Origin: Candidatus Bipolaricaulota bacterium
GTDB taxonomy: Bacteria > Patescibacteriota > Patescibacteriia > UBA11705 > DATKZF01
NCBI GenBank assembly: GCA_035528115.1
Contig: DATKZF010000002.1
Location: 69,751-133,750, forward strand
Direction: 5' to 3'
Length of the DNA: 64,000 nucleotides
This document shows positions 1 through 64,000 of the stretch, one piece after another. Positions within the stretch are counted from its first letter, which is position 1. Each line of letters starts with the position of its first letter. The notes under the pieces were generated by a model, which was not told the origin of the DNA, made no database searches, and was given only the letters and a program-made list of their open reading frames with translations. The translations under genes were made by a program, and so were the position numbers.

Positions 1-251
1 CGTCGCGCAGGACGCCATCAGAAACGTGACGCACGTGAACATTGACGCCATTCTCGCGAACCTCTTCATTTCGAATTCTCCCCCGCCGCTCGTTGCGACG
101 CGTGGAATGTTTCCGATTCTCATTCTCAGAATCTGGGAATCTCCCAAACTGTACTCGCTTCAGAGCGAAACGCTTACGGTTTGAGAGCCGAAAGGATTTA
201 CCTCTCGGCCGCTCCTCCTTGTTGATGTGATGTGATGCAGCTTCGCGGAAG

Positions 252-986
252 CTACTGGGACTTGCCCTTGTGCAGGTACAAGTTCCAATCGACCTTGCGC
301 TCGGCCGCGGCGGTCTCGGGAGCGTCTCCGCCCCCCATGACCGTCACGTTCGCGTCCTCGGCCTCGACGTTCACGGTCTTGTAGACCACGATCGTCTGCC
401 TACCGGCGGAAGGAATGTACTCCGGCCGCGGCAAGGGCATGGGCCGCGCGATGAGCTGCGTCTTCTGACGGGGACGCCGCGCGACCTGCGTGACCTTCAC
501 GCAGTCACTCTGACAGCCATCCGCCGTCGGCCGACACCGGAGCCGGTACCCTGGAAGGCACTGGCTCGGCGGGGCCGCGGTGAGCTGCACGGGTCGCTCG
601 CCGCAACCGTCGCCGAAGCATTTCTGCTCCAGCGCGTCGAGCCGCCGTCCGTGCTCCTCGATCTCCGGCTGGACGACGCCGATAGCGTCTGCCAGACGCC
701 CCACCTGGCTGGGCAGAACTTCCAACGAATGGTTGAAGTCCTGCCGCAAGGAATCGACATCGGCCATGTTCTGGGCAGCCAGCGCCGCCGTGTCTCCGAC
801 CACAGGAATCAATCCCGCAATCGAAGCGGCATTCTGGCCGCCCAGCGACCTTGCCTCCTCCGCCTTGACCCAGGCGGCGCCGCCGGTCTCGCCAACGGCA
901 GACACCCTCTGGCTGTTGTAGAACAAGTAGACCAGGACGGCGACCGAAGCCGCCGCCACCACAGCCGCCAGAATCTTTCGTCCCAT
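252..986 (-). CDS. Hypothetical membrane-anchored protein encoded in a GC-rich island. It has one N-terminal TM helix and a Cys-containing extracytoplasmic region
   Basis: ORF of 244 aa with N-terminal hydrophobic helix (ILAAVVAAASVAVLVYLF). Visibly GC-rich versus the flanks. AAGGAGG lies 7 nt upstream of the ATG (reverse complement of 987-1010). No recognisable family. Confidence 0.45.
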   Translation of the reverse strand: MGRKILAAVVAAASVAVLVYLFYNSQRVSAVGETGGAAWVKAEEARSLGGQNAASIAGLIPVVGDTAALAAQNMADVDSLRQDFNHSLEVLPSQVGRLADAIGVVQPEIEEHGRRLDALEQKCFGDGCGERPVQLTAAPPSQCLPGYRLRCRPTADGCQSDCVKVTQVARRPRQKTQLIARPMPLPRPEYIPSAGRQTIVVYKTVNVEAEDANVTVMGGGDAPETAAAERKVDWNLYLHKGKSQ

Positions 987-1228
987 GATGAATTCCTCCT
1001 TTCATGGGTTCGTAGGTTTCGTCCGTAAACTCGCCACACATCGCTTTATTCTTACCTCTAAAAATAAAACGATTTAAGGCGAGAAACCCCTTGTTTTAGC
1101 CACGATTCTGGCTATTTTATTTAACCGTTCAGTATAGCATGCTTTTAATTTTTTGTCAATACTTTAAACTCCCTTTTAAAAAACTCCAGGCGCGTTCATG
1201 GAACGCGCCTTTTAAGGTGAAAAAACTA

Positions 1229-2128
1229 CTAGATGATCATCGCCAGGAGAGCCCCGAGACCCATGGCGATGATGGAAAAGGCGATGACCTTCACCAGCAG
1301 GTCGCTGTCGCCGGAGCGATCATCGCCCTCCCCGGCCTGTCCGGCGGAGCCTTTCGGACCTTGCGGACCGACGGGACCCTGCGGACCTTCCGGACCGGCG
1401 AGTCCCTGCGGACCTTCCGGACCGACGGGTCCCTGCGGGCCTTCCGGACCGACGGGTCCCTGCGGGCCTCGGGGTCCTTCCAGACCCTGCGGGCCGGGCA
1501 CGGGTTCCGGCCTCCCCGAATCGTCTTCGACGATCGGCGGAGGCGCTTCGGGTTCTTCCGGCGGCTCCACCACACGGGTGGTGAGAGCCGCCGGATCCAC
1601 GACCGCGATGAGGCGGTGGCACCCGGGACAGATGAGCTCCTGCCCGGGCAAGGCCTGCTCCCGCGCGACCTCGATCTGCCGGTCGCAGGCCGCGCAGACG
1701 AGAGGAACGAACTCTTCGCCCTCCTCGTCGTCGCCGTCGCCACCATCCTCGTCATCGGTGGCGTCGTCGCCGTCGCCGTCGTCGTCGTCGGCTGCGTCGC
1801 CGTCGTCGTCGTTGTCCGGAGGCGGAGCATCCGCCCCCACCGGCATGTCCAAGCCGCAAACGTTGCACTGCGACGCGCCCGCGGGCACGGCCGCGCCGCA
1901 CTCGCACTTACGGCCGGAGGGCTCGGGTACGGACACGATCTCTCCTTTCTCGTTGATGCGAAATACCTGCCCGCACGTCTCGCAAATCCCCTCCGCGCCG
2001 GCGACAGCCGACTCGTCAGGGATCTCGCCCACCGCCCCGCAATCGGGGTTAGGACATTTGATCTCCATCTCTGTTTCCTTTCCCCAAATCCCATGGATTC
2101 GGGTTTTTTTATCATCCAAGTCCAACAC
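1229..2128 (-). CDS. Zinc-ribbon / collagen-like (G-P-X-G-P) repeat protein with acidic D/E tract and C-terminal TM anchor. Likely true start at 2068 (MEIKCPNP)
   Basis: Translation shows three CxxC...CxxC ribbons (CPNPDCG...CETCG; CECG...CNVCG; CAACD...CPGC). It also shows a long D/E/G-rich acidic stretch and about 12 tandem GP(E/Q)GP(Q/V) triplet repeats typical of collagen-like Gly-X-Y. The C-terminus is hydrophobic ([23 protein letters not shown]). Alternative-frame ORFs 1233..2156(+) and 1291..2151(-) are low-complexity artefacts of GC richness. An RBS-like GGAAAGGAAAC lies before the internal ATG at 2068. Confidence 0.6.
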
Positions 2129-2229
2129 GGAAAATCATAATATATTATCACATTAAGTAAATTCTGTCAATAGATAAAAGAACTCATTTCAATTAAAAAA
2201 AGCTATTTCCCTTGGGAAAATAGCCTTTG

Positions 2230-3663
2230 CTAGTAGTTCAACGCATTAACCTGATTGACGAGCGCTTCGAGCTGAGCCGAAATCCCATCAATCTTTTGCT
2301 CAGTCGACGGCGTCTGCCGCTCCACCTTCGCGGCCACCACAGCCTCCTTTGGGGGGGCAATGATTTTGTCCGCGGGGAGCGGCGAGAATTCGCACTGAAG
2401 CGCGGCCGAGGAGACCGATTCCAGCCGTTTTTGCGTCTCCTCGATTTGCCGAGAAAGCGCGGCGATCCGAGCCTCGAGACGAGCAAATTCTTCTCGCGAC
2501 CCATTTGAATCACCGGCCTTTTCGAGCGCCTTTTGCGCCCGCTTCAGCTGTTTGCCTTGCTCTTGCAGGGTCTCGCCTTGGGCTTTCATTTCTTTCGAAA
2601 TTCGAGCCAGTTTCTTGCTCATATCGCCTGCCGCGTATTGCCGAGCCTCCACAGCGGTGAGGCGTCTGCCGAGATTCCTGCCGAGCTTACGAAACGGTTC
2701 AGCCCATTTCTTCCCGGCCGCGGCAAGAACGGCCAGAGCCTTTTGCGTCGCGTTCTGGATTTCAAGCCGAGCCGCGGCCGCTTCCTTCAACGCCTGGTCG
2801 ACGGCCTGCTCCTTCTTGGCATACTTCTCCGAGAAAGAGCTCATGCCTTCAACCACGCGCATAACCTGCGGCAAGCTTTTTTCCAGCGCGCTCTGCGTGG
2901 CCTGACTTTTCTTGACGCTGATTTCAGCCTGCTTGCCGATGTCTCTGACCTCGATCAAAGACTTGTCGAGGTCTTGTCGCTTGATCGCGCTCGCGTCAAG
3001 CGCGGTAATCCTCCAACCCAGCTCAGAATAGTGCCTTTCCTGCAGGTAGAAAGCCACAATACCCGGGCTGCCAAGCACGACGGCGATGAGGATCGCCAGG
3101 GCTGGTCGCCAGTCATAGCTGACGCCACCATCAACGATCTTGTCCGGGTGGGATTCCACTCCGCCGGGCACAATATTATGCCAGTCATTCTCTGCCGGCA
3201 AAGCCCCCGACGGCGCGGCCGGCTGATCTTCAGCCGACTCTCCAGGAGGCTCAACAGTCTCTTCGTGTTGGAGAGCCGCCGCCGCAGGTGCCTCGGCATG
3301 AACCTCCACTACGAAATCCGCCGGCTGAGCATCCTGATGGATCAAGCCGTATTCAGCTATCGCAGCAGCCAGATCATCCGTGACGGACTCCTCATCATCG
3401 GTCTCAGACGCCGCGGCCGCGTCAGCGGACACCGGAACCAAGTCCCGATCCGTCGGATCCGGCGCTTGAGCAGGGCGACGCTGAACCGGTGTCGAAGTCG
3501 GCATCTGATCAAATGCCTCGAACGTCCCCTCTCCGTCAACCAAGCGTAGCATTATGCCGCAGTTGGGGCATGGTTCTTCATGCCCCTGATTCAGGTTTTC
3601 CACTTCAGCGGGTTTGACTTGCAAAGTCGCCTCGCAAATGGGGCACTTCCATGGCGTTTGCAT
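2230..3663 (-). CDS. N-terminal Zn-ribbon, central TM helix, C-terminal long coiled-coil protein (GC-rich island)
   Basis: The N-terminus has CPICE...CPNCG. A TM segment follows (ALAILIAVVLGSPGIVAFYL). About 280 aa of heptad-like K/E/A/Q-rich sequence complete the protein. GGAGG lies 5 nt upstream of the ATG. Composition is GC-rich like its two neighbours. Confidence 0.55.
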   Translation of the reverse strand: MQTPWKCPICEATLQVKPAEVENLNQGHEEPCPNCGIMLRLVDGEGTFEAFDQMPTSTPVQRRPAQAPDPTDRDLVPVSADAAAASETDDEESVTDDLAAAIAEYGLIHQDAQPADFVVEVHAEAPAAAALQHEETVEPPGESAEDQPAAPSGALPAENDWHNIVPGGVESHPDKIVDGGVSYDWRPALAILIAVVLGSPGIVAFYLQERHYSELGWRITALDASAIKRQDLDKSLIEVRDIGKQAEISVKKSQATQSALEKSLPQVMRVVEGMSSFSEKYAKKEQAVDQALKEAAAARLEIQNATQKALAVLAAAGKKWAEPFRKLGRNLGRRLTAVEARQYAAGDMSKKLARISKEMKAQGETLQEQGKQLKRAQKALEKAGDSNGSREEFARLEARIAALSRQIEETQKRLESVSSAALQCEFSPLPADKIIAPPKEAVVAAKVERQTPSTEQKIDGISAQLEALVNQVNALNY

Positions 3664-3807
3664 GATACCTCCAGAAAACGGTTGCGGGTTTGCTGATTTT
3701 CCGACATCTTAACTTAATACAAAAGCTAAATTTAATCAAGCACAACAATAAAAACACCGAGAGTCATCCAACTCTCGGGTTTTTAAATATATAATTTTTT
3801 TTAATGT

Positions 3808-4590
3808 TTATTGCGCGTTTTCTTGATGAGTTTTGGGCATAATATCGATTTCTTCTTCCGGATAATATGAATAAGTTTCGATTTCCGCTCGTTTTTTGGC
3901 GGCGGATTCCAAAGCCTCTTCCTCCTCAACATTTTCGATTATTTTAATCGGCCGTCTCTTTTTTTTGCCGCGACCGGTCGCGTTCGGCGAAAGAGCCACA
4001 TAAGAGATGCCGATAATGGCGCCGATCAATATTCCCAAAAACGCGTTCAACACGAAATTGGGCTTGACCGGATATCTCGAAACCAAAACATTATCAACGA
4101 TTTTAATACTGACATTGGAGGAGCCGATATACTCTTGGCCTTGCTTGGCCAAAACATCGGCCACGGCATTGGCCAATTCTCCCGCTTTGTATTGACTGCC
4201 GTCATAAACGATAATTTGCAAAATGCCCGTGCCTCTTTTTACCTGAGTTTCCACGGTTCTGGCCCATTCTTGTCGTCTTTTGTATTCCAAAGGATCAAAA
4301 GAACTTCTCGAGACATCATAGCCCGAATTCATGACTTTATCGAAAAAAGTCGAAGTATAAACCAATTGAGACAAACTGTCGGCCACTCTTTCCGCGGAAC
4401 GCGAAGCGCTGTAAATATCGTAATTCACGTCCCCCGTTTGAATAATCAAAAGACTGATTGAAGCCGAATATTTAAGAGGTTGAAATAAACTGAAAATCAA
4501 CGTTAACAACAACACAAAAGAAGTTATGAGAATGATTACCCCTTTTCTTTTTGAGACTTGAGATAAAATTAAAATTTCATTTGATTGCAT
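3808..4590 (-). CDS. Polysaccharide chain-length determinant (Wzz/YveK-like) protein
   Basis: Two TM helices (near the N- and C-terminus) flank a roughly 150-aa loop, with a charged C-tail. This topology and size are typical of the Wzz/CapA family. Assigned by architecture and weak motif similarity only. Confidence 0.45.
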   Translation of the reverse strand: MQSNEILILSQVSKRKGVIILITSFVLLLTLIFSLFQPLKYSASISLLIIQTGDVNYDIYSASRSAERVADSLSQLVYTSTFFDKVMNSGYDVSRSSFDPLEYKRRQEWARTVETQVKRGTGILQIIVYDGSQYKAGELANAVADVLAKQGQEYIGSSNVSIKIVDNVLVSRYPVKPNFVLNAFLGILIGAIIGISYVALSPNATGRGKKKRRPIKIIENVEEEEALESAAKKRAEIETYSYYPEEEIDIMPKTHQENAQ

Positions 4591-4640
4591 ACCTCCTGAT
4601 TATAACACAATATCGCATTCTTGGCAAGGTCGATTTATTT

Positions 4641-5771
4641 TTACTCTAAAATGACGGTTTTTTCAATATTCTCAACTCCTCGCAAAATTTTCATCACAAT
4701 CTCCTGCCCGGGCTTGTATGATTGAACCAATTTCGTCAAAGTATCGCTCGAAGTGATGGTTTCACCCTCGATTGAAATTATTATATCTCCCGGCAATAAA
4801 CCCGCTTTCTGAGCCGGACTTTGCGCCATAACGGCCGGCCACAAATCGGAAGCGAAAATTAAGGCGCCGTTTTTCACATCAGCATATTTGTCCCAGCCGA
4901 TTGATTCGCTCAAATCAATGAAATGAACGCCCAAAACCGGCCGAACTATTTTTTTCTCCGAAACGGCTTGCTTGATCACCATTTGAATATTATCGATGGC
5001 CAGAGCCGTGTTTTCGGAAGTGACAATGCCAAAAACCTGGCCGTCCAAATTAACCAAAGGCGCGCCAAGCCATTTCTTATCGAGCGTCTCAATCAATTTT
5101 ATTTCTTGATAATGAATTTCCGAAGAATGTATTAAGTCGCCCTTTTTCTCGGCGGAAGAAAAATATAAACGTTCTATGTTCGTCGGCAAAATATTATTTC
5201 CGGAAATAACCAAAGCCGTCTGGCCGCTGGATAAATATTCCCGACTTATCAAATTGACCACGGGCAAATCCTTGGCGTCAATTTTTATAAAACACGCCGT
5301 CGTGCCGGAATCGCAAACGGTCTCTTCGATCGAATAAACTTTTTTATCGAAAGAAACCGCCACTTCCTCGCCGCTTCCGCCCAAAACGCTTTTGTCCGTC
5401 AATATCCAACCGTCCGCGGTCATGATCGCGCCGACGCCCCGCGCGTCGTTTTCCAATAAAATATCATCGTACGAATTTGATTTTCTGCGAAACGCGTAAA
5501 AATCAACAATGGCCGGCCTGACGCTTTCAATGGTCGAATACACGGACAAATCTTTTTCGGACAAAATATCTTTTAATTTTTTATCCTGCTTGGCGGTCAA
5601 CTCGTCCAAACGCTGACTCAAAGTTTGAATTTTTTGTTCATCTGGAACTCCACCGGAAAGGAAAGAGTCCAGCCATAATTCCCCCAAGACTCCGGAAATG
5701 AAACCGAAAATCACGGACACGATTATCACGGACAAAATTTGCGCGTAAAACTTGGAAAAGAATTTTTTCAT
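4641..5771 (-). CDS. Membrane-anchored HtrA/DegP-like trypsin-fold protein with C-terminal PDZ domain. The catalytic Ser and His appear to be substituted
   Basis: N-terminal TM helix. The segment GAPLVNLDGQVFGIV aligns with the HtrA GNSGGPLVN..G.V.GI motif, but the Ser is missing. ILTDKSV sits where the His-containing IVTNNHV is expected. The C-terminal PDZ carries a GLLPGDIIISIEG motif. Confidence 0.55.
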   Translation of the reverse strand: MKKFFSKFYAQILSVIIVSVIFGFISGVLGELWLDSFLSGGVPDEQKIQTLSQRLDELTAKQDKKLKDILSEKDLSVYSTIESVRPAIVDFYAFRRKSNSYDDILLENDARGVGAIMTADGWILTDKSVLGGSGEEVAVSFDKKVYSIEETVCDSGTTACFIKIDAKDLPVVNLISREYLSSGQTALVISGNNILPTNIERLYFSSAEKKGDLIHSSEIHYQEIKLIETLDKKWLGAPLVNLDGQVFGIVTSENTALAIDNIQMVIKQAVSEKKIVRPVLGVHFIDLSESIGWDKYADVKNGALIFASDLWPAVMAQSPAQKAGLLPGDIIISIEGETITSSDTLTKLVQSYKPGQEIVMKILRGVENIEKTVILE

Positions 5772-5777
5772 ATTTAA

Positions 5778-6539
5778 TTATATCCACTGAGCAGTCAACA
5801 AAATCACTGCAAAGCAAACTGCGCTGATTATTACAAAATTAATGATTCTTTTTTTATCCAAACTGCCGAGCAGAAAAAATCTCGCCAAACCGGTCATCAA
5901 ATAAAAAGCGATGGTCATCACCAAACCGTTGACGAAATAGCTGGTCGGCAAATAATACAAGGCGCCGAAAAGCTCCACCAAAATAAACGAAATCGAAAAA
6001 ACAAAAATCCTGCCATCGGAAAACTTTATTTTGTTAACCCAGAAAAGTTGATACGTCAACAGACAAGAAACCAACAAGACCGTCAGCGCCAAGAACAACG
6101 AATTGATTTTCAAAAAAACCACCATGGCGTAGACGAACGAACAAAACAGAAAAACCGTCAAAATATTCAAGTACCAAGAAAAATTTTCCAATGAATACGG
6201 CTGGTATCTGGCCGGATAAAATTTAAAATCCAATATTCTGCCCAAATACAGGAACAAAACAATCCCTGAAAAAACAGCAAAAAGATGCAGAGTCCAACCT
6301 TTATTTAAAAATAACGAAAAACTGATTGATGAAATCACGTAAATCAACGGACTGATTACCAGCCCCCAAAACCCGGGACGCAACTTCCAGCGATTGAACA
6401 TCAATAAGGCGAAGAAAACGAGAACCGCGCTGAGCGAGCCGAAAATCCAGAGCAGATTTTCATTCAACATGATAATCTCAATGGTCAAGACAAGCATTAT
6501 GGACGTCAAAAATTGCGCTAACTTGTTGATTAAAAACAT
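5778..6539 (-). CDS. Polytopic integral membrane protein, function unknown
   Basis: 253 aa with about 8 predicted hydrophobic helices and no recognisable motif. The stop lies 4 nt before the next gene (operon-like with 6543..7631). Confidence 0.4.
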   Translation of the reverse strand: MFLINKLAQFLTSIMLVLTIEIIMLNENLLWIFGSLSAVLVFFALLMFNRWKLRPGFWGLVISPLIYVISSISFSLFLNKGWTLHLFAVFSGIVLFLYLGRILDFKFYPARYQPYSLENFSWYLNILTVFLFCSFVYAMVVFLKINSLFLALTVLLVSCLLTYQLFWVNKIKFSDGRIFVFSISFILVELFGALYYLPTSYFVNGLVMTIAFYLMTGLARFFLLGSLDKKRIINFVIISAVCFAVILLTAQWI

Positions 6540-6542
6540 AAA

Positions 6543-7631
6543 TTATTCAGTCGCCCTTTGCTTCATCCTATCCAAGGCGTCTCTTTCTTCAAATAATTCC
6601 TTAATCAAAATACTGATGGCCGTGGCCACGGGGATGGCGAGCACAGCGCCGATCACCCCTCCCACTTTCGCGCCGATAAGCAAAGCGATCACGCTGATGA
6701 TCGGATTTAAGCCCACCGCCTTTTGCATTATTTTGGGCACCAGCAAATGATTTTCCAGCTGTTGAATAATTACGAACAAAATCAGTACGAGCAAAGCCTT
6801 GAGCGGCGATTGAGCGAACGCCAGAAAAATGGCGGGAATCGAGCTGATGATCGGCCCGATGTAGGGAATAAATTCTCCGATGGCCGCTATCAAAGCCAAA
6901 ATCAATGCGTACTTCACGCCCAAAATCAACAACCCTATGTATGAAAAAATTCCGATTATCAAACTCAAAATCAACTGGCCTTTAAGCCAAGCGCCAATTT
7001 TCTTCTGGATCTTATTGATTAGCATCACGACAAAATCTTGGTATCGAGATGGCAAAACGGCTCGCAAAGTTCGTTTGATGGCGTCTTCTTCCACGGTCAT
7101 GTAAAACGTGATCACCAAAATCACCAAGAACGAAAACAGCCCGCCAAAGATGCTGGCCACCGTTGAAAAAATACTGCCGGCCGCTTTGGTCAGGGAAGAA
7201 CTGATTGATGACGCGTTGTCAGCGGATTGCTCAAATCCGAATTTGTCGGAATATTCTTTGACAAAAGAAAAAGCTTGCGTGACTTTTTCATAATATCGAG
7301 GAAAATTGTCCGCCAACTCGCTTACCTGATGGGCGATCGGCGGAATGATCAAAACAACGGCGGATCCGACGATGGCGATGGCCACCAAATAAACCAACAA
7401 AACGCTGACGCCTCGAGGAATTTTTTTGTTTTCCAAATAATCAACCCAAGAATCTATCGCCGAGGCGAAAATCAAAGCCACGAAAATCAGAGCCAGCACG
7501 TCTTTGATCAAATACAGAAAATACAAACTCAAAACAACCAAAAAAAACTTAACAATCGAAACAAAGGAGATATTTATCGTCCTGTGATTTTTCATATTTT
7601 TGATAAATGAAATGATGTTATCATTATACAA
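6543..7631 (-). CDS. AI-2E family transporter (PerM/YdiK/UPF0118-like permease)
   Basis: 362 aa, multi-TM with large loops. The architecture and motifs (LILALIAAIGEFIPYIGP, GLNPIISVIALLIGAKVGGVIGAVLAIP) are typical of the AI-2E / UPF0118 family. Confidence 0.6.
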   Translation of the reverse strand: MYNDNIISFIKNMKNHRTINISFVSIVKFFLVVLSLYFLYLIKDVLALIFVALIFASAIDSWVDYLENKKIPRGVSVLLVYLVAIAIVGSAVVLIIPPIAHQVSELADNFPRYYEKVTQAFSFVKEYSDKFGFEQSADNASSISSSLTKAAGSIFSTVASIFGGLFSFLVILVITFYMTVEEDAIKRTLRAVLPSRYQDFVVMLINKIQKKIGAWLKGQLILSLIIGIFSYIGLLILGVKYALILALIAAIGEFIPYIGPIISSIPAIFLAFAQSPLKALLVLILFVIIQQLENHLLVPKIMQKAVGLNPIISVIALLIGAKVGGVIGAVLAIPVATAISILIKELFEERDALDRMKQRATE

Positions 7632-8168
7632 TAATTTTTAAAAAACAGCTAATAACGCCGCGGCGGCAACCGAGCTTGACAAATTTCGTCTTTTTTGCTA
7701 CTATAATCAACTCTGCGATAAATTCGCGGAATTGTTCATTAATATCGCTCCGCTAGGACGCACATTTGGGCGTTATTTCAAATAAAATCCAAACGTGTGC
7801 CCTAGAGGGGCAAAAGGCCCCCCTCGTGGGGGACGAATGCTATTAATTACTAACATCAACCCACAAGGTTGACGTTGGATTTAGCCTTCCCTCATGAGCG
7901 CACTATAAAAAGGACAACAAGACAAACAGGAAAAAAATAAGAAAAGAGAAAGAGAAGAAAGCAGTACAAAAGAAGAAAGAAACCCCAGACGGTCCAACCC
8001 GATGTTGAAAAAACCCATGCAACCCCACCCACCCATGCTTACCCCAAACCTTTTCAACATTACTCCCGTCCCGCCCCAACCCACCTTGTACCCGCTTCTC
8101 TCAACCTTTCTCACTCCTGACAATGCACCTATTGTCCTTTTTTCTTTTTAAACGTATTATTTATAATA

Positions 8169-8627
8169 TTGAATATGAAACCCGTCTATAATAAACAAGC
8201 GCATTTCGATTATGAAATCCTGGAGAAATTCGAGGCGGGTTTGAAATTGACGGGCGCGGAAGTAAAAGCGGTCAAAGCCGGGGGCATTAACTTAAAAGGT
8301 TCCTATGTCACGCTCAAACAACAACCCAAAACCGAGGTTTTTTTAATCAACGCTCACATTTCAAAATATAAACCGGCCGGCGAGCAACCGGAATACGACC
8401 CGACAGGGTCTCGCAAACTGCTTTTGCGCAAAGAAGAAATCAATAAATTAACGGGTATTTTACGGCAAAAAGGCTTGACATTCGTCCCTCTTCGGGTGTA
8501 TACTAAGCACAACCTCGTTAAATTGGAATTCGGCGTCGGCCGAGGCAAGAAACGATTCGAGAAAAAAGACAGCATCAAAAAAAGAGAGAATGATCGAAAA
8601 ATTGAACGAGCGATGAAGCAATATTAA
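8169..8627 (+). CDS. smpB: SsrA-binding protein SmpB
   Basis: 152 aa. NKQAHFDYEILEKFEAGLKLTGAEVKA...GSRKLLLRKEEINKL matches the conserved SmpB core. tmRNA lies immediately downstream. Confidence 0.9.
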   Translation: MNMKPVYNKQAHFDYEILEKFEAGLKLTGAEVKAVKAGGINLKGSYVTLKQQPKTEVFLINAHISKYKPAGEQPEYDPTGSRKLLLRKEEINKLTGILRQKGLTFVPLRVYTKHNLVKLEFGVGRGKKRFEKKDSIKKRENDRKIERAMKQY

Positions 8628-8663
8628 TGATACGTGTTACGTGATGCATGATACGTGGATAAC

Positions 8664-9046
8664 GGGGATGATCGGCTTCGACGGGAGTCCTGAAATCAAA
8701 AGCGCGAAATGAGCTGTCAGCCGCTCATTAAACTGCTGGCAAATCCAATAAGTGCAACAAATGTACTGGCGAAAGTCAAAAGCTTATTTCAAGCTCCGGC
8801 TTTTGCTCCCGTTCTTGCCTAAAAGTGAGAACCGTCCGCTTGCCGATACTCGATGAGCAAACCGGACGTCAATATCGAGTTAGGCCGTCGCCATGCCAAA
8901 AGCGCCGACTGAAATAAAACGGCTCGGCCCGCTCGGAGTTTCGTTTATCTTTAATCCGGCGGTCTTAAATGATAAGATAAACTATTTTCGTAGATGCTTT
9001 TTATTTCAACTTCCAGACGCGGGTTCGATTCCCGCCATCTCCACCA
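8664..9046 (+). ncRNA. ssrA: tmRNA (SsrA)
   Basis: The 5' end GGGGATGATCGGCTTCGACGGG matches the canonical tmRNA 5' acceptor/D-arm consensus (GGGG..G.TTCGACGGG). The 3' end ACGCGGGTTCGATTCCCGCCATCTCCACCA is a tRNA-like T-arm plus acceptor with encoded CCA. The 5' GGGGATG pairs with 3' CATCTCC. It sits directly after smpB. The tag-peptide reading frame was not confidently identified. Confidence 0.85.
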
Positions 9047-9067
9047 TTCGACTCGCTCCGCTCGCTC

Positions 9068-9667
9068 ATGGTGTTCCACCACCTGCAAATCAAATTAATT
9101 ACATTATTTTCTAAAAAAATGAGAAGGTACTATAAATTCGGCAGAAAGCCGCAAAAGCAAAGAGTCAAATACCCGATCAACGAGGCCATCAAGGCTCTCG
9201 AGGTGAATGTCATTGACGAAACGGGCAAACCGCTCGGCATCATGCCGACCGCAAAGGCCATTTCCGATGCCGCGGAACGGGGATTTGATCTGATCGCGGT
9301 GTCGCCCAAAGCCGTTCCGCCGGTGGTCAAATTCGCGGATTACGGCAAACTGCAATACCAACAAGAAAAATTGTTAAAAAAACAAAAGACTCTACAAAAA
9401 AAAGCTGACCTCAAGGGCATACGGCTATCGGCCAAAATCAGCGACCATGACGCGGAATTGAAAAGAAATCAGGCCAACAAATTTCTGGAAAAAGGCCACA
9501 AAGTGAAAATAGAAGTGATTGTTCGAGGCAGAGAACACAATCATCTGCCAATGATCAAAGAAATGATTTATAAATTTATCAATAATTTATCCGTTGAACA
9601 CATAATCGAACAAGATTTGGCGAAACAGGGCAGCAAATTATCAGCCGTTGTGGCTCCAAAATCTTAA
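9068..9667 (+). CDS. infC: Translation initiation factor IF-3. The probable true start is the ATG at 9119 or a non-AUG start nearby
   Basis: The translation aligns with IF-3 from KFGRKPQKQRVKYPINEAIKALEVNVIDETGKPLGIMPTAKAISDAAERGFDLIAVSPKAVPPVVKFADYGK onwards. It is followed by rpmI and rplT, the conserved infC-rpmI-rplT operon. Confidence 0.85.
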   Translation: MVFHHLQIKLITLFSKKMRRYYKFGRKPQKQRVKYPINEAIKALEVNVIDETGKPLGIMPTAKAISDAAERGFDLIAVSPKAVPPVVKFADYGKLQYQQEKLLKKQKTLQKKADLKGIRLSAKISDHDAELKRNQANKFLEKGHKVKIEVIVRGREHNHLPMIKEMIYKFINNLSVEHIIEQDLAKQGSKLSAVVAPKS

Positions 9668-9673
9668 AATTAT

Positions 9674-9874
9674 ATGGCAAAAATGAAAACAATTAAAGCG
9701 GTCAGTAAAAGAATCAAAGTGACTAAAAATGACAAGTTGATCATCCGCAAAGGAGGACAAGATCATTTTAATTCCAGAGAAAGCGGCAAGACCGGCAGAA
9801 ACAAGAAACGAGACATCCAGATGTCCGGCGTCAACAAAAAAAATGTCAAGAATTTTATTCCGTACAATAAATAA
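9674..9874 (+). CDS. rpmI: 50S ribosomal protein L35
   Basis: 66 aa; MAKMKTIKAVSKRIKVT...GKTGRNKKR is L35-like. Its position between infC and rplT supports the call. Confidence 0.85.
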   Translation: MAKMKTIKAVSKRIKVTKNDKLIIRKGGQDHFNSRESGKTGRNKKRDIQMSGVNKKNVKNFIPYNK

Positions 9875-9904
9875 ACTTAATCACTAATCATCATTTAAGA
9901 TCAT

Positions 9905-10249
9905 ATGCCTAGAGTAAAACGCGGGAAATCGCATTTAAAGAAAAGAAAAAGTCTGCTTTCCAAGACCAAGGGTTTTAGACATGGGAAAAAGAAATTAATC
10001 AAGCAAGCAAAGACTGTCGTACTCAAGGCCGGCAAATCAGCGTTCAAGGACAGACGAGCAAAAAAAAGAACGGCCAGAGCGCTCTGGCAAATCAAATTAA
10101 ACGCGGCCGCCAGAGAACACGGGCTCAGCTACAGCCAATTCATCAAAAAATTAAAGGACAAAAAAGTTGAGCTCGACAGAAAAGTCTTGGCCGACCTGGC
10201 TGAGAATCATCCGAAAATATTCGAAAAGATCATCAAAGAAATTTCATAA
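9905..10249 (+). CDS. rplT: 50S ribosomal protein L20
   Basis: 114 aa. MPRVKRGKSHLKKRKSLLSKTKGFRHGKKKLIKQAKTVVLKAGKSAFKDRRAKKR..ALWQIKLNAAAREHGLSYSQFI is the canonical L20 sequence. Confidence 0.92.
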   Translation: MPRVKRGKSHLKKRKSLLSKTKGFRHGKKKLIKQAKTVVLKAGKSAFKDRRAKKRTARALWQIKLNAAAREHGLSYSQFIKKLKDKKVELDRKVLADLAENHPKIFEKIIKEIS

Positions 10250-10254
10250 AACCA

Positions 10255-10287
10255 TAAAAAAATCAGCTGCTAAGCTGATTTTTTTAT
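10255..10287. terminator. Bidirectional rho-independent terminator between rplT (+) and the convergent minus-strand gene
   Basis: Hairpin AAAAAATCAGCTGCTAAGCTGATTTTTTT: stem CAGCT/AGCTG with flanking A-run and T-run. Confidence 0.6.
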
Positions 10288-11175
10288 TATCGTTTGATAT
10301 TCTTCGTATAATTTCTTGAATTCCTCTGAAATCTCCAACAAATTTTTTATCGCTTCCCTTTCTTCGGCCGAAGGCTTCGAAAGATCAATGTAAAAATCTT
10401 TGGCAATCTTCTTTTCCAAAATCTTCTTGCGCTTTTCCGGCCGCGCCGCTTTGTCAATGAGCGGAGCAGTACGCTCATCTCCCGACGGCCGATGCCTGTT
10501 TTTTATTTGGCATGACGCGGGCAAAAGTTTAAAATAACCCGGCAGCAATTTTTTTACAAAAAAAGGATTGGACGGCCGCTTGTCTTTGGTCAAAGATTGC
10601 GCCAAGGCGAAATATTTTTCCAAATAAGGGAAATGTCCGAGTTGGACGACCAAACGGCTCAAAACATGTTTTTTGATTCCTCTTATGCATTCCGCCAAAT
10701 TATTTATTCTCTCTTTTTCTGTTTCAGCTCCAATGGCGTCCATCATCTCATTTAATGCCGCTTCTTCCTCGGGCGTCATATTTTTCAAAAAATCTTGAGC
10801 GTAAACATCCATTTCTTTTATTTTGCCCAAAGCTTTTTCTTTTTCACCCCTTTCCTTCTCCATTCTTAAACATTTCAAGCGAGCGGCTGATTGTGAGAAT
10901 AAACGCGACTCCCCTTTTTCCATCTCTACGGTCTCTTCTTTTTCACCGGCTTTGCCGGTCCTGATTTTTTCCAAAATCTCATTGACCAAACTCTCATCGT
11001 CATTAAGTTGTTTTTTGTTTTTGTTCCGCATAAATATTGATTGGGAAAACCGATGCTTCCTTAAAACATTATAGCCGATTTTGGCAAAAGCATAAAGCCG
11101 AATGTGTTTTTTTTCACTAAAACGGACTTGACCGATTAAAGAAGTTTGGCTATAATGATAACGTCTTTGACGCAA
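10270..11175 (-). CDS. Hypothetical K/E-rich protein (start uncertain)
   Basis: 301-aa ORF, charged and helical, with no recognisable motif. Convergent with rplT. Confidence 0.35.
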   Translation of the reverse strand: MRQRRYHYSQTSLIGQVRFSEKKHIRLYAFAKIGYNVLRKHRFSQSIFMRNKNKKQLNDDESLVNEILEKIRTGKAGEKEETVEMEKGESRLFSQSAARLKCLRMEKERGEKEKALGKIKEMDVYAQDFLKNMTPEEEAALNEMMDAIGAETEKERINNLAECIRGIKKHVLSRLVVQLGHFPYLEKYFALAQSLTKDKRPSNPFFVKKLLPGYFKLLPASCQIKNRHRPSGDERTAPLIDKAARPEKRKKILEKKIAKDFYIDLSKPSAEEREAIKNLLEISEEFKKLYEEYQTIIKKSA

Positions 11176-11188
11176 AATTCAGGCTGTT

Positions 11189-11265
11189 GGATCGGTGGTG
11201 TAGCTGGTTAACACGCCGCCCTGTCACGGCGGAGATCGCGGGTTCGAGTCCCGTCCGATCCGCCA
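11189..11265 (+). tRNA. tRNA-Asp (anticodon GTC), CCA encoded
   Basis: Cloverleaf read by hand. The acceptor is GGATCGG/CCGATCC, with D-stem GTGT/ACAC. The anticodon stem is CCGCC/GGCGG with loop CTGTCAC (U33, GTC, A37). The T-arm is GCGGG-TTCGAGT-CCCGT, the discriminator is G, and CCA follows. It is flanked by the complementary ATTCAGGCTG / CAGCCTGAAT leader-trailer pairing. Confidence 0.88.
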
Positions 11266-11293
11266 GCCTGAATCTTGCGTTTTAAGCAAATGA

Positions 11294-11323
11294 AAAACCA
11301 TCGCCCAAGCGATGATTTTTTTA
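11294..11323. terminator. Rho-independent terminator after tRNA-Asp, followed by a second perfect palindrome at about 11331-11366
   Basis: AAAAACCATCGCCCAAGCGATGATTTTTTT is one hairpin. GCAAATTTGGGTTCAATCGATTGAACCCAAATTTGC is a 36-bp perfect palindrome. Confidence 0.55.
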
Positions 11324-11394
11324 TGTCCGCAAATTTGGGTTCAATCGATTGAACCCAAATTTGCGGCAACGAAACTTCATGGAAGCATCGCCGC

Positions 11395-11598
11395 CTACTG
11401 CCTTCTTCCTTTCCTTTGACAGTAATAAAAGGTCAAGCCGCCGGCCATCGCGGAAACCGCCCAAATGCCGAGACAAATGGCGGCAAACCGCTGACTAGGC
11501 AACGCTGACGCGTCAGCGATTCCCTTGATCAAGATGCCCCAGATCAAGAGAAACATGACCGTCAAGCCGACAAGCCACCCACGAACCGCGCCTTTCAT
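11395..11598 (-). CDS. Small hydrophobic protein (about 67 aa, two TM helices), moderately GC-rich
   Basis: The internal ATG at 11598 is preceded by GGAGG (reverse-complement context AACCCTGGAGGAGTCATG). The longer six-frame ORF to 11808 lacks such a signal. Confidence 0.35.
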   Translation of the reverse strand: MKGAVRGWLVGLTVMFLLIWGILIKGIADASALPSQRFAAICLGIWAVSAMAGGLTFYYCQRKGRRQ

Positions 11599-11760
11599 GA
11601 CTCCTCCAGGGTTTTGTCCACGATTCTGTATTATATCATGTTTTATCAAAAAAGTCAATACCACAAACAAAAAAATCCCCTTCGTGAGGATTTTGCATAA
11701 TTTGACAATCACCCTGAAAACAAATAAGCTTTTCGAGAACCGCCAAACAGGAGGACGACC

Positions 11761-12033
11761 GTGAAACCAAACTCCAACAATGGAAATGGCTCGCCGCGCG
11801 ATCCACAAGCCTGTTTTTCACAGCGCATTTTCGGAAAACGCAATGCTTGGGCCATTGTTGACCCAAGGGCACGCGATGTGTATTTGATAAACGTGGGAAA
11901 ACGATCCGCCGCGGAAGCTCGCTGGTCTTCGACTCGCCAGCTACTCGAGAAAAAAGCGCCGGATTTCCCCGAATGGGCTAAAAGCAAAACCATCCGGTTG
12001 TTCAAGGACTATGGCTTTCACAAACCGCGATGA
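11761..12033 (+). CDS. Hypothetical 90-aa protein, GTG start with AGGAGG RBS
   Basis: CAGGAGGACGACC precedes the GTG at 11761. Divergent from the small membrane gene. No family recognised. Confidence 0.35.
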   Translation: MKPNSNNGNGSPRDPQACFSQRIFGKRNAWAIVDPRARDVYLINVGKRSAAEARWSSTRQLLEKKAPDFPEWAKSKTIRLFKDYGFHKPR

Positions 12034-12057
12034 TCGGAAATTAATCAATTTCCGATT

Positions 12058-12924
12058 TTAAAATTCTTTTTTGATCCGCTCTATTTGTTTATCAATTTTT
12101 TTCTTAATTTCCGTTCTTTGCCCTTTTCGAAGGGACATAAAAATAATGAAAAACACTGAGATCAACGCGACCAAAACGCTGAAAAGCTGAGCCCAACGAA
12201 CGCCGAAAACAATCGGGCTATAGTCGACTCTCAAAAACTCCATATTGAATCTGATGATCGAATAGCCCAGAAGATATGAAAAGAAAATTACGCCATTTTT
12301 TATCGAGATATTTTTTTTAAATCTCAGCCATACCAAAAGCAACAACGCTCCGAGCAAAACGATGTTAAGCAATGACTCATACAAAAACGCGGGATGGAAA
12401 TATTTATCGGCCAAATATTCGACCGGCCGAAAGGCGGACAAAATCGGAATGCCCCAAGGCAAATCGGTTGGCTGGCCGAAAAGCTCCTGATTGAAATAAT
12501 TGCCCCAGCGTCCGATAATCTGCGCGCACACCAAGCCGATGGCTGATAAATCGAAAAGGTCTTTCCAATTAACTTTTTTCATTCTGGCAAAAAAATAAGT
12601 CGCTAAAAAAGCTCCGATCATGACGCCATGCACCGCGAGTCCTCCTTGCCATATTTTCAAAACATCAAGAGGTCTGTCTTTATAAAATTCAAAAGCGTAA
12701 AGCACGTAATAAATTCTGCCTCCGACAAGACCGGCGATGGCCCACCAGAAAACAAGATCAAACAGCCAATCTTTTTTTATTTTAAAATATTTCGCCAATG
12801 CTCTGGCCAAAAACAATCCGGCCAAGCCTCCGAGAACCATGAGCAAGCCGTACCAATGGACGTCCAGCGGTCCAATGGAAAAAGCGATCGGCTTGGGAGA
12901 AAATGTGTGCAAAAAAATATTCAT
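12058..12924 (-). CDS. lgt: Prolipoprotein diacylglyceryl transferase
   Basis: 288 aa and multi-TM. HWYGLLMVLGGLAG and GRWGNYFNQELFGQPT are signature Lgt motifs. Confidence 0.9.
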   Translation of the reverse strand: MNIFLHTFSPKPIAFSIGPLDVHWYGLLMVLGGLAGLFLARALAKYFKIKKDWLFDLVFWWAIAGLVGGRIYYVLYAFEFYKDRPLDVLKIWQGGLAVHGVMIGAFLATYFFARMKKVNWKDLFDLSAIGLVCAQIIGRWGNYFNQELFGQPTDLPWGIPILSAFRPVEYLADKYFHPAFLYESLLNIVLLGALLLLVWLRFKKNISIKNGVIFFSYLLGYSIIRFNMEFLRVDYSPIVFGVRWAQLFSVLVALISVFFIIFMSLRKGQRTEIKKKIDKQIERIKKEF

Positions 12925-13009
12925 AAAAAATGGATTAATTCAATTGATTGCATTATAGCACAACAAAATATTTTTTTTAATTTAAAAAGCCTTTGGCGTG
13001 GCCAAAGGT

Positions 13010-13231
13010 CTATGGGCGGCAGTCGCGAAGGCTCGCCTGCAGGATCGCGAACGGCGATTGCATCAGCGGCGGTGGATCCGCCTGCGAGCGCGGGCGCGCG
13101 GCGCTTGTTCGAGCCGGTTGCCAGTCCGGATCAGGGACCTCATCGTAGCGAGGCCCGCGACCGAACTCGAAATCCTCAGGGATCGTCCGGAGCCGCTTGT
13201 TCGTCAGATCCTCTCGATAGTCTCTCGGCAT
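13010..13231 (-). CDS. Hypothetical 73-aa Pro/Arg-rich protein on a roughly 330-bp GC-rich islet
   Basis: AAGGAGGG lies 5 nt upstream of the ATG at 13231. A downstream hairpin (GCCTTTGGCGTGGCCAAAGG) plus A/T run at about 12986-13010 serves as terminator. The overlapping plus-strand ORF 12998..13351 is rejected. Confidence 0.4.
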   Translation of the reverse strand: MPRDYREDLTNKRLRTIPEDFEFGRGPRYDEVPDPDWQPARTSAARPRSQADPPPLMQSPFAILQASLRDCRP

Positions 13232-13471
13232 GGATTCCCTCCTTGGGTTGCCGGGTTGCGGGAAACAATAACAATAAAATATCAAATGGGAAGAGGCCTG
13301 TCAAGAGACAAAAAGAAAACCCCGCTTAATCGCGGGGTCTTCTCTCTTTAGGCTTTTGCCGTTGCAATACGCAACATTTATTGTAATAACAAAGGAATCA
13401 CTTCCCTTGTTTATTATAATTTACTAAAAATTGTTTTTGCCGTCAAGATCTTCAATTATCAATGTGGATAA

Positions 13472-13789
13472 CTACTTCATTTTCAGCTCTTTTTGAACAT
13501 CTCGCCAGCGAGCCTTCAATTCTTTGTTGATTTCATCCAAAGTCTTGTTGGCGGTTTTCTTTTTCTTTTTGTATTCCGCGACCACGCCATCAACGATTTT
13601 CTCATACTTGTCTTTGGTCATGCTTTTCGCTTTTTCCACTTCGCCGATGATTTTACCGCTCATTTCTTTGGCCAAATTTTTAATGTCGGCTCTCGTTTGC
13701 TTGCCTGACTTGGGAGCCAGCAAAATAGCCGCGGCCGCGCCGATCACCGCGCCGATGGCGGCTCCGGCCAAAAATGTTTTCTTTTTCAT
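13472..13789 (-). CDS. YtxH-like small membrane-anchored protein (general-stress-like, DUF948-type)
   Basis: 105 aa. It has an N-terminal Gly/Ala-rich TM (FLAGAAIGAVIGAAAAILLAPKSGK) then a charged helical tail. This pattern is typical of YtxH-domain proteins. Confidence 0.5.
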   Translation of the reverse strand: MKKKTFLAGAAIGAVIGAAAAILLAPKSGKQTRADIKNLAKEMSGKIIGEVEKAKSMTKDKYEKIVDGVVAEYKKKKKTANKTLDEINKELKARWRDVQKELKMK

Positions 13790-13899
13790 ATTTGTTTGCT
13801 CTTTAAATCACTCCCCGGCAACGGCCGTAAACGGCCTCGCCGATGAATGAATTTTTTATTTATTCTTTATGTCTTAATTATATCACATTTTTTAATTCA

Positions 13900-14997
13900 T
13901 CATAACCAATGACTCAACAATTCGGAAAATGCCCGCTTGATTCTGGCGAAAAAACCTCTATTCTTCCAACGATACTTGGCGAACGGCTCGGAAAACTCCT
14001 GCCAGCCGTTCAATATTTTTTCGACATCGCCGACCATCTTCTTATCGCTGATGTACGCATTGGCTTCTCGGTTGCGATAAAAACTGCCCTGGTCGATATT
14101 GCTCGAGCCTACCATGGCTTCGCGGCCGTCAACCACGAAAGCTTTGCCATGCATCATTTTCGAAGTGAAATGAAGTTTGACGCCGATCTTGTCCATTAAT
14201 TCATAATATTTAATCGCCGTCCAATTAACGATTCGCAAATCAGTTCGAAACGGCAAAATCAAATCTATTTTCACTCCCCTCTTTCTGGCTCGAGAGATCG
14301 CTTTGATCAATTTTCTGTCAGGCAAATAATAAGGCACGGCCAATTTCAAATATTTTTTGGCGTGGTTGATCGAACGCAGAAAATTCGCTCGAATGCGGGA
14401 ACGTTTGGCATTGGGCACCTGAAAAAGAAATTTTATTTTTTTGCTTTTCTCTATTTTCGGATGGAGCAATTTTAAAACGTTCTTTTTATCTCCGCCGGCC
14501 TTGATATATGACTTGGCGAAAGCTCTGGTCAAAGACCTGGCCAATTTCCCCACCACCATCAATTGCAAATCCAGCCAATCGGCCATGAAATTCTGCACAT
14601 TAACGCCGCCGAGAAAGCCCTCATTGCTATCGACCACCAAAATCTTTCTATGCGTCCTCTCCCAAAAGGCTCGCCAAAATCGGATAAATTTACCCAACGT
14701 TACTTGATTGTAAATAACCAAATCAACGCCGGCATTTTTCAGCCGGGAGATCGATGAGTTTGAAAAACCGTAACTGCCTATGCCATCAATTAACAATTTC
14801 ACCTCCACTCCTTCTTTCGCCTTTTTTTCCAGCAAATCGACAAATTCAATCCCGACTTCATCGTCAATGAAAGTATACGTTTCCCAATAAATACTGGTCT
14901 TCGCCTTGTCCATCGCCTCTCGCATCGCTTGCCAAGCGTCTTTGGAAACGGAAAAAAACTGATATTGAATTTGCTCTTTAAGATGATTCATATGCAA
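13900..14997 (-). CDS. cls: Phospholipase D-family enzyme, cardiolipin synthase-like (two HKD motifs)
   Basis: 365 aa. HRKILVVDSNEGFLGGVNV and HGKAFVVDGREAMVGSSNID are the two HxK(x)4D(x)6GSxN motifs. Confidence 0.8.
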   Translation of the reverse strand: MHMNHLKEQIQYQFFSVSKDAWQAMREAMDKAKTSIYWETYTFIDDEVGIEFVDLLEKKAKEGVEVKLLIDGIGSYGFSNSSISRLKNAGVDLVIYNQVTLGKFIRFWRAFWERTHRKILVVDSNEGFLGGVNVQNFMADWLDLQLMVVGKLARSLTRAFAKSYIKAGGDKKNVLKLLHPKIEKSKKIKFLFQVPNAKRSRIRANFLRSINHAKKYLKLAVPYYLPDRKLIKAISRARKRGVKIDLILPFRTDLRIVNWTAIKYYELMDKIGVKLHFTSKMMHGKAFVVDGREAMVGSSNIDQGSFYRNREANAYISDKKMVGDVEKILNGWQEFSEPFAKYRWKNRGFFARIKRAFSELLSHWL

Positions 14998-15084
14998 TAT
15001 TTTAACACAAATGGCCGAAAATTAAAGAGCGCGGCCAAAACGGACATTTATCCACTTAACAACCACCCTTCGTTTTGATAACCT

Positions 15085-16614
15085 TTGTATGACCATATGA
15101 CCAAAAATTTCATTTCAATCGAAGATTTTAAGCTGGACGAGATTGAGGAGATTCTCGGCGAAGCGGAACAATTGATTCCATTCGCCAAAGCGAAAATCAC
15201 TCCGCCGAAAGAGCATCCTTTGCACCTTGACTTTGGCAACCATTTAGCCAAAGTTTTAATTTTCATGCTCGAACCGTCCAGCCGCACCGCCGGTTCCAAC
15301 GACGAAGCGGCCAGGCTCTGGGGATTTGCCAGAGACAAAATCAGCGGACTGGAAGCGACTTCGCTGATGAAAAAAGAAAGTTTGGCCGACGCCATCAGGA
15401 CTCACGCCGGCACCCAATTGGCCGACATTTTGGTTTTGAGAACGAAATACGAAGGCAGCGCCAGATTCGCCAGTGAAATTTTGGAAAAAACCGATTTTCA
15501 AGTGGCCGTGCACAATGCCGGCGACGGCGCCAATCGGCATCCGACCCAATCGCTGCTCAATCTGCTGACCATTAAACAAAAAATAGGAAGAATTCACGAT
15601 TTCACCATCGGATTTTTCGGGGATTTGAAATATTCGCGAACTCTCAATTCCGATCTGGACACGCTCAGGATGTTAAACGAGCGATACGGAAACATTAAAA
15701 TCATCACCGTCTCGTCCGCGGAAAACAGAATACCAAGCTACCGAAAAGCCGGATTAAACATCGAAGAATATGATCACTTGGACGCCCTAAAAAAATGCAA
15801 TATCATCAGCGGCACCAGGATACAAGAAGAGCGATACACCGATGAATTGGAAAAATCCAGAGTTCTCGGCAAATATATTTTGGACAAAGCGGTTTTGGAT
15901 CAAATGGCCGCGGATGTTGTGATTATGCATCCCGGACCGCGAGGGCCGGAAATAGCGCCGGACATTTCCATTGATCGCAGAAACGTCATGTGGTTTCAGA
16001 TGTTCATGGGCGTGGTTTTGCGCATGACCATTTTGCGCCGCAGCTTTTTGGCGCGCCACGAGCCGAATCTGGGATTTCAGAACACTTGCGGCAGACTGGA
16101 AGTACTCGACGAAGAACCGGCCGAACAAAGATTGAGAAAAAGAGAGGAACAAGGCAAACAAGACAAATATTTCAGACCGATATACAAAAGAGGCATGATC
16201 TTGGATCACATTGAACCGGGCAAAGGCGGCTTTATCAAAGAACTGATTAAAAAACACGCCGGTCTCAACGGCACGGGCGCCATTCATTTGATCGAAGGCA
16301 TTGAAAACAGAAAGGACGTCATCGTCATCGAGGGCAATTTCATCCCCGACTGGTTTTTCAGCCCGGCGACTTTCGTCAGTCCGACAACGACCTTCAACAT
16401 AATCAGAGACGGCCTATTCAAAAAAGTCAAAATAAAAACCGCGAACACCACCATGCCCAAAGCGTTCAAATGCCCCAATTCGGTGTGCATCACCAACGCG
16501 GACAAAGAAGCTCAATCCAGATTCACGGTCGGAGAAAATGAAATAACCTGCGTGTGTTCTTATTGCAATCGCGAATTCACTCAAGAAGAGATTATCGCGG
16601 CCACCTCGAAATAA
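15085..16614 (+). CDS. pyrBI: Aspartate carbamoyltransferase with catalytic (PyrB) and regulatory (PyrI) chains fused in one polypeptide
   Basis: N-terminal roughly 320 aa: SSRT (carbamoyl-phosphate site), HPTQ and HPGP motifs of the ATCase/OTCase fold. C-terminal roughly 150 aa: PyrI-like allosteric domain (GMILDHIEPGKG) and Zn domain (CPNSVC...CVCSYCNREF). Confidence 0.7.
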   Translation: MYDHMTKNFISIEDFKLDEIEEILGEAEQLIPFAKAKITPPKEHPLHLDFGNHLAKVLIFMLEPSSRTAGSNDEAARLWGFARDKISGLEATSLMKKESLADAIRTHAGTQLADILVLRTKYEGSARFASEILEKTDFQVAVHNAGDGANRHPTQSLLNLLTIKQKIGRIHDFTIGFFGDLKYSRTLNSDLDTLRMLNERYGNIKIITVSSAENRIPSYRKAGLNIEEYDHLDALKKCNIISGTRIQEERYTDELEKSRVLGKYILDKAVLDQMAADVVIMHPGPRGPEIAPDISIDRRNVMWFQMFMGVVLRMTILRRSFLARHEPNLGFQNTCGRLEVLDEEPAEQRLRKREEQGKQDKYFRPIYKRGMILDHIEPGKGGFIKELIKKHAGLNGTGAIHLIEGIENRKDVIVIEGNFIPDWFFSPATFVSPTTTFNIIRDGLFKKVKIKTANTTMPKAFKCPNSVCITNADKEAQSRFTVGENEITCVCSYCNREFTQEEIIAATSK

Positions 16615-16675
16615 TGAATTGCGAGGCTTGCGTATTTTTTTGTTTGTTGATATAATGGAATTCGTAACTATTCAT

Positions 16676-16810
16676 AAAACCAATAACAAGGCTGGCCATG
16701 CGGCCGTAAATATTCGTCATCCATAAAATTATATTTGTAACCATTTGTAATATAATTAATAACGCCAATAACCAAGGCTGGCCATGCGGCCGTAAATATT
16801 CGTAATGTAT
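16676..16810 (+). repeat. Two copies (period about 92 bp) of the motif AATAAC(C)AAGGCTGGCCATGCGGCCGTAAATATTCGT, ending at the rpmE start codon
   Basis: Direct reading shows ccaataacaaggctggccatgcggccgtaaatattcgt at about 16677 and gccaataaccaaggctggccatgcggccgtaaatattcgtaat at about 16767. It carries an internal GGCC-ATGC-GGCC hairpin. It belongs to the same family as the repeats upstream of rplK. Confidence 0.7.
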
Positions 16811-17081
16811 GAAGAAAGACATTCATCCGACATATTATAAAGACGCCAAAGTTACATGCGCTTGCGGTAACAGTTTTGTGACGGGCTCAAGCGAAAAAGA
16901 AATCAAAACCGAGCTTTGCTCCATGTGCCATCCGTTTTTTACGGGCAAACAAAAAATCATGGATACGGCGCGGCGAGTGGAAAAATTCAAAGACCGCCTG
17001 GCCAAAAAGACCACAACTGGCTCGAAAAAGAAAACCGTAAAAAGGAAAGTCAAAGATCAGAAGAAAAAAACCAAAAAGTAG
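16809..17081 (+). CDS. rpmE: 50S ribosomal protein L31 with Lys-rich C-terminal extension
   Basis: [10 protein letters not shown]...VTCACGNSF...[24 protein letters not shown] is the L31 core. The roughly 25-aa [25 protein letters not shown] tail is additional. Confidence 0.88.
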
Positions 17082-17150
17082 CATATCAAAATCTCCTTCC
17101 GATTTTTTGTTTCGCGCAAAATTGAAAGGAGATTTTTGTTTAGATTACAT

Positions 17151-17280
17151 AAAACGGAGAGCGGAGAGACGAGCTCTCCGCTGGATTTGGAGGTGGCGGC
17201 CGGCGCCGCCGCGACAGCATCCAACCATTCCCAGCGGAAAGATTGCCTGCCCTGCCTGCCGGCAGGCCTTTCCGCGCTTA
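17151..17280. repeat. GC-rich palindromic intergenic element (copy 1 of 2), containing hairpins CGGAGAGACGAGCTCTCCG and GGAAAGATTGCCTGCCCTGCCTGCCGGCAGGCCTTTCC
   Basis: It sits directly 3' of rpmE and is likely also the rpmE terminator. It is near-identical in organisation to 62175-62297 after rpmA. The CTGCCTGCCGGCAGGC sub-palindrome recurs at 53536. Confidence 0.65.
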
Positions 17281-17313
17281 GCGAAATAAAGACGCATTTG
17301 ATATAATAAATAT

Positions 17314-18384
17314 ATGAAAGACCAAATTGATAAAATCAAAAAACAATTTCAAAAGCTGGAGCAAGATTTGCAGAATCCGGCCGTGATTAATGATCCTCAA
17401 AAAATAAAAAACGCGGCCAGTGAGCGCGCCAAGCTGACCGAAATCATCGAGGTTATCAGCGGCTACGAAAAGTCGCAAAAAAACTTGGCGCAGGCCAAAG
17501 AAACATTGGATGACAAAAATTCGGACGAAGAGCTGAAAGAACTGGCGAGAGCCGACATTGAAGACTTGGAAAATAAAATCGCGATCATGGCCGAACAAAT
17601 CAAGATTCATCTTCTGCCCAAAGATCCGAGAGACGAAAAAGACGTTATCGTGGAAATCCGAGCCGGCGCGGGCGGCGACGAGTCCGCGCTGTTCGCGGCC
17701 GATCTTTTCAGAATGTATTCGAAATACGCCGAAAGCAAAAACTGGAAAACATCGCTCCTTAGCGCCAACAGAATCGGCATCGGCGGTTTCAAAGAAGTGA
17801 TTTTCGAAATCAAAGGAAAAAGCGTTTTCGCCGACATGAAATACGAAATGGGCGTTCATCGCGTCCAAAGAGTGCCGGAGACTGAAAAACAAGGCCGAGT
17901 GCACACCTCCACGGCCACGGTGGCCGTACTGCCGCAAGCCGAAGAAGTCGATATTAAAATAGATCAAAAAGATCTGAGAATAGACACTTTTTGCGCCGGC
18001 GGACATGGCGGCCAGAGCGTCAACACCACTTACTCGGCTGTCAGGATCACTCACCTGCCCACCAATACCGTGGTCTCCTGCCAAGATGAACGTTCGCAAT
18101 CTCAAAACAAAGAAAAAGCCATGAGAGTCTTAAGATCAAGACTGCTTGAACTGGGAGAAGAAAAACACCACAAGGAAATTTCTCAAAATCGAAAAATGCA
18201 AGTCGGCTCGGGAGACAGATCCGAGAAAATCAGGACCTACAATTTTTCTCAAGACCGCATCACCGATCATCGCGTCAAACAAAACTGGTCGAACATTCAA
18301 ACCATTTTGGATGGAAATATCGGGCAAATAATTAAAACTCTCAAAGAAGAAGATGTTAAATTAAGGCTGGAAAAACAAAAATAA
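17314..18384 (+). CDS. prfA: Peptide chain release factor 1
   Basis: 356 aa. The RF1-specific tripeptide is in [17 protein letters not shown] (P-x-T). The GGQ motif is in [22 protein letters not shown]. Confidence 0.92.
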
Positions 18385-18422
18385 ATCATGGGAATTGGAA
18401 AGCGGGAAATGAAAATTGAGGT

Positions 18423-19265
18423 ATGGACATCAAACAAGCGCTGGTAGTCGCCGCGCAAAAACTGAAAACGAAAAAAGTCATCAGCTCAGGACTTGACGCT
18501 GAAATTTTGCTGGCCTTTGTTTTAAAAAAAGATAAAGCATTTTTATATACTTATCCGGAGAAAAAATTGACCGCTTGGCAACTGAAAAAATTCAATCAAT
18601 TGATTTTGAAACGATCAAATCACCGGCCACTCGCCTATCTTGTCGGCCAAAAAGAATTTTACAAATTGAATTTCAAAGTAAATAACCAAGTGTTGATTCC
18701 TCGGCCGGAAACGGAACTTTTGGTTGACGAAGTTCTAAAACTCAATAAAAATCTGGTCGTCGCGGACATCGGAACCGGCTCCGGCTGCATTGCGGTCTCT
18801 TTGGCCAAAAACGGATTCAAACAAGTCTTGGCGACCGACTCTTCGAAGAAAGCCCTAAAAACCGCCAAGGAAAACGCCAAAAGCAACCAAACGGCGTCAA
18901 GGATCAAATTTTTCCCGGGCGACCTTTCCAAGCCTGTCGCCGATGGAAAACCCGAGATCATTTGCGCCAATCTGCCTTATTTATCAAATGAGATTTACAA
19001 ACAAAGCGTCAAGTCGTTCCCGGAAATAAAAAAAGAGCCGAGAACGGCGCTGATTGCCGCCGAAAAAGGTCTGTATTTTTATAAAAAACTGCTATCGCAA
19101 ATCGCGATTGCCAAACATCAACCTCAATACCTGTTTTTCGAAATTGATTCCGGCCAAAGCAGGGCGATCAAAAAAATTATTCGGTCTTTTTTAGAAACGA
19201 AATCAATCTTAATTAAAAAGGATTTATGCGGCCTCGATAGATTGGTTATAGTGAAACTCAAATAA
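18423..19265 (+). CDS. prmC: Release-factor glutamine N5-methyltransferase PrmC/HemK
   Basis: SAM-binding VVADIGTGSGCIAVSLA and the NPPY-type motif (ANLPY) are present. Adjacent to prfA. Confidence 0.82.
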   Translation: MDIKQALVVAAQKLKTKKVISSGLDAEILLAFVLKKDKAFLYTYPEKKLTAWQLKKFNQLILKRSNHRPLAYLVGQKEFYKLNFKVNNQVLIPRPETELLVDEVLKLNKNLVVADIGTGSGCIAVSLAKNGFKQVLATDSSKKALKTAKENAKSNQTASRIKFFPGDLSKPVADGKPEIICANLPYLSNEIYKQSVKSFPEIKKEPRTALIAAEKGLYFYKKLLSQIAIAKHQPQYLFFEIDSGQSRAIKKIIRSFLETKSILIKKDLCGLDRLVIVKLK

Positions 19266-19267
19266 AC

Positions 19268-19310
19268 AAAAGACGGCTCGCCGCTCTCGAGCGACGGGCC
19301 GTCTTTTTAT
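19268..19310 (+). terminator. Rho-independent terminator after prmC
   Basis: AAAGACGGCTCGCCGCTCTCGAGCGACGGGCCGTCTTTTTATTTT forms a long GC hairpin followed by a T-run. Confidence 0.65.
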
Positions 19311-19326
19311 TTTCAGAAAGCTGAAT

Positions 19327-20046
19327 TTATCTGATTTTGCCAAAAGCTTTGGTTCCGTTAAAAACGGGATGCGTTTTATTGGCAAAATTATCAGCCAATT
19401 TGCTTTTAAGCAACTCCGAAACCCTATCCGCCTGATCGCTTGAAATTACGTTCTGATCCACCAATTCCTGCAAATCCGACCTGAAATCAATCGCGAAATT
19501 ATCGCGAGGACCTTTCATTTCGCCTATTTGCGGAGCTGAAGATATTTTATCGTATTGCTCCCGCGTAATGGACCCTGATGAAAGCAAATCCTGCAAATGC
19601 GCGGTTTGAATGGCCTTTCTTCTCTCGGCCATTTTGTCATGAAACTCCTGAGCCGTGAAGCCCGCTTGTTTGACCAAATCCGGCAATTTGGAGCCATTGT
19701 CAAGCGCGTCTTTTAATTCAACAACGGAAATGTCCAGCAATTCAGCCTGAGCGGCTAGAATTTTGTCCTTAAGCTCCGTGTCCCACTTGGCGGCTTGCTC
19801 CATTTTAGCCAATTTATCAATCATCTCTTGCTGAGTAATTTTTCCGGCCGTCACCATGTCTTCAAGTTTTGCTTGAAAACCTTCCAATGTTTGATCACCC
19901 AAATTCTTATTCAATCTCATGCCCAGGCCATCTTTGGAATCCTGCGCGAACATCATGGCGTCATCGAACGCCAAAGCGTTCGTTGAAAAAAGCAAGACGA
20001 AAAGCACGGAAGATGAAACGACCAACTTAATTTTTTGTTTTTTCAT
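19327..20046 (-). CDS. Secreted helical hypothetical protein (signal peptide; start at the internal ATG at 20046)
   Basis: MKKQKIKLVVSSSVLFVLLFSTNALA is a signal-peptide-like N-terminus. The rest is charged and helical, with no family recognised. Confidence 0.4.
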   Translation of the reverse strand: MKKQKIKLVVSSSVLFVLLFSTNALAFDDAMMFAQDSKDGLGMRLNKNLGDQTLEGFQAKLEDMVTAGKITQQEMIDKLAKMEQAAKWDTELKDKILAAQAELLDISVVELKDALDNGSKLPDLVKQAGFTAQEFHDKMAERRKAIQTAHLQDLLSSGSITREQYDKISSAPQIGEMKGPRDNFAIDFRSDLQELVDQNVISSDQADRVSELLKSKLADNFANKTHPVFNGTKAFGKIR

Positions 20047-20209
20047 AAATCCATGACGAACCGATCTGAACGCTTCGAGAATTATTATCCGCAAAGACGC
20101 GATCAGCCGCCAATTTTTATTATTAAACATCTCGAGATTTTCGCAACTGTTTAATAATACAAAAACGCGGCATTTTTATTTCACCCGCGTTTTTCCGCCA
20201 TATTTTGAT

Positions 20210-20911
20210 TTATCTTTGAATCTTGATGACGTCGCTGTATGTTGATTCCAATTCGCTTAAAAAACTCTCCGACCAATCCCCTTCCGCTTTGGCGATATAG
20301 ACCGTTTTTTCTTCACTCTCCGCGAAATTTATATCATAAGAAGCGAAGGATTGCGATAATTGCTCCGGATAATACGCCGTCTTGTAACAAATTCGCCAAA
20401 TCGGCGGCTCCATGGCATTCAATTCTTTAACATCATCTTCCGCCTTTAAAAAAATCAGCGTTTTTTCTCTGTCTTCCACGCCGATATTTATGTCAAAACA
20501 ATTTTTTGCGGCCAAATCCGATATTTTAAGATCCGCGGACGCGTCGATATCCGATAAAAAGTCTTTGATATTATTATAAGTCTCGGCGGGATTTTCTTTT
20601 AAAAAGTATTCCGAAAAATAAATACCCGGCGCCAGCGCTTCCTCGGCCGGCGCCTCTGACGCTTTAACCTTGACCTTGATGGCCTCGGCCAATTGCATTA
20701 GTTTGAATCTATAAAAAGGATTGTTTTCCTGATTCGTGGCGAATTGATAAAATTGCTCGGCCGGATCCTCGGCATCGGGATTTTCAGGTTTATTGAGATT
20801 GGCGAAATAAATCACAAAACCGGCGATAAAAATCACCACCACACCGATCAAATAAATATTGTCTCTTTTTCCGTCGTTTTTTTTATCTCTTTTTGACCAC
20901 ATAAAAATCAT
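20210..20911 (-). CDS. Membrane-anchored hypothetical protein
   Basis: 233 aa with one N-terminal TM helix. ATGA overlap with the stop of the upstream gene (20908..21987) suggests translational coupling. Confidence 0.4.
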   Translation of the reverse strand: MIFMWSKRDKKNDGKRDNIYLIGVVVIFIAGFVIYFANLNKPENPDAEDPAEQFYQFATNQENNPFYRFKLMQLAEAIKVKVKASEAPAEEALAPGIYFSEYFLKENPAETYNNIKDFLSDIDASADLKISDLAAKNCFDINIGVEDREKTLIFLKAEDDVKELNAMEPPIWRICYKTAYYPEQLSQSFASYDINFAESEEKTVYIAKAEGDWSESFLSELESTYSDVIKIQR

Positions 20912-21987
20912 TGATACTCCGCCTCTTGATAATTATCGGGAACTATATTAATCCATGTTCTGCCGCGATTCATTTGAAATTCTTCTCCACTCTCATCGAA
21001 AAAGCTCAAACGATCCTGATTTGATTCTTTTTTCCAAACGCCGGGTTTGGCCAAACCGTCTTGGAACAACACCGCTTGTCCGCTCCCTACGGTTTGAGTG
21101 CGCAACCGGCCGTAATCGTCAATGACGGCAACCTCCGCGTAAACCACGACCACGTTTTTGGCGCTAAGGCTTTGACCGGCAAGCGTCCGATATATTTTTC
21201 CGGATTGAAATCTCAAATAACCGTTATCCAAAGGATCATATTCCCAAATCACGTCATAATTGTAAGCGTTGTAATGCACTGTCACCGATTGCGAAATCGG
21301 ACGATCGTTTTTATCCGCATCGTCTTTGAACGGCCAAGCGTCGAATTCTTCTCCGTCATCCCATTCGTTGTTTCTGCGCGCGTCCCTTAAAAGCTCCGTC
21401 GAAGTATAGACGTTATGCGGCGCGTATCTATCCGCTGAGCGCCAAAAGTATCTGCCATTATAAAATTGATCCAAATTTTTCACCTCAGCCGAGCCGAGCT
21501 GATCGAGCGCTTGCGGACTGCCGCCGACGTGGGCATAGACCGCGTCGAACTCTTCCGCCCAATTTATGTAATAAGGCCGCGCCGACCTGACCGGACCGAT
21601 TTGGGAAACTTCGGCCATGCCCGGAAATATCGCCAAAAACCTGGTAATCGCGCCCTCGGCCACCGCTTCGAAAACAATGCTGGCTTGATCGATTCCGGAC
21701 ACGGGACGGGCATCGATATTATTTTCCACCATGACGCCGAACGGACGAAGTGTCATCGAATCTTTATTTTCCAAACAAACTCCATCGAGCGGACTTTGGT
21801 ACTCGCAATCCGCCGTCAAATCAGCCTTTTCTTTTTTTTCAGACGGCTCAACGGATTCCGTCGAAGACAACGCCGGCGGAATCAAATAAAAAACGCCGAT
21901 GGCGATCAACAGCGCTCCGCCGTATACCAACAACCAAACAATATCTTTATTTCGATACCATTTTTCTTCCGATTTTTTCATATGCAA
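20908..21987 (-). CDS. Membrane-anchored extracytoplasmic protein (possibly DUF3048/YerB-like)
   Basis: 359 aa, N-terminal TM then a large soluble domain. The family resemblance is weak and from memory only. Confidence 0.35.
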   Translation of the reverse strand: MHMKKSEEKWYRNKDIVWLLVYGGALLIAIGVFYLIPPALSSTESVEPSEKKEKADLTADCEYQSPLDGVCLENKDSMTLRPFGVMVENNIDARPVSGIDQASIVFEAVAEGAITRFLAIFPGMAEVSQIGPVRSARPYYINWAEEFDAVYAHVGGSPQALDQLGSAEVKNLDQFYNGRYFWRSADRYAPHNVYTSTELLRDARRNNEWDDGEEFDAWPFKDDADKNDRPISQSVTVHYNAYNYDVIWEYDPLDNGYLRFQSGKIYRTLAGQSLSAKNVVVVYAEVAVIDDYGRLRTQTVGSGQAVLFQDGLAKPGVWKKESNQDRLSFFDESGEEFQMNRGRTWINIVPDNYQEAEYQ

Positions 21988-22063
21988 AAAATAAAAGCGT
22001 CCATTAAAGACACTTTTATTCTATCATATTTTTTTAAATAACGCATTGGGTCAAACGTTTCAA

Positions 22064-22762
22064 TTATTTACCGGACGATCCTTTTTCTTTTCCTTTCTCA
22101 TTTTCTTTCTCCCCTTCCTCTTCCTTTTCCTTTTCACCGGCCACTTCAACCTTCTTCATTTCATCTTCCAAAACAGCGGCAGTTTCAACTTTTTCTTCTT
22201 CAGGCTCGGTGACAAACACAACGACATCATCCATTTTGTCCAAAACCTCTATTTCCGCCGGCAGATTCAAATCTTTAACGTAAATCAAATCGTCAAAATT
22301 TTTCAACCCGCCAAGATCCACCTTCAACTCAGCCACCTTTTCAAGATCCGCGGGCAAACAACGGATCGAAAGACGATCGATATTTTTAATCACAATGCCG
22401 CCATAAGCTTTAACGACCGGCGCTTCATTGATAAATTCAATTTCAACCTCCGCTTCAATTTTTTGTCCGCGTTTGGTTTGATAAAAATCAACGCTCATCG
22501 GCGCGTCGCTCACCGAATCATAACTGATGTGTTTGATCAAAACTTCAATAGGCTTCGCTGAACCGGCGATATTGAGTTCGATCAAACCGCTTTCTCCGAT
22601 CTTGTCGTACACTTTATCCAATTCCCTTCGATCGATTGAAACCAGTTTGTTCTCTTTTAATTCCGGTCCATAAATAACGCCCGGAACGAGATTATTCTTC
22701 CTTAATGATTTGACTTTTTTACCCGTCAATTCTCGATTTTCGACGGCCAGCGCGTATGGCAT
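22064..22762 (-). CDS. rplY: 50S ribosomal protein L25 / general stress protein Ctc, with acidic Glu/Lys-rich C-terminal tail
   Basis: The N-terminal roughly 190 aa match the L25/Ctc two-domain fold (ENRELTGKKVKSLRKNNLVPGVIYG...). The C-terminal EKEKEEEGEKENEKGKEKGSSGK tail is low-complexity. Confidence 0.75.
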   Translation of the reverse strand: MPYALAVENRELTGKKVKSLRKNNLVPGVIYGPELKENKLVSIDRRELDKVYDKIGESGLIELNIAGSAKPIEVLIKHISYDSVSDAPMSVDFYQTKRGQKIEAEVEIEFINEAPVVKAYGGIVIKNIDRLSIRCLPADLEKVAELKVDLGGLKNFDDLIYVKDLNLPAEIEVLDKMDDVVVFVTEPEEEKVETAAVLEDEMKKVEVAGEKEKEEEGEKENEKGKEKGSSGK

Positions 22763-22764
22763 AA

Positions 22765-23106
22765 TTATTTCTTTATTATTTCTAAAAATTTGTTCGAATT
22801 ATTAATCTTCTCTCTGATATCCAAAACCTCATCGGCGCTCACCGGATTGCCCCGCAAATATTTCAGCGCCTCTTCACTATCCAATTCAGTGACCAGACCG
22901 ACACTGCTTATACCCTTGGCTCCGGCGATAATCAACACCAGCAAACAATTTTTACATTTCCTGCATTGCAAATGAAGCAAATGCGCGTTTTCCTTTTCAT
23001 CGACAACATTTATCTCCGAAGGGTAATAAACCGCTTTGCAAACCGGGCAATTGCTGATTATTTTTAATGAAGAATTTTGTGATAACATACTCTCCTTATT
23101 GAACAA
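22765..23106 (-). CDS. Small zinc-ribbon hypothetical protein
   Basis: 113 aa with CPVC...CRKCKNC. No family recognised. The stop abuts the rplY start. Confidence 0.35.
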   Translation of the reverse strand: MFNKESMLSQNSSLKIISNCPVCKAVYYPSEINVVDEKENAHLLHLQCRKCKNCLLVLIIAGAKGISSVGLVTELDSEEALKYLRGNPVSADEVLDIREKINNSNKFLEIIKK

Positions 23107-23142
23107 GCATAACTTAAAAAAATAAATCAGTCAAGCGAATAA

Positions 23143-24240
23143 TTACTTATCGCTGCGCACGATAATGCTCTCGCCAACGCCCAAAATTGCCAAACTTATC
23201 AATAAAAAGCTGCCTCCGGAGCTCAGCAAAGGCAAAGAAATTCCGGTCACCGGCACCATGCCCATATTCATGCCTATATTAACGAAAATATGAAAAAAGA
23301 ATAATACGGTGATTCCGAGCAACGCGAACATGGCAAAGTCATTCGGCGCTTTTTTGGCCGCGATAACCAAACGGTAAAAAATCACGCCCCACAGCCCCAA
23401 CACCAGAAAAACTCCAAAAAAGCCAAGCTCTTCGGCAATAACCGCAAAAATGAAATCCGTCTGGCTCTCGGGTATAAAACGCAATTGGCTTTGCGAGCCG
23501 AAACCCAGCCCCCTACCCAAGAATTGCCCGGAACCGACGGCGATCATTGACTGAGCCACATTATAACCGCTGCCGAGCGGGTCGTTCTCCGGATGCATGA
23601 AAGTGAAAATCCTGTCTTTTTGATAATCCTTTAAAACGAAAAGCCAGCTCGACATAGAGATAACGCAAACAGCCAAAAGCAACACGGCAATATATCTTTT
23701 CTTCACTCCGGTCGTCAAAAGCAACACGAACCAAATGGCGACAAGCACCATCGCCGAGCCCAAATCCGGCTGAAGCAATATCAACATCACAAAAATCAAA
23801 ACGCCGGCCAAACTGACGATCACATGTTTTAATTGATTGAAATGCTGGTATCGATTGCTGAAAAATTTAGCCAAGAAAAAAATCAAAGCGATTTTCGCCA
23901 GCTCGACCGGCTGAAAACCGAAATTGCCAATGGCGAACCAACCGGTCGTGCCTCTGATATTCTCTCCGAAAATCAAAACCAAAAACAACAAAATCAAGGT
24001 TAAAATGTAAATCACGCGGCTGTATGAACGAAAAAAAATATAATTAAAAAAACTGAAAAAGAAAAAAACCGCCAAACCGATGCCCACGAAAATAAGCTGG
24101 CGATTGAATGCGGCCGCTCCCTCGCCTTCCTGATTCAAACTAACGCTGTAAATGGCGCTAAGCCCGAGCACGAGCAATAAAAAAATCGCCGTGAACAAAA
24201 TCCAGTCGAATTTTTTCAATTTTTGAATGATTCCGTACAT
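23143..24240 (-). CDS. rodA: SEDS-family peptidoglycan polymerase (RodA/FtsW-like); second copy in the window
   Basis: 365 aa, about 10 TM. GSGYNVAQSMIAVGSGQFLGRGLGFGSQ and IPESQTDFIFAVIAEELGFFG are conserved SEDS motifs. The other SEDS gene lies in the mur cluster at 50525. Confidence 0.8.
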   Translation of the reverse strand: MYGIIQKLKKFDWILFTAIFLLLVLGLSAIYSVSLNQEGEGAAAFNRQLIFVGIGLAVFFFFSFFNYIFFRSYSRVIYILTLILLFLVLIFGENIRGTTGWFAIGNFGFQPVELAKIALIFFLAKFFSNRYQHFNQLKHVIVSLAGVLIFVMLILLQPDLGSAMVLVAIWFVLLLTTGVKKRYIAVLLLAVCVISMSSWLFVLKDYQKDRIFTFMHPENDPLGSGYNVAQSMIAVGSGQFLGRGLGFGSQSQLRFIPESQTDFIFAVIAEELGFFGVFLVLGLWGVIFYRLVIAAKKAPNDFAMFALLGITVLFFFHIFVNIGMNMGMVPVTGISLPLLSSGGSFLLISLAILGVGESIIVRSDK

Positions 24241-24325
24241 AATAACATCTTATGGCATCGGCGGCATTTTATCAATATTAAAAAAAACGCCTCAAAGAAA
24301 GCGTCGACTCAAAGTCAATTCGGCC

Positions 24326-25276
24326 TTATTTTTGCTCGCCGATAATTTCCTTAAACCCTTTGAAGGAATCCGGATTCAAAATATCGAGCTGGGGAATCAC
24401 GGACACTTTGTTTACGGCCGGCAAAATGCCCGGCCAATTTATGGTAATGTCCCGCTGCTCGAGCGAGTCCAAACTGTCCAGATGAAAAGTGTTGATCGCG
24501 CGAAGCTGCGTGCCGCCATACAATAAAATGATCAAATCCACGTCCCAATAATTTTGAGGAGAAGAATTTTTTATTTTGAATTTGACCTGATTGATCGGCT
24601 GGCTGCCTTCGATTCCCGATTGACCGGACGGCACGTACTCGACATCGGTGACATCAAATCTGAGCAACTCGTCTTGCAACAACTGGAAATTCGGTTCTTT
24701 TTTCCATTTGAGACTATCAATCACCAATTCAGCCGCCAGCCCGGACGCCGGCCGGCTTTGATTGAGTTCGGCGATATAAGTGACCGAACCCGGTAAAACA
24801 AAAGCTGTTTTCGTTTCCGTATTCTCATTGCCGAAGACAAAATGATATCTTAACTCTCTGACATACCAATTGTCGTTTAAGTTCGATACTTTCGACAGCA
24901 AGTCATAATTATCTTTCGCTTTAAGCACCTTAACATCATCTATCTCAATGCCGGAAGGAGTGCTTATCTGATCAATATAATTCCAATTCAAACTGACGGC
25001 TCTGGGCTGATACAATCTTTTATTGGCAGAATGACTTAACACATAATAATCCAGGACGCCCCACATTCCGTACAATAAAAACGCTCCGGCCACGGTTAAA
25101 AAGAAAATCAGAGCGATATTTTTTACCGTTGATTTGTTGCCGACCCACCAATAGCCGAATTGCAATCTCGAATCAACCTGTTGCCGGGGACTTTTGGAAT
25201 CGGCGATAACCTCTTTTTTTCCGGAGACCGCCATTGGCGGTTGTTTTTGCTTTCCGTTATTCACGAAAAATGGCAT
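24326..25276 (-). CDS. Membrane-anchored hypothetical protein
   Basis: 316 aa with a single TM near the N-terminus and a soluble beta-rich domain. No family recognised. Confidence 0.35.
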   Translation of the reverse strand: MPFFVNNGKQKQPPMAVSGKKEVIADSKSPRQQVDSRLQFGYWWVGNKSTVKNIALIFFLTVAGAFLLYGMWGVLDYYVLSHSANKRLYQPRAVSLNWNYIDQISTPSGIEIDDVKVLKAKDNYDLLSKVSNLNDNWYVRELRYHFVFGNENTETKTAFVLPGSVTYIAELNQSRPASGLAAELVIDSLKWKKEPNFQLLQDELLRFDVTDVEYVPSGQSGIEGSQPINQVKFKIKNSSPQNYWDVDLIILLYGGTQLRAINTFHLDSLDSLEQRDITINWPGILPAVNKVSVIPQLDILNPDSFKGFKEIIGEQK

Positions 25277-25483
25277 ATCAAATTTATTATAACATAATTT
25301 TATGTGAATGGTAATTGGTAATGGGTAATTTATAAGGCGGTAGCTTGTAGCTTCTTAGCTGGTTACAACCTAATAAGCTAAAAAGCTACAAGCTCTAATT
25401 CATTCTCCATCACAAAGCTCTTAACAATCCTCTCAATCTCTGCTATAATGTTCTTGTAGTAATTTTCATAAATCAGCATATTT

Positions 25484-27532
25484 ATGCCCCTAAAAAAACC
25501 TCCGGTAAAAACCAAAAACGACAACCAGAAAATATCCTATACGGCCGAACAAATCACTGTGCTTGAAGGCCTGGATCCGGTCAGAAAAAGACCGGGCATG
25601 TACATCGGCAATACGTCCAGCGAAGGTCTGCACCATTTAATTTGGGAAGTGGTGGACAATTCCATCGATGAAGCCATGGCCGGCTATTGCGATCATATCA
25701 TCGTCAGGATTTTGCCCGACAATATGATCGAGGTGACGGACAACGGCCGCGGCATTCCGGTTGATATTCACAAACAAACGAAAAAATCAGCGCTGGAAAC
25801 CGTCATGACCGTTTTGCACGCCGGCGGTAAATTCGGCCAAGGCGGGTATAAAGTATCGGGCGGCTTGCACGGCGTGGGCGTCAGCGTGGTTAACGCTCTT
25901 TCCAAATGGACCAAAGCCGAAGTAAAACGAGACGGTTATTTGTACGAGCAAGAATATAAAATCGGCAAACCGCAAAAAAACGTAAAGAAAGTCGGAGCCA
26001 TAAACAAACCATCCAAAATGGATCCCCTGGATCCGGGAGAATCTTTCGACCACGGCACGCGAATCACTTTCCAACCTGACGACACCATTTTCACGGAAAC
26101 CGAATTTAAGTGGGAAAAAATACTGAGCCATTTAAGACAACAAGCCTTCTTAACCAAAGGGGTTAAACTTACGATCATCGACATCAAGGATAAAAAAAAT
26201 CCCGGGCTTTATAATTTCTATTTTGAAGGTGGCATCGCGACCTATGTCAAAATGCTGAACAGAAACGACGAATCCAAACACGAAAATATTTTTTACGTCA
26301 ATAAAACCATGGATGAAATAGATGTAGAAATCGCTTTGCGCTATACGGCCGAATACCAAGAAACCGTGCTGGCCTTCACGAATAATATTCAAAATCCGGA
26401 AGGCGGCACTCATTTAATCGGCTTCAAAACAGGTTTGACGAGGACATTGAATTCATACGCCAGAAAACATAATATTTTGAAAGAAAAAGACGAGAATTTG
26501 ACCGGCGAAGACACGCGAGAAGGATTGACCGCCATTATCAATGTCAAAATAAAAGATCCGCAGTTTGAAGGACAAACCAAAGCCAAATTGGGCAATGCCG
26601 AAGTGCGGCCCGCGGTTGACACCGTTTTATCCGAAGCCTTGGAAACATTCCTTGAAGAACACCCAAGAGACGCCGAAGCTATTATCGGCAAAGCCTTGCT
26701 GGCAGCGCAAGCGCGTCGCGCATCCAGAGCGGCCAGAGAAACCGTTTTGAGAAAAGGCGTGCTCGACGGTTTTGCCTTGCCCGGCAAACTGGCGGATTGC
26801 TCCAGCAGAAAAGCTGAAAATTGCGAAATCTTCATTGTTGAGGGAGACTCGGCCGGCGGCAGCGCCAAACAAGGCAGAAACAGGGAATTTCAAGCCATAC
26901 TCCCCTTGCGCGGAAAAATCATCAACGTTGAAAAAGCGCGGCTGGATAAAATATTGGCGAACACGGAAATCAAAGCCATGATTATCGCCATGGGCACCAA
27001 TGTCGGCGAACAATTTGATATTGAGAAACTAAGATACAATAAAATCGTCATCATGACCGATGCGGACGTGGACGGCGCTCATATCAGAACGCTGCTGCTC
27101 ACGTTATTTTATCGATACTTCCCGGAATTAATCACCAAAGGACATATTTTCATCGCCCAGCCGCCGCTTTTCAGCATCAAACGCGGCAAGGAGATGGTCT
27201 ATGTTTACACCGAACAAGAAAAAGATGCGGCCATAAGCCGCATGGCCAAAACCAAAGTCACGAGTAAAATAAAAGAAACGCCGGTCGCGGAAGACTCCTC
27301 AATCAACGAACAAGGCCTGACTATTCAGCGATACAAAGGTTTGGGAGAAATGAATCCGGATCAGCTGTGGCAGACAACCATGGACCCGGAGACCAGATTC
27401 ATGAAGCAAGTGATGATCGAAGACGCGGAAAAAGCCGATGAGATTTTCGACATTTTAATGGGTTCGGAGGTCGGCCCGAGAAAAAAATTCATTCAAACCC
27501 ACGCCAAATCCGTGGAAAATCTTGATATTTAA
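25484..27532 (+). CDS. gyrB: DNA gyrase subunit B
   Basis: 682 aa. It has the GHKL ATPase (EVVDNSIDEAMAGYCDHIIVRI...DNGRGIP) and the Toprim motif (EIFIVEGDSAGGSAKQGR). The C-terminal LGEMNPDQLWQTTMDP motif is also present. Confidence 0.92.
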   Translation: MPLKKPPVKTKNDNQKISYTAEQITVLEGLDPVRKRPGMYIGNTSSEGLHHLIWEVVDNSIDEAMAGYCDHIIVRILPDNMIEVTDNGRGIPVDIHKQTKKSALETVMTVLHAGGKFGQGGYKVSGGLHGVGVSVVNALSKWTKAEVKRDGYLYEQEYKIGKPQKNVKKVGAINKPSKMDPLDPGESFDHGTRITFQPDDTIFTETEFKWEKILSHLRQQAFLTKGVKLTIIDIKDKKNPGLYNFYFEGGIATYVKMLNRNDESKHENIFYVNKTMDEIDVEIALRYTAEYQETVLAFTNNIQNPEGGTHLIGFKTGLTRTLNSYARKHNILKEKDENLTGEDTREGLTAIINVKIKDPQFEGQTKAKLGNAEVRPAVDTVLSEALETFLEEHPRDAEAIIGKALLAAQARRASRAARETVLRKGVLDGFALPGKLADCSSRKAENCEIFIVEGDSAGGSAKQGRNREFQAILPLRGKIINVEKARLDKILANTEIKAMIIAMGTNVGEQFDIEKLRYNKIVIMTDADVDGAHIRTLLLTLFYRYFPELITKGHIFIAQPPLFSIKRGKEMVYVYTEQEKDAAISRMAKTKVTSKIKETPVAEDSSINEQGLTIQRYKGLGEMNPDQLWQTTMDPETRFMKQVMIEDAEKADEIFDILMGSEVGPRKKFIQTHAKSVENLDI

Positions 27533-27540
27533 GATAATAA

Positions 27541-27575
27541 GCCCGTCGTAAAATGACGGGCTCATGCTTATAAAA
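27541..27575 (+). terminator. Rho-independent terminator after gyrB
   Basis: GCCCGTCGTAAAATGACGGGC hairpin followed by a T-rich stretch. Confidence 0.55.
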
Positions 27576-27729
27576 AACGTTTTATTTGACCACTTGCGCT
27601 AATTGATAAATTAGTGTATAGTAAAAGCATCAAAAATAGCCGGTCAAAAGGCTATTTTTAAGACCAAAAAATAATCAAACAACCCAGCCGCGAAAAGAAG
27701 TGTCTTTTCCAAGCTGATAATCAACCCAT

Positions 27730-27918
27730 ATGGAAAAAACCAATCGACTCGTACAATATTTGAAAGAGTCAAAAACGGAAATGAAAAAAGTATCATGGCC
27801 CACCAAAAAGGAAACCATGAAACACACCATGATCGTCATCGGCGTCAGCTTGGGCGTGGCCTTGTTTTTGGGAGCCCTGGATTTTTTATTTTCCTGGGCA
27901 ATCGGTTTATTCCTTTAA
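27730..27918 (+). CDS. secE: Preprotein translocase subunit SecE
   Basis: 62 aa with a single C-terminal TM. It sits directly upstream of nusG, which is the conserved arrangement. Confidence 0.75.
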   Translation: MEKTNRLVQYLKESKTEMKKVSWPTKKETMKHTMIVIGVSLGVALFLGALDFLFSWAIGLFL

Positions 27919-27946
27919 TCATCGCGAATAATAAATCATTAAACAT

Positions 27947-28489
27947 ATGCCAAAACAAATAGACCGAGGACGTAATTGGTACGTGATTCATACTTACTCC
28001 GGGTATGAAGAAAATGTGGCGGAAAATCTTCAGCAAAGAATCGAATCCATGGATATAGAAGACAAGATTTTCAACATCCTCATTCCCACGGAGAAAAAAA
28101 TAAAAATCAAAAACGGCAAACGAAAAATCGTGACGGAAAAAATATTCCCGGGCTATGTGATGGTGGAAATGATCGTTACCGATGACTCTTGGTATGTCGT
28201 CCGCAATACGCCGAACGTCACCGGTTTTATCGGCACTGGCAATACGCCGACTCCGGTTTCTGAAGCGGAAATCAAAGGTTTGAAAAAACGAATGGGCGTG
28301 TCCGATCCAAAATATAAAATTCCTTTTTCCGCCGGCGATCCGGTTAAAATCGTTGATGGTCCGTTCAAAGGATTTGACGGCAAAGTCGATGAAATTAATG
28401 AAGAAAAAGGCAAGGTTAAAGTTCTGGTATCCATGTTCGGCCGCGAAACTCCCGTGGAACTTGACTCTCTGCAAATAAAGGAGGTATAG
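27947..28489 (+). CDS. nusG: Transcription termination/antitermination factor NusG
   Basis: NGN domain (WYVIHTYSGYEENV) and C-terminal KOW (GDPVKIVDGPFKGFDGKVDEI). Confidence 0.9.
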   Translation: MPKQIDRGRNWYVIHTYSGYEENVAENLQQRIESMDIEDKIFNILIPTEKKIKIKNGKRKIVTEKIFPGYVMVEMIVTDDSWYVVRNTPNVTGFIGTGNTPTPVSEAEIKGLKKRMGVSDPKYKIPFSAGDPVKIVDGPFKGFDGKVDEINEEKGKVKVLVSMFGRETPVELDSLQIKEV

Positions 28490-28650
28490 TATTTTATCAT
28501 GGAGCACGTAACACGTATCACATATCACGTAACATGGAGCATTTTTACAAATTACATTCACCTATAGCTTTATACCTAAGAATATTGTAATTCGTAACAA
28601 ATAACCTGAAAGCTAAATAGAATATTGTAATTCGTAACAAAATTATTAAA

Positions 28651-28860
28651 CAATAAACCAAGGCTAGCTAACTAGCCGCAATAATTTGTAACGCAACGTA
28701 AACGTATTTGTAATTATTCGTAATAAAAGATTAACAATAAACCAAGGCTAGCTAACTAGCCGTAATAATTTGTAACGTAAACGTAAACGTATTTGTAATT
28801 ATTCGTAATAAACGATTAAAAATAAACCAAGGCTAGCTAACTAGCCGTAATAATTTGTAA
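28651..28860 (+). repeat. About 2.5 tandem copies (period about 84 bp) of a unit AATAAACCAAGGCTAGCTAACTAGCCGTAATAATTTGTAACG...GTATTTGTAATTATTCGTAATAAA, ending 3 nt before the rplK ATG
   Basis: Copies begin at about 28651, 28735 and 28820, the last truncated. Each contains the hairpin GGCTAG-CTAA-CTAGCC. They have the same architecture as the 16676-16810 repeats upstream of rpmE. Confidence 0.75.
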
Positions 28861-28863
28861 CAT

Positions 28864-29286
28864 ATGGCGAAGGAATTAATCACTAAAATCAAACTGCAAA
28901 TACCGGCGGGCAAAGCCAACCCCGCTCCCCCTGTCGGTCCGGCTCTCGGACAACACGGTTTGAATATCCAAGATTTCTGCAACAGATTCAATGAAGCCAC
29001 CAAAGAAAAAGGCGGCGACATCATCCCCGTGGAAATTTCCGTGTATAAAGATAGAACTTTTGACTTTATCCTGAAAACGCCTCCGGCCTCCACTTTAATC
29101 ATGAAAGCGGCGGGCATTAAAAAAGGCGCCAAAAATCCGTTGACTGATAAAGCAGGAAAAATCACCAAAGAACAAGTGCGACAAATCGCCGAAACGAAAC
29201 TGCCCGATCTAAACACAGACAATGTGGACAACGCCATGAAAACCATCGCGGGCACGGCCAGACAAATGGGCGTTAAAGTCGAATAA
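28864..29286 (+). CDS. rplK: 50S ribosomal protein L11
   Basis: [26 protein letters not shown] is the L11 signature. Confidence 0.92.
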
Positions 29287-29346
29287 TATAATTAATTAAG
29301 TGGGAGTTTCGCCGTTGCGCGAAACGATCGCACCACAACAACAAAT

Positions 29347-30030
29347 ATGTCCAGATCAAAAAAATATCTCGCGTTAAAGGAGAAAATCGACATCGACAAA
29401 ACCTATTCCGTCGAAGAAGGCATGAAATTGGTTAAAGAAACGGCGCAAAGCAACTTCGACTCGAGCATTGAAATCCACTTAAGATTGGGAATCGATCCGA
29501 AAAAGGGAGAACAGCAAGTTCGCGGCACTGTGGTGCTGCCTCACGGCATCGGCAAAAAGATCAAAGTGGCGGTCTTCGCCGAAGGAGATGACGCCAAAGA
29601 AGCCAAGGGCGCGGACGCGGATTTCGTCTACAGCGAAGAAGATATCAATGAATTGAAAAAAACGGGTAAAATAGAATTCGATATCGCGGTAGCCCCGCCT
29701 TCAATGATGAAAAAGCTGGCGGTCATCGCGAAAATGCTGGGTCAAAAAGGTTTGATGCCGAGCCCCAAGAACGAAACGGTCACGCCGAATGTCGCCAAGG
29801 CGGTCAAAGAATTGAAAGGCGGCAAAATCGCCTTTAAAAATGACGACACGGGCAATCTGCATCAGCTCATCGGCAAAGCTTCTTTTGACGAAACCAAACT
29901 TATTGAAAATTACCGAAGCTTTATGAAAGCGGTGGCAGACTCGAAACCGGATGGAATCAAAGGAATCTTCATCAAAACGGCTTATCTGACTTCGACCATG
30001 GGACCGAGCGTGAAAGTGGAATTGAAATAA
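29347..30030 (+). CDS. rplA: 50S ribosomal protein L1
   Basis: 227 aa matching the L1 fold. Followed by a classical terminator at 30036-30060 (AAAACCGGCGCAAGCCGGTTTTTTT). Confidence 0.9.
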   Translation: MSRSKKYLALKEKIDIDKTYSVEEGMKLVKETAQSNFDSSIEIHLRLGIDPKKGEQQVRGTVVLPHGIGKKIKVAVFAEGDDAKEAKGADADFVYSEEDINELKKTGKIEFDIAVAPPSMMKKLAVIAKMLGQKGLMPSPKNETVTPNVAKAVKELKGGKIAFKNDDTGNLHQLIGKASFDETKLIENYRSFMKAVADSKPDGIKGIFIKTAYLTSTMGPSVKVELK

Positions 30031-30171
30031 TTTCGAAAACCGGCGCAAGCCGGTTTTTTTATATATCGACAAAGACTATAATCTCGATTTGTTTATAGCT
30101 CTGAATCTCTCAATAAGTATTTAAAAACTCTCACACAACATAGCTATGCGAGAGTTTGAACTCTTAAGAGA

Positions 30172-31464
30172 TCAAAATCTCTTACTCTTTGGTTTAATCG
30201 ACTGCACGCCAGTGTATGCATGCAGGACATCGGGAATGAGCACTGACCCGTCAGCCTGCTGGTTATTCTCAAGAATGGCAAGAACCACGCGAGTAATTGC
30301 GACCGCCGTTCCGTTGAGTGTGTGTACGAATTCATTTTTGCCAGTTGCGCTATTCCTGAACTTGATGTTCAGTCGACGCGCCTGGAAATCCGTACAGTTT
30401 GATGCGGAGGTTATTTCGCCATACCCGCCTCCCTCGCCGATGCAGGGCATCCACGCTTCGATATCATACTTCCGGTAAGCAGGGGTTCCCAGCTCCCCCA
30501 TACACATAAGCAACACGCGGTAGGGAATCTTCAGATCCTGGCAAAACTCTTCCTCTATCGAAAGTATCTCTTCATGAGCGGCTGCACTCTTCGAGGGATG
30601 CACAAATTGATAGAGCTCCACCTTGCTGAACTGATGCACGCGGTAAAGCCCCCTGCTCTCGCGTCCTCCGCTGCCAGCTTCGGTCCTGAAGCAATGGCTA
30701 ACACCCGCGACCTTGATTGGCAGATCTTCTTCCGAAATCACGGCATCCGCCATGTAACCACCAATGGTGATTTCGGAAGTCCCGATGAGACTCATTCCCC
30801 CTTCAGTCAATGAATAGATCTGACTCTCTGGTCCCCGAGGAGAGAACCCTGAAGCGGTGATAATCTCGTCTCGAACAAGTTCTGGCGTCGTCATTGGAAC
30901 GAAGTCATACTTGAGCGCAAGCTCAAGCGCGTAACGGATGAGCCCCAACTCCAAGAGCACTGCCTCGTTCTTAAAAAAGTAGAACTTGGAGCCAGCGACT
31001 TTCCCCGCAGCCTCAAAGTCCAGGATATCCAGACTCCTGCCGAGTTCGATATGATCGAGCGGCCTGAAGCCGAATTTAGTAGTCTCTCCGACGAATCTGA
31101 TAGCGACGTTGCCTTTCTCGTCCTTACCTTGCGGCACATCCGAAGCAGCAAGGTTCGGGATTTTCCTTGCCTCCCCAAGATACTCCTTCTCGACAACCGC
31201 GATTTCCTGCTTGAGGGAAGCTATGGTTTTCTTGAGATTAGCAACCTCCAACTTGAGCCTTTCTTGAGTTGCACCATCGGCACTCTTGAACTGCCCGGAG
31301 ATCTGATTAGATCGGTGCAAAGCCTCTTCGAGACTCCGCCTCTTCTGTTTTGTTTGCTCGTAGAGAGCAACAACCTGGTCGACGTCAGCCTTGGCATAAC
31401 GCTCCTGCGTATTCTGCCTCACCAAATCGATGTTTCTGAGAATGAATCTAATGTCCAACATCAT
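30172..31464 (-). CDS. serS: Seryl-tRNA synthetase (full length, with N-terminal coiled-coil arm); composition is more GC-rich than the core genome
   Basis: 430 aa. Class II motifs are present: FRTEAGSGGRESRGLYRVHQFSKVE (motif 2) and GGGYGEITSASNCTDFQARRL (motif 3). AAGGAG lies 5-8 nt upstream of the ATG. Confidence 0.9.
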   Translation of the reverse strand: MMLDIRFILRNIDLVRQNTQERYAKADVDQVVALYEQTKQKRRSLEEALHRSNQISGQFKSADGATQERLKLEVANLKKTIASLKQEIAVVEKEYLGEARKIPNLAASDVPQGKDEKGNVAIRFVGETTKFGFRPLDHIELGRSLDILDFEAAGKVAGSKFYFFKNEAVLLELGLIRYALELALKYDFVPMTTPELVRDEIITASGFSPRGPESQIYSLTEGGMSLIGTSEITIGGYMADAVISEEDLPIKVAGVSHCFRTEAGSGGRESRGLYRVHQFSKVELYQFVHPSKSAAAHEEILSIEEEFCQDLKIPYRVLLMCMGELGTPAYRKYDIEAWMPCIGEGGGYGEITSASNCTDFQARRLNIKFRNSATGKNEFVHTLNGTAVAITRVVLAILENNQQADGSVLIPDVLHAYTGVQSIKPKSKRF

Positions 31465-31591
31465 CTATCTCCTTGGTATCGTTGGTGCCCGGAACGGACA
31501 TCTGACGAAAATATATATTAATAGTAATTAACTGTTTTGTCAACAAATTTCTATTTCATAATTGTAATCATAATATAAAACAGAGCTGCGG

Positions 31592-32938
31592 TTGACGATA
31601 ATTTATAAATATTATACGTTGCATTACACCATCATAGTTAGTACATTAACAAAAATCCACCATTGGGAGATAGACCAAATGGATAAGGAAAACGTACATA
31701 TTTTCTCGGCAGGAACACCCTGTATCGATGATGCGGAATTTGAAGTAGTAGAACGTAAAGGAATCGGCCATCCAGACACGCTCTGCGACACAATCGCTGA
31801 AAAGGTATCTCAAGCGTATGCTCAGTATTCTCTGGAACGCTATGGCATCATCTTGCGGCACATGGTTGATAAAATCGCACTGTCAGGAGGGGCTGCGAAG
31901 GTCAAATTCGGCGGCGGTGAAATGAATGAGCCAATCAGGCTTTATCTAAATTGTCGCTTCACCAGGAGATACCAAGAAGAAACAATCCCGTATCTGGAGA
32001 TTGTCAAAAGCACAGTATACAACCATCTCAAAGCTGTGCTTCCATTACTGGATCTTGATCGGTGGCTCATGATTGTTGACAATACTCACTTTTCTCCAGG
32101 TCCTGGCGTTGTCTACGAAGCTGACGGATCAACGCAAAACGAACGTCAGTTTTTCTTCGAGATCCCGCAGAAAGAATTTGCCATATTTCACGACAACAGC
32201 CTTCGTGCCAACGACACATCCACGGCTGTCGCATATAGCCCTCTTAGCACTACGGAAAAGATAGTAATATTAATCGAAACAACATTAAATGGATCGGAAT
32301 TCAAAAAACGACATCCCTATGTGGGTACAGACATTAAAGTCATGGCTAGACGCATAAAAAAACGCATAGCCATTACGGTTTGCATTCCTTTTGTTGCTAT
32401 CTACACGCCAACCAAAGAATTCTATACCGAAAAACTCAGATTACTGCAAGATGTGATCAGACAACTGGTAATCTCAAGTTTCGGGCAGTTAGATGTTACT
32501 GTCTCGCTCAACACGAGGGATAATCCGAGCAAATCAGATTATTACCTCACCCTAACAGGGAGCGCAATCGAAAGCGGTGACGAAGGAGTGGTTGGGCGAG
32601 GAAACCGGTACAATGGGGTCATTCCCTTTACCAGGCACATGAGCATGGAGGCTTGCTGTGGCAAAAACCCTGTCTACCACGTAGGCAAGGTGTACACGGC
32701 AATCTGCTCCCTTATCTCCGAGGAAATCTTCAAGCTCATAGGGATTGAGGTGTACGTCTACCTCACTTCACAAATGGGTAGAAGTCTATCAGATCCATGG
32801 TTGGCCTGTGTTGAGGTCTGCGGTGGAAACGTAACTTCTGTTCAACGCCAAATGATTGAAGCAATCATCGAGAGCAACCTCGCCAGTGCCAACGAAGTTA
32901 CTAAAAAGATCGTTAACGGAGAACTCAATTTATACTGA
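31592..32938 (+). CDS. Archaeal-type S-adenosylmethionine synthetase (MAT); likely start at the ATG at 31679
   Basis: FEVVERKGIGHPDTLCDTIAEKVSQAY matches the archaeal MAT N-terminus (VERKGLGHPDSICDGIAE in Methanocaldococcus), not bacterial MetK (SEGHPDK). GDEGVVGRGNRYNGVI matches the archaeal GRGNR motif. Confidence 0.7.
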   Translation: MTIIYKYYTLHYTIIVSTLTKIHHWEIDQMDKENVHIFSAGTPCIDDAEFEVVERKGIGHPDTLCDTIAEKVSQAYAQYSLERYGIILRHMVDKIALSGGAAKVKFGGGEMNEPIRLYLNCRFTRRYQEETIPYLEIVKSTVYNHLKAVLPLLDLDRWLMIVDNTHFSPGPGVVYEADGSTQNERQFFFEIPQKEFAIFHDNSLRANDTSTAVAYSPLSTTEKIVILIETTLNGSEFKKRHPYVGTDIKVMARRIKKRIAITVCIPFVAIYTPTKEFYTEKLRLLQDVIRQLVISSFGQLDVTVSLNTRDNPSKSDYYLTLTGSAIESGDEGVVGRGNRYNGVIPFTRHMSMEACCGKNPVYHVGKVYTAICSLISEEIFKLIGIEVYVYLTSQMGRSLSDPWLACVEVCGGNVTSVQRQMIEAIIESNLASANEVTKKIVNGELNLY

Positions 32939-32980
32939 AAATTGCAACTTTCGCGCCTGTGTCACAGATACGGGCTCTTT

Positions 32981-33676
32981 TTATAGATTAAATAATCCTC
33001 CTGAACTAATATCTGTCTTTACCCCAGTGGCAGAATATATCGTACAGAATCGCTCTCCAATACATGATGCGACATTATTTTCTATAATCATACCTGCTCC
33101 TTCAGACAAACATACAATAGGCAAATTGTTATTCATTGCCCATGATTTAAAACGATTGTTCTGATTATTCTTAAAATGACATGCGACAGAAAAATCATGT
33201 AAAAGGTTTAATCCTGCATTATCTTGTAATCCTATCTTATTTTTGTCATCTTGAGTATCAATTCTTTTCCCCAAAATAATTGCTCCTGCACTTCCTCCAT
33301 ATACTTGCCCTCCTGATTTATAGTATTTAATCAATGCGTCAGCAAAACCTGAGTTTTTGAGTTCATCCATTAAATCCCACGTATTACCTCCGCCTATATA
33401 AATGCCGTTAAAATTTATTAAATAATTAAATTTATATTTAGAAGGATCATCAATTACCTCAAACTGAATATCATCTCTCTCATGAAGTTTAATAACGCTA
33501 TTCATCCACAAGCGCACTGTGAGATAAATCTTAGAATCACGAAGAGCAATTGGCACATATAAAAAACGCCCATTTACAGGCAATGTGCTAAAAAAAAATT
33601 TGTCAAGGAGGAATGATTGTTTCTCATTGCCACCCCCCGACAAATATATTCGGTTTTTCTCCTTTATTTTTTGCAT
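32981..33676 (-). CDS. Peptidase family S51 protein (PepE / cyanophycinase-like dipeptidase)
   Basis: The N-terminus has a YLSGGGNE motif, and the central YIGGGNTWDL and GGSAGAIILG motifs match the S51 Ser-nucleophile context. The stop overlaps the start of the next gene by 13 nt. Confidence 0.55.
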   Translation of the reverse strand: MQKIKEKNRIYLSGGGNEKQSFLLDKFFFSTLPVNGRFLYVPIALRDSKIYLTVRLWMNSVIKLHERDDIQFEVIDDPSKYKFNYLINFNGIYIGGGNTWDLMDELKNSGFADALIKYYKSGGQVYGGSAGAIILGKRIDTQDDKNKIGLQDNAGLNLLHDFSVACHFKNNQNNRFKSWAMNNNLPIVCLSEGAGMIIENNVASCIGERFCTIYSATGVKTDISSGGLFNL

Positions 33677-34851
33677 GTTTGTATCGCTCTACGTAGCTCG
33701 CAAATGTTGATTTTATGAGCATACACCAAGCGATTAAAATAGTCTTCCGTCGTTTCGTCGCGAGGTTGCGGCAGATTTAGCTTCTTGCAAACCCTCAGGT
33801 TAATGAACCTTTCAATTTCCAGCCGTGCCAACTGAACGGCGGATTCTCTAGAAACGAACGGGGTAAGGAACTGACCCCAGTAATCGAAATAGTACAACAG
33901 GATACGGAATAGATTCTTGTCAAAATACTTCTCACTGAGCATTTTGGCGATACGTCTGAACTGAAGACCAGGCCCCTTGTTTGTCGCTTGTACCCCACAC
34001 AATACGATGAGTGACAACGTTCGGTACAAGTCGAACATTTCCCTTGCCCCATCTGATGTCCCAGGAATCAACAAATCGAAGTAAGAATCGGTCTTATTTA
34101 TTGCCCAGGCAATTCTCTCAAGACCAAACCCAACATCGCTAATGGGAATCGACGCTCGATTTGCTTGAGGTATCTGCATGTAAGCAGCGTCCCCAAGCTC
34201 AAGTCCTCCATAAGAGAAAAAAAGCTCCAGCGCGGAAAACTGGCCCGTTCCCCAATCATTGGCAGATGTTCTCATGACAACGATGAAATCATTCATGTGA
34301 AGGCCAAGCCTTGATAGCATCGTGCACCAGCAATCTACTATCTGCAAATGCTCGTCAAGGGTGGCTCCCATCTTCTCGGTACACACATTTACAAAAGAAG
34401 TGGAAGTCCCGTTTTGTGACTCGACATATGGCTGAAATTGCATGCGTACACAGGGCTGGGAGACGAATAGCTTACATTCCCGTGTCTGCTGACCTTTATG
34501 TATGACGTCGTCAAACATCTGCACACCAGCCACCACAAGGTCGGTTTGCCCCTCTAAATTTGCTATCTTTAGAGGAGGAGACAGTTTGAAGCCGGACGAA
34601 ACAAAGTACTCTCTCATCATTGCATTGATTTTTGCAGGGGGCAGCATTTTCTTTCGCTTTGAGAAATTAAGAAAAGCTAATACCCTCTTATCGCACTGAT
34701 GCCAACCGCAGCTTGAGGTCTCTATCTTGGCTAAACGCTTAAAGAAAAAAGTCCTCCCACAACCTTCGCAAGCACGGACTTGCCACCCTCTTTTCACCAT
34801 GAATTCGCTTACGACACCAGCAAGATCACAGGTCTTCATCTTTTCAGACAT
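33664..34851 (-). CDS. Stand-alone alanyl-tRNA-synthetase catalytic-domain paralogue with N-terminal Zn-ribbon-like CxxC/C..C segment
   Basis: SQPCVRMQ aligns with AlaRS QKC(I)RAG, and TSFVNVCTEKMGA with HHTFFEMLGN. FGLERIAWAIN aligns with the AlaRS GLERI motif. The protein is only 395 aa, with no tRNA-binding, editing or C-Ala domains. The N-terminus has CEGCG and a separated CGWHQC pair. Confidence 0.55.
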   Translation of the reverse strand: MSEKMKTCDLAGVVSEFMVKRGWQVRACEGCGRTFFFKRLAKIETSSCGWHQCDKRVLAFLNFSKRKKMLPPAKINAMMREYFVSSGFKLSPPLKIANLEGQTDLVVAGVQMFDDVIHKGQQTRECKLFVSQPCVRMQFQPYVESQNGTSTSFVNVCTEKMGATLDEHLQIVDCWCTMLSRLGLHMNDFIVVMRTSANDWGTGQFSALELFFSYGGLELGDAAYMQIPQANRASIPISDVGFGLERIAWAINKTDSYFDLLIPGTSDGAREMFDLYRTLSLIVLCGVQATNKGPGLQFRRIAKMLSEKYFDKNLFRILLYYFDYWGQFLTPFVSRESAVQLARLEIERFINLRVCKKLNLPQPRDETTEDYFNRLVYAHKINICELRRAIQTCKK

Positions 34852-35027
34852 GGATAAATCTCCAGTTATAATTTTAATGTACTACCAATATAATTTAACG
34901 ACAATTAGCGATTTTGTCAAACGCCACTTTTCCACTTTGCCTTCAGCGATTAATTTGCTAAAATTATACTGCCGATAAAACAGAAAGCCGCCCTTTCTGT
35001 TTCTCTATCTATTCACCATAAAAACAT

Positions 35028-35858
35028 ATGACTCAATTCGACCGACTCTATCGCGACGGGATTTTAAAAATAATGAACGAAGGCTTTGAAGAGTACAACG
35101 AGCGCACCGGACACAGCTGCAAAATCATTCCGGGCCTGACTTTTGAACTCGACAACGGCTTCCCTCTTTTGACTTTAAGAAAAATTCCCATCAAAATTTT
35201 CGTGGCCGAACAAATCTGGTTTATCATGGGCTCGAAAAACCCGGACGACTACGTCAATAAATTCACTCAAATCTGGAAAGACTTCACCGAAGAAGACGGC
35301 ACTATTCCGGCCGCTTACGGCTATCGCTGGCGAAAAGCTTTCGGCAGGGATCAATTGAAATTGTTGATTGAACATTTGGCCGGCCAGCCGGGCTCTCGGC
35401 ACGGCGTGATCATCACTTGGGATCCGCGAGAAGACGGCCTGGGCAATCCGGAAAGTAAAAAAAACGTGCCCTGTCCCTACACTTTCACGGTCAACATCAT
35501 CGGCAATAAATTGCATATCCACAGCGTGGTCAGATCAAACGACATGATGCTGGGCTGTCCGCATGACGTGGCCGGCTTTGGAGTTTTGCAAGCCATTTTG
35601 GCGGCCAAGCTGGGCGTCAAACCCGGCAAACTCACCCACACCATCAGCAACGCGCACATTTACGACACGCATTATCGGCAAGCCTGGGAATTGGTCGAGA
35701 GAGAAAACAACCATCCCAATATCTATCTAGAGGCTCAACCCGATTATTTCGATCGCGCGGAAAAAGGAGACGAATCCTTGGTGGCTGAAATCGCGGGCAA
35801 ATTGGAAGCGCAATATAATCCGCTGGGACCGATTAAAGGAATGAAAATTGTTTTATAA
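35028..35858 (+). CDS. thyA: Thymidylate synthase (ThyA-type)
   Basis: 276 aa. The ThyA fold is recognised around RHGVIITWDPREDG and the catalytic Cys context (VPCPYTFTVNIIGNKLHIHSVVRSNDMMLGCPHDVAGF). Confidence 0.8.
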   Translation: MTQFDRLYRDGILKIMNEGFEEYNERTGHSCKIIPGLTFELDNGFPLLTLRKIPIKIFVAEQIWFIMGSKNPDDYVNKFTQIWKDFTEEDGTIPAAYGYRWRKAFGRDQLKLLIEHLAGQPGSRHGVIITWDPREDGLGNPESKKNVPCPYTFTVNIIGNKLHIHSVVRSNDMMLGCPHDVAGFGVLQAILAAKLGVKPGKLTHTISNAHIYDTHYRQAWELVERENNHPNIYLEAQPDYFDRAEKGDESLVAEIAGKLEAQYNPLGPIKGMKIVL

Positions 35859-35879
35859 AGAAAATAGTCGGCATGGCAT

Positions 35880-36070
35880 AAAGTTGTGTTACGAATTACA
35901 AGAAACTAATAAGCTTACAGGTTATCTGTTACGAATTACAAGATTCTGTTTAGCTTTTAGGTGATTTGTTACGAATTACAATATTCTTAGGCATAAAGCT
36001 ATAGGTTCATGTACTTCGTAACAATACAAACTAAGAGCTATTTAGTGAATGTAATTCGTAACAAATCCTC
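35880..36070. repeat. Cluster of short dispersed repeats of the TTGTAATTCGTAAC / GTTACGAATTACAA word family (4 copies) between thyA and folA
   Basis: gttacgaattacaagaaac, ctgttacgaattacaagattc, gatttgttacgaattacaatattc and gaatgtaattcgtaacaaatcc are read directly. The same word recurs at 28571-28640, 38735-38920 and, in degenerate form, at 39630-39720 and 40560-40597. Confidence 0.7.
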
Positions 36071-36079
36071 ATTGAATAT

Positions 36080-36595
36080 ATGAACATAACACTAATGATG
36101 GCCATCACGGCTGATGGAAAAATCGCCAAAGACGAATCGCATTTGGCTGACTGGACGTCCGTCGAAGACAAAAAACTTTTCGTTGAAAAAACCAAAGAGG
36201 CCGGCGTAATTATCATGGGCCGAAAAACTTTTGAAACCATTGGCAAACCTCTGCCGGGCAGATTGAATTTGGTCATTACTTCTCAAGCCAAGGAAAAACA
36301 AGGCCAAGCCATTCCCGGCTCACTGGAATTCACGGATCTATCGCCCAAAGAAATAATCGAAGAATTGAAAAACAAAGGATTTAAAAATGCGATTCTCGGC
36401 GGCGGCGCGGCGATCAATTCCCTTTTCCTTGAACAAAACCTGATTGATGAAATAATGTTGACGGTCGAGCCGAAAATTTTCGGTAGCGGACTGAATCTAT
36501 TCAACAACGTAAAAACCGATTTGAATTTGCGGCTTTTGGAAATAAAAAAAATAAACGAAAACGCGGTGAATTTGCATTATCAAGTCATAAAATAA
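36080..36595 (+). CDS. folA: Dihydrofolate reductase
   Basis: 171 aa. MMAITADGKIAKDESHLADW...LFVEKTKEAGVIIMGRKTFETIG...LNLVIT follows the DHFR pattern. Confidence 0.82.
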   Translation: MNITLMMAITADGKIAKDESHLADWTSVEDKKLFVEKTKEAGVIIMGRKTFETIGKPLPGRLNLVITSQAKEKQGQAIPGSLEFTDLSPKEIIEELKNKGFKNAILGGGAAINSLFLEQNLIDEIMLTVEPKIFGSGLNLFNNVKTDLNLRLLEIKKINENAVNLHYQVIK

Positions 36596-36602
36596 TAACA
36601 AT

Positions 36603-37259
36603 ATGCTGCTCGACAAAAAAACATTGCTCGATTTGCTCAAAGAAAACAAAATTACCTTCGAACCGAACCTCGATGGTTTTCAGATTCAACCCAATTCAAT
36701 CGATCTTCGGCTCGGCCATTCGTTTTACATTCCGGTTTCTTGGAAATTAAATGAACAAGGCCGGGTGGCCATGTCAGCCGATTACCTTGATTACCACGCG
36801 CCGCAGGATAAACTGCAATTGATCAAATTAAAACCCGGACAATATTTCGAAATTTTACCGCATGAATTCATCATGATTTCCACTTTGGAAAAAATCAGTT
36901 TGAATAACGACAATATCGTGGGCAACCTGCAGCCTCGAAGCACGGCCCTAAGACGCGGTTTGCAAATCACGGGCGGCGCGGTCGATGTTCATTACAGCGG
37001 ACATTTGATCATTCCCATGGTCAATAACACCAACCACATTTTAAGGCTTTATCCGGGCGAGCGCATTTGCCAATTGCAGTTTTTCGAATTAAAGTCGCCG
37101 CTCAGCGTCGAAGAAGCCAAAAAGCACGGTCTGCAAGACGCCAAATACAATGAAGCCACTCCTTACGGTCTGGAAGCCAAGTCCGACAGCCAGGAAGAAA
37201 TCGACTTGATCAAGGCGGGCAAAATCGACGAGCTGAAAAGCAAATATCAAAATCTATGA
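36603..37259 (+). CDS. dcd: dCTP deaminase (dUTPase-superfamily)
   Basis: 218 aa. The PNSIDLRLG motif is present, and ...GGAVDVHYSGHLIIPMVN... belongs to the dCTP deaminase/dUTPase fold. Confidence 0.7.
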   Translation: MLLDKKTLLDLLKENKITFEPNLDGFQIQPNSIDLRLGHSFYIPVSWKLNEQGRVAMSADYLDYHAPQDKLQLIKLKPGQYFEILPHEFIMISTLEKISLNNDNIVGNLQPRSTALRRGLQITGGAVDVHYSGHLIIPMVNNTNHILRLYPGERICQLQFFELKSPLSVEEAKKHGLQDAKYNEATPYGLEAKSDSQEEIDLIKAGKIDELKSKYQNL

Positions 37260-37738
37260 GCGATTCAATAGTTTATCCTTATCTGCCCGAAGGCAAGAAA
37301 ATCCTTTATGTTCCCGAGAACAATATTTTTATTCGCGCGGCTCAAGAAATTCGAGACAATGATTCCACTGACTTGATGAATCCCACCGGCGCCGTCATTG
37401 TCAAAAATGAAACCGTAATTTATCGCTCGGCGAATAAAGCCAAGCTTGAAAACCCGACTTTGCTTAAACTTCATTCAAAATACTGCGTGAGAAGAATTTT
37501 AAGAATTCCCAGCGGCAAAGGCTATTTTCTCTGCCCTGGCTGCGCCGACCACAAACAGCACGCGGAATTCCGCGCTGTATCGCAAGCGATTAAAGAAGGG
37601 CTGGACGTTCTCGACGCGGATCTATATTTGTATGGGCATTGGTGGTGTTGCGAGTCTTGCTGGAATAAAATGATTGAGCACGGCATTAAAGACGTATATC
37701 TTTTGGAAAACGCTCACGCGATTTTCGCCAGAAAATAA
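37256..37738 (+). CDS. dCMP deaminase (ComEB/cytidine-deoxycytidylate deaminase zinc-binding family)
   Basis: The HAEFRAV (HAE) and CPGCADH (PCxxC) zinc-binding motifs are present. The start overlaps the dcd stop by 4 nt. Confidence 0.72.
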   Translation: MSDSIVYPYLPEGKKILYVPENNIFIRAAQEIRDNDSTDLMNPTGAVIVKNETVIYRSANKAKLENPTLLKLHSKYCVRRILRIPSGKGYFLCPGCADHKQHAEFRAVSQAIKEGLDVLDADLYLYGHWWCCESCWNKMIEHGIKDVYLLENAHAIFARK

Positions 37739-37754
37739 TAATCAATATCATCTT

Positions 37755-38324
37755 ATGAACAAAATAATTTTCGGTTTTGTCGGCGAAATCGCCAGCGGCA
37801 AAGGCACGGCTTGCGATTATTTGATCAATAAATACGCGGCCGGTTATCATCGCTACTCCACTATTTTAAGAGACATAACGGATCGTTTGTATTTGGAACA
37901 AAGCCGCGAAAACCTGCAGGACCTGTCAACCATTTTAAGAAACCGCTTCGGACAGGATTTGTTCGCTCAGGTCATGGCCAAAGAAGTCGAGGACGATCCG
38001 GCGGAAATAATCTGCGTGGACGGCATCAGGCGGCCCGATGACATTATTCATTTGAAACAATTGCCCGGGTTTATTCTGGTCAGTATCGTTGCGGACATGA
38101 AAACGCGCCATAAAAGAATCGTGGAACGCGCGGAAAACACGGATGACCAAATCAAAACATTTGAAGAATTCAAAAAAGACCATGAGAACGAAAATGAGAA
38201 AAGCATTCGCGTTGTCGCGCAAGACGCCAAAGAAAAAATAGACAACAACGGCTCTCATGACAAACTGTTCGAGCAAATCGACAGCTTGGTGGAAAAATAT
38301 GAAGATAAAAATAAGCAGAATTGA
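37755..38324 (+). CDS. P-loop nucleoside/nucleotide kinase (dNK/CoaE-like)
   Basis: The Walker A motif is GFVGEIASGKGT. It is about 190 aa and sits inside a dNTP-metabolism operon. Start placed at the internal ATG at 37755. Confidence 0.5.
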   Translation: MNKIIFGFVGEIASGKGTACDYLINKYAAGYHRYSTILRDITDRLYLEQSRENLQDLSTILRNRFGQDLFAQVMAKEVEDDPAEIICVDGIRRPDDIIHLKQLPGFILVSIVADMKTRHKRIVERAENTDDQIKTFEEFKKDHENENEKSIRVVAQDAKEKIDNNGSHDKLFEQIDSLVEKYEDKNKQN

Positions 38325-38733
38325 TAAAACCCTGCCATTGCCGAAATATCAAACGGCCGGTTCGGTCGCTTTTGATTTGTATTCTCGAATCGACAAGGAA
38401 ATTCCCGCGCGATCAATCGACAAAGTGCCGAGCAATCTGATTATCGAAGTGCCGGCTGGATTTGCCTTAATCATTGCCAATCGATCAAGTCTGACCGCTA
38501 AAAAAGGCCTGACCATGTCAAACAACATCGGCATCATCGATCAAGATTTTTGCGGATCTGAAGATGAAATAAATTTAAGTCTTTATAACATTACAGACGA
38601 GCCGGTAAAAATCAAACGCGGCGAACGGCTCTGCCAAGCGCTCTTGGCGCCCGTTGAAAAAGTCGACTTCGAAGAAGTCGAAAAAATTTCCGACAAATCG
38701 CGAGGCGGCTTCGGATCTACAGGCGATTCATGA
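38299..38733 (+). CDS. dut: dUTP diphosphatase
   Basis: MKIKISRIDKTLPLPKYQTAGSVAFDL aligns with the E. coli Dut N-terminus. The five dUTPase motifs (AGSVAFDL, RSSL, IDQDFCGS, GERLCQ, RGGFGSTG) are present. It overlaps the upstream kinase by 26 nt. Confidence 0.85.
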   Translation: MKIKISRIDKTLPLPKYQTAGSVAFDLYSRIDKEIPARSIDKVPSNLIIEVPAGFALIIANRSSLTAKKGLTMSNNIGIIDQDFCGSEDEINLSLYNITDEPVKIKRGERLCQALLAPVEKVDFEEVEKISDKSRGGFGSTGDS

Positions 38734-38734
38734 A

Positions 38735-38920
38735 ACATTGTTACGAATTACAATATTCTATTTGGCTTTTAAACGGTTGTTAAAAAGTACATTCACTTAT
38801 AGCTTTATTCCTAAAAATATTGTAATTCGTAACAGATAACCTAAAAGCTAAATAGAATATTGTAATTCGTAACAAATAACATAGAAGCTAAATGGAATCT
38901 TGTAATTCGTAACACCCCCT
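38735..38920. repeat. Cluster of 4 copies of the ATATTGTAATTCGTAACA word-repeat family downstream of dut
   Basis: attgttacgaattacaatattc, aatattgtaattcgtaacagataacc, aatattgtaattcgtaacaaataac and aatcttgtaattcgtaacaccccc are read directly. Confidence 0.7.
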
Positions 38921-38998
38921 AATTTAATATTTAAAATTAAAAAAGAGCCAAGTCTGACCTGGCTCTTTTGGGCCTAACGTCGTTATCGCGACGGATCT

Positions 38999-39421
38999 CT
39001 AGCCGATCGCCGAAATCGGCTCGCGGTCGTCGCAGATGGCCTCGACCGCGCGGGAGATTGCCCACGCCCACAACGCGGCATAGGCAGGCAGGATAAGGTG
39101 CCGGAAACCCTGGCGATCGCGAATCGGCTGCGGCTCATCCAGATTGTGATTGACAGAAACCACCAACAGCGGGATCTCCTGCCTGATCGCCGCCTGGTGA
39201 ATCTCCAAGACGAGCGGCGTGAGCATTCGATGCTCCCGCCCCCATTCCGCGAGGATGACGAGATCGACTCCCGGAGGCAAATTGATGCCTCCATTGTCGA
39301 GCTGAGCTCGCAGCTCCCGCTCGTCAATGTAGTCGAAATCTTCCTTCAGACACTCTCGACACCATGCTTGCGCGCTTCCGGCCGCGGCCCGATTGTATCC
39401 AATCACCAACACATTCGGCAT
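38999..39421 (-). CDS. GC-rich orphan hypothetical protein with alternating beta-alpha (flavodoxin/Rossmann-like) pattern
   Basis: 140 aa. VLVIGYN...DLVILAEWG...PLLVVSV hydrophobic strands alternate with helices. A G-rich RBS lies upstream. A bidirectional terminator hairpin sits at 38941-38975 (AGAGCCAAGTCTGACCTGGCTCT). Confidence 0.4.
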   Translation of the reverse strand: MPNVLVIGYNRAAAGSAQAWCRECLKEDFDYIDERELRAQLDNGGINLPPGVDLVILAEWGREHRMLTPLVLEIHQAAIRQEIPLLVVSVNHNLDEPQPIRDRQGFRHLILPAYAALWAWAISRAVEAICDDREPISAIG

Positions 39422-39751
39422 TGTCCACCCCCCTCAGTCATCAATAGTTGCGGTGTTCACCCGTTTTCTCGGGCAATATTATATGTTTACTACGAAAAGA
39501 TGATTTTGTCAATAACATGAACGGTTAACTAATTAAAGTAGTTAGAGTAGTTTAAACGATTAATGATTATTTATACCAATTCAATTTATAATAAACATAA
39601 CACCAAGCCAAACTTATCAGCTGCTGTAATTTGTAACGTATTTGTAATTATTGGTAATAAATCAATAAAACCTAAATATAACTTATCTTTTTGAATGCAA
39701 TTATTTGTAATTTATGATAAAATAAGCTAAACGCATATCTAACATAAAAAT

Positions 39752-40396
39752 ATGTCAGGAAAATTCATTGTCTTTGAAGGCGGAGAAGGCACGGGAAAAA
39801 CCACGCAAATCAAACTTTTGGAAGAACAATTGAAAAACGCGGGCTATCAAACTCTTTTAACCAGAGAACCCGGCGGAACGGATTGTCCGATCGCGGAAAA
39901 AATCAGAACACTGCTTAAAGACCCGGCCAATAAAGAAATGATGCCTGAGACCGAATTATTTTTGTTTTGCGCGTCGCGCGCTCAGCATGTCAAACAAATC
40001 ATCAGACCGAAAATGGATCAAGGAACGATCGTTATTTGCGACAGATTTCAAGGCTCCTCTTTCGCCTATCAGCATTTCGGCAGAGGCCTGTTCGATTTGA
40101 ATAAAGTCAAAGAAATAAACGGCTTTGCCACGGGCGGCCTGAATCCCGATCTGACCATACTTTTGGACATTGACCCGAAAATCGGTTTGGCCAGAGTGGA
40201 AAACGGCCAAGATAGAAATAATTTAAAAGACGACCGCTTTGACGCGGAGAAAATCGAATTTCACGAAAAAGTCAGGCAAGGTTATTTGTCTTTGGCGAAA
40301 ACCGAAGTCAATTGGGTAGTCATTGACGCGGATGATACGATTGAAAATATTCAGAATAAGATTTGGCAAGAGATTAAGAAAATTCTAATGGTATAA
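39752..40396 (+). CDS. tmk: Thymidylate kinase
   Basis: FIVFEGGEGTGKTTQ P-loop; LLTREPGGT; DRF(Q) motif (CDRFQGSSFAYQ). Confidence 0.9.
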   Translation: MSGKFIVFEGGEGTGKTTQIKLLEEQLKNAGYQTLLTREPGGTDCPIAEKIRTLLKDPANKEMMPETELFLFCASRAQHVKQIIRPKMDQGTIVICDRFQGSSFAYQHFGRGLFDLNKVKEINGFATGGLNPDLTILLDIDPKIGLARVENGQDRNNLKDDRFDAEKIEFHEKVRQGYLSLAKTEVNWVVIDADDTIENIQNKIWQEIKKILMV

Positions 40397-40597
40397 ACAA
40401 CAATATTTTGTCATTTCGACCCCTCGGCCATGCTCGGGGCAGGCTGGAGAGAGCGAAGTGAACGGAATGGAGAAATCTTATTAAAGCCGCCGCTTATGCT
40501 TCCACTGCTATTTTGTGGATTCCCGCTTTCGCGGGAATGACAATCGTCGCGGCGGATCCTCATTCGTAATTATTTGTAATATGTAATTATTCGTAAT

Positions 40598-42136
40598 ATG
40601 AAATATACTCCAATAATCGGCCTCGAATTTCACATTCAGCTGAATACTCGCAGCAAAATGTTTTGCGATTGCGATAATTTGAACGAAGATGATTTGCCGA
40701 ACACGGCCATCTGCCCGATCTGTCTGGGCCAGCCGGGAGCCTTGCCGACTTTGAACAAAAAAGCGATTGAATCCGCGGTCAAACTCGGTTTGGCGCTGAA
40801 TTGCGAAATAGCTTCATTCACCAAATTCGATCGCAAAAATTATTTTTACCCTGATCTGCCCAAAGGTTATCAAATCTCGCAATTTGATTTGCCGATTTGC
40901 TCGGAAGGAAATTTTATAATCAATGCGGGCGCCAAAGACGGCCTGGCCGGCAGACTGGACAAAGAAGAAGAATTGAAAAGAATCAGAATCGTGCGCGCGC
41001 ACATGGAAGAAGACACGGCAAAAATGATTCATTCGAAGGAAGAGTCAAAATCGCTTTTGGATTTCAATCGCAGCGGTTCGCCTTTGCTGGAAATAGTCAC
41101 CTATCCGGATTTTCGAAATCCGAGCGAAGCCAAGACCTTTGGCCAAGAATTGCAACTGCTGGTGCGGGAACTGGGAATTTCAGACGCTGACATGGAAAAA
41201 GGGCATCTTCGCTGCGACGCCAATATTTCGCTATTGCCTGAAAACGACACGGAATTAAATCCCAAAACCGAAATCAAAAACATCAATTCGTTCAAATCGC
41301 TGGAAAAGGCGCTGGAATTTGAAATCAACAGACAGACCTTGCTTTGGGAAAAAGGCGAAGCGCCCAAAGAGCAAGCGACTCGCGGCTGGAACGATAAAAT
41401 TCAAGAGACGGTGGAGCAACGCTCCAAAGAAGGCGCGAAAGATTACCGCTATTTTCCGGAGCCGGATATTCCTCCGCTGACCATTGGCAAAGAATACGTG
41501 GCGGAAATAAAAGCGCTCTTGCCCGAATTGCCGCAAGCCAAGCGCCGACGATTCATGGAAGAATACGGCTTTCCCGGCGAAGCCGCTAAAATTTTAACTT
41601 CAAACAAACAAATCGATGACTTTACCGAGCGAGCGATTTCAGAGCTGAGCGAATGGGTGTCCACTCTCGAAGAGGTCGAAGGGTCAAAAGAAGAAATCTG
41701 GGAAAATTCGAAAAAGAAATTGATTAAAACTTTAAGCGACCGGCTAATCAACGGACTTTTGCCGATATTGGAAAAAGAAAATATTGATTTGTCCGAAAGC
41801 AAAATCAATCCTGAAAACTTCGCTGAATTGATTACCATGATTTTTGAAAGAAAAGTAAACAGCGCGGCCGCCGATAAAATATTGGAAGCCATGGTAAAAA
41901 CCGGCATTGGCCCGTCGCAGGCCGTTGTGGAATTGAATTTGGAACAAGTGTCCGATGACGAAACCATTGAAGCCGTGGTTGATTCGGTGATCAAACAATG
42001 TCCGGATCAAGTGGCCGAATACAAATCAGGCAAGGAGCCGATAATAAAATATTTATTGGGCCAAGTCATGAAACAATCCGGCGGCAAGGTTGAGCCGAAA
42101 AAGGCGGAAGAAATTTTAAAAAACAAATTGAAATAA
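40598..42136 (+). CDS. gatB: Asp-tRNA(Asn)/Glu-tRNA(Gln) amidotransferase subunit B
   Basis: 512 aa. The MKYTPIIGLEFHIQLNTRSKMFCDC N-terminus and the C-terminal YqeY-like domain match GatB. It is followed by GC-rich palindromic terminators at 42160-42235 (GTAGAGACGCGCCGCGGCGCGTCTCTAC). Confidence 0.9.
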   Translation: MKYTPIIGLEFHIQLNTRSKMFCDCDNLNEDDLPNTAICPICLGQPGALPTLNKKAIESAVKLGLALNCEIASFTKFDRKNYFYPDLPKGYQISQFDLPICSEGNFIINAGAKDGLAGRLDKEEELKRIRIVRAHMEEDTAKMIHSKEESKSLLDFNRSGSPLLEIVTYPDFRNPSEAKTFGQELQLLVRELGISDADMEKGHLRCDANISLLPENDTELNPKTEIKNINSFKSLEKALEFEINRQTLLWEKGEAPKEQATRGWNDKIQETVEQRSKEGAKDYRYFPEPDIPPLTIGKEYVAEIKALLPELPQAKRRRFMEEYGFPGEAAKILTSNKQIDDFTERAISELSEWVSTLEEVEGSKEEIWENSKKKLIKTLSDRLINGLLPILEKENIDLSESKINPENFAELITMIFERKVNSAAADKILEAMVKTGIGPSQAVVELNLEQVSDDETIEAVVDSVIKQCPDQVAEYKSGKEPIIKYLLGQVMKQSGGKVEPKKAEEILKNKLK

Positions 42137-42298
42137 ACGCGCGGCAACGGACGAATGTCCGTCGTAGAGACGCGCCGCGGCGCGTCTCTACACGGCGGCG
42201 AAATCGCCGCCGGCCGCGCGTTTTTATTTTTTAAAATAGAAGAACGCCGTCTGGATTGACCAAACGGCGCTCAAGAACTGCAGGAGGCGCCCACTCCC

Positions 42299-43012
42299 CT
42301 AGTACGGGTAGCAGGCGCCATCGTTGTCGCAGTACGTGCCGGTCGGACAGTCGTTGTCCGATCCGCAGGTGGCAGGCCGAGGCTCGGGCGCGCTCTGGTA
42401 ACAGAGCCCGTCCGAGGAGCAGAAGGTTCCGACCGGACAGTCGCTGGCCGACTGGCAGCCGGTCCGCGTGAGCGGGACACAGCTACCATCCGCGGCGCAG
42501 AAGTTGCCGACCGGGCAGTCGTAGTCCGAGATGCAACCGGCCTGCATCGCATAGCAGGCACCGTCAGCACCGCAGTAGAAACCGATATGACAGTCGGCAT
42601 CCACGCGGCAGCCTCCGACCGGACCGTCTTCGACCACGACCGCGACTTGCGAGACGCTGCAATAGCCGTCCCAGTCGCAGAACATGTCGGACCGGCAGTC
42701 CCAGTCGCTGGCACAGGGGTACAACCACTCACAGTAGTTGACCCCCGGGACAGCCATCGGCTGACAGTACATGTTGAACGGACAATCATCGTCCGTCCAA
42801 CAACCACCGTCTGTCGCGACCGCCTCGTCCACGTAGCCGGGCTCGCCGATGCAGGTGTTTCCCACATCGGTGCCGGTGCAGACCGTCCCGTACGGACAGT
42901 CGTAGTCGCTGTAGCACTGATCGTCGATCGGCTCGTGGTAGCCGACCGAGCCGAAGCAGCCGTTGAAGAAAGCGCACAGGACGCACAACGCCGCAAACAT
43001 CATGCTTTTCAT
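42299..43012 (-). CDS. Secreted cysteine-rich repeat protein with about 8 tandem DxDCPxGxxC(x)2-4DG(x)C modules; GC-rich
   Basis: The start is at the internal ATG at 43012, preceded by GGGGAG. The signal peptide is MKSMMFAALCVLCAFFNGCFG. Repeats such as SDYDCPYGTVCTG, TDDDCPFNMYCQP, SDWDCRSDMFCDWDGYC, VDADCHIGFYCGADGAC, SDYDCPVGNFCAADGSC, SASDCPVGTFCSSDGLC and SDNDCPTGTYCDNDGAC are read directly. Confidence 0.6.
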   Translation of the reverse strand: MKSMMFAALCVLCAFFNGCFGSVGYHEPIDDQCYSDYDCPYGTVCTGTDVGNTCIGEPGYVDEAVATDGGCWTDDDCPFNMYCQPMAVPGVNYCEWLYPCASDWDCRSDMFCDWDGYCSVSQVAVVVEDGPVGGCRVDADCHIGFYCGADGACYAMQAGCISDYDCPVGNFCAADGSCVPLTRTGCQSASDCPVGTFCSSDGLCYQSAPEPRPATCGSDNDCPTGTYCDNDGACYPY

Positions 43013-43196
43013 GATCTCTCCCCTTTTCTTTTCCCGCCTTGGCGGGATTTTGAAGTTCTTGCAATTCCAGTAAATCATTATATTATATCATATTTAATCA
43101 AAAAAGTCAATGATTGTAGTCTTTTTTTATCTAATTTTGGATAAAAAAAGCGAAATGCAAACATTCCGCAAACAAATAGAAATGGATAATGTATTA

Positions 43197-44117
43197 TCAG
43201 CTTAAAAACGCGTTAATAAGCGGTTTGGCGTCCTTTGGTCCATTGACCCATTTAATTGATTTATCGCGCAAAAACCAAGTATTTTGGCGCTTGGCGTAGT
43301 GTCTGGTGTTGATCTTAAGATCCTCTTTGGCTTTGGCCAGATCCGTTCTGCCTTGAATGAATTCGCAGACTTCCTGATAGCCGATGGTGTTCTTCATAAT
43401 CGGCAAATCGCAAGTATAACCGCTCTTATTAAGCTCCTTTATTTCTTCGACCAAACCCTGCGCAAACATCTCATCCACTCGATGATTTATTTTTTCATAC
43501 AATTCTTCCTTGTCGACTTTCACTCCCAAAGTCAAAAATTTATATTTTTTAGAAACACCGCGTTGCTGAAATTCGGAAAACTTCTTGCCCGAGCTCATGA
43601 CCACTTCAAGCGCTCTGATCACTCGGCGCGGATTTTTCAAATCAATCAATTCCTCGGCTTCGGGGTCGAGCTTCAATAATTTTTCAACCAAATATTCAAG
43701 TCCTTTTTTTTCAAATTTTTTATTGAGCTTGTCTCTTAATTTTTGCGAGGACGCGGGCGCCAATGAAAATCCTTGCGTCAGCGCTGAAATATAAAGTCCG
43801 GTGCCGCCGACAATGATCGGCGTTTGATCCGGATTCTCGGCGATAATGCGATCAACTTCGGACAACCAATCGGCTACGGTAAAATCGTTTTTCGGATCGA
43901 TTATGTCAACCAAATATTCGGCAATGCCGTTGACATAAAAGACGCCATCCTTCCATTCTCCTTGGTCTTTATTGGTGCCGATATTCATGTGTTTATAAAT
44001 TTGGCGAGAATCCGCGGCAATCAAAAAACCGTCATGCTCTTTGGCGATTTGCAGAGCAAGACCAGATTTGCCCGAGCCTGTCGGACCGCAGATGATAATT
44101 ATCTTTCTTTTCTTCAT
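43197..44117 (-). CDS. miaA: tRNA dimethylallyltransferase
   Basis: The P-loop is IIICGPTGSGKS, followed by ...ADSRQIYKHMNIGTNKD. It is 306 aa, typical of MiaA. Confidence 0.9.
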   Translation of the reverse strand: MKKRKIIIICGPTGSGKSGLALQIAKEHDGFLIAADSRQIYKHMNIGTNKDQGEWKDGVFYVNGIAEYLVDIIDPKNDFTVADWLSEVDRIIAENPDQTPIIVGGTGLYISALTQGFSLAPASSQKLRDKLNKKFEKKGLEYLVEKLLKLDPEAEELIDLKNPRRVIRALEVVMSSGKKFSEFQQRGVSKKYKFLTLGVKVDKEELYEKINHRVDEMFAQGLVEEIKELNKSGYTCDLPIMKNTIGYQEVCEFIQGRTDLAKAKEDLKINTRHYAKRQNTWFLRDKSIKWVNGPKDAKPLINAFLS

Positions 44118-44364
44118 AAAATTCTAAATTCTAATACCTAAATCCGAAACAAATTCCAATTTCCAAAATCCCAAATTCTAATATTGACGATTCGAACCAA
44201 ACAAGCCCGTGGGGGTCTGGGGGAAAATGCTGAGCCGTGGCGAGATCATTAACATTTAATCGACGCTTTGCGAATCATTTTCCCCCAGCGCTTTTTGCCC
44301 ACTTTTTGGCGCCAAAAAGTGGGTCGGCGATGCCCCAAATGGGCAAGCCGAAACCAAGCCTTTC

Positions 44365-45645
44365 TTAAACAACCCCTCCTATCAAAATCCACTCCTTCGC
44401 CTCTTTGACTTTAACATCAATGATTTTTCCCAGCAAATCTTTGTCGCTTTCAATTCTGACTCTTTTCATTTCCAAACTATTACCTTCCCAAATATTTTCA
44501 GCCACTTTCTTATCAATCAAAACCGAAACGGTTTTGCCCAAATATTTCTGATTGTTTTCCAAGGAATATTTCACGTTCAATTTTTGCAATTCTTCCCAGC
44601 GCGATTTTTTTTCTTCGCGGGAAACATCATCGGGCAATTTAGCGGCGGCCGTGCCCGGTCGCGGAGAAAACCGCGCGAGATAGGCTATATCAAATTTCAC
44701 CTTGTCATATAAATCAATCGTATCCTGAAAATCTTTTTGCGTTTCACCCGAAAAACCGACGATGATATCAGTGGCCAGCGCGATATCCGGCTTTACCTGC
44801 CTGACTTTTTCAATAATTTTCAAATAATCTTCAACGGTGTATTTTCTATTCATGCTTTTTAAAATTTCATTCGAACCGGATTGAACCGCCAGATGCAAAA
44901 AATTCATTTGCTTTGGCAAAGTCAAAGCGTTAATCAAATCATCGGACATGTCTTTGGGATGGCTGGCCGTAAAATTGATTCTCTTCAAACCGTCGAGCTT
45001 GTTTAATTCCCACAACAATTTGGCGAAATTATTTTCATAAGGATTTTCAACGGAAAAGGAATCCAAATCCTCCGGCTTGTATGAATTCACGTTTTGGCCG
45101 AGCAAAGTGATTTCTTGACCGCCGCTCGCAATGAAACTTTTTATTTGCGAAATCAAATCTTTAACCCGCGCGCTTTCTTCCCTGCCTCGAGTCAGCGGCA
45201 CCACGCAGTAAGAACAAAAATTATCGCAGCCGGTCATAATCGGGATAAACGCCTGAAAAGAAGATTCATATTTAGGCGCGACTTTCAAATAATCTTTGGG
45301 TAAAGTTTCCTTTTCAAATAAAAACTTTTCCAGCTGCCATAAATTTTTAATATTGAAAATAAAATCGAACTTGTTTTCGAATTTTTTTCTGTCCGATTCG
45401 GCCACGCAACCCGTTAAAATAGTCATGGCTCCTTTTTTTCTGTTTTCCTGCCATAGACGCGCTTTGCCGAAAACCCTGTCCACGCCTTTTTGCCTGACCG
45501 AGCAGGAGACAATCAATAAAATGTCGGCTTTATTTTCATCTTCAATCTCAACATAGCCTGATTTTCGCAAAACCGCGGCAATTCTCTCAGCGTCCGATTT
45601 ATTCATCTGACAACCGAAAACGACAATTTTATAAGATTTATCCAT
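44365..45645 (-). CDS. miaB: tRNA methylthiotransferase (MiaB-like radical SAM enzyme with MTTase N-domain and TRAM domain)
   Basis: The MTTase N-terminal domain (VVFGCQMN) is present. The radical-SAM motif is CDNFCSYCVVP (CxxxCxxC), and a C-terminal TRAM-like domain follows. Adjacent to miaA. Confidence 0.8.
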   Translation of the reverse strand: MDKSYKIVVFGCQMNKSDAERIAAVLRKSGYVEIEDENKADILLIVSCSVRQKGVDRVFGKARLWQENRKKGAMTILTGCVAESDRKKFENKFDFIFNIKNLWQLEKFLFEKETLPKDYLKVAPKYESSFQAFIPIMTGCDNFCSYCVVPLTRGREESARVKDLISQIKSFIASGGQEITLLGQNVNSYKPEDLDSFSVENPYENNFAKLLWELNKLDGLKRINFTASHPKDMSDDLINALTLPKQMNFLHLAVQSGSNEILKSMNRKYTVEDYLKIIEKVRQVKPDIALATDIIVGFSGETQKDFQDTIDLYDKVKFDIAYLARFSPRPGTAAAKLPDDVSREEKKSRWEELQKLNVKYSLENNQKYLGKTVSVLIDKKVAENIWEGNSLEMKRVRIESDKDLLGKIIDVKVKEAKEWILIGGVV

Positions 45646-45707
45646 AAAGCATTGACAAATAAATAAAACATGTTAAGATAACAAACCTATTGCAAGGAGG
45701 AGTCACC

Positions 45708-46094
45708 ATGACCGAACCCCGGATCCCTGCGATCATTAGAGCTTGGCTCCGGGCCAATCCGGCCATGGCTGAGCTCATCGATGAGTACGTAGCAAAAAGG
45801 CGCATCAGTGAAATCGGCAAAGCGCTCCTGCTCGAACATTTGGTTCCGCTGATCCAAGCAAAGCCTTTTAACAACACTGAATGCTCGCTGTCATTTCGAC
45901 AGTATACGGCAGAACAAGCGAACTTTCAAGAGCTTATCGGACAATTGCCGGCCGAGAGGCAAGGATTGATCTTTACCATAGGGGTCAGATTCACGGCGGA
46001 TGTTCGCGAAAAGATTAAAGACGAAAACGAACGCCGCTGGCTGAAAGCCTTATTTTCCGGCCTGGCCATGGCGGCGTCGCCGATCGAAACATAA
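45708..46094 (+). CDS. GC-rich orphan hypothetical protein (about 129 aa)
   Basis: AAGGAGGAG lies 5 nt before the ATG at 45708. No family recognised. Confidence 0.4.
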   Translation: MTEPRIPAIIRAWLRANPAMAELIDEYVAKRRISEIGKALLLEHLVPLIQAKPFNNTECSLSFRQYTAEQANFQELIGQLPAERQGLIFTIGVRFTADVREKIKDENERRWLKALFSGLAMAASPIET

Positions 46095-46132
46095 AAGAGA
46101 GCTCATAAACTCTCTTTTTCAAATACTTTATT

Positions 46133-47416
46133 TTATGCGGCCAGTCTGACAGTCATGCCCACTTCGGTCAAATCATCAATTTTTGTATCAGCTTCTCCAT
46201 CCTCTTTCTTTCTATCCTCAGCTTCTTTGAATTCTCTTGAAAGCTGGCTATTGATTACTTTAAAATCAACCGAATTTTTTATGCTTTGCTCCAATTCTTT
46301 TCGCGTTCTATTATCAGACAAACCATCGGAAGCTGCAAAAACCATGTCTCCGTCTTCGAGCGTTATCCAGGCCAAATCCAAATCTTCTTTTTTATAATTT
46401 TTATTGCCAACGCCTCTATCAACCATGCTTCTCATTTTTTTATAAACATCCACCAAATCTTCCGAATCTACATTTTTAAATTCTCCGGCCACGCGAGATG
46501 CGTCCTCAACCGTTTCGCACGCTGACAATTTTTTAATCGCTTTGCTCATCGTCTCAGCTCCGATTTGATCGAATTTGGCGCCCAGCACTCCTCTGCCCAA
46601 AGCAATGGCATAATTGGACAATTTATTCGGGTCATCGGTTTCAGCCACCACCTTCAACGCGTTATGATCTCGGCTGACTTGCTCCAGCCGGCCATCTTTT
46701 CTTCTCACGTAAATGGGACTGTCGCCCAGCCAGCCGGCGCAGGCCATAAGCTTGCCCGGAGCGGATTCAACGACTTTCACGAACGAAACCGTAGTTGACG
46801 AACCCGGCGCGTTCTTTAGCACCAAATCATTAATGCCCTCTTTTTTATTTTCACTAACTTTGTCTCCGCTAAAAATTTTTCTCAAATTAGCTTCATATTT
46901 TTTGCGATCGCCGTCGAATTCAGCCAAAAGCAATTCCTTATACAAGGCTTCGGACGCGATCCTGCTGGCGAGCTCCCCTTTTTGTCTGCCTCCCATACCA
47001 TCACACACTCCAAGCAATCCGGCCTCCGGATCAAAAAAGGCCGTGTCTTGATTAAACATATGTTTATCGTCGGGGGCTTTTTCTTTGGTAAAGCCGAAAC
47101 ATGACGCTTCAAATGTCCCGTTGCCTTCAACATTAATAATTCCGGACTTTTCCACAAATTTATTTTCCGGCAAGGCCGGGTAAGCGTATTGTTCGTTCAA
47201 TTTTCTGTTGGCGTCCATTCTGACCTGTTTTTCTATTTCTTCTTGCGGCAGAGGCGGCATCTCCACGGCTTCGACCATCTCAGGCTCTATTTCTTCATAA
47301 ATGTCTTCGTCTCCCAAAGCGATCTCCTCTTCGGCCAAATCGCCGACTTTCGGCGACTTTGGCATTTGCGGGATCGGCAAATGAGGTTTGTTGATGCCCG
47401 GCATTTCAAAAGTCAT
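46133..47416 (-). CDS. PP2C-family Ser/Thr protein phosphatase with long acidic N-terminal extension
   Basis: LLGVCDGMGGRQKGELASRIASEAL (the DGxGG metal site) and FAASDGLSDN (the C-terminal Asp motif) are present. Confidence 0.7.
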   Translation of the reverse strand: MTFEMPGINKPHLPIPQMPKSPKVGDLAEEEIALGDEDIYEEIEPEMVEAVEMPPLPQEEIEKQVRMDANRKLNEQYAYPALPENKFVEKSGIINVEGNGTFEASCFGFTKEKAPDDKHMFNQDTAFFDPEAGLLGVCDGMGGRQKGELASRIASEALYKELLLAEFDGDRKKYEANLRKIFSGDKVSENKKEGINDLVLKNAPGSSTTVSFVKVVESAPGKLMACAGWLGDSPIYVRRKDGRLEQVSRDHNALKVVAETDDPNKLSNYAIALGRGVLGAKFDQIGAETMSKAIKKLSACETVEDASRVAGEFKNVDSEDLVDVYKKMRSMVDRGVGNKNYKKEDLDLAWITLEDGDMVFAASDGLSDNRTRKELEQSIKNSVDFKVINSQLSREFKEAEDRKKEDGEADTKIDDLTEVGMTVRLAA

Positions 47417-47532
47417 ATTTTTTCAATTAATAATCAATGTTCAAATTATATCAAAAAGCGACTTATTCGACAATTTCTCAACTTTCAAAAATCCAAAAAG
47501 AGTGCTAAACTGAATTTTAGAATACCAACAAT

Positions 47533-47931
47533 ATGCTAGCCTCAATTCACCAAATTTTCGAAAATTTCAAAGCCAGCCCGGCCAGAAAAAACAAGCTGAT
47601 AATCATTTGCTCGATTATCGGACTTTTGATCAATCTGGGCATCTGGGCTCTTTTGTTATTTAAATTTCGACCTATCGCTCTGGCCAATCCGGAAAAATTA
47701 TCCTTGCCGCTTCATTACAATATTTATTGGGGCATTGATCTTTACGGACAATGGTATCAGAGTTTGTACGTTCCGGCCTTGGGCTTGGGAATTTTAATAG
47801 TCAATTTCATTTTGGCCATTTATTTTTACAGCAAAAAAATCATGGTCAGTTATTTTTTCTCTTTCGCCACTTTGCTGACTCAATCATTCCTGGCCATCGC
47901 GACACTATTAACAATTTTAATAAATATCTAA
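47533..47931 (+). CDS. Small integral membrane protein upstream of mraY
   Basis: 132 aa with 3-4 hydrophobic helices. Its stop is adjacent to the mraY start. Confidence 0.4.
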   Translation: MLASIHQIFENFKASPARKNKLIIICSIIGLLINLGIWALLLFKFRPIALANPEKLSLPLHYNIYWGIDLYGQWYQSLYVPALGLGILIVNFILAIYFYSKKIMVSYFFSFATLLTQSFLAIATLLTILINI

Positions 47932-47932
47932 T

Positions 47933-48982
47933 ATGGAAACAGCTCTCGTTTTTAAAATCGCTTTACTTGCCACTTTGGCTTTCGTCTTCGCCATTGCCTG
48001 GACGCCGGCGCTGACTCATTTTTTGTATAAATACAAATTGGGCAAGCAAATCAGGGACAGCAAAGAAACGCCAATTTTCTCAAAACTACACAAAGAAAAA
48101 GCGGGCACGCCGACCATGGGCGGCATTATCATTTGGTTGTCCGTTTTAATCATCGCGGTTGTCTTTTTCTTATTGGCGGCGTTCACCAACATTGAAATCT
48201 TCCAAAAATTAAACTTTTTAACCAGAGCGCAAACTCTTTTACCTCTCGGCGTCTTGATCATCAGCGCGCTCATCGGATTGGTCGACGATTATTTGGGCGT
48301 TCGAAAAATCGGGCCGCACGGCGGCGGCCTGAGCATGGGCATGCGGCTCGGTGTTTATTTCATTATCGCCTTGATCGGCGCGTTTTGGTTTTATTTCAAA
48401 CTGGACTGGGATGTTTTTCACGTGCCTTTTATCGGCAATTTCAATATCGGCTGGTGGTATATACCGGTTTTCATCTTCGTCATCGTGGCCACTTCTTTTT
48501 CCATCAATGAAACCGACGGCCTCGACGGCTTGGCCGGCGGAACATTGGTCACCGCCTTCGCGGCTTTCGGCGCCATCGCTTTCACTCAGGGCAAATTCGA
48601 GCTGGCCACTTTTTGCGGAGTAATAGTGGGCGCGCTTTTGGCTTTTTTATGGTTCAATATCAATCCGGCCAGATTTTTCATGGGCGATACCGGAGCCATG
48701 GCGCTAGGCGTCACTTTGGGCGTAGTGGCCATGCTGACCAATACCGCGCTGTTGCTTTTAATCATCTGTCTGATTCCCGTTTTGGAATCCTTATCGGTCA
48801 TCATTCAATTAACTTCTAAAAAGATCCGCAAGAAAAAAGTCTTTCTCTCCGCTCCCATTCACCATCACTTTCAAGCGCTGGGCTGGTCCGAACCGAAAAT
48901 CGTCATGCGCTTCTGGTTGATCTCCGGAGTGGCCGCGGTCATCGGAGTAATCATATCGTTGATGGATCAGGGGTGGTATTGA
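47933..48982 (+). CDS. mraY: Phospho-N-acetylmuramoyl-pentapeptide transferase
   Basis: 349 aa, about 10 TM. KAGTPTMGGIIIW, LIGLVDDYLG and GDTGAMALG are MraY motifs. Confidence 0.9.
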   Translation: METALVFKIALLATLAFVFAIAWTPALTHFLYKYKLGKQIRDSKETPIFSKLHKEKAGTPTMGGIIIWLSVLIIAVVFFLLAAFTNIEIFQKLNFLTRAQTLLPLGVLIISALIGLVDDYLGVRKIGPHGGGLSMGMRLGVYFIIALIGAFWFYFKLDWDVFHVPFIGNFNIGWWYIPVFIFVIVATSFSINETDGLDGLAGGTLVTAFAAFGAIAFTQGKFELATFCGVIVGALLAFLWFNINPARFFMGDTGAMALGVTLGVVAMLTNTALLLLIICLIPVLESLSVIIQLTSKKIRKKKVFLSAPIHHHFQALGWSEPKIVMRFWLISGVAAVIGVIISLMDQGWY

Positions 48983-49101
48983 TCATGGATCACATAACAC
49001 GTAGCAATGAAACAATGGAGCAATTTTTTCTCCAACCCCAATTTCTAGTTTCCAGTTTCTATTTTCCCATTCCGCATTACTTTTTACTCATTACTTAACT
49101 T

Positions 49102-50523
49102 ATGGAATTCCCGAATTTTAAAGGCAAAAAAGTCACGGTCATGGGCCTCGGCTTATTGGGGCGCGGCTTGCTTGATACCAAATTTTTCGTAAAACATGGC
49201 GCCATTGTCACGGTTACGGATTTGAAAACGGAAGAAGAATTGGCCTCGTCATTGAAAGAATTAGCCGGTCTGCCCATCAAATACACGCTGGGCAAACACG
49301 TCGATGAGGATTTTACGAGCGCGGATTTGATTTTAAGAAACGCGGACGTGCCGGCAAACTCGCCTTTTTTGAAAGTCGCAATAGACGCGGGCGTCGAAAT
49401 AGAAATGGATGAATCGCTATTCGCCAAATATTGCCCCTGCCCGATTATCGGCATTACCGGCACTCGAGGAAAAACAACCACCGCGACTTTGATCGCCGAG
49501 ATTTTAAAATTAACGGGAAAAAAAGTTTTTCTGGCCGGAAACATCATGGGCAAAGCGACTTTGCCGCTAATCGATGAGGCGACGGAAGATGATCTGGTCG
49601 TTTTGGAATTATCGAGCTGGCAGCTGCAAGGTTTCGGCGCGGACAAAATCAGCCCGCAAATCGCCATGGTCACCAATATTTATCCGGATCATCTCAATCG
49701 CTACGCAAACATGGCAGAATACATTGAAGACAAAAAAAATATTTACAAATACCAGCGCCAAACCGACTGCTTGATTTTGAACGCCAAAAACGAAGAGACG
49801 AAAAAAATGGCCGATGAGACCCAAGCGCAAATCATTTGGTTTGACGATGAATCAGTGCGGCCGGACTGGGATTTGAAACTGCTCGGAGTTCACAACAAAG
49901 AAAACGTGGGCGCGGCTTTGAAAGTCGCGGAAATTTTCGAACTCGACATAAAAAAAGTCCGCGAAGTTTGCGAAAATTTCAAAGGAGTGGAAAACAGATT
50001 GGAAAAAATCGCCAAAATAGACGGAGTCACCTTCGTCAATGACACCACCAGCACCACGCCCGTGGCCGGCCAAGCGGCTTTGAAGGCCTACCAAGATTTT
50101 CCGATCATTCTGATTGCGGGCGGCGCGGATAAAAAACTGGATTTATCGGATCTGGCCAAAGACATCGCGGAAAACGTCAAAGCTTGCTTTCTTTTGGAAG
50201 GAACGGCCACGGCCGAACTTAAAAAACAAATTGAGGCATTTGGCGGAGACGATGTCGCCGGAATTTACGACAACATGGATAAAGCGGTGGCCGACGCGTT
50301 TGAATCAAGCGAGGTCGGCGACGTTATCTTGCTTTCTCCGAGTCTGGCCAGCTTCGGCCTGTTTAAAAACGAATTCGATCGCGGCGATAAATTCCGCCAA
50401 GCCGTGAATAAACTAAAAAGTTTGGAAGCCGGCAGAGGCGAACAACAAATAGAAACTCAATTCGGCGAAGTATCGCCTAAACTGGAAGACGCTGAGGAAA
50501 AAAACTTGGACCAAATAAGATAA
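49102..50523 (+). CDS. murD: UDP-N-acetylmuramoyl-L-alanine--D-glutamate ligase
   Basis: The Mur ligase P-loop IIGITGTRGKTTTATLIAEIL and the N-terminal Rossmann VMGLGLLGRG are present. It sits between mraY and ftsW. Confidence 0.88.
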   Translation: MEFPNFKGKKVTVMGLGLLGRGLLDTKFFVKHGAIVTVTDLKTEEELASSLKELAGLPIKYTLGKHVDEDFTSADLILRNADVPANSPFLKVAIDAGVEIEMDESLFAKYCPCPIIGITGTRGKTTTATLIAEILKLTGKKVFLAGNIMGKATLPLIDEATEDDLVVLELSSWQLQGFGADKISPQIAMVTNIYPDHLNRYANMAEYIEDKKNIYKYQRQTDCLILNAKNEETKKMADETQAQIIWFDDESVRPDWDLKLLGVHNKENVGAALKVAEIFELDIKKVREVCENFKGVENRLEKIAKIDGVTFVNDTTSTTPVAGQAALKAYQDFPIILIAGGADKKLDLSDLAKDIAENVKACFLLEGTATAELKKQIEAFGGDDVAGIYDNMDKAVADAFESSEVGDVILLSPSLASFGLFKNEFDRGDKFRQAVNKLKSLEAGRGEQQIETQFGEVSPKLEDAEEKNLDQIR

Positions 50524-50524
50524 A

Positions 50525-51643
50525 ATGATAAAAAAACAAAAAACATCTTATCATCGACCGGATTATATTCTGATCGGTTTGTTCGGGGCGATTTTATTGT
50601 TCGGCCTGATTATTTTAACATCCGCCAGCTCAGCGGCCGGTTTTGAAAAATTCAATGACAGCTATCATTTCATCAAACAACAGCTGTTTCACGGATTTTT
50701 GCCCGGCATTGTTTTATTGATTTTGCTCTCATTGATAAATTATCAGCGCTGGAAAAAATCCATCGGTCCGTTATTTATCGTTTCTTTAATACTGCTGCTC
50801 AGCGTTTTTCTGCCCGGAGTGGGAGTGGAATACGGCGGCGCCAAAAGTTGGATCGATCTGGGAGGATTTTCATTTCAACCTTCGGAATTGGTCAAACTGA
50901 CCTTTTTGATGTATTTGTCGATCTGGTTATCCAGAAGGAATAAAGATGATATCAAAAACTTTAAATCCGGATTTTTACCATTCATCTTCATCATCGGCAT
51001 TATCTCCATTTTAATGGCTTTGCAGCCGGATATCGGCACATTGTTTGTGATCCTGGCGTCGGCGATCATTGTCTATTTCGCCTCCGGCGCCAAGATATCT
51101 CATTTGACCACCATCGCGGCCGCCGGCGCGGGCTTAATTTTATTACTGATCAAAATCTCGCCGTATCGCAGCGCCCGACTAATGACCTTCCTTCACCCGG
51201 AACTGGATCCGCAGGGCATCGGTTATCATATCAATCAAGCGTTTTTGGCCATCGGTTCGGGAGGACTTTTCGGCCGAGGATTCGGCCATTCTCGCCAGAA
51301 ATTCCAATACCTGCCCGAAGTGACCGGCGATTCCATTTTCGCGATCGTTTGCGAAGAACTCGGCTATTTTTTCGCTCTTTTGCTGATCGGACTATTCATC
51401 GCGTTGTTTATAAGAATTTTAAAAATGGCTGACAAATGTTCGGATCCCTTCGGCCGTCTCTTGGCCATCGGCATCGGCAGTTGGTTCATCGTACAGGCGT
51501 TCGTCAATGTCGCGGCCATGGTCGGCCTGGCGCCTATGACCGGCGTTCCCCTGCCGCTCGTCAGTCACGGCGGCACGGCGTTGGCCATCAATATGGCGGC
51601 TTTTGGCATTTTGATCAATATTTCCAGGCAGACTAGAGCCTGA
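50525..51643 (+). CDS. ftsW: SEDS-family peptidoglycan glycosyltransferase FtsW
   Basis: 372 aa, about 10 TM. GIGYHINQAFLAIGSGGLFGRGFGHSRQK and LPEVTGDSIFAIVCEELG are present. Its position in the mur cluster supports the call. Confidence 0.85.
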   Translation: MIKKQKTSYHRPDYILIGLFGAILLFGLIILTSASSAAGFEKFNDSYHFIKQQLFHGFLPGIVLLILLSLINYQRWKKSIGPLFIVSLILLLSVFLPGVGVEYGGAKSWIDLGGFSFQPSELVKLTFLMYLSIWLSRRNKDDIKNFKSGFLPFIFIIGIISILMALQPDIGTLFVILASAIIVYFASGAKISHLTTIAAAGAGLILLLIKISPYRSARLMTFLHPELDPQGIGYHINQAFLAIGSGGLFGRGFGHSRQKFQYLPEVTGDSIFAIVCEELGYFFALLLIGLFIALFIRILKMADKCSDPFGRLLAIGIGSWFIVQAFVNVAAMVGLAPMTGVPLPLVSHGGTALAINMAAFGILINISRQTRA

Positions 51644-51732
51644 ATCATGGAGCATAGATCACATATCATGAAACATGGAACATAAAACAAAAGAGCAGAG
51701 AGACAAAGAAACATGGAAACAAGGCCGCCGCT

Positions 51733-51828
51733 GTTGTCATCTCGACCGAAGTCGTCCGAAGCTTTCTTGTCCATAGTAGTTTTAGCGCGGACATAAGCGA
51801 AGGACGACGAAGCGGAGAGATCTTTTCC
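51733..51828. repeat. MITE-like palindromic element, copy 1 (GTTGTCATCTCGACCGAAGTCGTCCGAAGC ... GAAGGACGACGAAGCGGAGAGATCT)
   Basis: It has internal 7-bp arms GTCGTCC/GGACGAC. A near-identical element lies at 53522-53607, where a CCTGCCTGCCGGCAGGCAG palindrome is nested inside it. Confidence 0.65.
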
Positions 51829-51929
51829 TAATTTTTCGAAATAGATTTCTCCATTCCCAGTTTCTATTTTCCAATTTCCGGTTTCCGGAAATAAAAAAGC
51901 CCGCCAATTCGGCGGATCTTTTTATCAAA

Positions 51930-53105
51930 TTATTTAGGCGACATTTGCCTGAGTTTTTCAATAATACCCGGCAAAACTTTCAAAAATTGTCTGACTTCAA
52001 CTTCCGTGTTGAACCGACCGAGCGTTATTCTCAAACTGCCGTGAGACCATTCCGGTTTTATGCCCATGGCCGTGAGAACATGCGAGGAGGACAATGACCC
52101 GGAAGAACAAGCCGAGCCCGTGGAGACGGCAATGCCTTCCATGTCGAGAAGCATCAAAATGCTCTCGCCTTCCGCGCCTTTGAAACTGATATTCAAATTA
52201 TTCGGCAAACGATGTTCCAAACTGCCGTTTATTTTAGTGTCCTTTATTTTCAATATTTCTTCAGCCAGTTTGTCCTGCAAACTTTTCACTTTTTTTACGT
52301 TGGCCGCCCTGTTTTTTTCCGCCATCTCCATGGCTTTGGCCAAACCGACGTTGAGCGCCACGTTAATGGTGCCCGGTCTGAGGCCGCCTTCCTGATGGCC
52401 GCCAAAAGTGATCGGTGAAATTTTCGTGTTGTTTCTGATGAATAAAAGTCCCACGCCTTTGGGACCGAAAATTTTCTGCCCGGAAATCGTCAATAAATCG
52501 CACCCGAGGTAATTCACTTTGCAAGGCAAATAATTAAACGCTTGCGCCGCGTCCGTGTGCAAATAAATCGGCAAATCCTTGTCCGTTCTTTTTTCTCTGG
52601 CTTCGGCCACGATTTTGGCGATTTCTTCAATCGGCCACACAACGCCGATTTCATTATTGGCGTACATGATTGACACGAGCGCCGTATCCTTTTTTATTTT
52701 GGCTTTCAACTCATCCAATTTAATCATGCCTTCATGATCAACGCCGATAATATCAACTTCGCAACCTCTGTTTTTAAGTTCTTTGAATGTTTCCAAAACC
52801 GCCGGATGCTCAATGGCGCTGGTTATAAAATGAGGTTTTTTGTCTTTGAAACTTTCGTAAACGCCCAAAATAGCCAAGTTGTTGCTTTCGGTCGCGCCCG
52901 AAGTAAAAATGGCTTCCTTTGGCTGACATCCCAAAATATCGGCGATTTTTTCTCTAGCCTCGGTCAACGCGGCCTCGGCTTCCTGGCCGAAGGAATGAAT
53001 CGAGGAAGGATTGCCGAATTTTTCGGTAAAAAACGGCAGCATGGCCTCGAGCACTTGCGGATCGACCTTGGTGGTCGCCGCGTTATCGAAATAAATTCTA
53101 TTCAT
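51930..53105 (-). CDS. iscS: Cysteine desulfurase (NifS/IscS class)
   Basis: SGATESNNLAI, HTDAAQA and the PLP-Lys context SGQKIFGPKGVGLLFIR are present, as is the catalytic Cys loop SSGSACSSGS. Confidence 0.88.
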   Translation of the reverse strand: MNRIYFDNAATTKVDPQVLEAMLPFFTEKFGNPSSIHSFGQEAEAALTEAREKIADILGCQPKEAIFTSGATESNNLAILGVYESFKDKKPHFITSAIEHPAVLETFKELKNRGCEVDIIGVDHEGMIKLDELKAKIKKDTALVSIMYANNEIGVVWPIEEIAKIVAEAREKRTDKDLPIYLHTDAAQAFNYLPCKVNYLGCDLLTISGQKIFGPKGVGLLFIRNNTKISPITFGGHQEGGLRPGTINVALNVGLAKAMEMAEKNRAANVKKVKSLQDKLAEEILKIKDTKINGSLEHRLPNNLNISFKGAEGESILMLLDMEGIAVSTGSACSSGSLSSSHVLTAMGIKPEWSHGSLRITLGRFNTEVEVRQFLKVLPGIIEKLRQMSPK

Positions 53106-53108
53106 AAA

Positions 53109-53345
53109 TTAAACGGTTACGTTAATAACCTCAGTCACCTCTTTGATTTTTGTTTTCAAATTTTTCTCAACCAATTTTTGCAAAGTCAATGTAGCCATGG
53201 GACAATGCGCGCAATGTCCGGCCAATCTGACTTTGACTTGGCCGTTTGAGGCGTCGGCCTCGACCAATTCAATATCGCCTCCATCGGCTTGAAGATGCGG
53301 TCTTATTTCGTTGATGACTTGTTCGACTTGTTCTTTAAATTCCAT
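53109..53345 (-). CDS. NifU-like (Nfu C-terminal domain) Fe-S cluster carrier
   Basis: 78 aa with the GHCAHCPMA CxxC motif in an Nfu fold. Confidence 0.75.
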   Translation of the reverse strand: MEFKEQVEQVINEIRPHLQADGGDIELVEADASNGQVKVRLAGHCAHCPMATLTLQKLVEKNLKTKIKEVTEVINVTV

Positions 53346-53500
53346 ATTACGAATAATTAATTCTATTAGGATTAAGCTTGGTTTAGGTTTATCTGTTTGC
53401 TACGAATCGCTGCCGCTGATTAGCTTGACTTGACCTTGAAAGCTACGAATAATTAAATCTATTAGGATTAAGCTTGGTTTTTAATTTATGGTTTAGGCCC
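53346..53500 (+). repeat. Two copies (period about 98 bp) of TACGAATAATTAA(T/A)TCTATTAGGATTAAGCTTGGTTT between nfu and iscU
   Basis: Read directly at about 53346-53395 and 53441-53490. It is followed by the MITE-like element at 53522-53607. Confidence 0.7.
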
Positions 53501-53521
53501 TATTACGAATAAACAAAAGAA

Positions 53522-53607
53522 GTTGTCATCTCGACCGCCTGCCTGCCGGCAGGCAGGAAGTCGTCCGAAGCTGAGGCGAAGGATGACGAAGTGGAGAGAT
53601 CTCTTTT
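53522..53607. repeat. MITE-like palindromic element, copy 2, with nested CCTGCCTGCCGGCAGGCAGG palindrome
   Basis: GTTGTCATCTCGACCG[CCTGCCTGCCGGCAGGCAG]GAAGTCGTCCGAAGCTGAGGCGAAGGATGACGAAGTGGAGAGATCTC. Confidence 0.65.
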
Positions 53608-53627
53608 TGTAATCCTTAAAATCTCGC

Positions 53628-53996
53628 CTACTTGCCACTGACTCTATACTTGTCAATGCCATCTTTCAGCGCCTTGGTAGCCAGAATCGAACAATGATAT
53701 TTGACCGGCGGCAAATCGCCGAGTGAATCGACAATGTCTTTGTCAGTCACTTTCAAGGCGTCTTCGAGCGTTTTTCCTTTAACCAAATCTGTCATAATAG
53801 AAGACGTGGCGATCGCGGCCGCGCAGCCCAAAGTCTCGAATTTTATGTCATCGATTTTATCGTCCTTTATTTTCAAATAAATTTTCATAATATCGCCGCA
53901 ACGCATGTTCCCGGCCTCGCCAACCGCATCGGCATCGTCAATTGTGCCTTGATTATGCGGATTGGTGAAGTGCTCAAGTACTTTTTTTGAATACAT
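53628..53996 (-). CDS. iscU: Fe-S cluster assembly scaffold IscU/NifU N-terminal domain
   Basis: 122 aa. The three conserved Cys lie in GNMRCGDIMK, LGCAAAIATSS and KYHCSILA. Confidence 0.85.
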   Translation of the reverse strand: MYSKKVLEHFTNPHNQGTIDDADAVGEAGNMRCGDIMKIYLKIKDDKIDDIKFETLGCAAAIATSSIMTDLVKGKTLEDALKVTDKDIVDSLGDLPPVKYHCSILATKALKDGIDKYRVSGK

Positions 53997-54141
53997 ATAT
54001 TAAGTCGTTAAAATTTAAGGTATTAACAATATAACAAAAAAGGGCTTAAAAGTCAAAGATATGACCTTAAAAAATCAAAAGCTCTTCCGAAAAGATCCGG
54101 AAGAGCTGGCCCTTGAGATTTGACTCGAAGGGCTGTGTGTT

Positions 54142-55236
54142 CTAGTCGACGTCTGCCGCGGGGAATGCCCCGGACAAGAAGTTCTCGGACTCGGCCGCCT
54201 TGGCCAGGTCCTGCTCGATCAACTTCGCCCAGAGCTCGACGACCGTGAGCGGGAGCTCGAAGATGAACCGGTCGCCGCGCGCGACCATGATCTCCTCGAG
54301 CAGGCCGAGATCATCCGAATTGCCCAGCAATCCGACGGCTGTGACCGGGGTCGGGTCGCCGAAGACCGCCTTGATCTTCTCGCCGCGAATGAAGACGCCC
54401 GGAGCCACTTCGTAGCCGGGCCAGGTGTCCGTCGCCGCGGTCTGGTAGAACTGCTCGACGACCGCCCAGAAACCCTCTTCCTCGCGGAAGTACTGCTCAA
54501 CCGTCTTGAAGAAACGGCTGAGCAATCCCGGCATGAAGCGCTGGAGCAGCTGCTCCTTCGAGCAGAGCGCCTCGGACGCGGCTCCGAGCATGTGCACGTC
54601 GAGGGGGAGCAAGTGCGCGAGCTCGGGGTACTTCTCGAACACCGGCCGGAACCCGGCCGCGAGTTCGGAAGCGCTCAAGCCGAACGCCTTGTCGCCGAGC
54701 GGACCGGACTGCCGCACTTCCGTTTCCTTGAGGAAGAAGCATGGCCCGTTCAGAACCTCGAAGATGGGGTGGCCGAGCCACTCCTCCCCTGCCTTCTCGT
54801 GCAGGTAGCCGGACAGCCGAGGCAGGCCGGCCTTGATGAAGTCGGTGATCGCCGCCTCCACGCGGGCGAAGAACGCCCGCGTGCCGCCGTCGTAATGCGC
54901 TAGCAGCTGCCGGCGCCGCCACGCCTTGCGCACGTCCACTGCATGCGTTCCGCGCTCCTGCGGATCCTGCTCGCTCGAGACCTCCAGCATGCGTAGGGGA
55001 GTAGCCGCCGCCTTCTTCTCCGCCTTGGCCGCGCTGGGCGGCACGTCGATCTGGAACACCTTCGGCTCTGACTTCGGCCGAGCCTCTGGAGGAACATCGG
55101 TCTGAAAGCCGTTGCCCGCCGGTGCCGCCGCCGAGTCGAGCCGGACAGTATTCGGTCCCGGCGTGAAATGCACCGCCGGATCCACGGTCGTGCCCGGCTC
55201 CGAAAAAGAAACGCCCTTGCCCTTCTTGTCCGTCAT
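54142..55236 (-). CDS. GC-rich orphan hypothetical protein (364 aa), Ala/Pro-rich N-terminal region
   Basis: AGGAGG lies 6 nt upstream of the ATG. It is much more GC-rich than the flanks. No family recognised. Confidence 0.45.
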   Translation of the reverse strand: MTDKKGKGVSFSEPGTTVDPAVHFTPGPNTVRLDSAAAPAGNGFQTDVPPEARPKSEPKVFQIDVPPSAAKAEKKAAATPLRMLEVSSEQDPQERGTHAVDVRKAWRRRQLLAHYDGGTRAFFARVEAAITDFIKAGLPRLSGYLHEKAGEEWLGHPIFEVLNGPCFFLKETEVRQSGPLGDKAFGLSASELAAGFRPVFEKYPELAHLLPLDVHMLGAASEALCSKEQLLQRFMPGLLSRFFKTVEQYFREEEGFWAVVEQFYQTAATDTWPGYEVAPGVFIRGEKIKAVFGDPTPVTAVGLLGNSDDLGLLEEIMVARGDRFIFELPLTVVELWAKLIEQDLAKAAESENFLSGAFPAADVD

Positions 55237-55562
55237 GGTCTTCCTCCTGGTTGACGATTGATTATTCTCACAGTGATTCTCGATGAAATCGAGATATTAT
55301 AATAACAAATAACTCTTTTTTTGTCAATAATAAAAAAATGACCGAATTAAGCCACTTTTTTATCCTTTATAAACCTTTTACAATCATTATTTTCCGATCT
55401 CCCAATCGCATTTTACGCAGTTTTTCAGCGTCCGAGACGCTCGTTTCTTCATAAGGTCTGAAAACAACCCCATTTTCGGAATATTTCCTTGACATCTCTC
55501 AACTTTCTTATAAAATTACAACTAGGTGACCATTATTCATCTTCAGTGAAGGAGCGGTATCA

Positions 55563-55988
55563 ATGCCACTAAAATCTTTCATTTTCTACGGTTCACTCAA
55601 GGACCCAAGACGACAAATTGATATTTTGGGAAGTGCTCCGGTCGAAGTGATGGAAGGCTTTATTCACGGAGATATATATGTCGTCACGGATACAACAGAT
55701 CCGTTTGAGGTATTCGTATACCCCATTGTGATTCTCGGAGAGGAAAAACCATCTGTCCCAGCAATACTCGCCATGGTCGAGGTCTCCAACGACGGAGAAT
55801 ATAAAAAAATCATCGACAGTTTACTTAGGTTTGAAGGCGATCTCTTCCGAGTGTCAGAAGCTCCGTTCCACCGAATGGACGGATCTATTAGTTGCGGCAT
55901 CGTTTTTGTTGCTATAGAAAACGCAATTATGGATCATAGGGTACACAAACCAGATCCTCAATACATCTATAAGTTAGGGACTGGATAA
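55563..55988 (+). CDS. Gamma-glutamyl cyclotransferase-like (AIG2/GGCT-fold) protein
   Basis: 141 aa. The N-terminal FIFYGSLKD matches the (V/I)F(V)YG(S/T)L signature of the GGCT/AIG2 family, and the size fits the family. Confidence 0.45.
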   Translation: MPLKSFIFYGSLKDPRRQIDILGSAPVEVMEGFIHGDIYVVTDTTDPFEVFVYPIVILGEEKPSVPAILAMVEVSNDGEYKKIIDSLLRFEGDLFRVSEAPFHRMDGSISCGIVFVAIENAIMDHRVHKPDPQYIYKLGTG

Positions 55989-56012
55989 AGTGCGCCAAAC
56001 AAAGACGCACTT

Positions 56013-57032
56013 TTATAATTGAAAAAAATCTTTAAGTATTGGGACAAATGAGTATTTTTTTACTCTATCAACTAATTCATGTTCTATATTTTTATTGTTA
56101 CAATCTTTTATATAATGACTAATAAGATAAATAGCTTCTTTACTAGTTGTGTAAAGAAATCTTTCTGGAAAAAAATCAGGGTAACACAAATTATTAGGTA
56201 ATACCGGGATACATCCGCATGCAACAGCCTTCATGACTGCATAACCAAAATTCTCTTGTTTTGAACAACTTAAAACAATACGTGATTGAGCAAGTGTTTG
56301 AATATGCTCAGTTGAAGATTGCTCCGCAATAAATATTATATTTTTATATCGTTGAAGCATTTTAAAATATTTATTTTTTCTCATAATATTCATGGGCTGC
56401 GGGAAAGTTACCACGAACCCAACAGCAGGCAACTTTGATACGATGCAACAAAATTGCTCAATACCTTTATCGTCATCGAGCCTATGTGGAAATATTACAT
56501 CATATTTTATTTTATGTGATAAAAGACATTTCCTAAAAGCATCCATTCCCCATGGTGAAACCTTTATCTTTTTGCAAAAATCCTGAGGACACTCTTCAGC
56601 AAGAAACCTTGATGGCACATAAATCCTATCATAAATACTAGCCCAAGCGAATTCTGTTTTTTTTAACCACGGCCAAGAATATAAATCATTCGGCAAAAAA
56701 GAACCTCCATGCAACAATGCGCCCAATCGACAAATAATTCCTTGCTGAGTATAATAATATTTCAATAGATCAATGCCGGGATTAAAAAAATCCAAAAATA
56801 AAATTCGGTCAACTTTCCCTAATGCAATAAGTTTTTCAATGAGTTTAAATTGTCCAGTAATATAATCTGAGTCATCCAATATTCCTCCTTTAATGCAATT
56901 ATCAAGTGGTTTAATATATCCAACCATCGTTGCCTTTATACCAATATGTTTAATGGATAATTTCAATCCACGCACAATATCTTCAAATGAAGTTCCTAAA
57001 TAGTAAGGTGGGATAGCGATAATATTCTTCAT
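56013..57032 (-). CDS. Glycosyltransferase, GT-B fold (GT4-like)
   Basis: The C-terminal ENFGYAVMKAVACGCIPV matches the E-x7-E / ExFG nucleotide-sugar binding motif of GT4 enzymes. 339 aa. Confidence 0.65.
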   Translation of the reverse strand: MKNIIAIPPYYLGTSFEDIVRGLKLSIKHIGIKATMVGYIKPLDNCIKGGILDDSDYITGQFKLIEKLIALGKVDRILFLDFFNPGIDLLKYYYTQQGIICRLGALLHGGSFLPNDLYSWPWLKKTEFAWASIYDRIYVPSRFLAEECPQDFCKKIKVSPWGMDAFRKCLLSHKIKYDVIFPHRLDDDKGIEQFCCIVSKLPAVGFVVTFPQPMNIMRKNKYFKMLQRYKNIIFIAEQSSTEHIQTLAQSRIVLSCSKQENFGYAVMKAVACGCIPVLPNNLCYPDFFPERFLYTTSKEAIYLISHYIKDCNNKNIEHELVDRVKKYSFVPILKDFFQL

Positions 57033-57040
57033 AATATATT

Positions 57041-58108
57041 CTAAGAATACCTAAGAATATCCGCGGTATTAGCTAACACGTCTTTCGTCAAAATAATATC
57101 ATGCTGTTGGACCTGCGACAATGGCACGTCCTCTCTATATTCTCCTTTTTCCTTTCTTAATTCATTCATTAATAATGTTGGAATAGTAGCCGCTGTCATC
57201 CTCACGTTGAGTTCTAAGACTGATATCTTCTGGGTCTCCGATTCAACCATGAAATCAACACCAAAAAAGCCTTCATATCCTTCAAGGAAAATATTTATTT
57301 TACTTAGCACATCACGTAACTGTCTTAAAATTATGTCATCTAAAAATTCCAATGGCAATATTTTAGATCCTACAAAATATTTATTTTCCGCGATAAGTTG
57401 TTCTGAAAATCCAAAAATAATGGTGTCTCCCGATTCTCTATATCGCACACATTGTATGCTATGAGGTATTCCTAACGCGAGAGCTTCCCAATACCATTCA
57501 TCAGAAGTCTTTGAAAAAAGATTTCTAAAATTTAAATCACATTTTATTTCCGAGCTCAAAAACACCGTATACCCCCCGGATCCAAATCTTCTTTTAAGAA
57601 AACCTGGCTTATGAATGCACTCAAAATCATCCAACTCTTTCACATTATTAATTTTCTTCCATTCCGGAGTATAACTCTTTAATACATCCTTTTGAGATAA
57701 TTTATCATTATATTTTTTAAATTCCGAATAATTGTAATTAATGGATAGTTTGTTTTCCTTAGCTAATGCATCTGCCTTAGGATGAGGTATTGATACCCAG
57801 AGAGAAGAAATTTCATTCTTAGTTATTATGTCATCTTTTACTCTCTCAAATACCGACACTCTTGGATCCATGGCTTTTCTTACCGGCAATATGTTATTAC
57901 CATGATTATATTCAATACCTCCAAAATCATCATTTACTATCACATATTGCCCATCCAATATCCATGGTAAAAGATTTTCATACTTCCACATGGCCGGGAT
58001 TTCGTATAACATAGATTCGCTGATAGCACGAAAATCTGACAGATAAAGCGTCCGTTTATTGCAAAGAAAAGGAATTTCTGATGGAATTAACTGTTTTGTT
58101 AGAATCAT
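57041..58108 (-). CDS. ATP-grasp domain ligase
   Basis: LKRRFGSGGYTVF (the Gly-rich ATP loop) and GVDFMV...ELNVRMT (C-terminal Mg/ATP site) are typical of ATP-grasp carboxylate-amine ligases. Confidence 0.55.
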   Translation of the reverse strand: MILTKQLIPSEIPFLCNKRTLYLSDFRAISESMLYEIPAMWKYENLLPWILDGQYVIVNDDFGGIEYNHGNNILPVRKAMDPRVSVFERVKDDIITKNEISSLWVSIPHPKADALAKENKLSINYNYSEFKKYNDKLSQKDVLKSYTPEWKKINNVKELDDFECIHKPGFLKRRFGSGGYTVFLSSEIKCDLNFRNLFSKTSDEWYWEALALGIPHSIQCVRYRESGDTIIFGFSEQLIAENKYFVGSKILPLEFLDDIILRQLRDVLSKINIFLEGYEGFFGVDFMVESETQKISVLELNVRMTAATIPTLLMNELRKEKGEYREDVPLSQVQQHDIILTKDVLANTADILRYS

Positions 58109-60063
58109 AAATAATGTATATAAAATTTTTTAAAGTTTATTTGTTTACCGAGCCAGTCTATATCAGGATCAATAGTCCTGAATATAAATAAATCAGAAGA
58201 TGAACTATACTCCGACGAAGACCTATCAATTGCAAGACTGTCGAGAAAACGATCAGCTCTTTTTCTCTCACTGAAATGCATTGGTAATTTATACTGACTG
58301 AAATTCCTTCTTATTTCAATCAAATACACCCCTGCGCGAGAAAGGATCTGTTGCAATTTCAACAAATTTTTCCCTATCATCGTTTGATTTAAAATAACAT
58401 AAAATTCTTTTACATTGTTATTCTTTACAAGCATCCTAAGGCCAGCAAAAATAAATGCCAAAGCACCATATATAGTATACGGCGGATCAGTAATAAATGT
58501 CTGAACTTCCGGGAAACCATCCGCCTTAATTATCTTCCTAATGTCAAATTTTATAACTTTAAATCGTGGAGAGGCCTTTTTAATAATTTTTGTTATATTA
58601 TCGTCTTTTTCTATAATAACAGGGTAAGCCCAAAATTCATTAATAAATTCTAAACTTACCAAGTCATCATCTCCTATTATGCCAAACTTTAAATATTCAG
58701 TAAAAGGGTAGCGTTCTTTAAATAAATCAAAACGTCGTTTACGTGACGCAAAATCACAAGGGAATTGATTTAAATCACAATTTGGAACAAAAGATGGATT
58801 CTCTATTAATTCAAAAAAATCTTTTTTTGTAAAATGAAAATTGAATATTTTTTTCACCTTACCGTTCTTTTCAACCTTGACTATTTCATTCTTTATTCCC
58901 ACATCAATAAGAACGCCTATATTGTCAAAATCCGCTGAACTATTCTTAATAAACTCATCAACATTATTACTGTTTTGTAAATTCCTCATTAAACAAGCAA
59001 AATCCATCTTTTCAATCATGTTATTTTTTCGCCAAGATGAAACTGTTTTCCTATCAGACAATTGTATATCTAAGGGTATCAGCCTGATATAATCCTCATA
59101 TGCTTCTTCTATTCTAAAATCATAATGAATAGGCTTTAATTTTTCTAAAACCGTCCTCCTCTGCATTGGTTTTCCAGAAAATGTGTTTATCACGTGGAAC
59201 GAAAAATATCCTCTTTCAATTAATGCTAAAAAGTATTCAACAAGATTGCTCTGTTGATTTATTCCTGCACGGTGAGACACATGAATCACTAAAAAATCAT
59301 TCATAAGCATAAAACGATATCCTAATTCATATAATCTGAACATCAAAAAATCATCTTCAAATCCATAACCCGAATAATTCGGAAATCCTCCCAGTTTTTT
59401 AAAAATATCCTTTTTGCAGAATCCGAAATTAGCGATAAATGTTGACTGCTTAATATTTTGAAAAAATGGATCACGAAACAAAGCAGGAGGAAGTCCGGCA
59501 TTATGTTTTAAAAACCCAATTTCTCCGTTCTCCATTTTATTAAGTATCTTTTTTGTATTTTTGGGAAACCATCCCTGCCTTGTCCACAATCGTTTTGCGC
59601 CGTATCCATAATCGAAATTCCTCGAAAGACAAAAAATTTTCTGAAAAGCGCTATTATCTAAAATTATTGTATCATCATCAACAAAAACAAGCAGATTGCT
59701 ACTTGCCCTCTCAGCGCCGATATTCCTTGCTTTACCATAACCATATGATTGCTTGTTATTTATAAGCGAAAAGGCTATGGGCGTTGGCCTTCTTTTGTTC
59801 AATTCACGAACCGTGTCTCGTATTAATGGGATGTTATTTTTTTTATGGTGACTATTTTCAATTAAAATTACCTCAAAATATTTAAATTTTTGTGCAAAAA
59901 TTGCAGTCAAACAATGAAGGATACAATTTCCTTTCGCTTTCCCTGGGTCACAGGAAAGGATAATACAAGAAAGTTTAATTATTTTTTTTCCCATACAGAT
60001 CATAACAAGCACTTTCAATACAATCCACGTAAACTCATATAATAAAGAATAGCGAACTTTCAT
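58105..60063 (-). CDS. Fusion protein: N-terminal GT2 glycosyltransferase plus C-terminal GDDD/DPPY-motif domain (DUF43/BpsA-like aminopropyltransferase- or amino-methyltransferase-like)
   Basis: GT2 motifs: CIILSCDPG, GYGKARNIG, VFVDDDT (DxD) and GFEDDF. The C-terminal roughly 250 aa carry KFGIIGDDDLVSLEF and FITDPPYTIYG. The ATGA start overlaps the stop of the ATP-grasp gene. Confidence 0.6.
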   Translation of the reverse strand: MKVRYSLLYEFTWIVLKVLVMICMGKKIIKLSCIILSCDPGKAKGNCILHCLTAIFAQKFKYFEVILIENSHHKKNNIPLIRDTVRELNKRRPTPIAFSLINNKQSYGYGKARNIGAERASSNLLVFVDDDTIILDNSAFQKIFCLSRNFDYGYGAKRLWTRQGWFPKNTKKILNKMENGEIGFLKHNAGLPPALFRDPFFQNIKQSTFIANFGFCKKDIFKKLGGFPNYSGYGFEDDFLMFRLYELGYRFMLMNDFLVIHVSHRAGINQQSNLVEYFLALIERGYFSFHVINTFSGKPMQRRTVLEKLKPIHYDFRIEEAYEDYIRLIPLDIQLSDRKTVSSWRKNNMIEKMDFACLMRNLQNSNNVDEFIKNSSADFDNIGVLIDVGIKNEIVKVEKNGKVKKIFNFHFTKKDFFELIENPSFVPNCDLNQFPCDFASRKRRFDLFKERYPFTEYLKFGIIGDDDLVSLEFINEFWAYPVIIEKDDNITKIIKKASPRFKVIKFDIRKIIKADGFPEVQTFITDPPYTIYGALAFIFAGLRMLVKNNNVKEFYVILNQTMIGKNLLKLQQILSRAGVYLIEIRRNFSQYKLPMHFSERKRADRFLDSLAIDRSSSEYSSSSDLFIFRTIDPDIDWLGKQINFKKFYIHYL

Positions 60064-60066
60064 GAA

Positions 60067-60384
60067 CTAATAGTGAAACTTTAGCACTCTCCCTTTTCTC
60101 AGCAAAAAGCATAGCTTAAATAGATTCGCTACTTTTAACTGACGAATTGTTTTTTTAGAACAAGTAACTAAGTCGATGTGTATGTAAGAATTTTCGGGCC
60201 AGACATGTACAGCAATATGGCTTTCCTCTAATATAAAAACGATTGAACTGCCTTGAGGATGAAATCCATGAACTGTTTTTTTTACAATATGCAAACCTAA
60301 TAGAGAAACAAACATCTCTATTCTGGACATAAGTTCTCTTTTTTTAAAAATATTGGGATCATCGCCAAAACCTTCTAGCACCAT
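60067..60384 (-). CDS. speH: S-adenosylmethionine decarboxylase proenzyme (pyruvoyl-dependent, small bacterial/archaeal SpeH/SpeD type)
   Basis: 105 aa. FILEESHIAVHVWPE matches the self-processing E|S site and HTWPE signature of class-1 AdoMetDC. Confidence 0.78.
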   Translation of the reverse strand: MVLEGFGDDPNIFKKRELMSRIEMFVSLLGLHIVKKTVHGFHPQGSSIVFILEESHIAVHVWPENSYIHIDLVTCSKKTIRQLKVANLFKLCFLLRKGRVLKFHY

Positions 60385-60483
60385 ATGACAAGTAATGTGT
60401 GTATGCTCGCCCCATTGTTTTTCCCAATTATCTACTGGACTAAAATTATATATTTGGATTGTCTTATTTGGACATGATATAGA

Positions 60484-60852
60484 TTAAACAATTATCCATG
60501 ATGATAACACTTCTCCCATATATCCCTCACACACTGAAACTGAAACAGTTTTAAAATTAAAATCAGCAGCGATCTTTTTCTTTATAAATATTGCTATATT
60601 CTCCGCCGTTGTAGGCTCGTTCCAGCCATGCTCGTTAAAAACATCATTAACGTGTCTGTGATCAAAAATTCCTATAATGTCTTTGATTTTTTTAAAATCT
60701 GCAATCATGCCATTCTTTAATTCGCCCGATTCAATTTCTACTTTCACAAGATAAGTATGCCCATGCAGTCGCGCACAATCCTTTGAAATCAAATTACTGC
60801 TGTCGGGCAGTGTGTGAGAAGCATGGAAAAAATCTGATACTACAAGCTTCAT
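60484..60852 (-). CDS. 6-pyruvoyl-tetrahydropterin synthase family protein (QueD/PTPS-like)
   Basis: 122 aa. The Zn-binding CARLHGHTY (CxxxHGH) and second motif D..H.HV (FDHRHVNDV) are present. Confidence 0.75.
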   Translation of the reverse strand: MKLVVSDFFHASHTLPDSSNLISKDCARLHGHTYLVKVEIESGELKNGMIADFKKIKDIIGIFDHRHVNDVFNEHGWNEPTTAENIAIFIKKKIAADFNFKTVSVSVCEGYMGEVLSSWIIV

Positions 60853-60895
60853 AAAAAATATAACTAATTTAAAAAAATTATTTTCTAAATTTTAC

Positions 60896-61705
60896 TTATA
60901 AACCCTTTACAATCATCATTTTCCGATCGCCCAGCCTCATTTTTCTTGACTTTTCCGCGTCAGGCGTTTCCGTCTCTTCATAAGGCCGGAAAACAATGCC
61001 GTTTTCCGAATACAAATCATGAACGGCCGAGAGCAAATTATCGTATTTATATTTGAATTTCAATCCTTTTCTGGTGCCCGGATCATTGGTGATAAATTCG
61101 TTTCTGTCATATCCGCGAACGACCAACATGTGAAACAGCGGGCCCGGAGCGGTAAAATTGGGATTATCCAAGTCGCGGCCCGAAGCCGGCAAAATGATCA
61201 AATGTCCCTTGACCAATTCTTCCTTTATTCTTTGTTCCGAAACATCGCTTGATATTTCAACATCCAATTTAAAATATTCCTTGGCCATTCGAGCCACCTC
61301 AGCCACGTTGGTGTCGGTGTACAAGCCGAGATTGGTCGTTTCCCAAGCCACCAATTTTTTCAATTCCTCATCCATAATGGCGGCGTCCAGCGGCTGTTTG
61401 GCGAAATATTTGTATGCCGTGATCAAGCTGGCTTCTTCGCACGCTTCCTGATACGGCAATTCCCAATTGCCAAAAGGCGCTTGCGACGCGAACGCCACGT
61501 CCAAATCAAAAGTGGCGGGCAATGAAACCTCTTGCTCAGCCGGGGCATGCTCAAGCGTCGCGGGAGATTCTACCGTTGTTTCTGGCGTCGCTTCGGTTGT
61601 TAATGCCTCGTTTTCAAGATTGTTCGCAAGCAATGAAATTCGGCCGCAACCGGACAAAATTATCAATAAAAACGGAAAAAACGCGATTTTTGTTAATTTA
61701 TTCAT
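60896..61705 (-). CDS. Lipoprotein (lipobox LSGC) with possible papain-like/C39-like peptidase domain
   Basis: MNKLTKIAFFPFLLIILSGCG is a signal peptide plus lipobox. QAPFGNWELPYQEACEEASL with a downstream His (VKGHLIIL) is weakly reminiscent of C39-like peptidases. This is low confidence. Confidence 0.4.
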   Translation of the reverse strand: MNKLTKIAFFPFLLIILSGCGRISLLANNLENEALTTEATPETTVESPATLEHAPAEQEVSLPATFDLDVAFASQAPFGNWELPYQEACEEASLITAYKYFAKQPLDAAIMDEELKKLVAWETTNLGLYTDTNVAEVARMAKEYFKLDVEISSDVSEQRIKEELVKGHLIILPASGRDLDNPNFTAPGPLFHMLVVRGYDRNEFITNDPGTRKGLKFKYKYDNLLSAVHDLYSENGIVFRPYEETETPDAEKSRKMRLGDRKMMIVKGL

Positions 61706-61830
61706 ATATTAATATCGTATTTTAATAGAGCTGAATTGTCAATTTGTGAAACTTGACGAATTCTTTGAAATAAGTTAATATTATCAATATCTTAAACAAT
61801 TAATCGCAAAATTTTAATTTTTAACTTAAT

Positions 61831-62121
61831 ATGGCACATAAAAAAGCGGCCGGCAGTACTCGGCTGGGACGAGATTCCGTCTCGAAAAGACTGGGCGTTA
61901 AATTATATGCCGGCGAATACGCCAAGGCCGGCAACATCCTGATTCGTCAAAGAGGTTCGAAATTTCGACCCGGCGAAAACGTGGACTCGGGCAAAGACGA
62001 CACTTTGTTCGCCACAGCCAACGGGATTGTGAAGTTCACGGAGAAGAAACAAAGAAGATTCACGGGCGCGTTGAAGAAAACCAGATACGTGCATGTCGTG
62101 TCTGAAAAAGGCAAAAAATAA
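61831..62121 (+). CDS. rpmA: 50S ribosomal protein L27 (with about 10-aa C-terminal extension)
   Basis: [61 protein letters not shown] is the canonical L27 sequence. Confidence 0.9.
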
Positions 62122-62174
62122 CAAATTGAAAAAAATTCCGAAATCAAATCGGGATTTTTTTATTTGATAAAAAA

Positions 62175-62297
62175 AAACGGAGAAAGCGGAGAGGCGAGCT
62201 CTCCGCTGGTATTGGATTGTTGATGGATTTGCCTTTGGGCAATTTGTTGGGTTGATGGCGTTTTTTCCTCACCAACGGAAAGCTTGCCTTTCCGCTC
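62175..62297. repeat. GC-rich palindromic intergenic element (copy 2 of 2): CGGAGAGGCGAGCTCTCCG hairpin plus GGAAAGCTTGCCTTTCC hairpin
   Basis: It is directly 3' of rpmA. It matches 17151-17280 after rpmE in sequence, order of sub-elements and spacing (AAACGGAGA(A)AGCGGAGAG(G/A)CGAGCTCTCCGCTGG(T/A)ATTGGA...). Confidence 0.65.
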
Positions 62298-62344
62298 TAT
62301 GTATTTTAAAAGAGCATTTATAAGAAAATGCCCTTTTGCTGTTT

Positions 62345-64000
62345 TCAGCCGCCGCTCGGCGAGATGTCGCCGGTCGAGGTCAGACTGAACTTGATGCCGC
62401 ATGTGTACGCGCTGCCGTCGAAACCGCAGCGGCGAAACGGTCCGACATCATCGTAGAGCGAATCTCCATACTGCGCCCAAGCGCCCGACTCGCTCATGTA
62501 CGAGACGCTATACTGGCCGGCCAAGGTATTGGCGGGCAAAAGCAGACGGTAATAGCCGTCCGCGTCGATTGCCATTTGCATGCCGGATTGAAGCGACCAG
62601 CCCATGTCCGGCAATTCTCCAACCGCGAAAGCCGCGTTGGGCTTTCCGGTCAAGTATTGGCTGTTAAAGGCCAAACAGCGCTGACCGCAGGATTTCGCCG
62701 CCCAAAAATCGGGCGTCTGATCCGGCGAAGACTGAGGCGGCAATGACGAAGAAAAATCTTCGTCCGTTTGACCATCGCAGTTATTGTCCGCGTTGTCCTC
62801 CACTTCGGCGCTCGGCAAGACTTCATCTTGGATCGTCTGCCAGACGCCGTTGTCGCAATACTCGATTCGAGGCCGGCATTCTCCCACCCCGATCGTCTCG
62901 CTCGCTTCGGAATACGAAGTTTGCATCTGATGATCCACGCATTCTTCGTCGTCTTGCGGCGGATCGGGATATTGATTCCAGCCGTCGTCGGTCAGGCCGT
63001 CGCAGTCATTGTCTTGCCCGTCGTTTTGCTCCGGCTCGGGCAGGACCTCGTCTTGAGAAATGACCCAGTGTCCGCTTTGGCAGACCGAAATCTCCGGCCG
63101 GCAAGGACCGATGCCGAAGGTTTCGATCGATCCGGAGTAGGCGCTGAAAATTTGACCTTCTTCGCATTCGACAGGTGTCGAAAAATCCTCGTCCGTTTCG
63201 CCGTCGCAGTCATTGTCGAGGCCGTCCGCCGTTTCCGAGATTGGCAAGACCTCGTTTCTGATCTGATGCCAATCTCCGGCAAAACATTCTTCGATCTTGG
63301 TCCGGCACGAACCGACGTTCACCGTCTCGCTTGAACCGGAATAGGTTTCCAGCTCATCCCCATCGAGGCATGAGTTGCCTCCTCCTTCGGGATTTGCGAA
63401 ACACCGGTTGATGTTCTCGACGGTGATCAGGTCGCCGAAACCGGCGACGCTCATGAGCATTTGAGCCGCGTCCACGGTCCAGATCTGACCGCTCGCGTAG
63501 CCCATTTGCGAAAATACTTGAAAATTCGCGAACGGTCTGGCCACTCCATTGCCTGAAATGACAAAGACCGCGCCCTGGCCAAAGCCCTGATTGGTCAGAG
63601 CCGGTTCGGGTTTGACCAGCCGTCCGTCTCTGATGTGCAGAATGCCACCCTCATCGCAAACGGACAGCTTTTGCTGACCTTGCGACGCGGACAGCACGGG
63701 CATGTCTTCGGGCAGATAGCCCCAGCTTTCCGCGGCCAGCGCGGAAGCGAACTTGTAGATCATGCAGCCCTGGTCATTGGCCGATTGCTTTTCCAGCAGG
63801 TAATGCCAGCTGGCGCCGGCCACGCGAAAGACTTCGCGATAAGGCTGCCAGTCAACCGTCCAAGATTCCGGATAGCAGTCGAGCTCTGTCTGACTGACCT
63901 CCAGAATCAAGTTGGAGTCGAAGCCGTGAGCCAGGAAGACTTCCCAATTCACGACCCAGTGCTTGGCGCCATCGAGGAGAACGTAGACCTTGGGCTCGAG
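62345..64000 (-). CDS. Large GC-rich secreted/surface protein with three tandem MopE-like putative metal-binding repeats (D-x-D-N-D-C-D-G-x-T-D-E). 5' end beyond window
   Basis: The 5' end runs beyond the window, as the reading frame stays open to 64000. Three repeats are read directly: ...CRTKIEECFAGDWHQIRNEVLPISETADGLDNDCDGETDEDF, ...CRPEISVCQSGHWVISQDEVLPEPEQNDGQDNDCDGLTDDGW and ...CRPRIEYCDNGVWQTIQDEVLPSAEVEDNADNNCDGQTDEDF. Confidence 0.6.
   Translation of the reverse strand, partial: LEPKVYVLLDGAKHWVVNWEVFLAHGFDSNLILEVSQTELDCYPESWTVDWQPYREVFRVAGASWHYLLEKQSANDQGCMIYKFASALAAESWGYLPEDMPVLSASQGQQKLSVCDEGGILHIRDGRLVKPEPALTNQGFGQGAVFVISGNGVARPFANFQVFSQMGYASGQIWTVDAAQMLMSVAGFGDLITVENINRCFANPEGGGNSCLDGDELETYSGSSETVNVGSCRTKIEECFAGDWHQIRNEVLPISETADGLDNDCDGETDEDFSTPVECEEGQIFSAYSGSIETFGIGPCRPEISVCQSGHWVISQDEVLPEPEQNDGQDNDCDGLTDDGWNQYPDPPQDDEECVDHQMQTSYSEASETIGVGECRPRIEYCDNGVWQTIQDEVLPSAEVEDNADNNCDGQTDEDFSSSLPPQSSPDQTPDFWAAKSCGQRCLAFNSQYLTGKPNAAFAVGELPDMGWSLQSGMQMAIDADGYYRLLLPANTLAGQYSVSYMSESGAWAQYGDSLYDDVGPFRRCGFDGSAYTCGIKFSLTSTGDISPSGG

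Follow-up and report, generated by a model that had tools for sequence, protein, structure and literature searches.

The four-gene segment described here is one copy of an old, conserved, vertically co-inherited and undescribed module of the Patescibacteria (CPR). It was analyzed within a stretch of 64,000 nucleotides from a contig of 762,837 bp; this stretch is referred to as the window. The core of the module is a trio, consisting of an enzyme derived from alanyl-tRNA synthetase (AlaRS), which we call AlaL, an S51-family hydrolase and a paralogue of the SAM synthetase MAT (MAT-like). Seryl-tRNA synthetase (SerRS) often, but not always, accompanies the trio as a fourth member. AlaL probably aminoacylates an acceptor that is not its usual tRNA. 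By analogy with AcmF of the ascamycin cluster or MshC of mycothiol synthesis, the best explanation of this conserved CPR module may be small-molecule aminoacylation, a tentative reading to which we give slightly less than an even chance.

Features of the four-gene segment, in positions of the window.
Feature	Position	Strand	Profile match or basis
serS, full-length bacterial-type seryl-tRNA synthetase	30172..31464	-	TIGR00414, PF02403, PF00587
Promoter-like site upstream of serS, TTGACA-17-TAATAT	31515..31543	-	
MAT-like, divergent archaeal-type MAT paralogue	31679..32938	+	PF01941
Terminator-like hairpin between the convergent MAT-like and S51 genes	32955..32975	+	
S51-family Ser-His-Glu hydrolase	32981..33676	-	PF03575
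AlaL, 395-aa AlaRS-derived enzyme	33664..34851	-	Weak specific archaeal AlaRS match, Zn ribbon
Promoter-like site upstream of the AlaL-S51 operon, TTGACA-17-TAAATT	34892..34920	-	

Profile matches confirmed serS, MAT, S51 and the AlaRS-like ORF at the positions given in the initial annotation. Its description of the flanks was also correct: nusG, rplK and rplA lie upstream of the segment, and thyA, folA, dcd and dut lie downstream, where the full series is thyA, folA, dcd, dCMP deaminase, a kinase and dut. As it had proposed, this is not a standard operon; the genes form three transcription units, namely serS alone, MAT alone and AlaL-S51. The AlaL ORF and the S51 gene overlap by 13 nt and are translationally coupled. 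A 34-nt stretch at the serS promoter-like site has 74% identity to the site upstream of AlaL (repeat D1), and TTGACAAA is present 5′ of AlaL in 21 of 45 cassette loci. The MAT-like start codon is the ATG at 31679, preceded by a GGGAG ribosome-binding site. None of the four proteins matched the anti-phage defence models of PADLOC.

The AlaL family is unannotated and comprises approximately 500 clusters at 50% identity; a pattern scan located it in approximately 24 of 185,579 species representatives. Linkage was assessed with 97 non-redundant AlaL loci, and counts within 5 kb were taken only from loci with at least 3 kb on both sides. The S51 and MAT-like genes are each found no more than 5 kb from AlaL in 21 of 23 main-clade loci and in 6 of 7 loci of other subfamilies. 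The S51 gene is directly 3′ of AlaL on the same strand, usually overlapping it, in 44/50 main-clade and 17/28 other-subfamily loci, and the two are fused into one protein in P0313 and P0391. SerRS is found within 5 kb in 15 of 23 main-clade loci. It also adjoins diverged AlaL genes in L033, L084, L105, L116 and L118, and the SerRS beside AlaL in one subfamily is just 30% identical to the cassette SerRS. The SerRS clade at ≥58% identity contains approximately 85 clusters, and all inspected members are located in the cassette. The product of serS passed the equivalog model TIGR00414 (458 bits; cut-off, 302) and possesses both the Seryl_tRNA_N arm and the class II core, tRNA-synt_2b.

The four genes diverge together (r 0.82–0.93), and the genes around the cassette differ at almost every locus. 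A dedicated tRNA gene was not found near AlaL at any locus. The proposal that the combination is non-standard and functionally linked is borne out: it recurs in nearly all loci with the AlaRS-like gene. The initial annotation had reasoned that the same genes recurring in relatives with a host-like history would mark an ordinary core region. Such recurrence and host-like co-divergence were largely found; however, the region is not ordinary, because the recurring unit itself is an undescribed module.

The segment was previously described by eye as having higher GC and different codon choice than both flanks. Its GC is 0.441, compared with 0.433 and 0.438 in the flanks, and lies at the 55th percentile among windows of equal size; therefore, the GC claim does not hold. 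Only serS is slightly high (0.514, z +1.7), MAT (0.455) and AlaL (0.458) are typical, and S51 is distinctly GC-poor (GC 0.333, z −2.6; GC3 0.263, z −3.7). The claim on codon choice is correct for serS, S51 and AlaL, whose distances to the core genes of the window have z = 2.9, 3.8 and 2.5, respectively, but not for MAT (z = 1.3). A recently acquired genomic island that happens to carry serS could account for these codon distances. It could also account for the variable flanking genes, for the 5–14 GC points by which serS, MAT and AlaL exceed the locus mean in many relatives, and for a recombinase fragment that adjoins the cassette in L038. However, the GC of the segment as a whole equals that of its flanks, and no integrase, tRNA or bounding repeats were found around it in the 64-kb window. 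No cassette copy was found on viral contigs. In L036, where the cassette is only 55% identical, it is likewise located near secE-nusG-rplK and DHFR, and nusG (61%) and rplK (54%) have diverged to a similar extent. The identities of cassette and flanks correlate across 97 locus pairs (r 0.60, p 1e-10). The four genes have diverged in step with their flanks, and this favours vertical inheritance over recent transfer. The suggestion of a horizontally acquired segment is therefore largely refuted, and we regard recent acquisition as very improbable.

AlaL matches archaeal AlaRS weakly but specifically (TIGR03683, E 1.6e-7; PDB 2ztg, residues 11–270, E 6e-5). Its structure model has a pLDDT of 94, and the best Foldseek matches of the model are the catalytic and recognition domains of archaeal AlaRS (TMq 0.70). 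The family profile aligns with A. fulgidus AlaRS (E 5e-32), and the alignment covers the PSN(359) tRNA-recognition helix, including N359. An N-terminal zinc ribbon is formed by four invariant cysteines (C28, C31, C48, and C53). The residues of motif 2 (Q132, P133, and R136) and motif 3 (G243, E245, and R246), as well as F153, W200 and D239, show little or no variation among 51 proteins that are 24–62% identical. D239, in the sequence SDxGFGLER, corresponds to the Asp that binds the α-amino group of the substrate, and it is kept together with R136 and R246. The amino-acid pocket differs from that of AlaRS at W211→G, N212→D, I213→A and V214→A (E. coli numbering, by our motif-based mapping). The position equivalent to E. 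coli N212 in this mapping is variable across the AlaL family; therefore, substrate inference based on the pocket is weak.

AlaL shares the catalytic fold, the archaeal-type N-terminal zinc ribbon, motifs 2 and 3, and the PSN helix with canonical, small, mini and split AlaRS. However, it lacks the editing domain (profile search detected no tRNA_SAD domain), the C-Ala domain and an archaeal insertion of approximately 65 residues between the catalytic and recognition domains. Since both catalytic and recognition domains are retained, AlaL might be the real alanyl-tRNA synthetase of the organism in a minimal or split form. Minimal forms are known as small-AlaRS and viral mini-AlaRS, and a split AlaRS is known from Nanoarchaeum. 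This is nevertheless the least probable of the readings considered. The alaS models give AlaL only 30 bits (TIGR03683; cut-off, 745) and 17 bits (TIGR00344; cut-off, 457), its pocket residues differ, and the family also occurs on contigs that we judged by eye, from composition and neighbours, not to be CPR-like. In L083, moreover, a canonical small AlaRS of 618 aa (PF01411, 448 bits) is encoded on the same contig, 9 kb from that locus's own MAT-AlaL-S51 operon. This relative supports the initial view of AlaL as a stand-alone AlaRS paralogue that is not the tRNA synthetase.

The S51 protein matches PF03575 with 77 bits and has the Ser-His-Glu triad of PepE and cyanophycinase. It is distinguished from them by scores far below the equivalog cut-offs (PepE, 48 vs 156 bits; cyanophycinase, 31 vs 127 bits) and by always being an AlaL partner or fused to AlaL. 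Among 77 partner sequences, S129 and H167 are at least 95% conserved and E192 is 85–95% conserved. No signal peptide was seen when the sequence was read by eye.

The MAT-like protein matches PF01941 with 359 bits and is homologous over its full length to P. furiosus MAT (259 bits). It shares the motifs GHPD, DIKVM, GDxG.VGRGNR and SMEA..GKNP..HVGK with the archaeal enzymes of P. furiosus, T. kodakarensis, M. jannaschii and S. solfataricus, but it falls under all NCBIfam MAT cut-offs (329 vs 553). SAM-contact residues were taken from a published list for archaeal MAT (pfMAT H59, N61, D141, L142, etc.; PMC8727953). The contacts H30, D198, Y268 and D280 are retained, and their equivalents are conserved in 50–51 of 51 AlaL-linked sequences. 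The methionine-side contacts, in contrast, are altered (H59→R, N61→M, D141→Y, and L142→E), and this cassette type occurs in 38 of the 51 AlaL-linked MATs. An insertion of approximately 20 aa in the gating-loop region replaces GSxDLV, a loop that is absent, with an insertion instead, in 51/51 AlaL-linked MATs. ILHHN and GSxDLV are present in all four real archaeal MATs, whereas the cassette type reads ILRHM. Judged from these residues, the adenosine-side SAM contacts and core motifs are intact and the methionine site is remodelled; with its core motifs kept, the protein could still make SAM.

The contexts of the module in relatives point to small-molecule or glycan chemistry. L083, L086, L094 and L096 have the context myo-inositol-1-phosphate synthase, MAT, AlaL, S51, GT1 and methyltransferase. 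The inositol synthase lies within the AlaL operon in L083 and L094, the GT1 gene (MshA-family) is present in L083, L086 and L096, and S51 is present in all of them. An aminotransferase and a GFO/IDH oxidoreductase occur in L029, and a polysaccharide cluster surrounds the genes in L032. Carbamoyltransferase, radical SAM and phosphatase genes accompany other AlaL relatives. The neighbours of distant family members include S66 peptidases resembling MccF, additional truncated genes of the class II aaRS type, and MazG, carbamoyltransferase and HAD genes; some of these members lie beside recombinases. Some loci of the trio are on contigs that are not CPR-like in our judgement of composition and neighbours.

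The initial annotation had compared the genes with the logic of an aaRS, an aaRS-like ligase and a hydrolase, and this logic has a real precedent, by analogy, in AcmD, AcmF and AcmE of the ascamycin cluster of Streptomyces sp. 80H647. AcmD is a resistant aaRS and supplier, and the hydrolase AcmE takes the aminoacyl group off. AcmF, an aminoacyl transferase that resembles AlaRS, is truncated to the aminoacylation and tRNA-recognition domains, and its acceptor is an adenosine derivative. AlaL shows the same truncation, as seen from the Foldseek match and the helix alignment, and it likewise stands beside an aaRS and a hydrolase encoded in the same cluster. However, AcmF lost the residues for ATP and alanine activation (N219Q and D232E), whereas AlaL keeps R136, R246 and D239, changes only the Asn position, to D221, and originates from the archaeal-type AlaRS lineage. 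The partner aaRS is an AlaRS in ascamycin and a SerRS in the cassette; AcmE is a secreted α/β hydrolase, whereas the S51 enzyme appears to be intracellular. The sulfamate and halogenase genes have no counterpart in the cassette, which has the MAT paralogue instead.

MshC is the CysRS-derived, ATP-dependent cysteine:GlcN-Ins ligase of mycothiol synthesis and acts with MshA, MshB and Ino1. It is an aaRS-derived ligase that acylates a sugar-inositol amine, and the inositol synthase, GT1 and S51 genes around AlaL in relatives resemble this arrangement. However, MshC is a class I enzyme and AlaL is a class II enzyme derived from AlaRS; MshB is of the LmbE type and unrelated to S51. Mycothiol synthesis has no counterpart of the MAT paralogue, and the window cassette lacks inositol and glycosyltransferase genes.

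Two other readings were weighed, and each is unlikely although far from negligible. The module could be translation-linked housekeeping, in which the cell's only SerRS and only SAM synthetase accompany an AlaL-S51 pair that acts on tRNA, for instance by non-canonical charging, repair or proofreading of an acceptor stem, with S51 in place of the AlaRS editing domain. The full-length SerRS above its equivalog cut-off, the host-tracking divergence at the level of core genes and the position near secE-nusG-rplK in L036 are consistent with this reading. AlaL keeps the ATP and α-amino motifs together with the PSN helix, and the AlaL-S51 fusions mimic the AlaRS domain order of catalytic, recognition and hydrolase parts. 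However, the trio is also found inside inositol, glycosyltransferase, radical-SAM, polysaccharide and carbamoyltransferase clusters, some of them on the contigs judged not to be CPR-like, and no locus has a dedicated tRNA gene nearby. The MAT methionine site is remodelled, the AlaL pocket is unlike that of AlaRS, and the small number of species representatives in the pattern scan is odd for a core translation function.

The main idea of the initial annotation was an adenylate-mimic toxin with self-protection. In such a system, MAT-like and AlaL would build an inhibitor of the seryl-adenosine type, SerRS would be a resistant copy of the target and possibly a supplier of Ser-tRNA, and S51 would cleave or mature the compound. 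The close analogy to AcmD, AcmF and AcmE, the recruitment of SerRS beside AlaL in several subfamilies (including the strongly diverged one) and the S66 peptidase, truncated aaRS-like, MazG, carbamoyltransferase, HAD and recombinase neighbours of distant relatives favour it. However, S51 is apparently cytoplasmic and is coupled or sometimes fused to AlaL; therefore, a product destroyed at that site would be made in a futile cycle. Exporter and tailoring genes are missing from the cassette, and the ATP-binding arginines lost from AcmF are still present in AlaL. The strong purifying selection on the genes and their vertical inheritance in genomes of approximately 1 Mb suggest a physiological product instead.

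Several observations count against small-molecule aminoacylation, the reading we prefer. Besides the variable pocket position and the prospect that the MAT-like protein still makes SAM, the retained tRNA-recognition helix would suit a tRNA-directed role equally well. Conservation at the level of core translation genes, together with the SerRS equivalog match, would also be expected if serS, and perhaps MAT as well, had a plain housekeeping role. The four-gene CPR cassette contains no glycosyltransferase, exporter or tailoring gene; therefore, the acceptor would have to come from elsewhere. AlaL descends from archaeal-type AlaRS; the adenylate-forming site and the helix that recognizes the acceptor stem were kept, the editing and C-Ala domains were lost, and the pocket was altered. 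Most probably, it would acylate an amine or hydroxyl group with a small amino acid (Ser, Ala, Gly, or Cys class), on a small molecule or a glycoconjugate in place of tRNA(Ala). This amino acid may be activated by means of ATP, or it may come from an aminoacyl-tRNA, for example the Ser-tRNA of the adjacent SerRS. The S51 hydrolase, which shares a transcript with AlaL and in some relatives a polypeptide, may unmask the acceptor, or it may proofread or recycle the product. The MAT-like protein would supply a building block of the adenosine or SAM type, or dedicated SAM, to this putative aminoacylation pathway of the CPR.

The cassette lies in a bacterial window (tmRNA, gyrB, nusG, rplK and rplA are present), between nusG-rplK-rplA and thyA-folA-dcd-dCMP deaminase-kinase-dut. 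The initial annotation had described these flanking blocks and had named four genes between them, and HMM matches confirmed all four and their coordinates (see the table). The closest matches of the window proteins are from Patescibacteria (CPR). Identical proteins bear the NCBI label 'Candidatus Bipolaricaulota bacterium', and the named relatives of the cassette proteins are nearly all Patescibacteria; this MAG may be taxonomically mislabelled.

The ORF of AlaL, the AlaRS-like protein of the cassette, overlaps the S51 peptidase gene by 13 nt. The sites resembling promoters and terminators point to three transcription units, namely serS, MAT and AlaL-S51. A 34-nt stretch with 74% identity is common to the promoter-like regions of serS and AlaL, and a 16-mer containing TAGTACATTAA to the leaders of MAT and AlaL. 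When the upstream motifs (repeats D1 and I4) were traced across loci, the clearly conserved part was limited to -35-like boxes (TTGACAAA and TTGACTAA), and no convincing operator was found among the shared motifs of the related loci. Co-regulation of the cassette promoters is possible. No riboswitch, T-box or other RNA was detected with Rfam in the cassette segment (window at the gathering threshold, 29.9-35.2 kb at E ≤ 1). A small dNK/CoaE-like kinase gene is located in the dNTP-metabolism cluster, 3 kb from the cassette, and a dNK-like kinase gene directly follows rSAM-AlaL-SerRS at L084, one of the collected AlaL-bearing loci (L-numbers). This recurrence may be a coincidence.

Coordinates of the cassette genes and of other features in the window and in related AlaL-bearing loci
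Feature	Sequence	Coordinates	Strand	Match
serS	window	30172-31464	-	TIGR00414, 458 bits (cut-off 302)
archaeal-type MAT homologue	window	31679-32938	+	PF01941, 359 bits
S51 peptidase	window	32981-33676	-	PF03575, 77 bits
AlaL, 395-aa ORF	window	33664-34851	-	weak archaeal AlaRS match: TIGR03683, E 1.6e-7; PDB 2ztg, E 6e-5
promoter-like regions of serS; AlaL	window	31510-31543; 34887-34920		
leaders of MAT; AlaL	window	31634-31649; 34874-34889		
dNK/CoaE-like kinase	window	37755-38324		
high-GC ORFs	window	252-3663; 38999-39421; 42299-43078; 54142-55236; 62345-63763		
low-GC block	window	56013-60852		
long AlaL form P0327	L029	3656-5680		
cluster with truncated aaRS-like genes	L030 (= L031)	7456-18977		
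long AlaL form P0331	L032	10001-11770		
cluster with truncated aaRS-like genes	L033	2769-11453		
canonical 618-aa 'small' AlaRS	L083	160-2016		PF01411, 448 bits; tRNA_SAD
AlaL operon	L083	7689-13489		
dNK-like kinase	L084	3388-3975		

No Pfam or NCBIfam model exists for the AlaL family. The weak match to archaeal AlaRS is the sole database signal of AlaL, and the identical protein in the database (VMX18_01840, on a 762,837-bp contig) is named "hypothetical protein". A word-indexed search with AlaL returned 200 clusters at E ≤ 1e-3. Among the 120 matches listed, identity ranges from 50 to 100%, Pfam domains are absent, all of the source names shown are "hypothetical protein", and most of the named source organisms are Parcubacteria, Paceibacteria, Berkelbacteria or Patescibacteria. 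At 50% clustering, an exhaustive profile search yielded about 500 representatives, 240 of them with E ≤ 1e-30; their length is 350-420 aa with few exceptions. The AlphaFold model of AlaL (pLDDT 94) matched archaeal AlaRS best (TMq 0.70), followed by the catalytic fragments of bacterial and human AlaRS and then by GlyQ. The family profile aligned with A. fulgidus AlaRS over the catalytic domain (E 5e-32), and a second aligned stretch is the A. fulgidus tRNA-recognition helix DHTRCILFMLGDGLVPSN(359)AGAGYLARL, with D274, R277, N291, R299 and R300 as the AlaL counterparts. These comparisons indicate that the AlaL family is derived from an archaeal-type AlaRS.

Among 51 members with 24-62% identity, Q132, P133 and R136 in motif 2 and G243, E245 and R246 in motif 3 are invariant or nearly so, as are F153, W200 and the SDxGFGLER aspartate D239. 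In the main clade of the family, all four zinc-ribbon cysteines are invariant. AlaL lacks the editing domain, the C-Ala domain and the insertion of ~65 residues that separates the catalytic and recognition domains in the archaeal enzyme. The stretch forming the alanine pocket is altered from IEIWNIVFM in E. coli to LELGDAAYM in AlaL, with N212 replaced by D221 and V214 by Ala (numbering according to our motif mapping). Since the motifs and the helix are kept, the editing and C-Ala domains are lost and the pocket is altered, we read AlaL as no ordinary AlaRS; it looks like a protein still able to bind ATP and an alpha-amino acid, with an acceptor-stem-binding helix. Two long forms, P0331 and P0327, have C-terminal extensions with no reliable Pfam match (best, RfbT/FkbM-type methyltransferase, E 0.011). 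The extension of P0327, which has no Pfam match, may be a GT-A-like glycosyltransferase, as read from its sequence. No S51 gene was seen at the loci of these two forms (L029 and L032).

AlaL-bearing loci were collected from GTDB species representatives (24), metagenome contigs (80) and exact-protein look-ups, and were scanned with HMMs from the window and from distant members. The statistics are based on 97 non-redundant AlaL loci, and 5-kb linkage was counted for loci with at least 3 kb of sequence on both sides. The S51 gene is within 5 kb of AlaL in 21 of the 23 main-clade loci and in 6 of the 7 other loci, which carry other AlaL subfamilies; the counts for the MAT-like gene in these loci are identical (21/23 and 6/7). 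S51 is directly downstream of AlaL on the same strand at most loci (44/50 in the main clade and 17/28 in the others), and the two are fused into a single polypeptide in the family proteins P0313 and P0391. SerRS is found within 5 kb of AlaL at 15 of the 23 main-clade loci. It also adjoins diverged AlaL genes (L033, L084, L105, L116 and L118), and the L033 enzyme shares just 30% identity with the SerRS of the cassette. The SerRS search gave about 85 clusters at ≥58% identity and then a drop to ~50%, where the few named matches are from Rectinema and Rickettsiales; both members of the SerRS clade that were looked up (64-65% identity) sit in a cassette.

The arrangement is variable across loci: both the side and the strand of serS change, MAT can be convergent or co-directional, and the genes around the cassette are different almost everywhere. 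A pattern scan of the GTDB species representatives found AlaL in only about 24. A tRNA scan of 21 related loci revealed no tRNA consistently associated with the module, none of the four proteins matched a known defence system in PADLOC, and AlaL and MAT had no match in PHROGs. No description of the module was found in the literature on the module itself, on AlaRS in CPR or on PF01941 paralogues, and it appears to be undescribed.

The MAT-like protein aligns over its full length with the MATs of P. furiosus, T. kodakarensis, M. jannaschii and S. solfataricus (201-259 bits), whose core sequence motifs it retains. The window protein scored under every NCBIfam MAT cut-off (329 vs 553). The SAM contacts of P. 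furiosus MAT, for which we used the residue list in PMC8727953, include H30, H59, N61, D141, L142, D198, Y268 and D280. H30, D198, Y268 and D280 are conserved in 50-51 of the 51 AlaL-linked MAT homologues, and H59, N61, D141 and L142 are not conserved among them. The ILHHN and GSxDLV motifs are present in all four real MATs. The cassette type (38/51) has ILRHM, Tyr and Glu at the D141 and L142 positions, and a conserved ~20-aa insertion. A second type retains HHN, and its GSxDLV loop is likewise replaced by an insertion. The alignments do indicate a paralogue with a rebuilt methionine site and no orthodox MAT, which does not in itself prove a new substrate. The rebuilt site and the near-obligate linkage to AlaL, including that on non-CPR-like contigs, argue for a dedicated role of the MAT-like protein.

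Conservation in 77 sequences of the S51 partner is at least 95% at S129 (within GGSAGA) and at H167, and 85-95% at E192; the partner looks CATALYTICALLY competent. No signal peptide was recognized by reading the sequence, without a predictor. The protein scored far under the PepE and cyanophycinase equivalog cut-offs, and its substrate need not be an Asp-dipeptide.

The idea that AlaL serves as the AlaRS of its cell is strongly opposed by L083, on which a canonical AlaRS coexists with AlaL. Nine kb downstream of this AlaRS lies an operon encoding myo-inositol-1-P synthase, the MAT-like protein, AlaL, S51, a GT1 glycosyltransferase and a methyltransferase. The genes for ribosomal protein S4, RpoA and a release factor make L083 look like a CPR genome, and CPR are reported to have small AlaRS forms of this type. 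AlaL members are also found on contigs judged to be non-CPR-like by composition and neighbours (L032, 62% GC; L029, 57%; L034, with an SLH-domain protein), and a normal alaS would be expected in their hosts. A motif scan of ~1.17 Mb of related loci, each at most 21 kb and thus uninformative on genome-wide absence, found neither a bacterial MetK nor a canonical AlaRS beyond that of L083.

The cassette had also been regarded as an island with higher GC and different codon choice, possibly acquired horizontally. The GC content of the segment is 0.441, compared with 0.433 and 0.438 in the flanks, and is at the 55th percentile among equal-sized windows, which contradicts the claim of higher GC. Codon choice does differ from that of the window core genes for serS, S51 and AlaL (distance z 2.9, 3.8 and 2.5), but not for MAT (z 1.3). 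The GC content of serS is mildly high (0.514, z 1.7), those of MAT (0.455) and AlaL (0.458) are typical, and the S51 gene is a strong low outlier (GC 0.333; GC3 0.263, z -3.7). In nearly every cassette locus (L001-L087), the S51 gene is 10-13 GC points under its partners at any host GC, and its GC3 is 0.25-0.37 despite the overlap with the AlaL gene; the GC of serS, MAT and AlaL often exceeds the local mean in related genomes. Because this cassette-internal pattern is kept across related genomes, it is a property of the genes and not a sign of recent arrival here.

Over 97 locus pairs, the identity of the cassette correlated with that of reciprocal-best flanking genes (Pearson 0.60, p 1e-10), with the cassette ~22 points better conserved than the flanks (68% vs 45%). 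The four genes co-diverge (r 0.82-0.93). Between the window and L036, where the cassette is ~6 kb from secE-nusG-rplK and a DHFR gene, the identities are 55% for the cassette, 61% for nusG and 54% for rplK. Horizontal spread had been considered on the basis of IF3 and a release factor with 36% identity vs 65-82% for the cassette, and was withdrawn in view of the correlation over the 97 locus pairs. The 64-kb window showed neither an integrase nor a tRNA nor bounding repeats, and no AlaL relatives were found on viral contigs. With flank-like GC, correlated divergence and neither mobility marks nor viral copies, a horizontally acquired island is unsupported; the simplest reading is an old unit inherited with its host, strongly constrained and patchily distributed.

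The strongest codon-usage outliers of the window are scattered ORFs with high GC (0.57-0.67; GC3 up to 0.86; background ~0.44). Most have no Pfam match, and two have cysteine-rich or metal-binding-like motifs (Dickkopf_N/DUF7107; MopE-like). A low-GC block (0.31-0.36) is a real compositional island. It is SAM-consuming and encodes a GT1 glycosyltransferase, an ATP-grasp protein, a GT2-BpsA_C (branched-polyamine-synthase-like) fusion, a SAM decarboxylase and a PTPS-like protein; a C39-like peptidase adjoins it.

Outside the four-gene CPR cassette, the trio of AlaL, S51 and MAT-like genes belongs, judging from its neighbours, to clusters of small-molecule or glycan type. Inositol-1-P synthase, GT1 and methyltransferase genes form the context at L083, L086, L094 and L096, and radical SAM enzymes are encoded near AlaL at seven loci (L030, L032, L084, L086, L091, L096 and L105). 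An aminotransferase and a GFO/IDH/MocA oxidoreductase are beside the C-terminally extended AlaL of L029, and L032 holds a polysaccharide cluster. Carbamoyltransferase genes (L033 and L109) and phosphatase genes (L033 and L091) are also found near AlaL. S66 (MccF-like) peptidases are encoded at L030, L033 and L034, and adjoin truncated class II aaRS-like genes in L030 and L033. The clusters of L030 and L033 combine AlaL and the S66 peptidase with several such genes, two tRNA-synt_2b+HGTP and one 360-373-aa tRNA-synt_2, and further hold methyltransferase, MazG, carbamoyltransferase and HAD hydrolase genes; that of L033 adjoins a serine recombinase and a DNA methylase. These two clusters look like aminoacyl-nucleoside-type biosynthetic or immunity loci.

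Two characterised systems operate in a manner that matches the make-up of the module. MshC, a CysRS-derived enzyme of mycothiol synthesis, ligates cysteine to GlcN-inositol, the acceptor that Ino1, MshA (a GT4 enzyme) and MshB (a deacetylase) produce. The layout of the L083 operon resembles mycothiol synthesis. AcmF of ascamycin biosynthesis, a truncated AlaRS-like protein reduced to the aminoacylation and tRNA-recognition domains, transfers alanine from Ala-tRNA to the sulfamoyl amine of an adenosine derivative. AcmD, the extra, resistant AlaRS of the cluster, supplies this Ala-tRNA, and the hydrolase AcmE strips alanine. The AlaL module has counterparts for most of the AcmD, AcmE, AcmF and mycothiol roles, which leads us to propose a scheme of non-tRNA aminoacylation. 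AlaL would aminoacylate an acceptor other than tRNA, and S51 would prepare, proofread or recycle this acceptor. The MAT paralogue would provide an adenosine/SAM-type moiety or dedicated SAM, and SerRS would provide Ser-tRNA, or be a target needing protection, or both. Since AlaL keeps the ATP-binding arginines, unlike AcmF, we lean toward ATP-dependent activation, with an aminoacyl-tRNA donor as a less likely alternative. Each chemical step, the identities of the amino acid and the acceptor, and the use of tRNA are inferred.

The earlier notion of an unusual aaRS-paralogue system is supported and considerably sharpened. What the analysis shows directly is that the genes are linked and in two proteins fused, that the catalytic motifs and the recognition helix are conserved, that the MAT site is remodelled, and that AlaL coexists with a true AlaRS. 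We tentatively suggest that AlaL, S51 and the MAT paralogue may form an unrecognised enzymatic system, in which AlaL reads the tRNA acceptor end or its adenylate site takes an adenosine/SAM-like ligand from the dedicated MAT paralogue. The product of such a system might be an aminoacylated metabolite of the adenosine/SAM or inositol-sugar type, for example a cofactor like mycothiol or a decoration of the envelope, and of sufficient importance to be retained in ~1-Mb CPR genomes, with SerRS as the amino-acid donor or target.

To our knowledge, aaRS paralogues re-used in small-molecule chemistry are few (MshC, AcmF, amino acid:carrier-protein ligases and EpmA), and each of them brought new biochemistry to light. 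AlaL has three near-obligate partners, one of which is a MAT paralogue whose substrate site is rebuilt. We place the module among the aaRS paralogues recruited for aminoacyl transfer outside translation, with a real chance of something more novel. The four proteins are small and apparently soluble; therefore, direct testing by in-vitro assays and heterologous co-expression is possible. Conservation at the level of core translation genes in some of the smallest bacterial genomes suggests an important metabolite or a tRNA-linked function in CPR.

Follow-up and report, generated by a model that had tools for sequence, protein, structure and literature searches.

The island and its genes

The window, that is, the whole stretch of 64,000 nucleotides that was analysed, carries an island of four consecutive genes between the host genes rplA and thyA. 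One of these genes encodes a methionine adenosyltransferase (MAT) of archaeal type, and the features at the locus are, in coordinates of the window:

30035 to 30058, plus strand: terminator-like hairpin with a T-run (10-pair stem with 5 GC pairs) at the end of the host rplA block, the left host boundary of the island
30059 to 35027, no strand: insertion between rplA and thyA that comprises four genes of atypical codon usage, delimited by codon usage and by the empty site in a relative
30172 to 31464, minus strand: SerRS2, a second full-length seryl-tRNA synthetase of 430 aa (PF00587 and PF02403)
31515 to 31543, minus strand: sigma-70-like promoter of SerRS2 (TTGACA, 17 nt spacer, TAATAT; 10 of 12 matches)
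31679 to 32938, plus strand: archaeal-type MAT of 419 aa (PF01941 match)
32955 to 32975, plus strand: terminator-like hairpin with a T-run after the MAT stop, between the convergent MAT and S51 genes (from sequence)
32981 to 33676, minus strand: S51-family (PepE/cyanophycinase-like) serine hydrolase of 231 aa (PF03575)
33664 to 34851, minus strand: truncated AlaRS-like protein of archaeal type, 395 aa (structure model, Foldseek)
34892 to 34920, minus strand: sigma-70-like promoter of the AlaRS-like/S51 operon (TTGACA, 17 nt spacer, TAAATT; 10 of 12 matches)

The four genes form a 4.7 kb block of unusual codon usage (30172 to 34851). Ranked among 864 genome ORFs for their fit to the codon usage of the genome, they reach only 0.01-0.02, compared with 0.85 for rplA and 0.78 for thyA. 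The initial annotation had placed the MAT on a compositional island, which stands with regard to codon usage but not with regard to GC content: the GC of the MAT gene is ordinary (0.455, rank 0.65), and a GC island was rejected. To the left of the island lies the host block secE-nusG-rplK-rplA, with rplA ending at 30030. In the same-order relative G007 (locus L038), whose gene order is otherwise the same, rplA and thyA are separated by 691 nt, compared with 4,997 nt here, and the regions downstream of rplA in four relatives contained no match to any of the four genes. The island was acquired laterally and inserted between rplA and thyA, as had been considered initially for the MAT; this follows from the codon usage, from the empty site in the relative and from the comparison of cassette with housekeeping identities given below.

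Promoter-like sites are not in excess across the region (12, compared with a shuffle expectation of 9.6 ± 3.0), and position is therefore the main argument for the two putative promoters. Within a locus, the promoter-leaders of SerRS2 and of the AlaRS-like gene are homologous, with 90% identity over 131 nt in L012, 83% over 88 nt in L014 and, in the window, 74% over 34 nt. An operator was considered for this 34-nt repeat, which ends TTTTGTCAA, and rejected, as the repeat represents two minus-strand sigma-70 promoters that are near consensus and resemble each other. A short leader motif, based on a pattern of our own, was present in 7 of 16 MAT leaders and in 3 of 13 AlaRS-like leaders and is too loose to be claimed. 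Rfam elements were absent from the island and from the shared leaders at E ≤ 1, and the cassette of the window neither contains nor adjoins a tRNA gene.

An intact MAT of archaeal type

The six-frame ORF that covers the MAT gene (31592 to 32938, plus strand) begins with TTG and comprises 448 codons; both sequence strings quoted in the initial annotation are present in it. Homology had been proposed to begin further downstream at ATG 31679, and this is the true start, because the homologs, among the 120 listed, are mostly exactly 419 aa long and align from residue 1, and because a Shine-Dalgarno-like GGGAG lies 5' of this ATG. The assignment to the archaeal rather than the bacterial enzyme family proved right as well. 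PF01941 (archaeal AdoMet_Synthase) matched with 359 bits (E 3.7e-107, cut-off 27) over both halves of the profile, whereas the Pfam profile search detected no bacterial MetK family in the protein at E ≤ 0.01. The archaeal MATs (MJ1208/PF01941) are homologous over their full length, and the best solved relatives are all archaeal: PfMAT 6s81 (E 7.5e-76), followed by TkMAT 4l4q, MjMAT 7p83 and SsMAT 4hpv (overall range E 1e-59 to 1e-76).

The check for a pseudogene revealed neither a frameshift nor an internal stop, and 56 of the 57 positions conserved in at least 85% of 135 non-cassette family members are retained. They include GHPD, D64-K65, N178-D179, D218/K220, GRGN and Y289, the counterpart of the adenine-stacking Tyr Y268 of the Pf enzyme (landmarks from PMC9298006). 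As judged from its sequence, the MAT is intact, of archaeal type and devoid of a bacterial MetK domain.

The cassette enzymes nevertheless depart from their archaeal counterparts. Exceptions and clade-specific changes are G92C, H60R, N62M and I366M, together with an insertion of about 10 residues and a gating-loop region (129-176) that is longer and nearly invariant. At position 60, Arg is found in 29 of 29 cassette sequences, compared with His in 107 of 135 others. This His binds the methionine carboxylate (H58 in MjMAT, H59 in PfMAT; PMC9298006), so that the cassette MAT differs from the archaeal MATs in this ligand as well as in its bacterial host and its setting in a mobile cassette. The protein remained under the cut-off of five out of five NCBIfam models (best PRK04439, 329.3 bits compared with 553) and thus belongs to a divergent sub-clade with no orthologue-level match. 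Cassette MATs share 33-47% identity with non-cassette relatives and form a clade (SH-aLRT 100) whose stem measures 0.75 and whose internal branches measure 0.03-0.25, the median end branch in the family being 1.08. According to the 20 outgroup proteins looked up, the P0150 clade belongs to Thermoplasmatota and P0124 to Pseudonocardiaceae; P0122 is the sister.

SAM synthetases in the host genome and its relatives

The host belongs to the CPR (Parcubacteria-type) and has a genome of 1.03 Mb in 3 contigs (100% complete, 0.5% contaminated), with the island on a contig of 138 kb. Genome-wide, the MAT gene is the only match to PF01941, and a search for bacterial metK with PF02773 and PF02772 gave 0 matches, while the same two profiles matched in 10 of 14 named genomes used as a control. 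The gene is therefore the sole MAT of a reduced genome, which was one of the two options considered initially. The accompanying premise of a MAT that is normally single-copy and essential does not hold for this lineage: neither MAT type was present in 29 of the 40 relatives searched. De novo synthesis of SAM would therefore be a real gain, and the cassette here probably has the side effect of enabling the cell to synthesise SAM itself.

The cassette MAT is the sole MAT in 15 of 20 other cassette genomes as well. Bacterial MetK occurs in 5 of 20 cassette genomes and in 11 of 40 relatives; this is the background frequency, so that genomes without MetK show no preferential retention of the cassette.

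These numbers bear on the best of the alternatives, a plain housekeeping gain. In this case the MAT would be the SAM synthetase of a cell that otherwise imports SAM, and its neighbours would be independently useful passengers, with SerRS2 as a spare enzyme, S51 as a dipeptidase that sets amino acids free and the AlaRS-like protein as a spare AlaRS of minimal size. The sole-MAT status here and in the 15 other genomes, the nearly complete set of conserved positions and the benefit of SAM synthesis in a lineage that mostly lacks MAT all speak for this explanation. A precedent is found in Geobacter and Desulfuromonas, where a MAT of archaeal type is known as the second isozyme (Rodionov et al. 2004, PMC545781). 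This is likewise a PF01941-type MAT in a bacterium, and a MetK is also present in the 5 of 20 cassette genomes; in contrast to the Geobacter isozyme, the MAT described here is the only one of its genome. It is also tied to aaRS paralogs. The background frequency of MetK argues against a plain housekeeping gain, as do the properties of the neighbouring genes and their distribution, and we consider this explanation unlikely, though to be taken seriously.

Neighbouring genes

The second SerRS, the S51 hydrolase and the truncated AlaRS-like protein next to the MAT had not been recognised in the initial annotation. SerRS2 matches TIGR00414 serS with 457.9 bits (cut-off 301.65) and possesses the N-terminal tRNA-binding arm (PF02403). 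It is 35% identical to the housekeeping SerRS of the same genome (G000:C1:141736-142986). Among the cassette proteins, strong PHROG matches were obtained for SerRS only.

The S51 hydrolase matches PF03575 with 77.2 bits (cut-off 23.9) and PDB 3l4e with E 1.5e-7. In 15 sequences, Ser129 (within YGGSAGA) and His167 do not vary, and conservation of E193/E199, the candidates for the acid of a Ser-His-acid triad, is at least 90%; Ser, His and an acidic residue are likewise conserved in the peptidase S51 members PepE (aspartyl dipeptidase) and cyanophycinase. The score against the PepE equivalog is about 48 bits with a cut-off of 156. Unlike PepE and cyanophycinase, the hydrolase is translationally coupled to an aaRS-like gene, the stop of which overlaps the S51 start by 13 nt in the window and by 19 nt in G017.

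This upstream gene encodes the AlaRS-like protein, which consists of an N-terminal Cys4 element, a class II catalytic core and a helical domain resembling that for tRNA recognition; the editing and C-terminal domains of canonical AlaRS are missing. No Pfam family was found in it at cut-off, PF01411 being absent, and the AlaRS profiles scored far below their thresholds (TIGR03683 30 bits compared with 744.7, TIGR00344 17 bits compared with 457). Its affiliation comes from PDB 2ztg/3wqy (E 6e-5 to 1e-4) and from an AF2 model (pLDDT 83.4, pTM 0.83), for which the top Foldseek matches are the N-terminal parts of archaeal AlaRS (E 1.5e-14, TMq 0.68-0.71). The invariant residues comprise C28/C31/C48/C53, Q132-P133, R136, D239, G241 and FGLER246, so that the motifs of the catalytic core are all preserved, which suggests an enzyme rather than a relic. 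The motif-2 loop after R136 departs from that of A. fulgidus AlaRS in the HMMER alignment. Relatives were found neither among viral_contigs nor among PLSDB plasmids, and fused or longer relatives were not found either, the latter being weak evidence. Stand-alone AlaRS-like clusters of actinomycetes are present in the Atlas. A canonical AlaRS is encoded elsewhere in the genome (C1, 476 bits). Both aaRS-type genes of the cassette are thus extra copies beside the housekeeping SerRS and the canonical AlaRS.

Distribution and mobility of the cassette

The cassette was found on 20 other contigs, all labelled as CPR and up to 516 kb long. The order MAT(+) S51(-) AlaRS-like(-) is identical in every observable locus: S51 adjoins MAT in 19 of 19 loci in which the sequence continues past MAT, and the AlaRS-like gene is present in 18 of 18 observable loci, counting 2 partial copies cut by contig ends. 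SerRS2 lies in the flank of 11 of 21 loci (window included), in four different positions and orientations, so that its linkage to the cassette survives rearrangement. It is missing in three fully flanked loci (L022, L024 and L026), and a single SerRS match was obtained in those genomes. MAT, S51 and the AlaRS-like gene are therefore an invariant unit across CPR genomes, with SerRS2 as a frequent companion. The second initial option, in which the MAT serves the neighbouring genes, is also favoured because the MAT is syntenic with the same neighbours in these 20 other loci.

The genes that flank the cassette differ between loci. From one locus to the next, all four proteins lose identity to their window copies in parallel. 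Across genomes, the cassette MATs are 61-85% identical and the SerRS2 copies, which adjoin the cassette in 10 other loci, 74-81%, compared with 39-55% identity of the housekeeping SerRS to that of the window genome. In 3 loci the neighbour of the cassette is a large serine recombinase, after which a tRNA gene follows in L013. With a probability of roughly 90%, we conclude that an intact MAT, the only one of its genome, arrived between rplA and thyA together with three other genes on a cassette that moves laterally.

The cassette is decaying at three loci, namely L024, L027 and L028. The MAT is truncated in L027 and L028, and no MetK was seen in either genome. As the other three cassette genes are intact in L027, they may not depend on the cassette MAT. 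An apparently split MAT in L025 was rejected as a case of decay, since it is caused by a run of 30 Ns. Apart from MAT, no gene for making an acceptor recurs next to the cassette, nor does an exporter or a tailoring enzyme.

Unrelated passengers, as assumed under the housekeeping gain, would not be expected to hold a fixed MAT-S51-AlaRS-like order in 18-19 loci of differing context, to remain linked with SerRS2 despite rearrangements, or to share promoter-leaders and overlapping reading frames. The truncation of MAT in the two genomes with no MetK seen points in the same direction. Taken with the background level of MetK, the 29 MAT-less relatives, the three decaying loci and the extra aaRS copies, this argues for a role of the mobile cassette other than plain housekeeping.

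Proposed function

Beyond its lateral mobility, the cassette may constitute one functional unit of aminoacyl-nucleoside type. We put this forward tentatively, the odds of the full proposal, mechanism included, falling somewhat short of even. The MAT would provide SAM or a close sulfonium adenosine as adenosyl acceptor or co-substrate, to which the AlaRS-like enzyme would join a small amino acid (Ser, Ala or Gly), either taken from aa-tRNA or self-activated. S51 would cut the aminoacyl amide for immunity or processing, and SerRS2 would supply Ser-tRNA and/or act as an insensitive copy of the target.

The proposal is based on analogy with two antibiotic pathways, both compared by description only. 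For ascamycin from Streptomyces, a review describes an extra aaRS (AcmD) that provides aa-tRNA and self-resistance, a truncated AlaRS-like enzyme (AcmF) that transfers the aminoacyl group to an adenosine-derived acceptor, and a secreted alpha/beta-hydrolase (AcmE) that takes the aminoacyl group off (PMC12945691). According to this description, both systems would combine a truncated AlaRS-like protein with a hydrolase, an additional aaRS of full length and an acceptor derived from adenosine, and AcmF, like the cassette protein, is confined to the aminoacylation and tRNA-recognition domains. Differences are also apparent: the extra aaRS is a SerRS in the cassette and an AlaRS (matched pair) in ascamycin biosynthesis; the cassette hydrolase has an S51 fold with no signal peptide noted, in contrast to the secreted alpha/beta-hydrolase AcmE; and the proposed source of the acceptor is MAT, as opposed to a sulfamate pathway. 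Furthermore, most of the residues of AcmF for ATP and alanine activation are reported to be lost, including N219Q and D232E (PMC12945691), whereas the cassette protein retains D239, G241 and the arginines of motifs 2 and 3. It may therefore act as a ligase that activates its own amino acid, or even charge tRNA. As D239 is invariant, the D-to-E change of AcmF is absent from the cassette AlaRS-like family; the matching of cassette residues to the E. coli and AcmF numbering is presumed here.

In the albomycin pathway, AbmK is a second, resistant SerRS for supply and immunity, and AbmF is an aaRS-like condensing enzyme that acts on a nucleoside (PMC9032320). A second divergent SerRS beside an aaRS-like enzyme is also what the cassette contains. 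It differs from the pathway in the lack of genes for thiosugar, siderophore and radical-SAM functions and in its CPR host.

A more specific version would be a mobile four-gene pathway of CPR/Patescibacteria for an aminoacylated adenosyl-sulfonium compound that mimics an aminoacyl-adenylate. In this pathway the methionine site of MAT would be remodelled (H60R, I366M and the extended invariant gating loop), the AlaRS-like protein would represent a new family of truncated transferases or ligases, and SerRS2 and S51 would serve self-protection. The MAT product might then be other than ordinary SAM. We regard this version, drawn from the same analogy, as speculative and quite unlikely.

Alternative explanations

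Apart from the housekeeping gain discussed above, the cassette could be a resistance island directed against toxins that mimic adenylates or target the SAM pathway, composed of an insensitive SerRS2, a minimal AlaRS core, a divergent MAT and a hydrolase that cleaves the mimic. MccF cleaves aminoacyl-nucleotide mimics in the case of microcin C. A duplicated divergent aaRS is a classic route to resistance, examples of which are AbmK/SerRS2 and the cases of mupirocin, borrelidin and agrocin 84 (PMC9032320), and all four proteins share a chemistry of amino acids and adenosine in a module that is mobile, accessory and in places decaying. What makes this explanation improbable is that none of the four proteins matched a PADLOC defence family, that a 395-aa fragment would be an odd substitute for a canonical AlaRS of 476 bits, and that there is no sign of MAT as a toxin target here.

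Even less probable, in our view, is an activity directed at macromolecules. EpmA/PoxA is an aaRS paralog that acylates EF-P, and the AlaRS-like protein and SerRS2 might in a similar manner charge or modify tRNA or protein, or an editing-free AlaRS might alter decoding under stress, with MAT only loosely coupled. The helical domain in the predicted fold, which appears similar to the tRNA-recognition domain of AlaRS, the activation motifs kept in the same protein and the complete, canonical SerRS2 are consistent with this. The cassette in the window has no adjoining tRNA gene, however, the island has no Rfam element, and the invariant linkage to MAT and S51 would be left unexplained.

Archaeal contamination, a chimeric assembly or a pseudogene, as might be suspected from the atypical codon usage and the archaeal affinity of MAT and the AlaRS-like protein, is refuted for practical purposes by the location of the island among bacterial housekeeping genes (contig of 138 kb, genome 100% complete with 0.5% contamination), by the same cassette on 20 other contigs labelled as CPR, and by intact frames with conserved active-site residues.

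Implications

CPR bacteria are believed to draw on metabolites borrowed from other cells, and a SAM synthetase is lacking in most of the relatives searched here. A cassette that joins SAM synthesis with two aaRS-type genes and a hydrolase means that core cofactor supply is traded laterally in this group. In the literature we found no description of the cassette or of an archaeal-type MAT in CPR, though supplementary gene-family tables could mention either.

If the cassette worked in a manner similar to the ascamycin and albomycin pathways, minimal cells would possess an aminoacyl-nucleoside chemistry hitherto known from actinomycetes, with a bearing on the competition of episymbionts with their hosts or the manipulation of these. 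If, more specifically, the product were an aminoacyl-adenosyl-sulfonium compound, it would be the first case in ultra-small episymbionts of a small-molecule weapon or effector module built on aaRS paralogs. The practical interest lies in a mesophilic MAT of archaeal type, the substrate pocket of which is remodelled, and, according to the profile searches, a stand-alone family of AlaRS-like candidate enzymes that is absent from Pfam.

Results

Codon usage in the window sets apart four consecutive genes between rplA and thyA, hereafter the cassette: against the 864 ORFs of the genome, the genes at 30172..34851 rank 0.01-0.02 for fit, compared with 0.85 for rplA and 0.78 for thyA. The compositional island proposed in the initial annotation is therefore real in codon usage, whereas in GC content it is not (MAT 0.455, rank 0.65). 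The features of the island are as follows.

30035-30058, terminator after rplA, framing the island
30172..31464, minus strand, second seryl-tRNA synthetase (SerRS2), a full-length SerRS; TIGR00414 458 bits, cut-off 301.65
31679..32938, plus strand, methionine adenosyltransferase (MAT); PF01941 359 bits, cut-off 27
32981..33676, minus strand, S51-family hydrolase; PF03575 77 bits
33664..34851, minus strand, AlaRS-like protein, 395 aa; no Pfam family above its cut-off

Sequence-based prediction places near-consensus promoters 5' of SerRS2 and the AlaRS-like/S51 operon and a terminator directly 3' of MAT. The housekeeping SerRS lies on contig C1 and is 35% identical to the island SerRS, which is the second copy; the canonical AlaRS (476 bits) is also on C1. 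The same gene order as in the window (nusG-rplK-rplA-thyA-folA-dcd-dCMP deaminase-kinase) was found in G007, a relative of the same order, with a distance of 691 nt between rplA and thyA versus 4,997 nt in the window. The outer synteny is kept in three further relatives (two of the same family, one of the same order), and the rplA-downstream regions of four relatives (G007 and these three) contained no match to any cassette gene. The rplA-thyA interval of G007 is an empty site for the cassette.

The stretch from rplA to the conserved kinase/orf158/orf214/orf512 block differs in every relative (regions L036, L037 and L039 of G001, G002 and G004), and among the relatives compared thyA-folA-dcd was found in G007 and the window only, so the interval looks like a variable hot spot. 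The compact deoxynucleotide block at 35028-38324 (thyA, a DHFR/RibD_C-type reductase, dCTP deaminase, dCMP deaminase and a small kinase-like ORF) has normal codon usage; between G007 and the window ThyA is 83% identical, RplA only 62%.

The ORF from which MAT had been annotated (31592..32938, plus strand, TTG start, 448 aa) is present and contains both motifs quoted for it. Its assignment to the archaeal type rather than to bacterial MetK was borne out by the profile search, in which PF01941 matched with E 3.7e-107 and no bacterial MetK family was listed at E <= 0.01. The matches to five NCBIfam MAT models from the PRK04439 group scored 304-329 bits, each below its cut-off (435-577 bits), and the protein is thus a divergent member without an orthologue-level match. 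The nearest solved structures are archaeal MATs, namely 6s81 (E 7.5e-76), followed by 4l4q, 7p83/7p82, 4hpv and 4ws9. Because most close homologs among the 120 matches listed are exactly 419 aa long and align from residue 1, the start at ATG 31679 suggested earlier is confirmed. An alignment of the window protein, 28 sequences of the cassette clade and 135 other full-length representatives of the family has 57 positions at least 85% conserved in the 135, and the clade keeps 56 of them, the sole change being G92C; the gene is intact and, judged by these residues, looks catalytically competent.

Changes specific to the cassette clade were found on the substrate side. R60 stands where H58 of MjMAT and H59 of PfMAT coordinate the methionine carboxylate, a mapping obtained with both PDB alignments; the position is Arg in 29/29 cassette sequences, and of the 135 others 107 have His, 24 Asn and 2 Arg. 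M366, at the position of MjMAT I351, is likewise clade-specific, as are M62 and C92, and in the clade the gating-loop region (129-176) is extended and hardly varies.

The genome (1,026,340 bases on three contigs, completeness 100%, contamination 0.5%) carries this gene as its sole MAT, one of the possibilities raised initially: PF01941 matches it alone, and the MetK C-terminal and middle domains gave no match in searches that were positive in 10 of 14 control genomes. Among 40 relatives, PF01941 was found in one (G017) and MetK in 11, counting G017. With 29 of the 40 having neither type, the description of MAT as single-copy and essential does not fit this lineage. These genomes are mostly at least 90% complete, and the 29 cells would have to import SAM or use an unrecognised route to it. 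Of the 20 cassette genomes, whose completeness is unreported, 5 have MetK, versus 11/40 relatives; G017, of the same order as our genome, belongs to both samples, being identical with G052, the holder of cassette locus L020 (identical MetK coordinates).

A scan of species-representative genomes yielded these 20 further loci, 21 with the window, under record labels of Paceibacteria/Paceibacterota, Parcubacteria, Kaiser-, Taylor-, Nomura-, Yanofsky- and Giovannonibacteria; five third-party assemblies carry the unverified label Saccharibacteria. The S51 gene follows MAT convergently in all 19 loci with sequence past MAT (L015 and L019 end at MAT, L011 inside S51), and the AlaRS-like gene follows S51 in 18/18, two copies being cut by contig ends. 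Counting the window, 11 of 21 loci have SerRS2 (74-81% identical) in the flank, placed before MAT in either orientation, past the AlaRS-like gene or a few kb off; it is absent from the full 8-kb flanks of L022, L024 and L026. Flanking genes are almost never common to two loci. Identity to the copies of our genome is 39-55% for housekeeping SerRS (20 genomes) versus 74-81% for SerRS2 and 61-85% for MAT. In a MAT tree of 68 rows, with an outgroup of 54 subsampled from 135 eligible representatives and without L024 (internal stop) and L013, L015, L017, L019, L025, L027 and L028 (MAT partial, gapped or truncated), the cassette MATs group together in a single clade (SH-aLRT 100, stem 0.75), whose internal branches measure 0.03-0.25, whereas end branches in the family have a median of 1.08. 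A large serine recombinase adjoins the cassette in L013, L021 and L024. Decay was seen in L024 (stop in MAT, frameshifts in S51 and AlaRS-like), L027 (only MAT residues 290-419, the other three genes intact) and L028 (MAT truncated and frameshifted). Taken together, linkage, varied context, identities, tree, recombinase, decay and MetK counts show that the cassette is an accessory module spreading laterally among CPR bacteria.

In L013 the recombinase gene (14907-16796) is followed by a tRNA gene (16778-16859), and the cassette lies between two inverted copies of the promoter-leader, identical over 157 nt (7841-8000 upstream of MAT, 14692-14851 upstream of SerRS2), an arrangement that looks like an integrative element with the cassette aboard. 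In two of the 21 loci (L011:1964-2620, L023:11591-12202) a HAD-family hydrolase directly adjoins the cassette and could be an occasional fifth component.

We infer that the cassette genes act on one pathway. S51 and the AlaRS-like gene overlap by 13 nt in the window and 19 nt in G017. The regions upstream of SerRS2 and the AlaRS-like gene are homologous within a locus (L012 90% over 131 nt, L014 83% over 88 nt, L025 91% over 33 nt; more weakly in the window, 74% over 34 nt), and those of MAT and SerRS2 are identical over 157 nt in L013. The promoter-leaders searched matched no Rfam family.

The AlaRS-like family has 200 detectable members; a Pfam domain is absent from all 120 matches listed, among which the few named relatives are all 'hypothetical protein'. 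The protein aligns with residues 11-270 of A. fulgidus AlaRS (E 6e-5). The confidently predicted structure (pLDDT 83.4, pTM 0.83) best matches archaeal AlaRS (2ztg, E 1.5e-14; 3wqy, TMq 0.71), ahead of bacterial catalytic fragments and GlyRS-alpha; the protein spans no more than the catalytic and tRNA-recognition domains. Across 19 sequences motif 2 (QP-x-x-R), motif 3 (S-D-x-G-F-G-L-E-R) and four cysteines near the N-terminus are invariant. Structural neighbours in the ESM Atlas are archaeal AlaRS and stand-alone 'hypothetical' clusters of 331-392 aa, commonest in Actinomycetota, whose kinship to the protein is a lead only. In the S51 protein Ser129 (YGGSAGA) and His167 are invariant and a Glu is conserved.

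Discussion

The analysis shows what the cassette genes encode, that they are intact and linked, and that the unit is mobile and accessory. Its parts list matches that of two characterised actinomycete modules. For ascamycin (PMC12945691), the extra AlaRS AcmD provides Ala-tRNA and self-resistance, AcmF transfers the aminoacyl group from aminoacyl-tRNA, Ser- and Gly-tRNA included, to the amine of adenosine sulfamate, and the hydrolase AcmE takes off the alanyl group. For albomycin (PMC9032320), the second, resistant SerRS AbmK shields the producing strain and also provides the seryl donor for AbmF, an aaRS-like condensing enzyme acting on a nucleoside amine. On the strength of this match we propose a mechanism in which MAT would make an adenosyl acceptor (SAM, whose alpha-amino group is free, or a sulfonium adenosine akin to it), onto which the AlaRS-like enzyme would place a small amino acid. 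S51 might cut the aminoacyl bond for immunity or processing, and SerRS2 may supply Ser-tRNA, act as an insensitive target, or both. The nature of the product so proposed is speculative. Two differences from the ascamycin module count against the mechanism: AcmF is reported to have lost activation residues that the AlaRS-like family retains, and the extra aaRS of that module is an AlaRS, whereas here a SerRS stands beside an AlaRS-like candidate transferase.

SerRS2 is missing from some loci and no export or tailoring genes recur beside the cassette loci, both of which count against the proposed mechanism, as does the truncated MAT of L027 next to three intact genes. It is possible that MAT simply confers a benefit by supplying SAM, as its fully conserved core would allow. 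We would file the cassette as a whole with the aminoacyl-transfer modules based on aaRS paralogs.

Archaeal-type MAT in bacteria is already known from Geobacter (PMC545781), and some CPR copies among the homologs listed carry the database label 'methionine adenosyltransferase', so MAT by itself is of a known kind. The cassette, the AlaRS-like family and the pairing of both with a dedicated MAT in CPR bacteria appear to be undescribed so far; our literature searches found nothing on any of the three.

A second stand-alone ORF of 379 aa on contig C3 (9288-10427; 1372..2511 in L030, plus strand) matches the AlaRS family weakly (PF01411, 17 bits, below the cut-off), whereas a scan of its protein sequence gave no Pfam family. 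Contig C3 begins with another stretch of atypical codon usage, in which this ORF closely follows two others, one for a class I SAM-methyltransferase and one with an HD domain. The sole tRNA-like genes of the window are the tmRNA gene and tRNA-Asp(GTC) at 8664-9046 and 11189-11265, with none near the cassette. ORFs with a GC content of 0.58-0.67 (1-3663, 38999-39421, 42299-43078, 54142-55236 and 62345-64000; genome average 0.44) and a five-gene block of 0.32-0.36 (56013-60852) indicate that the window is a mosaic with other, probably foreign, segments.

Follow-up and report, generated by a model that had tools for sequence, protein, structure and literature searches.

Enzymes that derive from aminoacyl-tRNA synthetases but act outside translation (MshC, PoxA, AsnA, the aaCPLs and AcmF) have each revealed new chemistry. 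MshC, the Cys:GlcN-Ins ligase of mycothiol biosynthesis, is a paralogue of the class-I synthetase CysRS, and the SerRS-like amino acid:carrier-protein ligases (aaCPLs), PoxA/EpmA and AsnA come from SerRS, LysRS and AspRS; all of these are truncated synthetase paralogues that form an aminoacyl-adenylate and hand the amino acid on to a non-tRNA nucleophile. AcmF is a truncated AlaRS-like protein that serves ascamycin biosynthesis as an aminoacyl-tRNA-dependent transferase (Zheng et al., ACS Catal 2024; reviewed in PMC12945691), and works outside translation, on a small molecule. Shortened forms of AlaRS itself have also been described, namely the 461-aa mini-AlaRS of Tupanvirus (PMC10036535) and the small-AlaRSs of CPR bacteria and DPANN archaea (bioRxiv 10.1101/2023.05.29.542759), which show that the catalytic and tRNA-recognition core can stand alone, keep the canonical motifs 1-3 and charge tRNA-Ala. 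The protein analysed here, ALA-like, is shorter than these and has a remodelled pocket, and the small-AlaRSs, unlike ALA-like, retain an editing domain and bacterial-type insertions. Our literature searches returned no report of the ALA-like family or of a pairing between an AlaRS-like protein and a SAM synthetase. The genes concerned lie close together in the window, by which we mean the whole 64-kb stretch of DNA analysed:

33664..34851, minus strand: ALA-like ORF, 395 aa, ATG start, TAA stop, an AlaRS-derived paralogue
32981..33676, minus strand: S51-family serine hydrolase, 231 aa (Pfam Peptidase_S51, E=1.8e-21)
31679..32938, plus strand: archaeal-type methionine adenosyltransferase (MAT, the SAM synthetase), 419 aa, ATG start, GGGAGA ribosome-binding site
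30172..31464, minus strand: seryl-tRNA synthetase (SerRS), 430 aa (Pfam Seryl_tRNA_N and tRNA-synt_2b)

The uninterrupted 395-aa reading frame given in a preliminary description of this DNA is indeed present, on the minus strand (the plus-strand frame over the same interval is full of stops and was rejected), with a GGAG ribosome-binding site about 10 nt 5' of its ATG; an identical protein in the databases (P0001) carries the annotation "hypothetical protein". ALA-like and S51 form a two-gene operon, in which the ATG of S51 overlaps the TAA of ALA-like by 13 nt. The earlier reading thus had the length of the overlap right but its geometry reversed, having placed the hydrolase upstream and the overlap at the ALA-like start, when S51 lies downstream and the overlap is at the ALA-like stop. 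Many loci show the same -13 nt overlap, and in some organisms ALA-like and S51 are naturally fused; both facts support the co-translation that had been proposed. In the fusion protein P0194, S51 is joined C-terminally to the ALA-like helical domain. Other fusions join S51 to a GT1 glycosyltransferase (L045, L046) and ALA-like to a methyltransferase (P0213, P0214), while the C-terminal domain of a further one (P0207) has no Pfam match. In the hydrolase itself, S129 (in GGS129AGA), H167 and E192, which by analogy to PepE we take to be its Ser-His-Glu triad, are kept unchanged by 38-40 of the 40 orthologues compared.

The best structural and sequence match of ALA-like is the N-terminal part of archaeal AlaRS (A. 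fulgidus 2ZTG/3WQY, P. horikoshii 2ZZE). The AF2 model (pLDDT 87.9) and the alignments divide the protein into three domains:

34684..34785, minus strand: N-terminal Cys4 Zn-ribbon, residues 23-56 (C28, C31, C48, C53)
34066..34641, minus strand: class-II catalytic core, residues 71-262
33667..34065, minus strand: C-terminal basic helical domain, residues 263-395, pI 9.5

Like archaeal AlaRS, the protein carries the Cys4 Zn-ribbon, adopts the class-II fold and has the beginning of the helical tRNA-recognition domain, and it shares the motif-2 Arg, the adenine-stacking Phe, the alpha-amino Asp and the motif-3 GxGLER; it differs in being only 395 aa long and in sharing only ~17-19% identity. The elements of the core are motif 2 (QPCVR136), STSF153VNVCTE, W200, a pocket strand G220-D221-A222-A223 and motif 3 (SD239VGFGLER246), and the three landmarks on which the preliminary description had relied align as claimed, QPCVR(136) with QxCxR69, STSF(153)VNVCTE with HHTFF90EMLGN, and SDVGFGLER(246) with VDTGMGLER242. 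Several of its other statements needed revision. The N-terminal cysteine segment, described as an extra, is not an addition: its four cysteines are invariant in the family alignment (A1), and the segment matches, position by position, the CPKCGKHFW...CG..C found at the N-terminus of the A. fulgidus and P. horikoshii AlaRSs, so that by sequence the Zn-ribbon is the normal, ancestral archaeal AlaRS N-terminus. Nor is the protein a bare aminoacylation core, since the Zn-ribbon is ancestral and a truncated tRNA-recognition domain has been retained: the last ~130 residues make up a reduced AlaRS tRNA-recognition (Mid1/ATL-like) helical domain, which has its first half but is ~60-70 residues shorter than its counterpart. 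The Asn of the "PSN" motif is kept in this domain, as N291 in the window protein and in 36 of 53 family members, while the second reader of the G3:U70 pair, an Asp in the region LYDTYGFP, has no alignable counterpart. A profile comparison with the CPR small-AlaRS (hhalign) gave a weak local match over residues 166-309, at 19% probability, which informs the PSN motif only. Both terminal domains are basic (pI 9.8 for the N-terminal and 9.5 for the C-terminal domain). The view of an AlaRS-derived, truncated paralogue that has neither an editing nor a C-Ala domain is borne out, with no tRNA_SAD match in Pfam and the chain ending at residue 395 inside the helical domain; a length below half that of any AlaRS is not, given the 461-aa viral mini-AlaRS (PMC10036535) and a small-AlaRS of ~600 aa encoded on one of the family's contigs (L032). 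Descent of the family from an archaeal-type AlaRS, by loss of everything that followed the tRNA-recognition domain's first half, is the best reading of this architecture. The divergence is considerable, with no match to Pfam tRNA-synt_2c and scores on the NCBIfam AlaRS models of 30 bits for TIGR03683 (cut-off 744.7) and 17 for TIGR00344 (cut-off 457). The alpha subunit of bacterial GlyRS (GlyQ) was also considered as an identity and rejected, as neither tRNA-synt_2e/NF006827 nor the closest structural neighbour pointed to it.

The residues of the active site were compared between 53 family members and four canonical AlaRSs, using the roles assigned to AlaRS active-site residues in PMC12143591. 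The equivalents of R69, F90, D235, G239, E241 and R242 (E. coli numbering) are conserved in all 53, that of W170 in 52 and that of E209 in 46. In the window protein R69 corresponds to R136, F90 to F153, D235 to D239 and R242 to R246; according to the same source, the motif-2 Arg136 would contact the alpha-phosphate, Phe153 and Arg246 would sandwich the adenine, and Asp239 would hold the alpha-amino group. The alignment against AlaRS that had been suggested as a check thus finds the motif-2 Arg, the motif-3 Arg, the adenine Phe and the alpha-amino Asp in place. The amino-acid pocket, on the other hand, has been rebuilt. Throughout the family, residues universal in AlaRS have been exchanged (E91 for Val or Ile, M92 for Asn in 51/53, D76 for Phe or Tyr); the replacements or additions that mark the family are Q111 and G220 (53/53), N155 (51/53) and D221 (49/53), and the pocket strand W/A-N/T-I/L-V of AlaRS becomes Gly220-Asp221-Ala222-(Ala/Ser/Gly/Val). 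The position of V214, which in AlaRS contacts the methyl group of alanine (PMC12143591), is variable (Ala, Ser, Val, Gly or Asn) and often smaller. These small substitutions probably enlarge the pocket relative to AlaRS, and the rebuilding speaks against alanine as the substrate. The Arg/His of the motif-2 loop (R85/H86 in E. coli) is absent from the family, a loss that could weaken the use of ATP. ALA-like would in this way be an example of an AlaRS active site put to a new use without giving up its adenylate chemistry.

One could read a protein of this kind as a genuine minimal AlaRS that charges tRNA-Ala, with S51 as an editing factor, in trans or fused, in the place of an AlaX-type domain. 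The adenylate-site residues are conserved, enzymes made up of catalytic and tRNA-recognition domains can be fully functional, as the 461-aa viral protein demonstrates (PMC10036535), and in the ALA-S51 fusion the hydrolase sits where AlaRS has its editing domain. Yet E91, M92, D76 and Val214, which bacterial and archaeal AlaRSs share, have given way to other residues family-wide, the score of 30 bits falls far short of the 744.7 required and is accompanied by no tRNA-synt_2c match, and the second G3:U70-reading Asp cannot be aligned. The family is, moreover, rare, lies in part within aminosugar-type clusters and coexists with a small-AlaRS: one contig (L032) carries a 598-aa bacterial small-AlaRS (tRNA-synt_2c E=4e-125, with tRNA_SAD) beside its ALA-like gene, so that there the family is a paralogue. 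ALA-like is distinct from the housekeeping AlaRS, with paralogy directly observed on L032 only, and we regard a role in charging tRNA-Ala as very improbable. A tblastn search with E. coli AlaRS as query found no canonical alaS in the 64-kb window.

The family is small and unannotated. We estimate it at ~250-500 sequence clusters, and its profile matches only 495 clusters (at 50% identity) among 1.84 billion representatives; neither Pfam nor NCBIfam holds a model for it. Its hosts are CPR bacteria, DPANN archaea and a few other metagenome-assembled genomes. The conservation of 50-70% identity across many ultra-small CPR genomes, where each gene is costly, makes the family worth attention, and identifying its substrate would give a function to hundreds of proteins.

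Genomic neighbours were counted in 26 loci with adequate flanks and in a wider set of 58 loci. Among the 26, MAT is adjacent to ALA-like in 25 and S51 in 23, and SerRS is present in 10, GT1 in 7 and a radical-SAM enzyme (rSAM) in 4. The module with SAM synthetase and serine hydrolase is common to CPR bacteria and DPANN archaea. The preliminary description had noted neither this almost constant link to MAT nor the repeated occurrence of SerRS, nor the rebuilding of the amino-acid pocket. In the window, MAT is convergent with the ALA-like/S51 operon; it matches Pfam AdoMet_Synthase (PF01941) over its full length (E=4.9e-107), shares ~40% identity with P. furiosus MAT (6s81), has intact catalytic motifs (GHPD, ANDTS, GDxGxVGRGNR and KNPVxHVGK all align), and stays below the equivalog cut-offs of NCBIfam (329 against 553). 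Divergent family members are surrounded by clusters of aminosugar or cyclitol type (L039, L043, L054, L055 and L064), whose genes include myo-inositol-1-phosphate synthase, GFO/IDH/MocA oxidoreductase, DegT and class-III aminotransferases, GT1 glycosyltransferases, a deacetylase and radical-SAM enzymes. The operon at L064, in the order MAT-ALA-rSAM-DegT-GT1, offers a concrete target for heterologous expression. Matches of the radical-SAM neighbours to NCBIfam models all fall far under the cut-offs. A role in anti-phage defence was rejected, as PADLOC gave no match for ALA-like, S51, MAT or S66 and found only a generic radical-SAM similarity to viperins. In mirror-tree comparisons, the identities of ALA-like correlate with those of S51, MAT and SerRS at rho 0.70 to 0.97, values in which co-transfer and a shared species phylogeny are inseparable; for SerRS, identities of ~35% when CPR loci are set against archaeal ones offer no hint of a block transfer across domains.

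Taken with the constant presence of a SAM-synthesis gene and a hydrolase, the rebuilt pocket makes it probable that the family produces a small molecule, outside protein synthesis. Our main reading, to which we give a probability of about 0.5, is that ALA-like ligates an amino acid to an acceptor other than tRNA. To judge from its residues, it would most likely activate, in an ATP-dependent manner, an amino acid other than alanine, expected to be larger and polar or cationic (serine, or a methionine- or SAM-derived amino acid, being candidates), and would most likely hand it to the acceptor, with S51 most likely hydrolysing or proofreading the aminoacyl product. From the binding of an adenylate-like ligand onward, these mechanistic steps are ones that we infer. 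The neighbours of divergent relatives would make aminosugars or aminocyclitols, so the logic resembles that of MshC in mycothiol synthesis; indeed, the gene set around these members (inositol-phosphate synthase, GT1/GT4-type glycosyltransferase, phosphatase, deacetylase) is that of the mycothiol pathway. The resemblance is one of logic, since MshC is a class-I enzyme and the others derive from SerRS, LysRS and AspRS, which leaves no homology with ALA-like beyond the class-II fold. No link to a SAM synthetase or to an S51 hydrolase is known for MshC, the aaCPLs, PoxA/EpmA or AsnA, whereas ALA-like has both. Identity with the SerRS-like aaCPLs specifically was rejected: the core is of AlaRS type rather than SerRS type, and no gene for a carrier protein accompanies the family, no recurrent small-protein cluster being found among the ORFs of at least 60-70 aa in the 58 loci. 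It should be borne in mind that in the window and in close CPR relatives only ALA-like, S51, MAT and SerRS are found together and the aminosugar/cyclitol genes are not adjacent, so that an acceptor deduced from the divergent clusters may not apply there. The pairing of a ligase with a hydrolase of uncertain bond specificity is, in addition, not self-explanatory.

The non-tRNA acceptor suggested in the preliminary description stands in part: genomic context favours a non-translational, small-molecule function, but a mechanism that depends on tRNA would agree just as well with the basic helical domain, its PSN Asn and the recurrence of SerRS. In such a mechanism, of the AcmF type, ALA-like would carry out no activation of its own; it would take an aminoacyl group from an aminoacyl-tRNA (for example Ser-tRNA supplied by the SerRS next to it, or Ala/Ser-tRNA-Ala) by means of the helical domain, which would bind the acceptor stem, and pass it to a small-molecule amine in the former ATP site, and S51 would be an AcmE-like remover. 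The architecture agrees with that described for AcmF, which consists of aminoacylation and tRNA-recognition domains only, and the ascamycin cluster also encodes a full aaRS copy of its own and a hydrolase that takes the aminoacyl group off again (PMC12945691), to be compared with the SerRS and S51 beside ALA-like. SerRS occurs inside 23 of the 58 loci, in at least seven different arrangements and lineages that include co-directional SerRS>ALA pairs with gaps of 23-57 nt, and the basic terminal domains, the PSN Asn and the loss of R85/H86 point in the same direction. However, AcmF reportedly lost most of the residues for ATP and alanine, with N219Q and D232E among the changes (PMC12945691), while R136, F153, D239 and R246, including the Asp altered in AcmF, are here conserved in 53/53. 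SerRS is absent from 16 of the 26 well-flanked loci, in which MAT is nearly universal, there is no dedicated tRNA gene (ARAGORN found no recurrent tRNA beside the module in 49 loci), and an acceptor-stem domain of AlaRS type would not be expected to read tRNA-Ser. The two proteins also differ in origin and company: AcmF is a Streptomyces protein of bacterial AlaRS descent and ALA-like is archaeal-type with a Zn-ribbon, and the synthetase neighbour of ALA-like is a SerRS instead of an AlaRS and its constant partner, in contrast to the AcmF cluster, a SAM synthetase. On balance we think a tRNA-dependent transferase unlikely, though it deserves to be taken seriously.

Returning to the ligase, the constancy of MAT raises the question of whether SAM is more than a bystander. 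SAM-activating adenylation domains are known among the NRPSs of colibactin biosynthesis, and HisZ is a regulator derived from HisRS. One could accordingly speculate that ALA-like is a SAM-utilising enzyme or a SAM-linked regulator on a class-II synthetase fold, in one of three forms: SAM made by MAT is adenylated and ligated; SAM acts as a mimic of the adenylate and donates an alkyl group (for example 3-amino-3-carboxypropyl); or ALA-like regulates MAT as a partner of the HisZ kind. No neighbour is as constant as MAT (25/26), which is separated from ALA-like by 1-13 nt or overlaps it in several independently rearranged operons; the tiny pocket residues together with Asp221 could pair with a sulfonium or an amine; and the methyltransferase fusions and radical-SAM neighbours link the family to SAM chemistry. 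Against this, MAT looks like an ordinary archaeal enzyme, which may supply the radical-SAM enzymes and methyltransferases or be the only MAT of the cell, some members have no MAT nearby (L056/L057, L060), and the invariant motif-2 and motif-3 Arg are what is expected for the use of ATP. We find this family of explanations rather doubtful. SAM as the real substrate, which would yield a novel aminoacyl- or SAM-derived glycoside or cyclitol in CPR bacteria and DPANN archaea with S51 as an "editing" or release domain, strikes us as a comparably long shot. Work on the substrate of ALA-like could expose a novel metabolite or a novel surface modification of episymbiotic microbes.

Apart from the protein-coding genes, Rfam found only a tmRNA and one tRNA over the window, and a consensus scan gave two signals near the operon, both of them pattern matches only:

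34892..34920, minus strand: sigma-70-like promoter match, TTGACA-17-TAAATT, not above background
32955..32975, no strand: GC-rich hairpin followed by a T-run

The promoter match lies 40 nt 5' of the ALA-like start, and the hairpin, which falls between the convergent MAT and S51 genes, is likely a bidirectional terminator.

The 395-aa reading frame (here ALA-like, as is its family of homologues) is uninterrupted on the minus strand, with a GGAG about 10 nt 5' of its ATG; the plus-strand reading of 33664-34851 was ruled out, its translation being full of stops. P0001, identical in sequence and encoded on a contig of 762,837 bp, carries the annotation 'hypothetical protein VMX18_01840'.

Genes of the ALA-like module in the window
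34851 to 33664, minus strand: ALA-like, AlaRS-derived protein
33676 to 32981, minus strand: S51 peptidase, a serine hydrolase (Pfam S51, E=1.8e-21)
31679-32938, plus strand: archaeal-type methionine adenosyltransferase, MAT (Pfam PF01941, E=4.9e-107)

The ATG of S51 falls within ...ACATGCAAAAAATAA, 13 nt short of where the ALA-like frame ends. The 13-nt overlap described previously is thus real, but its polarity was reversed: S51 is the downstream gene, and it is the stop of ALA-like, not its start, that overlaps.

No curated model in Pfam or NCBIfam matches the protein above threshold; Pfam gives no tRNA-synt_2c match, and the archaeal AlaRS model TIGR03683 of NCBIfam reaches 30 bits against a cut-off of 744.7 bits. 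By phmmer against PDB sequences, residues 16-267 match A. fulgidus AlaRS (E=6e-5), a match that improves to 9e-11 with a 35-member family profile, which also finds the P. horikoshii, E. coli, Methylomonas and A. aeolicus enzymes. An AlphaFold2 model built from the family alignment is confident (mean pLDDT 87.9, pTM 0.87), and the structural comparison proposed in the preliminary description places AlaRS as its best fold match: Foldseek ranks an archaeal AlaRS at the top (E=9e-16, query-normalised TM 0.68), followed by bacterial AlaRS N-fragments and then GlyRS-alpha. Profile and structure searches both lead to AlaRS rather than to an unrelated fold. The feature is genuine, and the protein is AlaRS-like, specifically archaeal-type.

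Its domain composition differs from the catalytic core with an added Zn-ribbon and no tRNA-recognition domain that had been proposed. Residues 23-56 hold four Cys that are invariant in the family alignment (C28, C31, C48, C53), and since this segment aligns directly with the N-terminal CPKCGKHFW...CG..C of A. fulgidus and P. horikoshii AlaRS, the ribbon is inherited, not added. The class-II core (residues ~71-262) is followed by a C-terminal region (263-395) of six helices in the AlphaFold2 model, whose opening, REMFDxxRTLxLxxLCGVxAxNKGPGLQFRR, aligns with the stretch of E. coli AlaRS, and its equivalent in a CPR AlaRS, at which the tRNA-recognition domain of AlaRS begins. The 'PSN' Asn in this region (N291 in the window protein, present in 36/53 family members) pairs by alignment position with A. 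fulgidus Asn359, which is probably the Asn that reads G3:U70. In AlaRS this pair is read by a conserved Asn and a conserved Asp (PMC10036535); the segment of the second reader (E. coli LYDTYGFP) has no alignment with the family. An acidic core (pI 5.0) lies between basic N- and C-terminal domains (pI 9.8 and 9.5, respectively). Given the partial domain at 263-395, ALA-like appears to be an AlaRS cut off inside its tRNA-recognition domain and not a bare catalytic core.

The active site was examined in an alignment of 53 family members and four canonical AlaRSs, namely E. coli (NC_000913), a CPR small-AlaRS from homologue locus L032, and fragments from A. fulgidus and P. horikoshii.

Residues identical across all four canonical AlaRSs (E. 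coli AlaRS; ALA-like; members keeping the residue)
Q65; Q132; 53/53
R69; R136; 53/53
F90; F153; 53/53
W170; W200; 52/53
E209; E218; 46/53
D235; D239; 53/53
G237; G241; 51/53
G239; G243; 53/53
L240; L244; 52/53
E241; E245; 53/53
R242; R246; 53/53

In AlaRS, the adenine is sandwiched by a Phe of motif 2 and an Arg of motif 3, the alpha-phosphate is held by the motif-2 Arg, the alpha-amino group by Asp235, and the alanine methyl is contacted by a conserved Val, E. coli V214 (ATP/Ala complex, PMC12143591). Conservation of the Ala/ATP-site motifs, on which the preliminary description had made its claim depend, holds in 53/53 members for the Phe, both Arg and the Asp, so that the family keeps the complete adenylate-binding set, and adenylate-type chemistry would be retained with it. 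Elsewhere the site is rebuilt: relative to E. coli AlaRS, E91 is replaced by V/I, M92 by N155 (51/53), D76 by F/Y and R85/H86 by G/T, while the pocket strand W/A-N/T-I/L-V becomes G220 (53/53), D221 (49/53), A222 (47/53) and a small residue that varies (A, S, V, G or N); the family also has an invariant of its own in Q111. Judged from these substitutions, the pocket for the side chain has probably become larger, more polar and, by one residue, acidic, and alanine is therefore an unlikely substrate.

Homologues form about 200 clusters at 90% identity, none with a Pfam domain or a name, most of them from Patescibacteria/CPR MAGs, ~395 aa long and 50-70% identical. Searched exhaustively with the family profile, 1.84 billion representatives gave only 495 clusters at E<=1e-3 (242 at E<=1e-30), which makes this a rare accessory family and no universal gene. 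When GTDB species were scanned, each by a single genome, 49 loci came up, among which identity drops to 26-33%. These carry the labels of CPR bacteria, of DPANN archaea (Nanoarchaeota, Woesearchaeota, Micrarchaeota) and, in a few MAGs, of Bacillota, Clostridia or Gammaproteobacteria. The window contig was deposited as 'Candidatus Bipolaricaulota bacterium', its closest relatives being all Patescibacteria, and several related TPA MAGs (L034, L035, L045, L047) are labelled Gammaproteobacteria or Woeseiaceae; these inconsistent labels suggest mis-binning or mislabelling. We found no paper on the family or on its pairing with MAT.

A true AlaRS coexists with the module on the 31-kb Patescibacteria MAG contig L032, 8 kb from the ALA-like gene:

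L032:25-1821, plus strand: small-AlaRS, same contig as the ALA-like/MAT/S51 module

This 598-aa bacterial-type protein (Pfam tRNA-synt_2c, E=4e-125, and tRNA_SAD) matches E. coli AlaRS only over residues 23-440 (40% identity) and 575-698 (43%). It has catalytic, tRNA-recognition and editing domains without a beta-barrel or C-Ala domain, and is of the form that has been described from CPR and DPANN as 'small-AlaRS', made up of catalytic, tRNA-latch and editing domains (bioRxiv 10.1101/2023.05.29.542759). ALA-like is thus a paralogue, not the housekeeping enzyme, on L032 and would be one in the window's own genome; no AlaRS was found within the 64-kb window.

Clustering the ORFs of the ALA-like loci gave three recurrent neighbours, S51, archaeal-type MAT and SerRS, which we counted in the 26 loci whose ALA-like gene is flanked by 4 kb or more on each side.

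Neighbours of ALA-like in 26 well-flanked loci
MAT: 25/26
S51: 23/26
SerRS: 10/26
GT1 glycosyltransferase: 7/26
Radical SAM: 4/26
S66 (MccF/LD-carboxypeptidase family) peptidase: 3/26

MAT linkage is near-obligate. The gene is either convergent and downstream of S51 or co-directional and directly upstream with gaps of 1-13 nt (L032, L033, L038, L043, L045, L046, L049, L064); in L055 it follows downstream and overlaps by 4 nt. The window MAT is ~40% identical to that of P. furiosus with catalytic motifs aligned; it carries a ~20-residue insertion relative to it and falls below all NCBIfam equivalog cut-offs. S51 lies directly downstream on the same strand, the -13 nt overlap being identical in many loci and most others showing a few-nt overlap or gap. 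Its GGS129AGA, H167 and E192 are invariant in 38-40/40 orthologues; ALA-like shares an operon with this intact hydrolase. In the representative P0194 (568 aa) the two are naturally fused, and in L045 and L046 S51 is fused to GT1. SerRS recurs in 23/58 loci in at least seven arrangements; one of the loci is archaeal (L030), and L036 and L058 have co-directional pairs in the order SerRS>ALA. Close CPR relatives, the window included, have only ALA-like, S51, MAT and SerRS adjacent, with a dTMP-synthesis gene set on the opposite side of the module.

In divergent members the clusters are biosynthetic-looking.

Gene content of divergent loci
L039: MAT, myo-inositol-1-phosphate synthase, ALA-like, GT1, S51
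L043: MAT, ALA-like, histidine phosphatase, radical SAM, S51
L054: methyltransferases, polysaccharide deacetylase, GT2, GT1, ALA-like-methyltransferase fusion, radical SAM/SPASM, MAT, radical SAM, DegT aminotransferase
L055: class-III aminotransferase, GFO/IDH/MocA oxidoreductase, ALA-like fusion, MAT, GT1
L064: tight operon MAT, ALA-like, radical SAM, DegT, GT1; SerRS convergent
L058: S66 and S51 peptidases divergent from SerRS, ALA-like, radical SAM/SPASM, MAT

Inositol-phosphate synthase or inositol dehydrogenase, combined with an aminotransferase, a GT4-type transferase and a deacetylase, are the elements from which pathways of the aminocyclitol/aminoglycoside and mycothiol types are built; the enzyme that adds the amino acid to mycothiol, MshC, is itself a synthetase paralogue. 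Among the representative ALA-like proteins with C-terminal fusions (loci L054, L055), P0213 and P0214 carry a class-I SAM-dependent methyltransferase and P0207 a ~290-aa domain with no Pfam match. Downstream of the ALA-S51 fusion, L052:13497-18977 is unusually rich in synthetase paralogues: two adjacent ProRS-like genes (409 aa and a far more divergent 389 aa) and a 373-aa AsnA/AsnRS-core-like protein without an anticodon-binding domain, besides a UbiE-type methyltransferase and an S66 peptidase.

We infer that ALA-like activates a non-alanine amino acid in an ATP-dependent manner, which would then be passed to a non-tRNA acceptor, probably an amino-sugar/cyclitol-type or SAM-derived molecule, with S51 acting as a product-directed hydrolase or proofreader; in the ALA-S51 fusion, S51 occupies the place of the AlaRS editing domain. 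The main rival is an aa-tRNA-dependent enzyme like AcmF of ascamycin biosynthesis, a truncated AlaRS-like protein of aminoacylation and tRNA-recognition domains only, without activation residues, which moves alanine from Ala-tRNA-Ala onto the sulfamate nitrogen of an adenosine analogue; the clustered AlaRS copy AcmD makes Ala-tRNA-Ala and also confers self-resistance, and the clustered hydrolase AcmE removes the alanine (reviewed in PMC12945691). ALA-like, SerRS and S51 strikingly parallel AcmF, AcmD and AcmE, each set joining a truncated AlaRS-like protein to a clustered aaRS and hydrolase. However, the ALA-like family keeps all the activation residues that AcmF has lost and descends from archaeal AlaRS, AcmF from bacterial AlaRS, and we therefore rank this as a rival and not as the best explanation. 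One could speculate that SAM has a direct role, with SAM or a Met-derived amino acid as a candidate substrate, because MAT and ALA-like stay tightly paired even in loci that lack a neighbouring radical-SAM or methyltransferase gene and the pocket strand is small and acidic.

The core idea of the preliminary description, a truncated AlaRS paralogue probably serving a non-tRNA acceptor, is therefore largely right, its domain description and gene order partly wrong; the search for homologues and contexts that it suggested yielded the family and its MAT, S51 and SerRS neighbours. It missed what is most informative: that the gene is coupled to MAT and has SerRS as a neighbour, that the pocket is rebuilt, and that the family is spread over CPR and DPANN. 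Synthetase-derived ligases or transferases are a known kind of enzyme, of which ALA-like is a new variant.

Divergent from ALA-like, 35028-40396 (plus strand) holds by Pfam a complete thymidylate/dNTP module (ThyA, a DHFR/RibD_C protein, a dCTP deaminase-like protein, dCMP deaminase, an AAA_17 kinase, dUTPase and thymidylate kinase). Its plus-strand row is broken by a 140-aa ORF with no Pfam match (38999-39421, minus strand) at a local GC spike (39000-39499, 0.58 vs ~0.45 for the window). The only RNA genes detected in the window are a tmRNA (8664-9046, plus strand; tag peptide ATNVLAKVKSLFQAPAFAPVLA) and tRNA-Asp(GTC) (11189-11265, plus strand).
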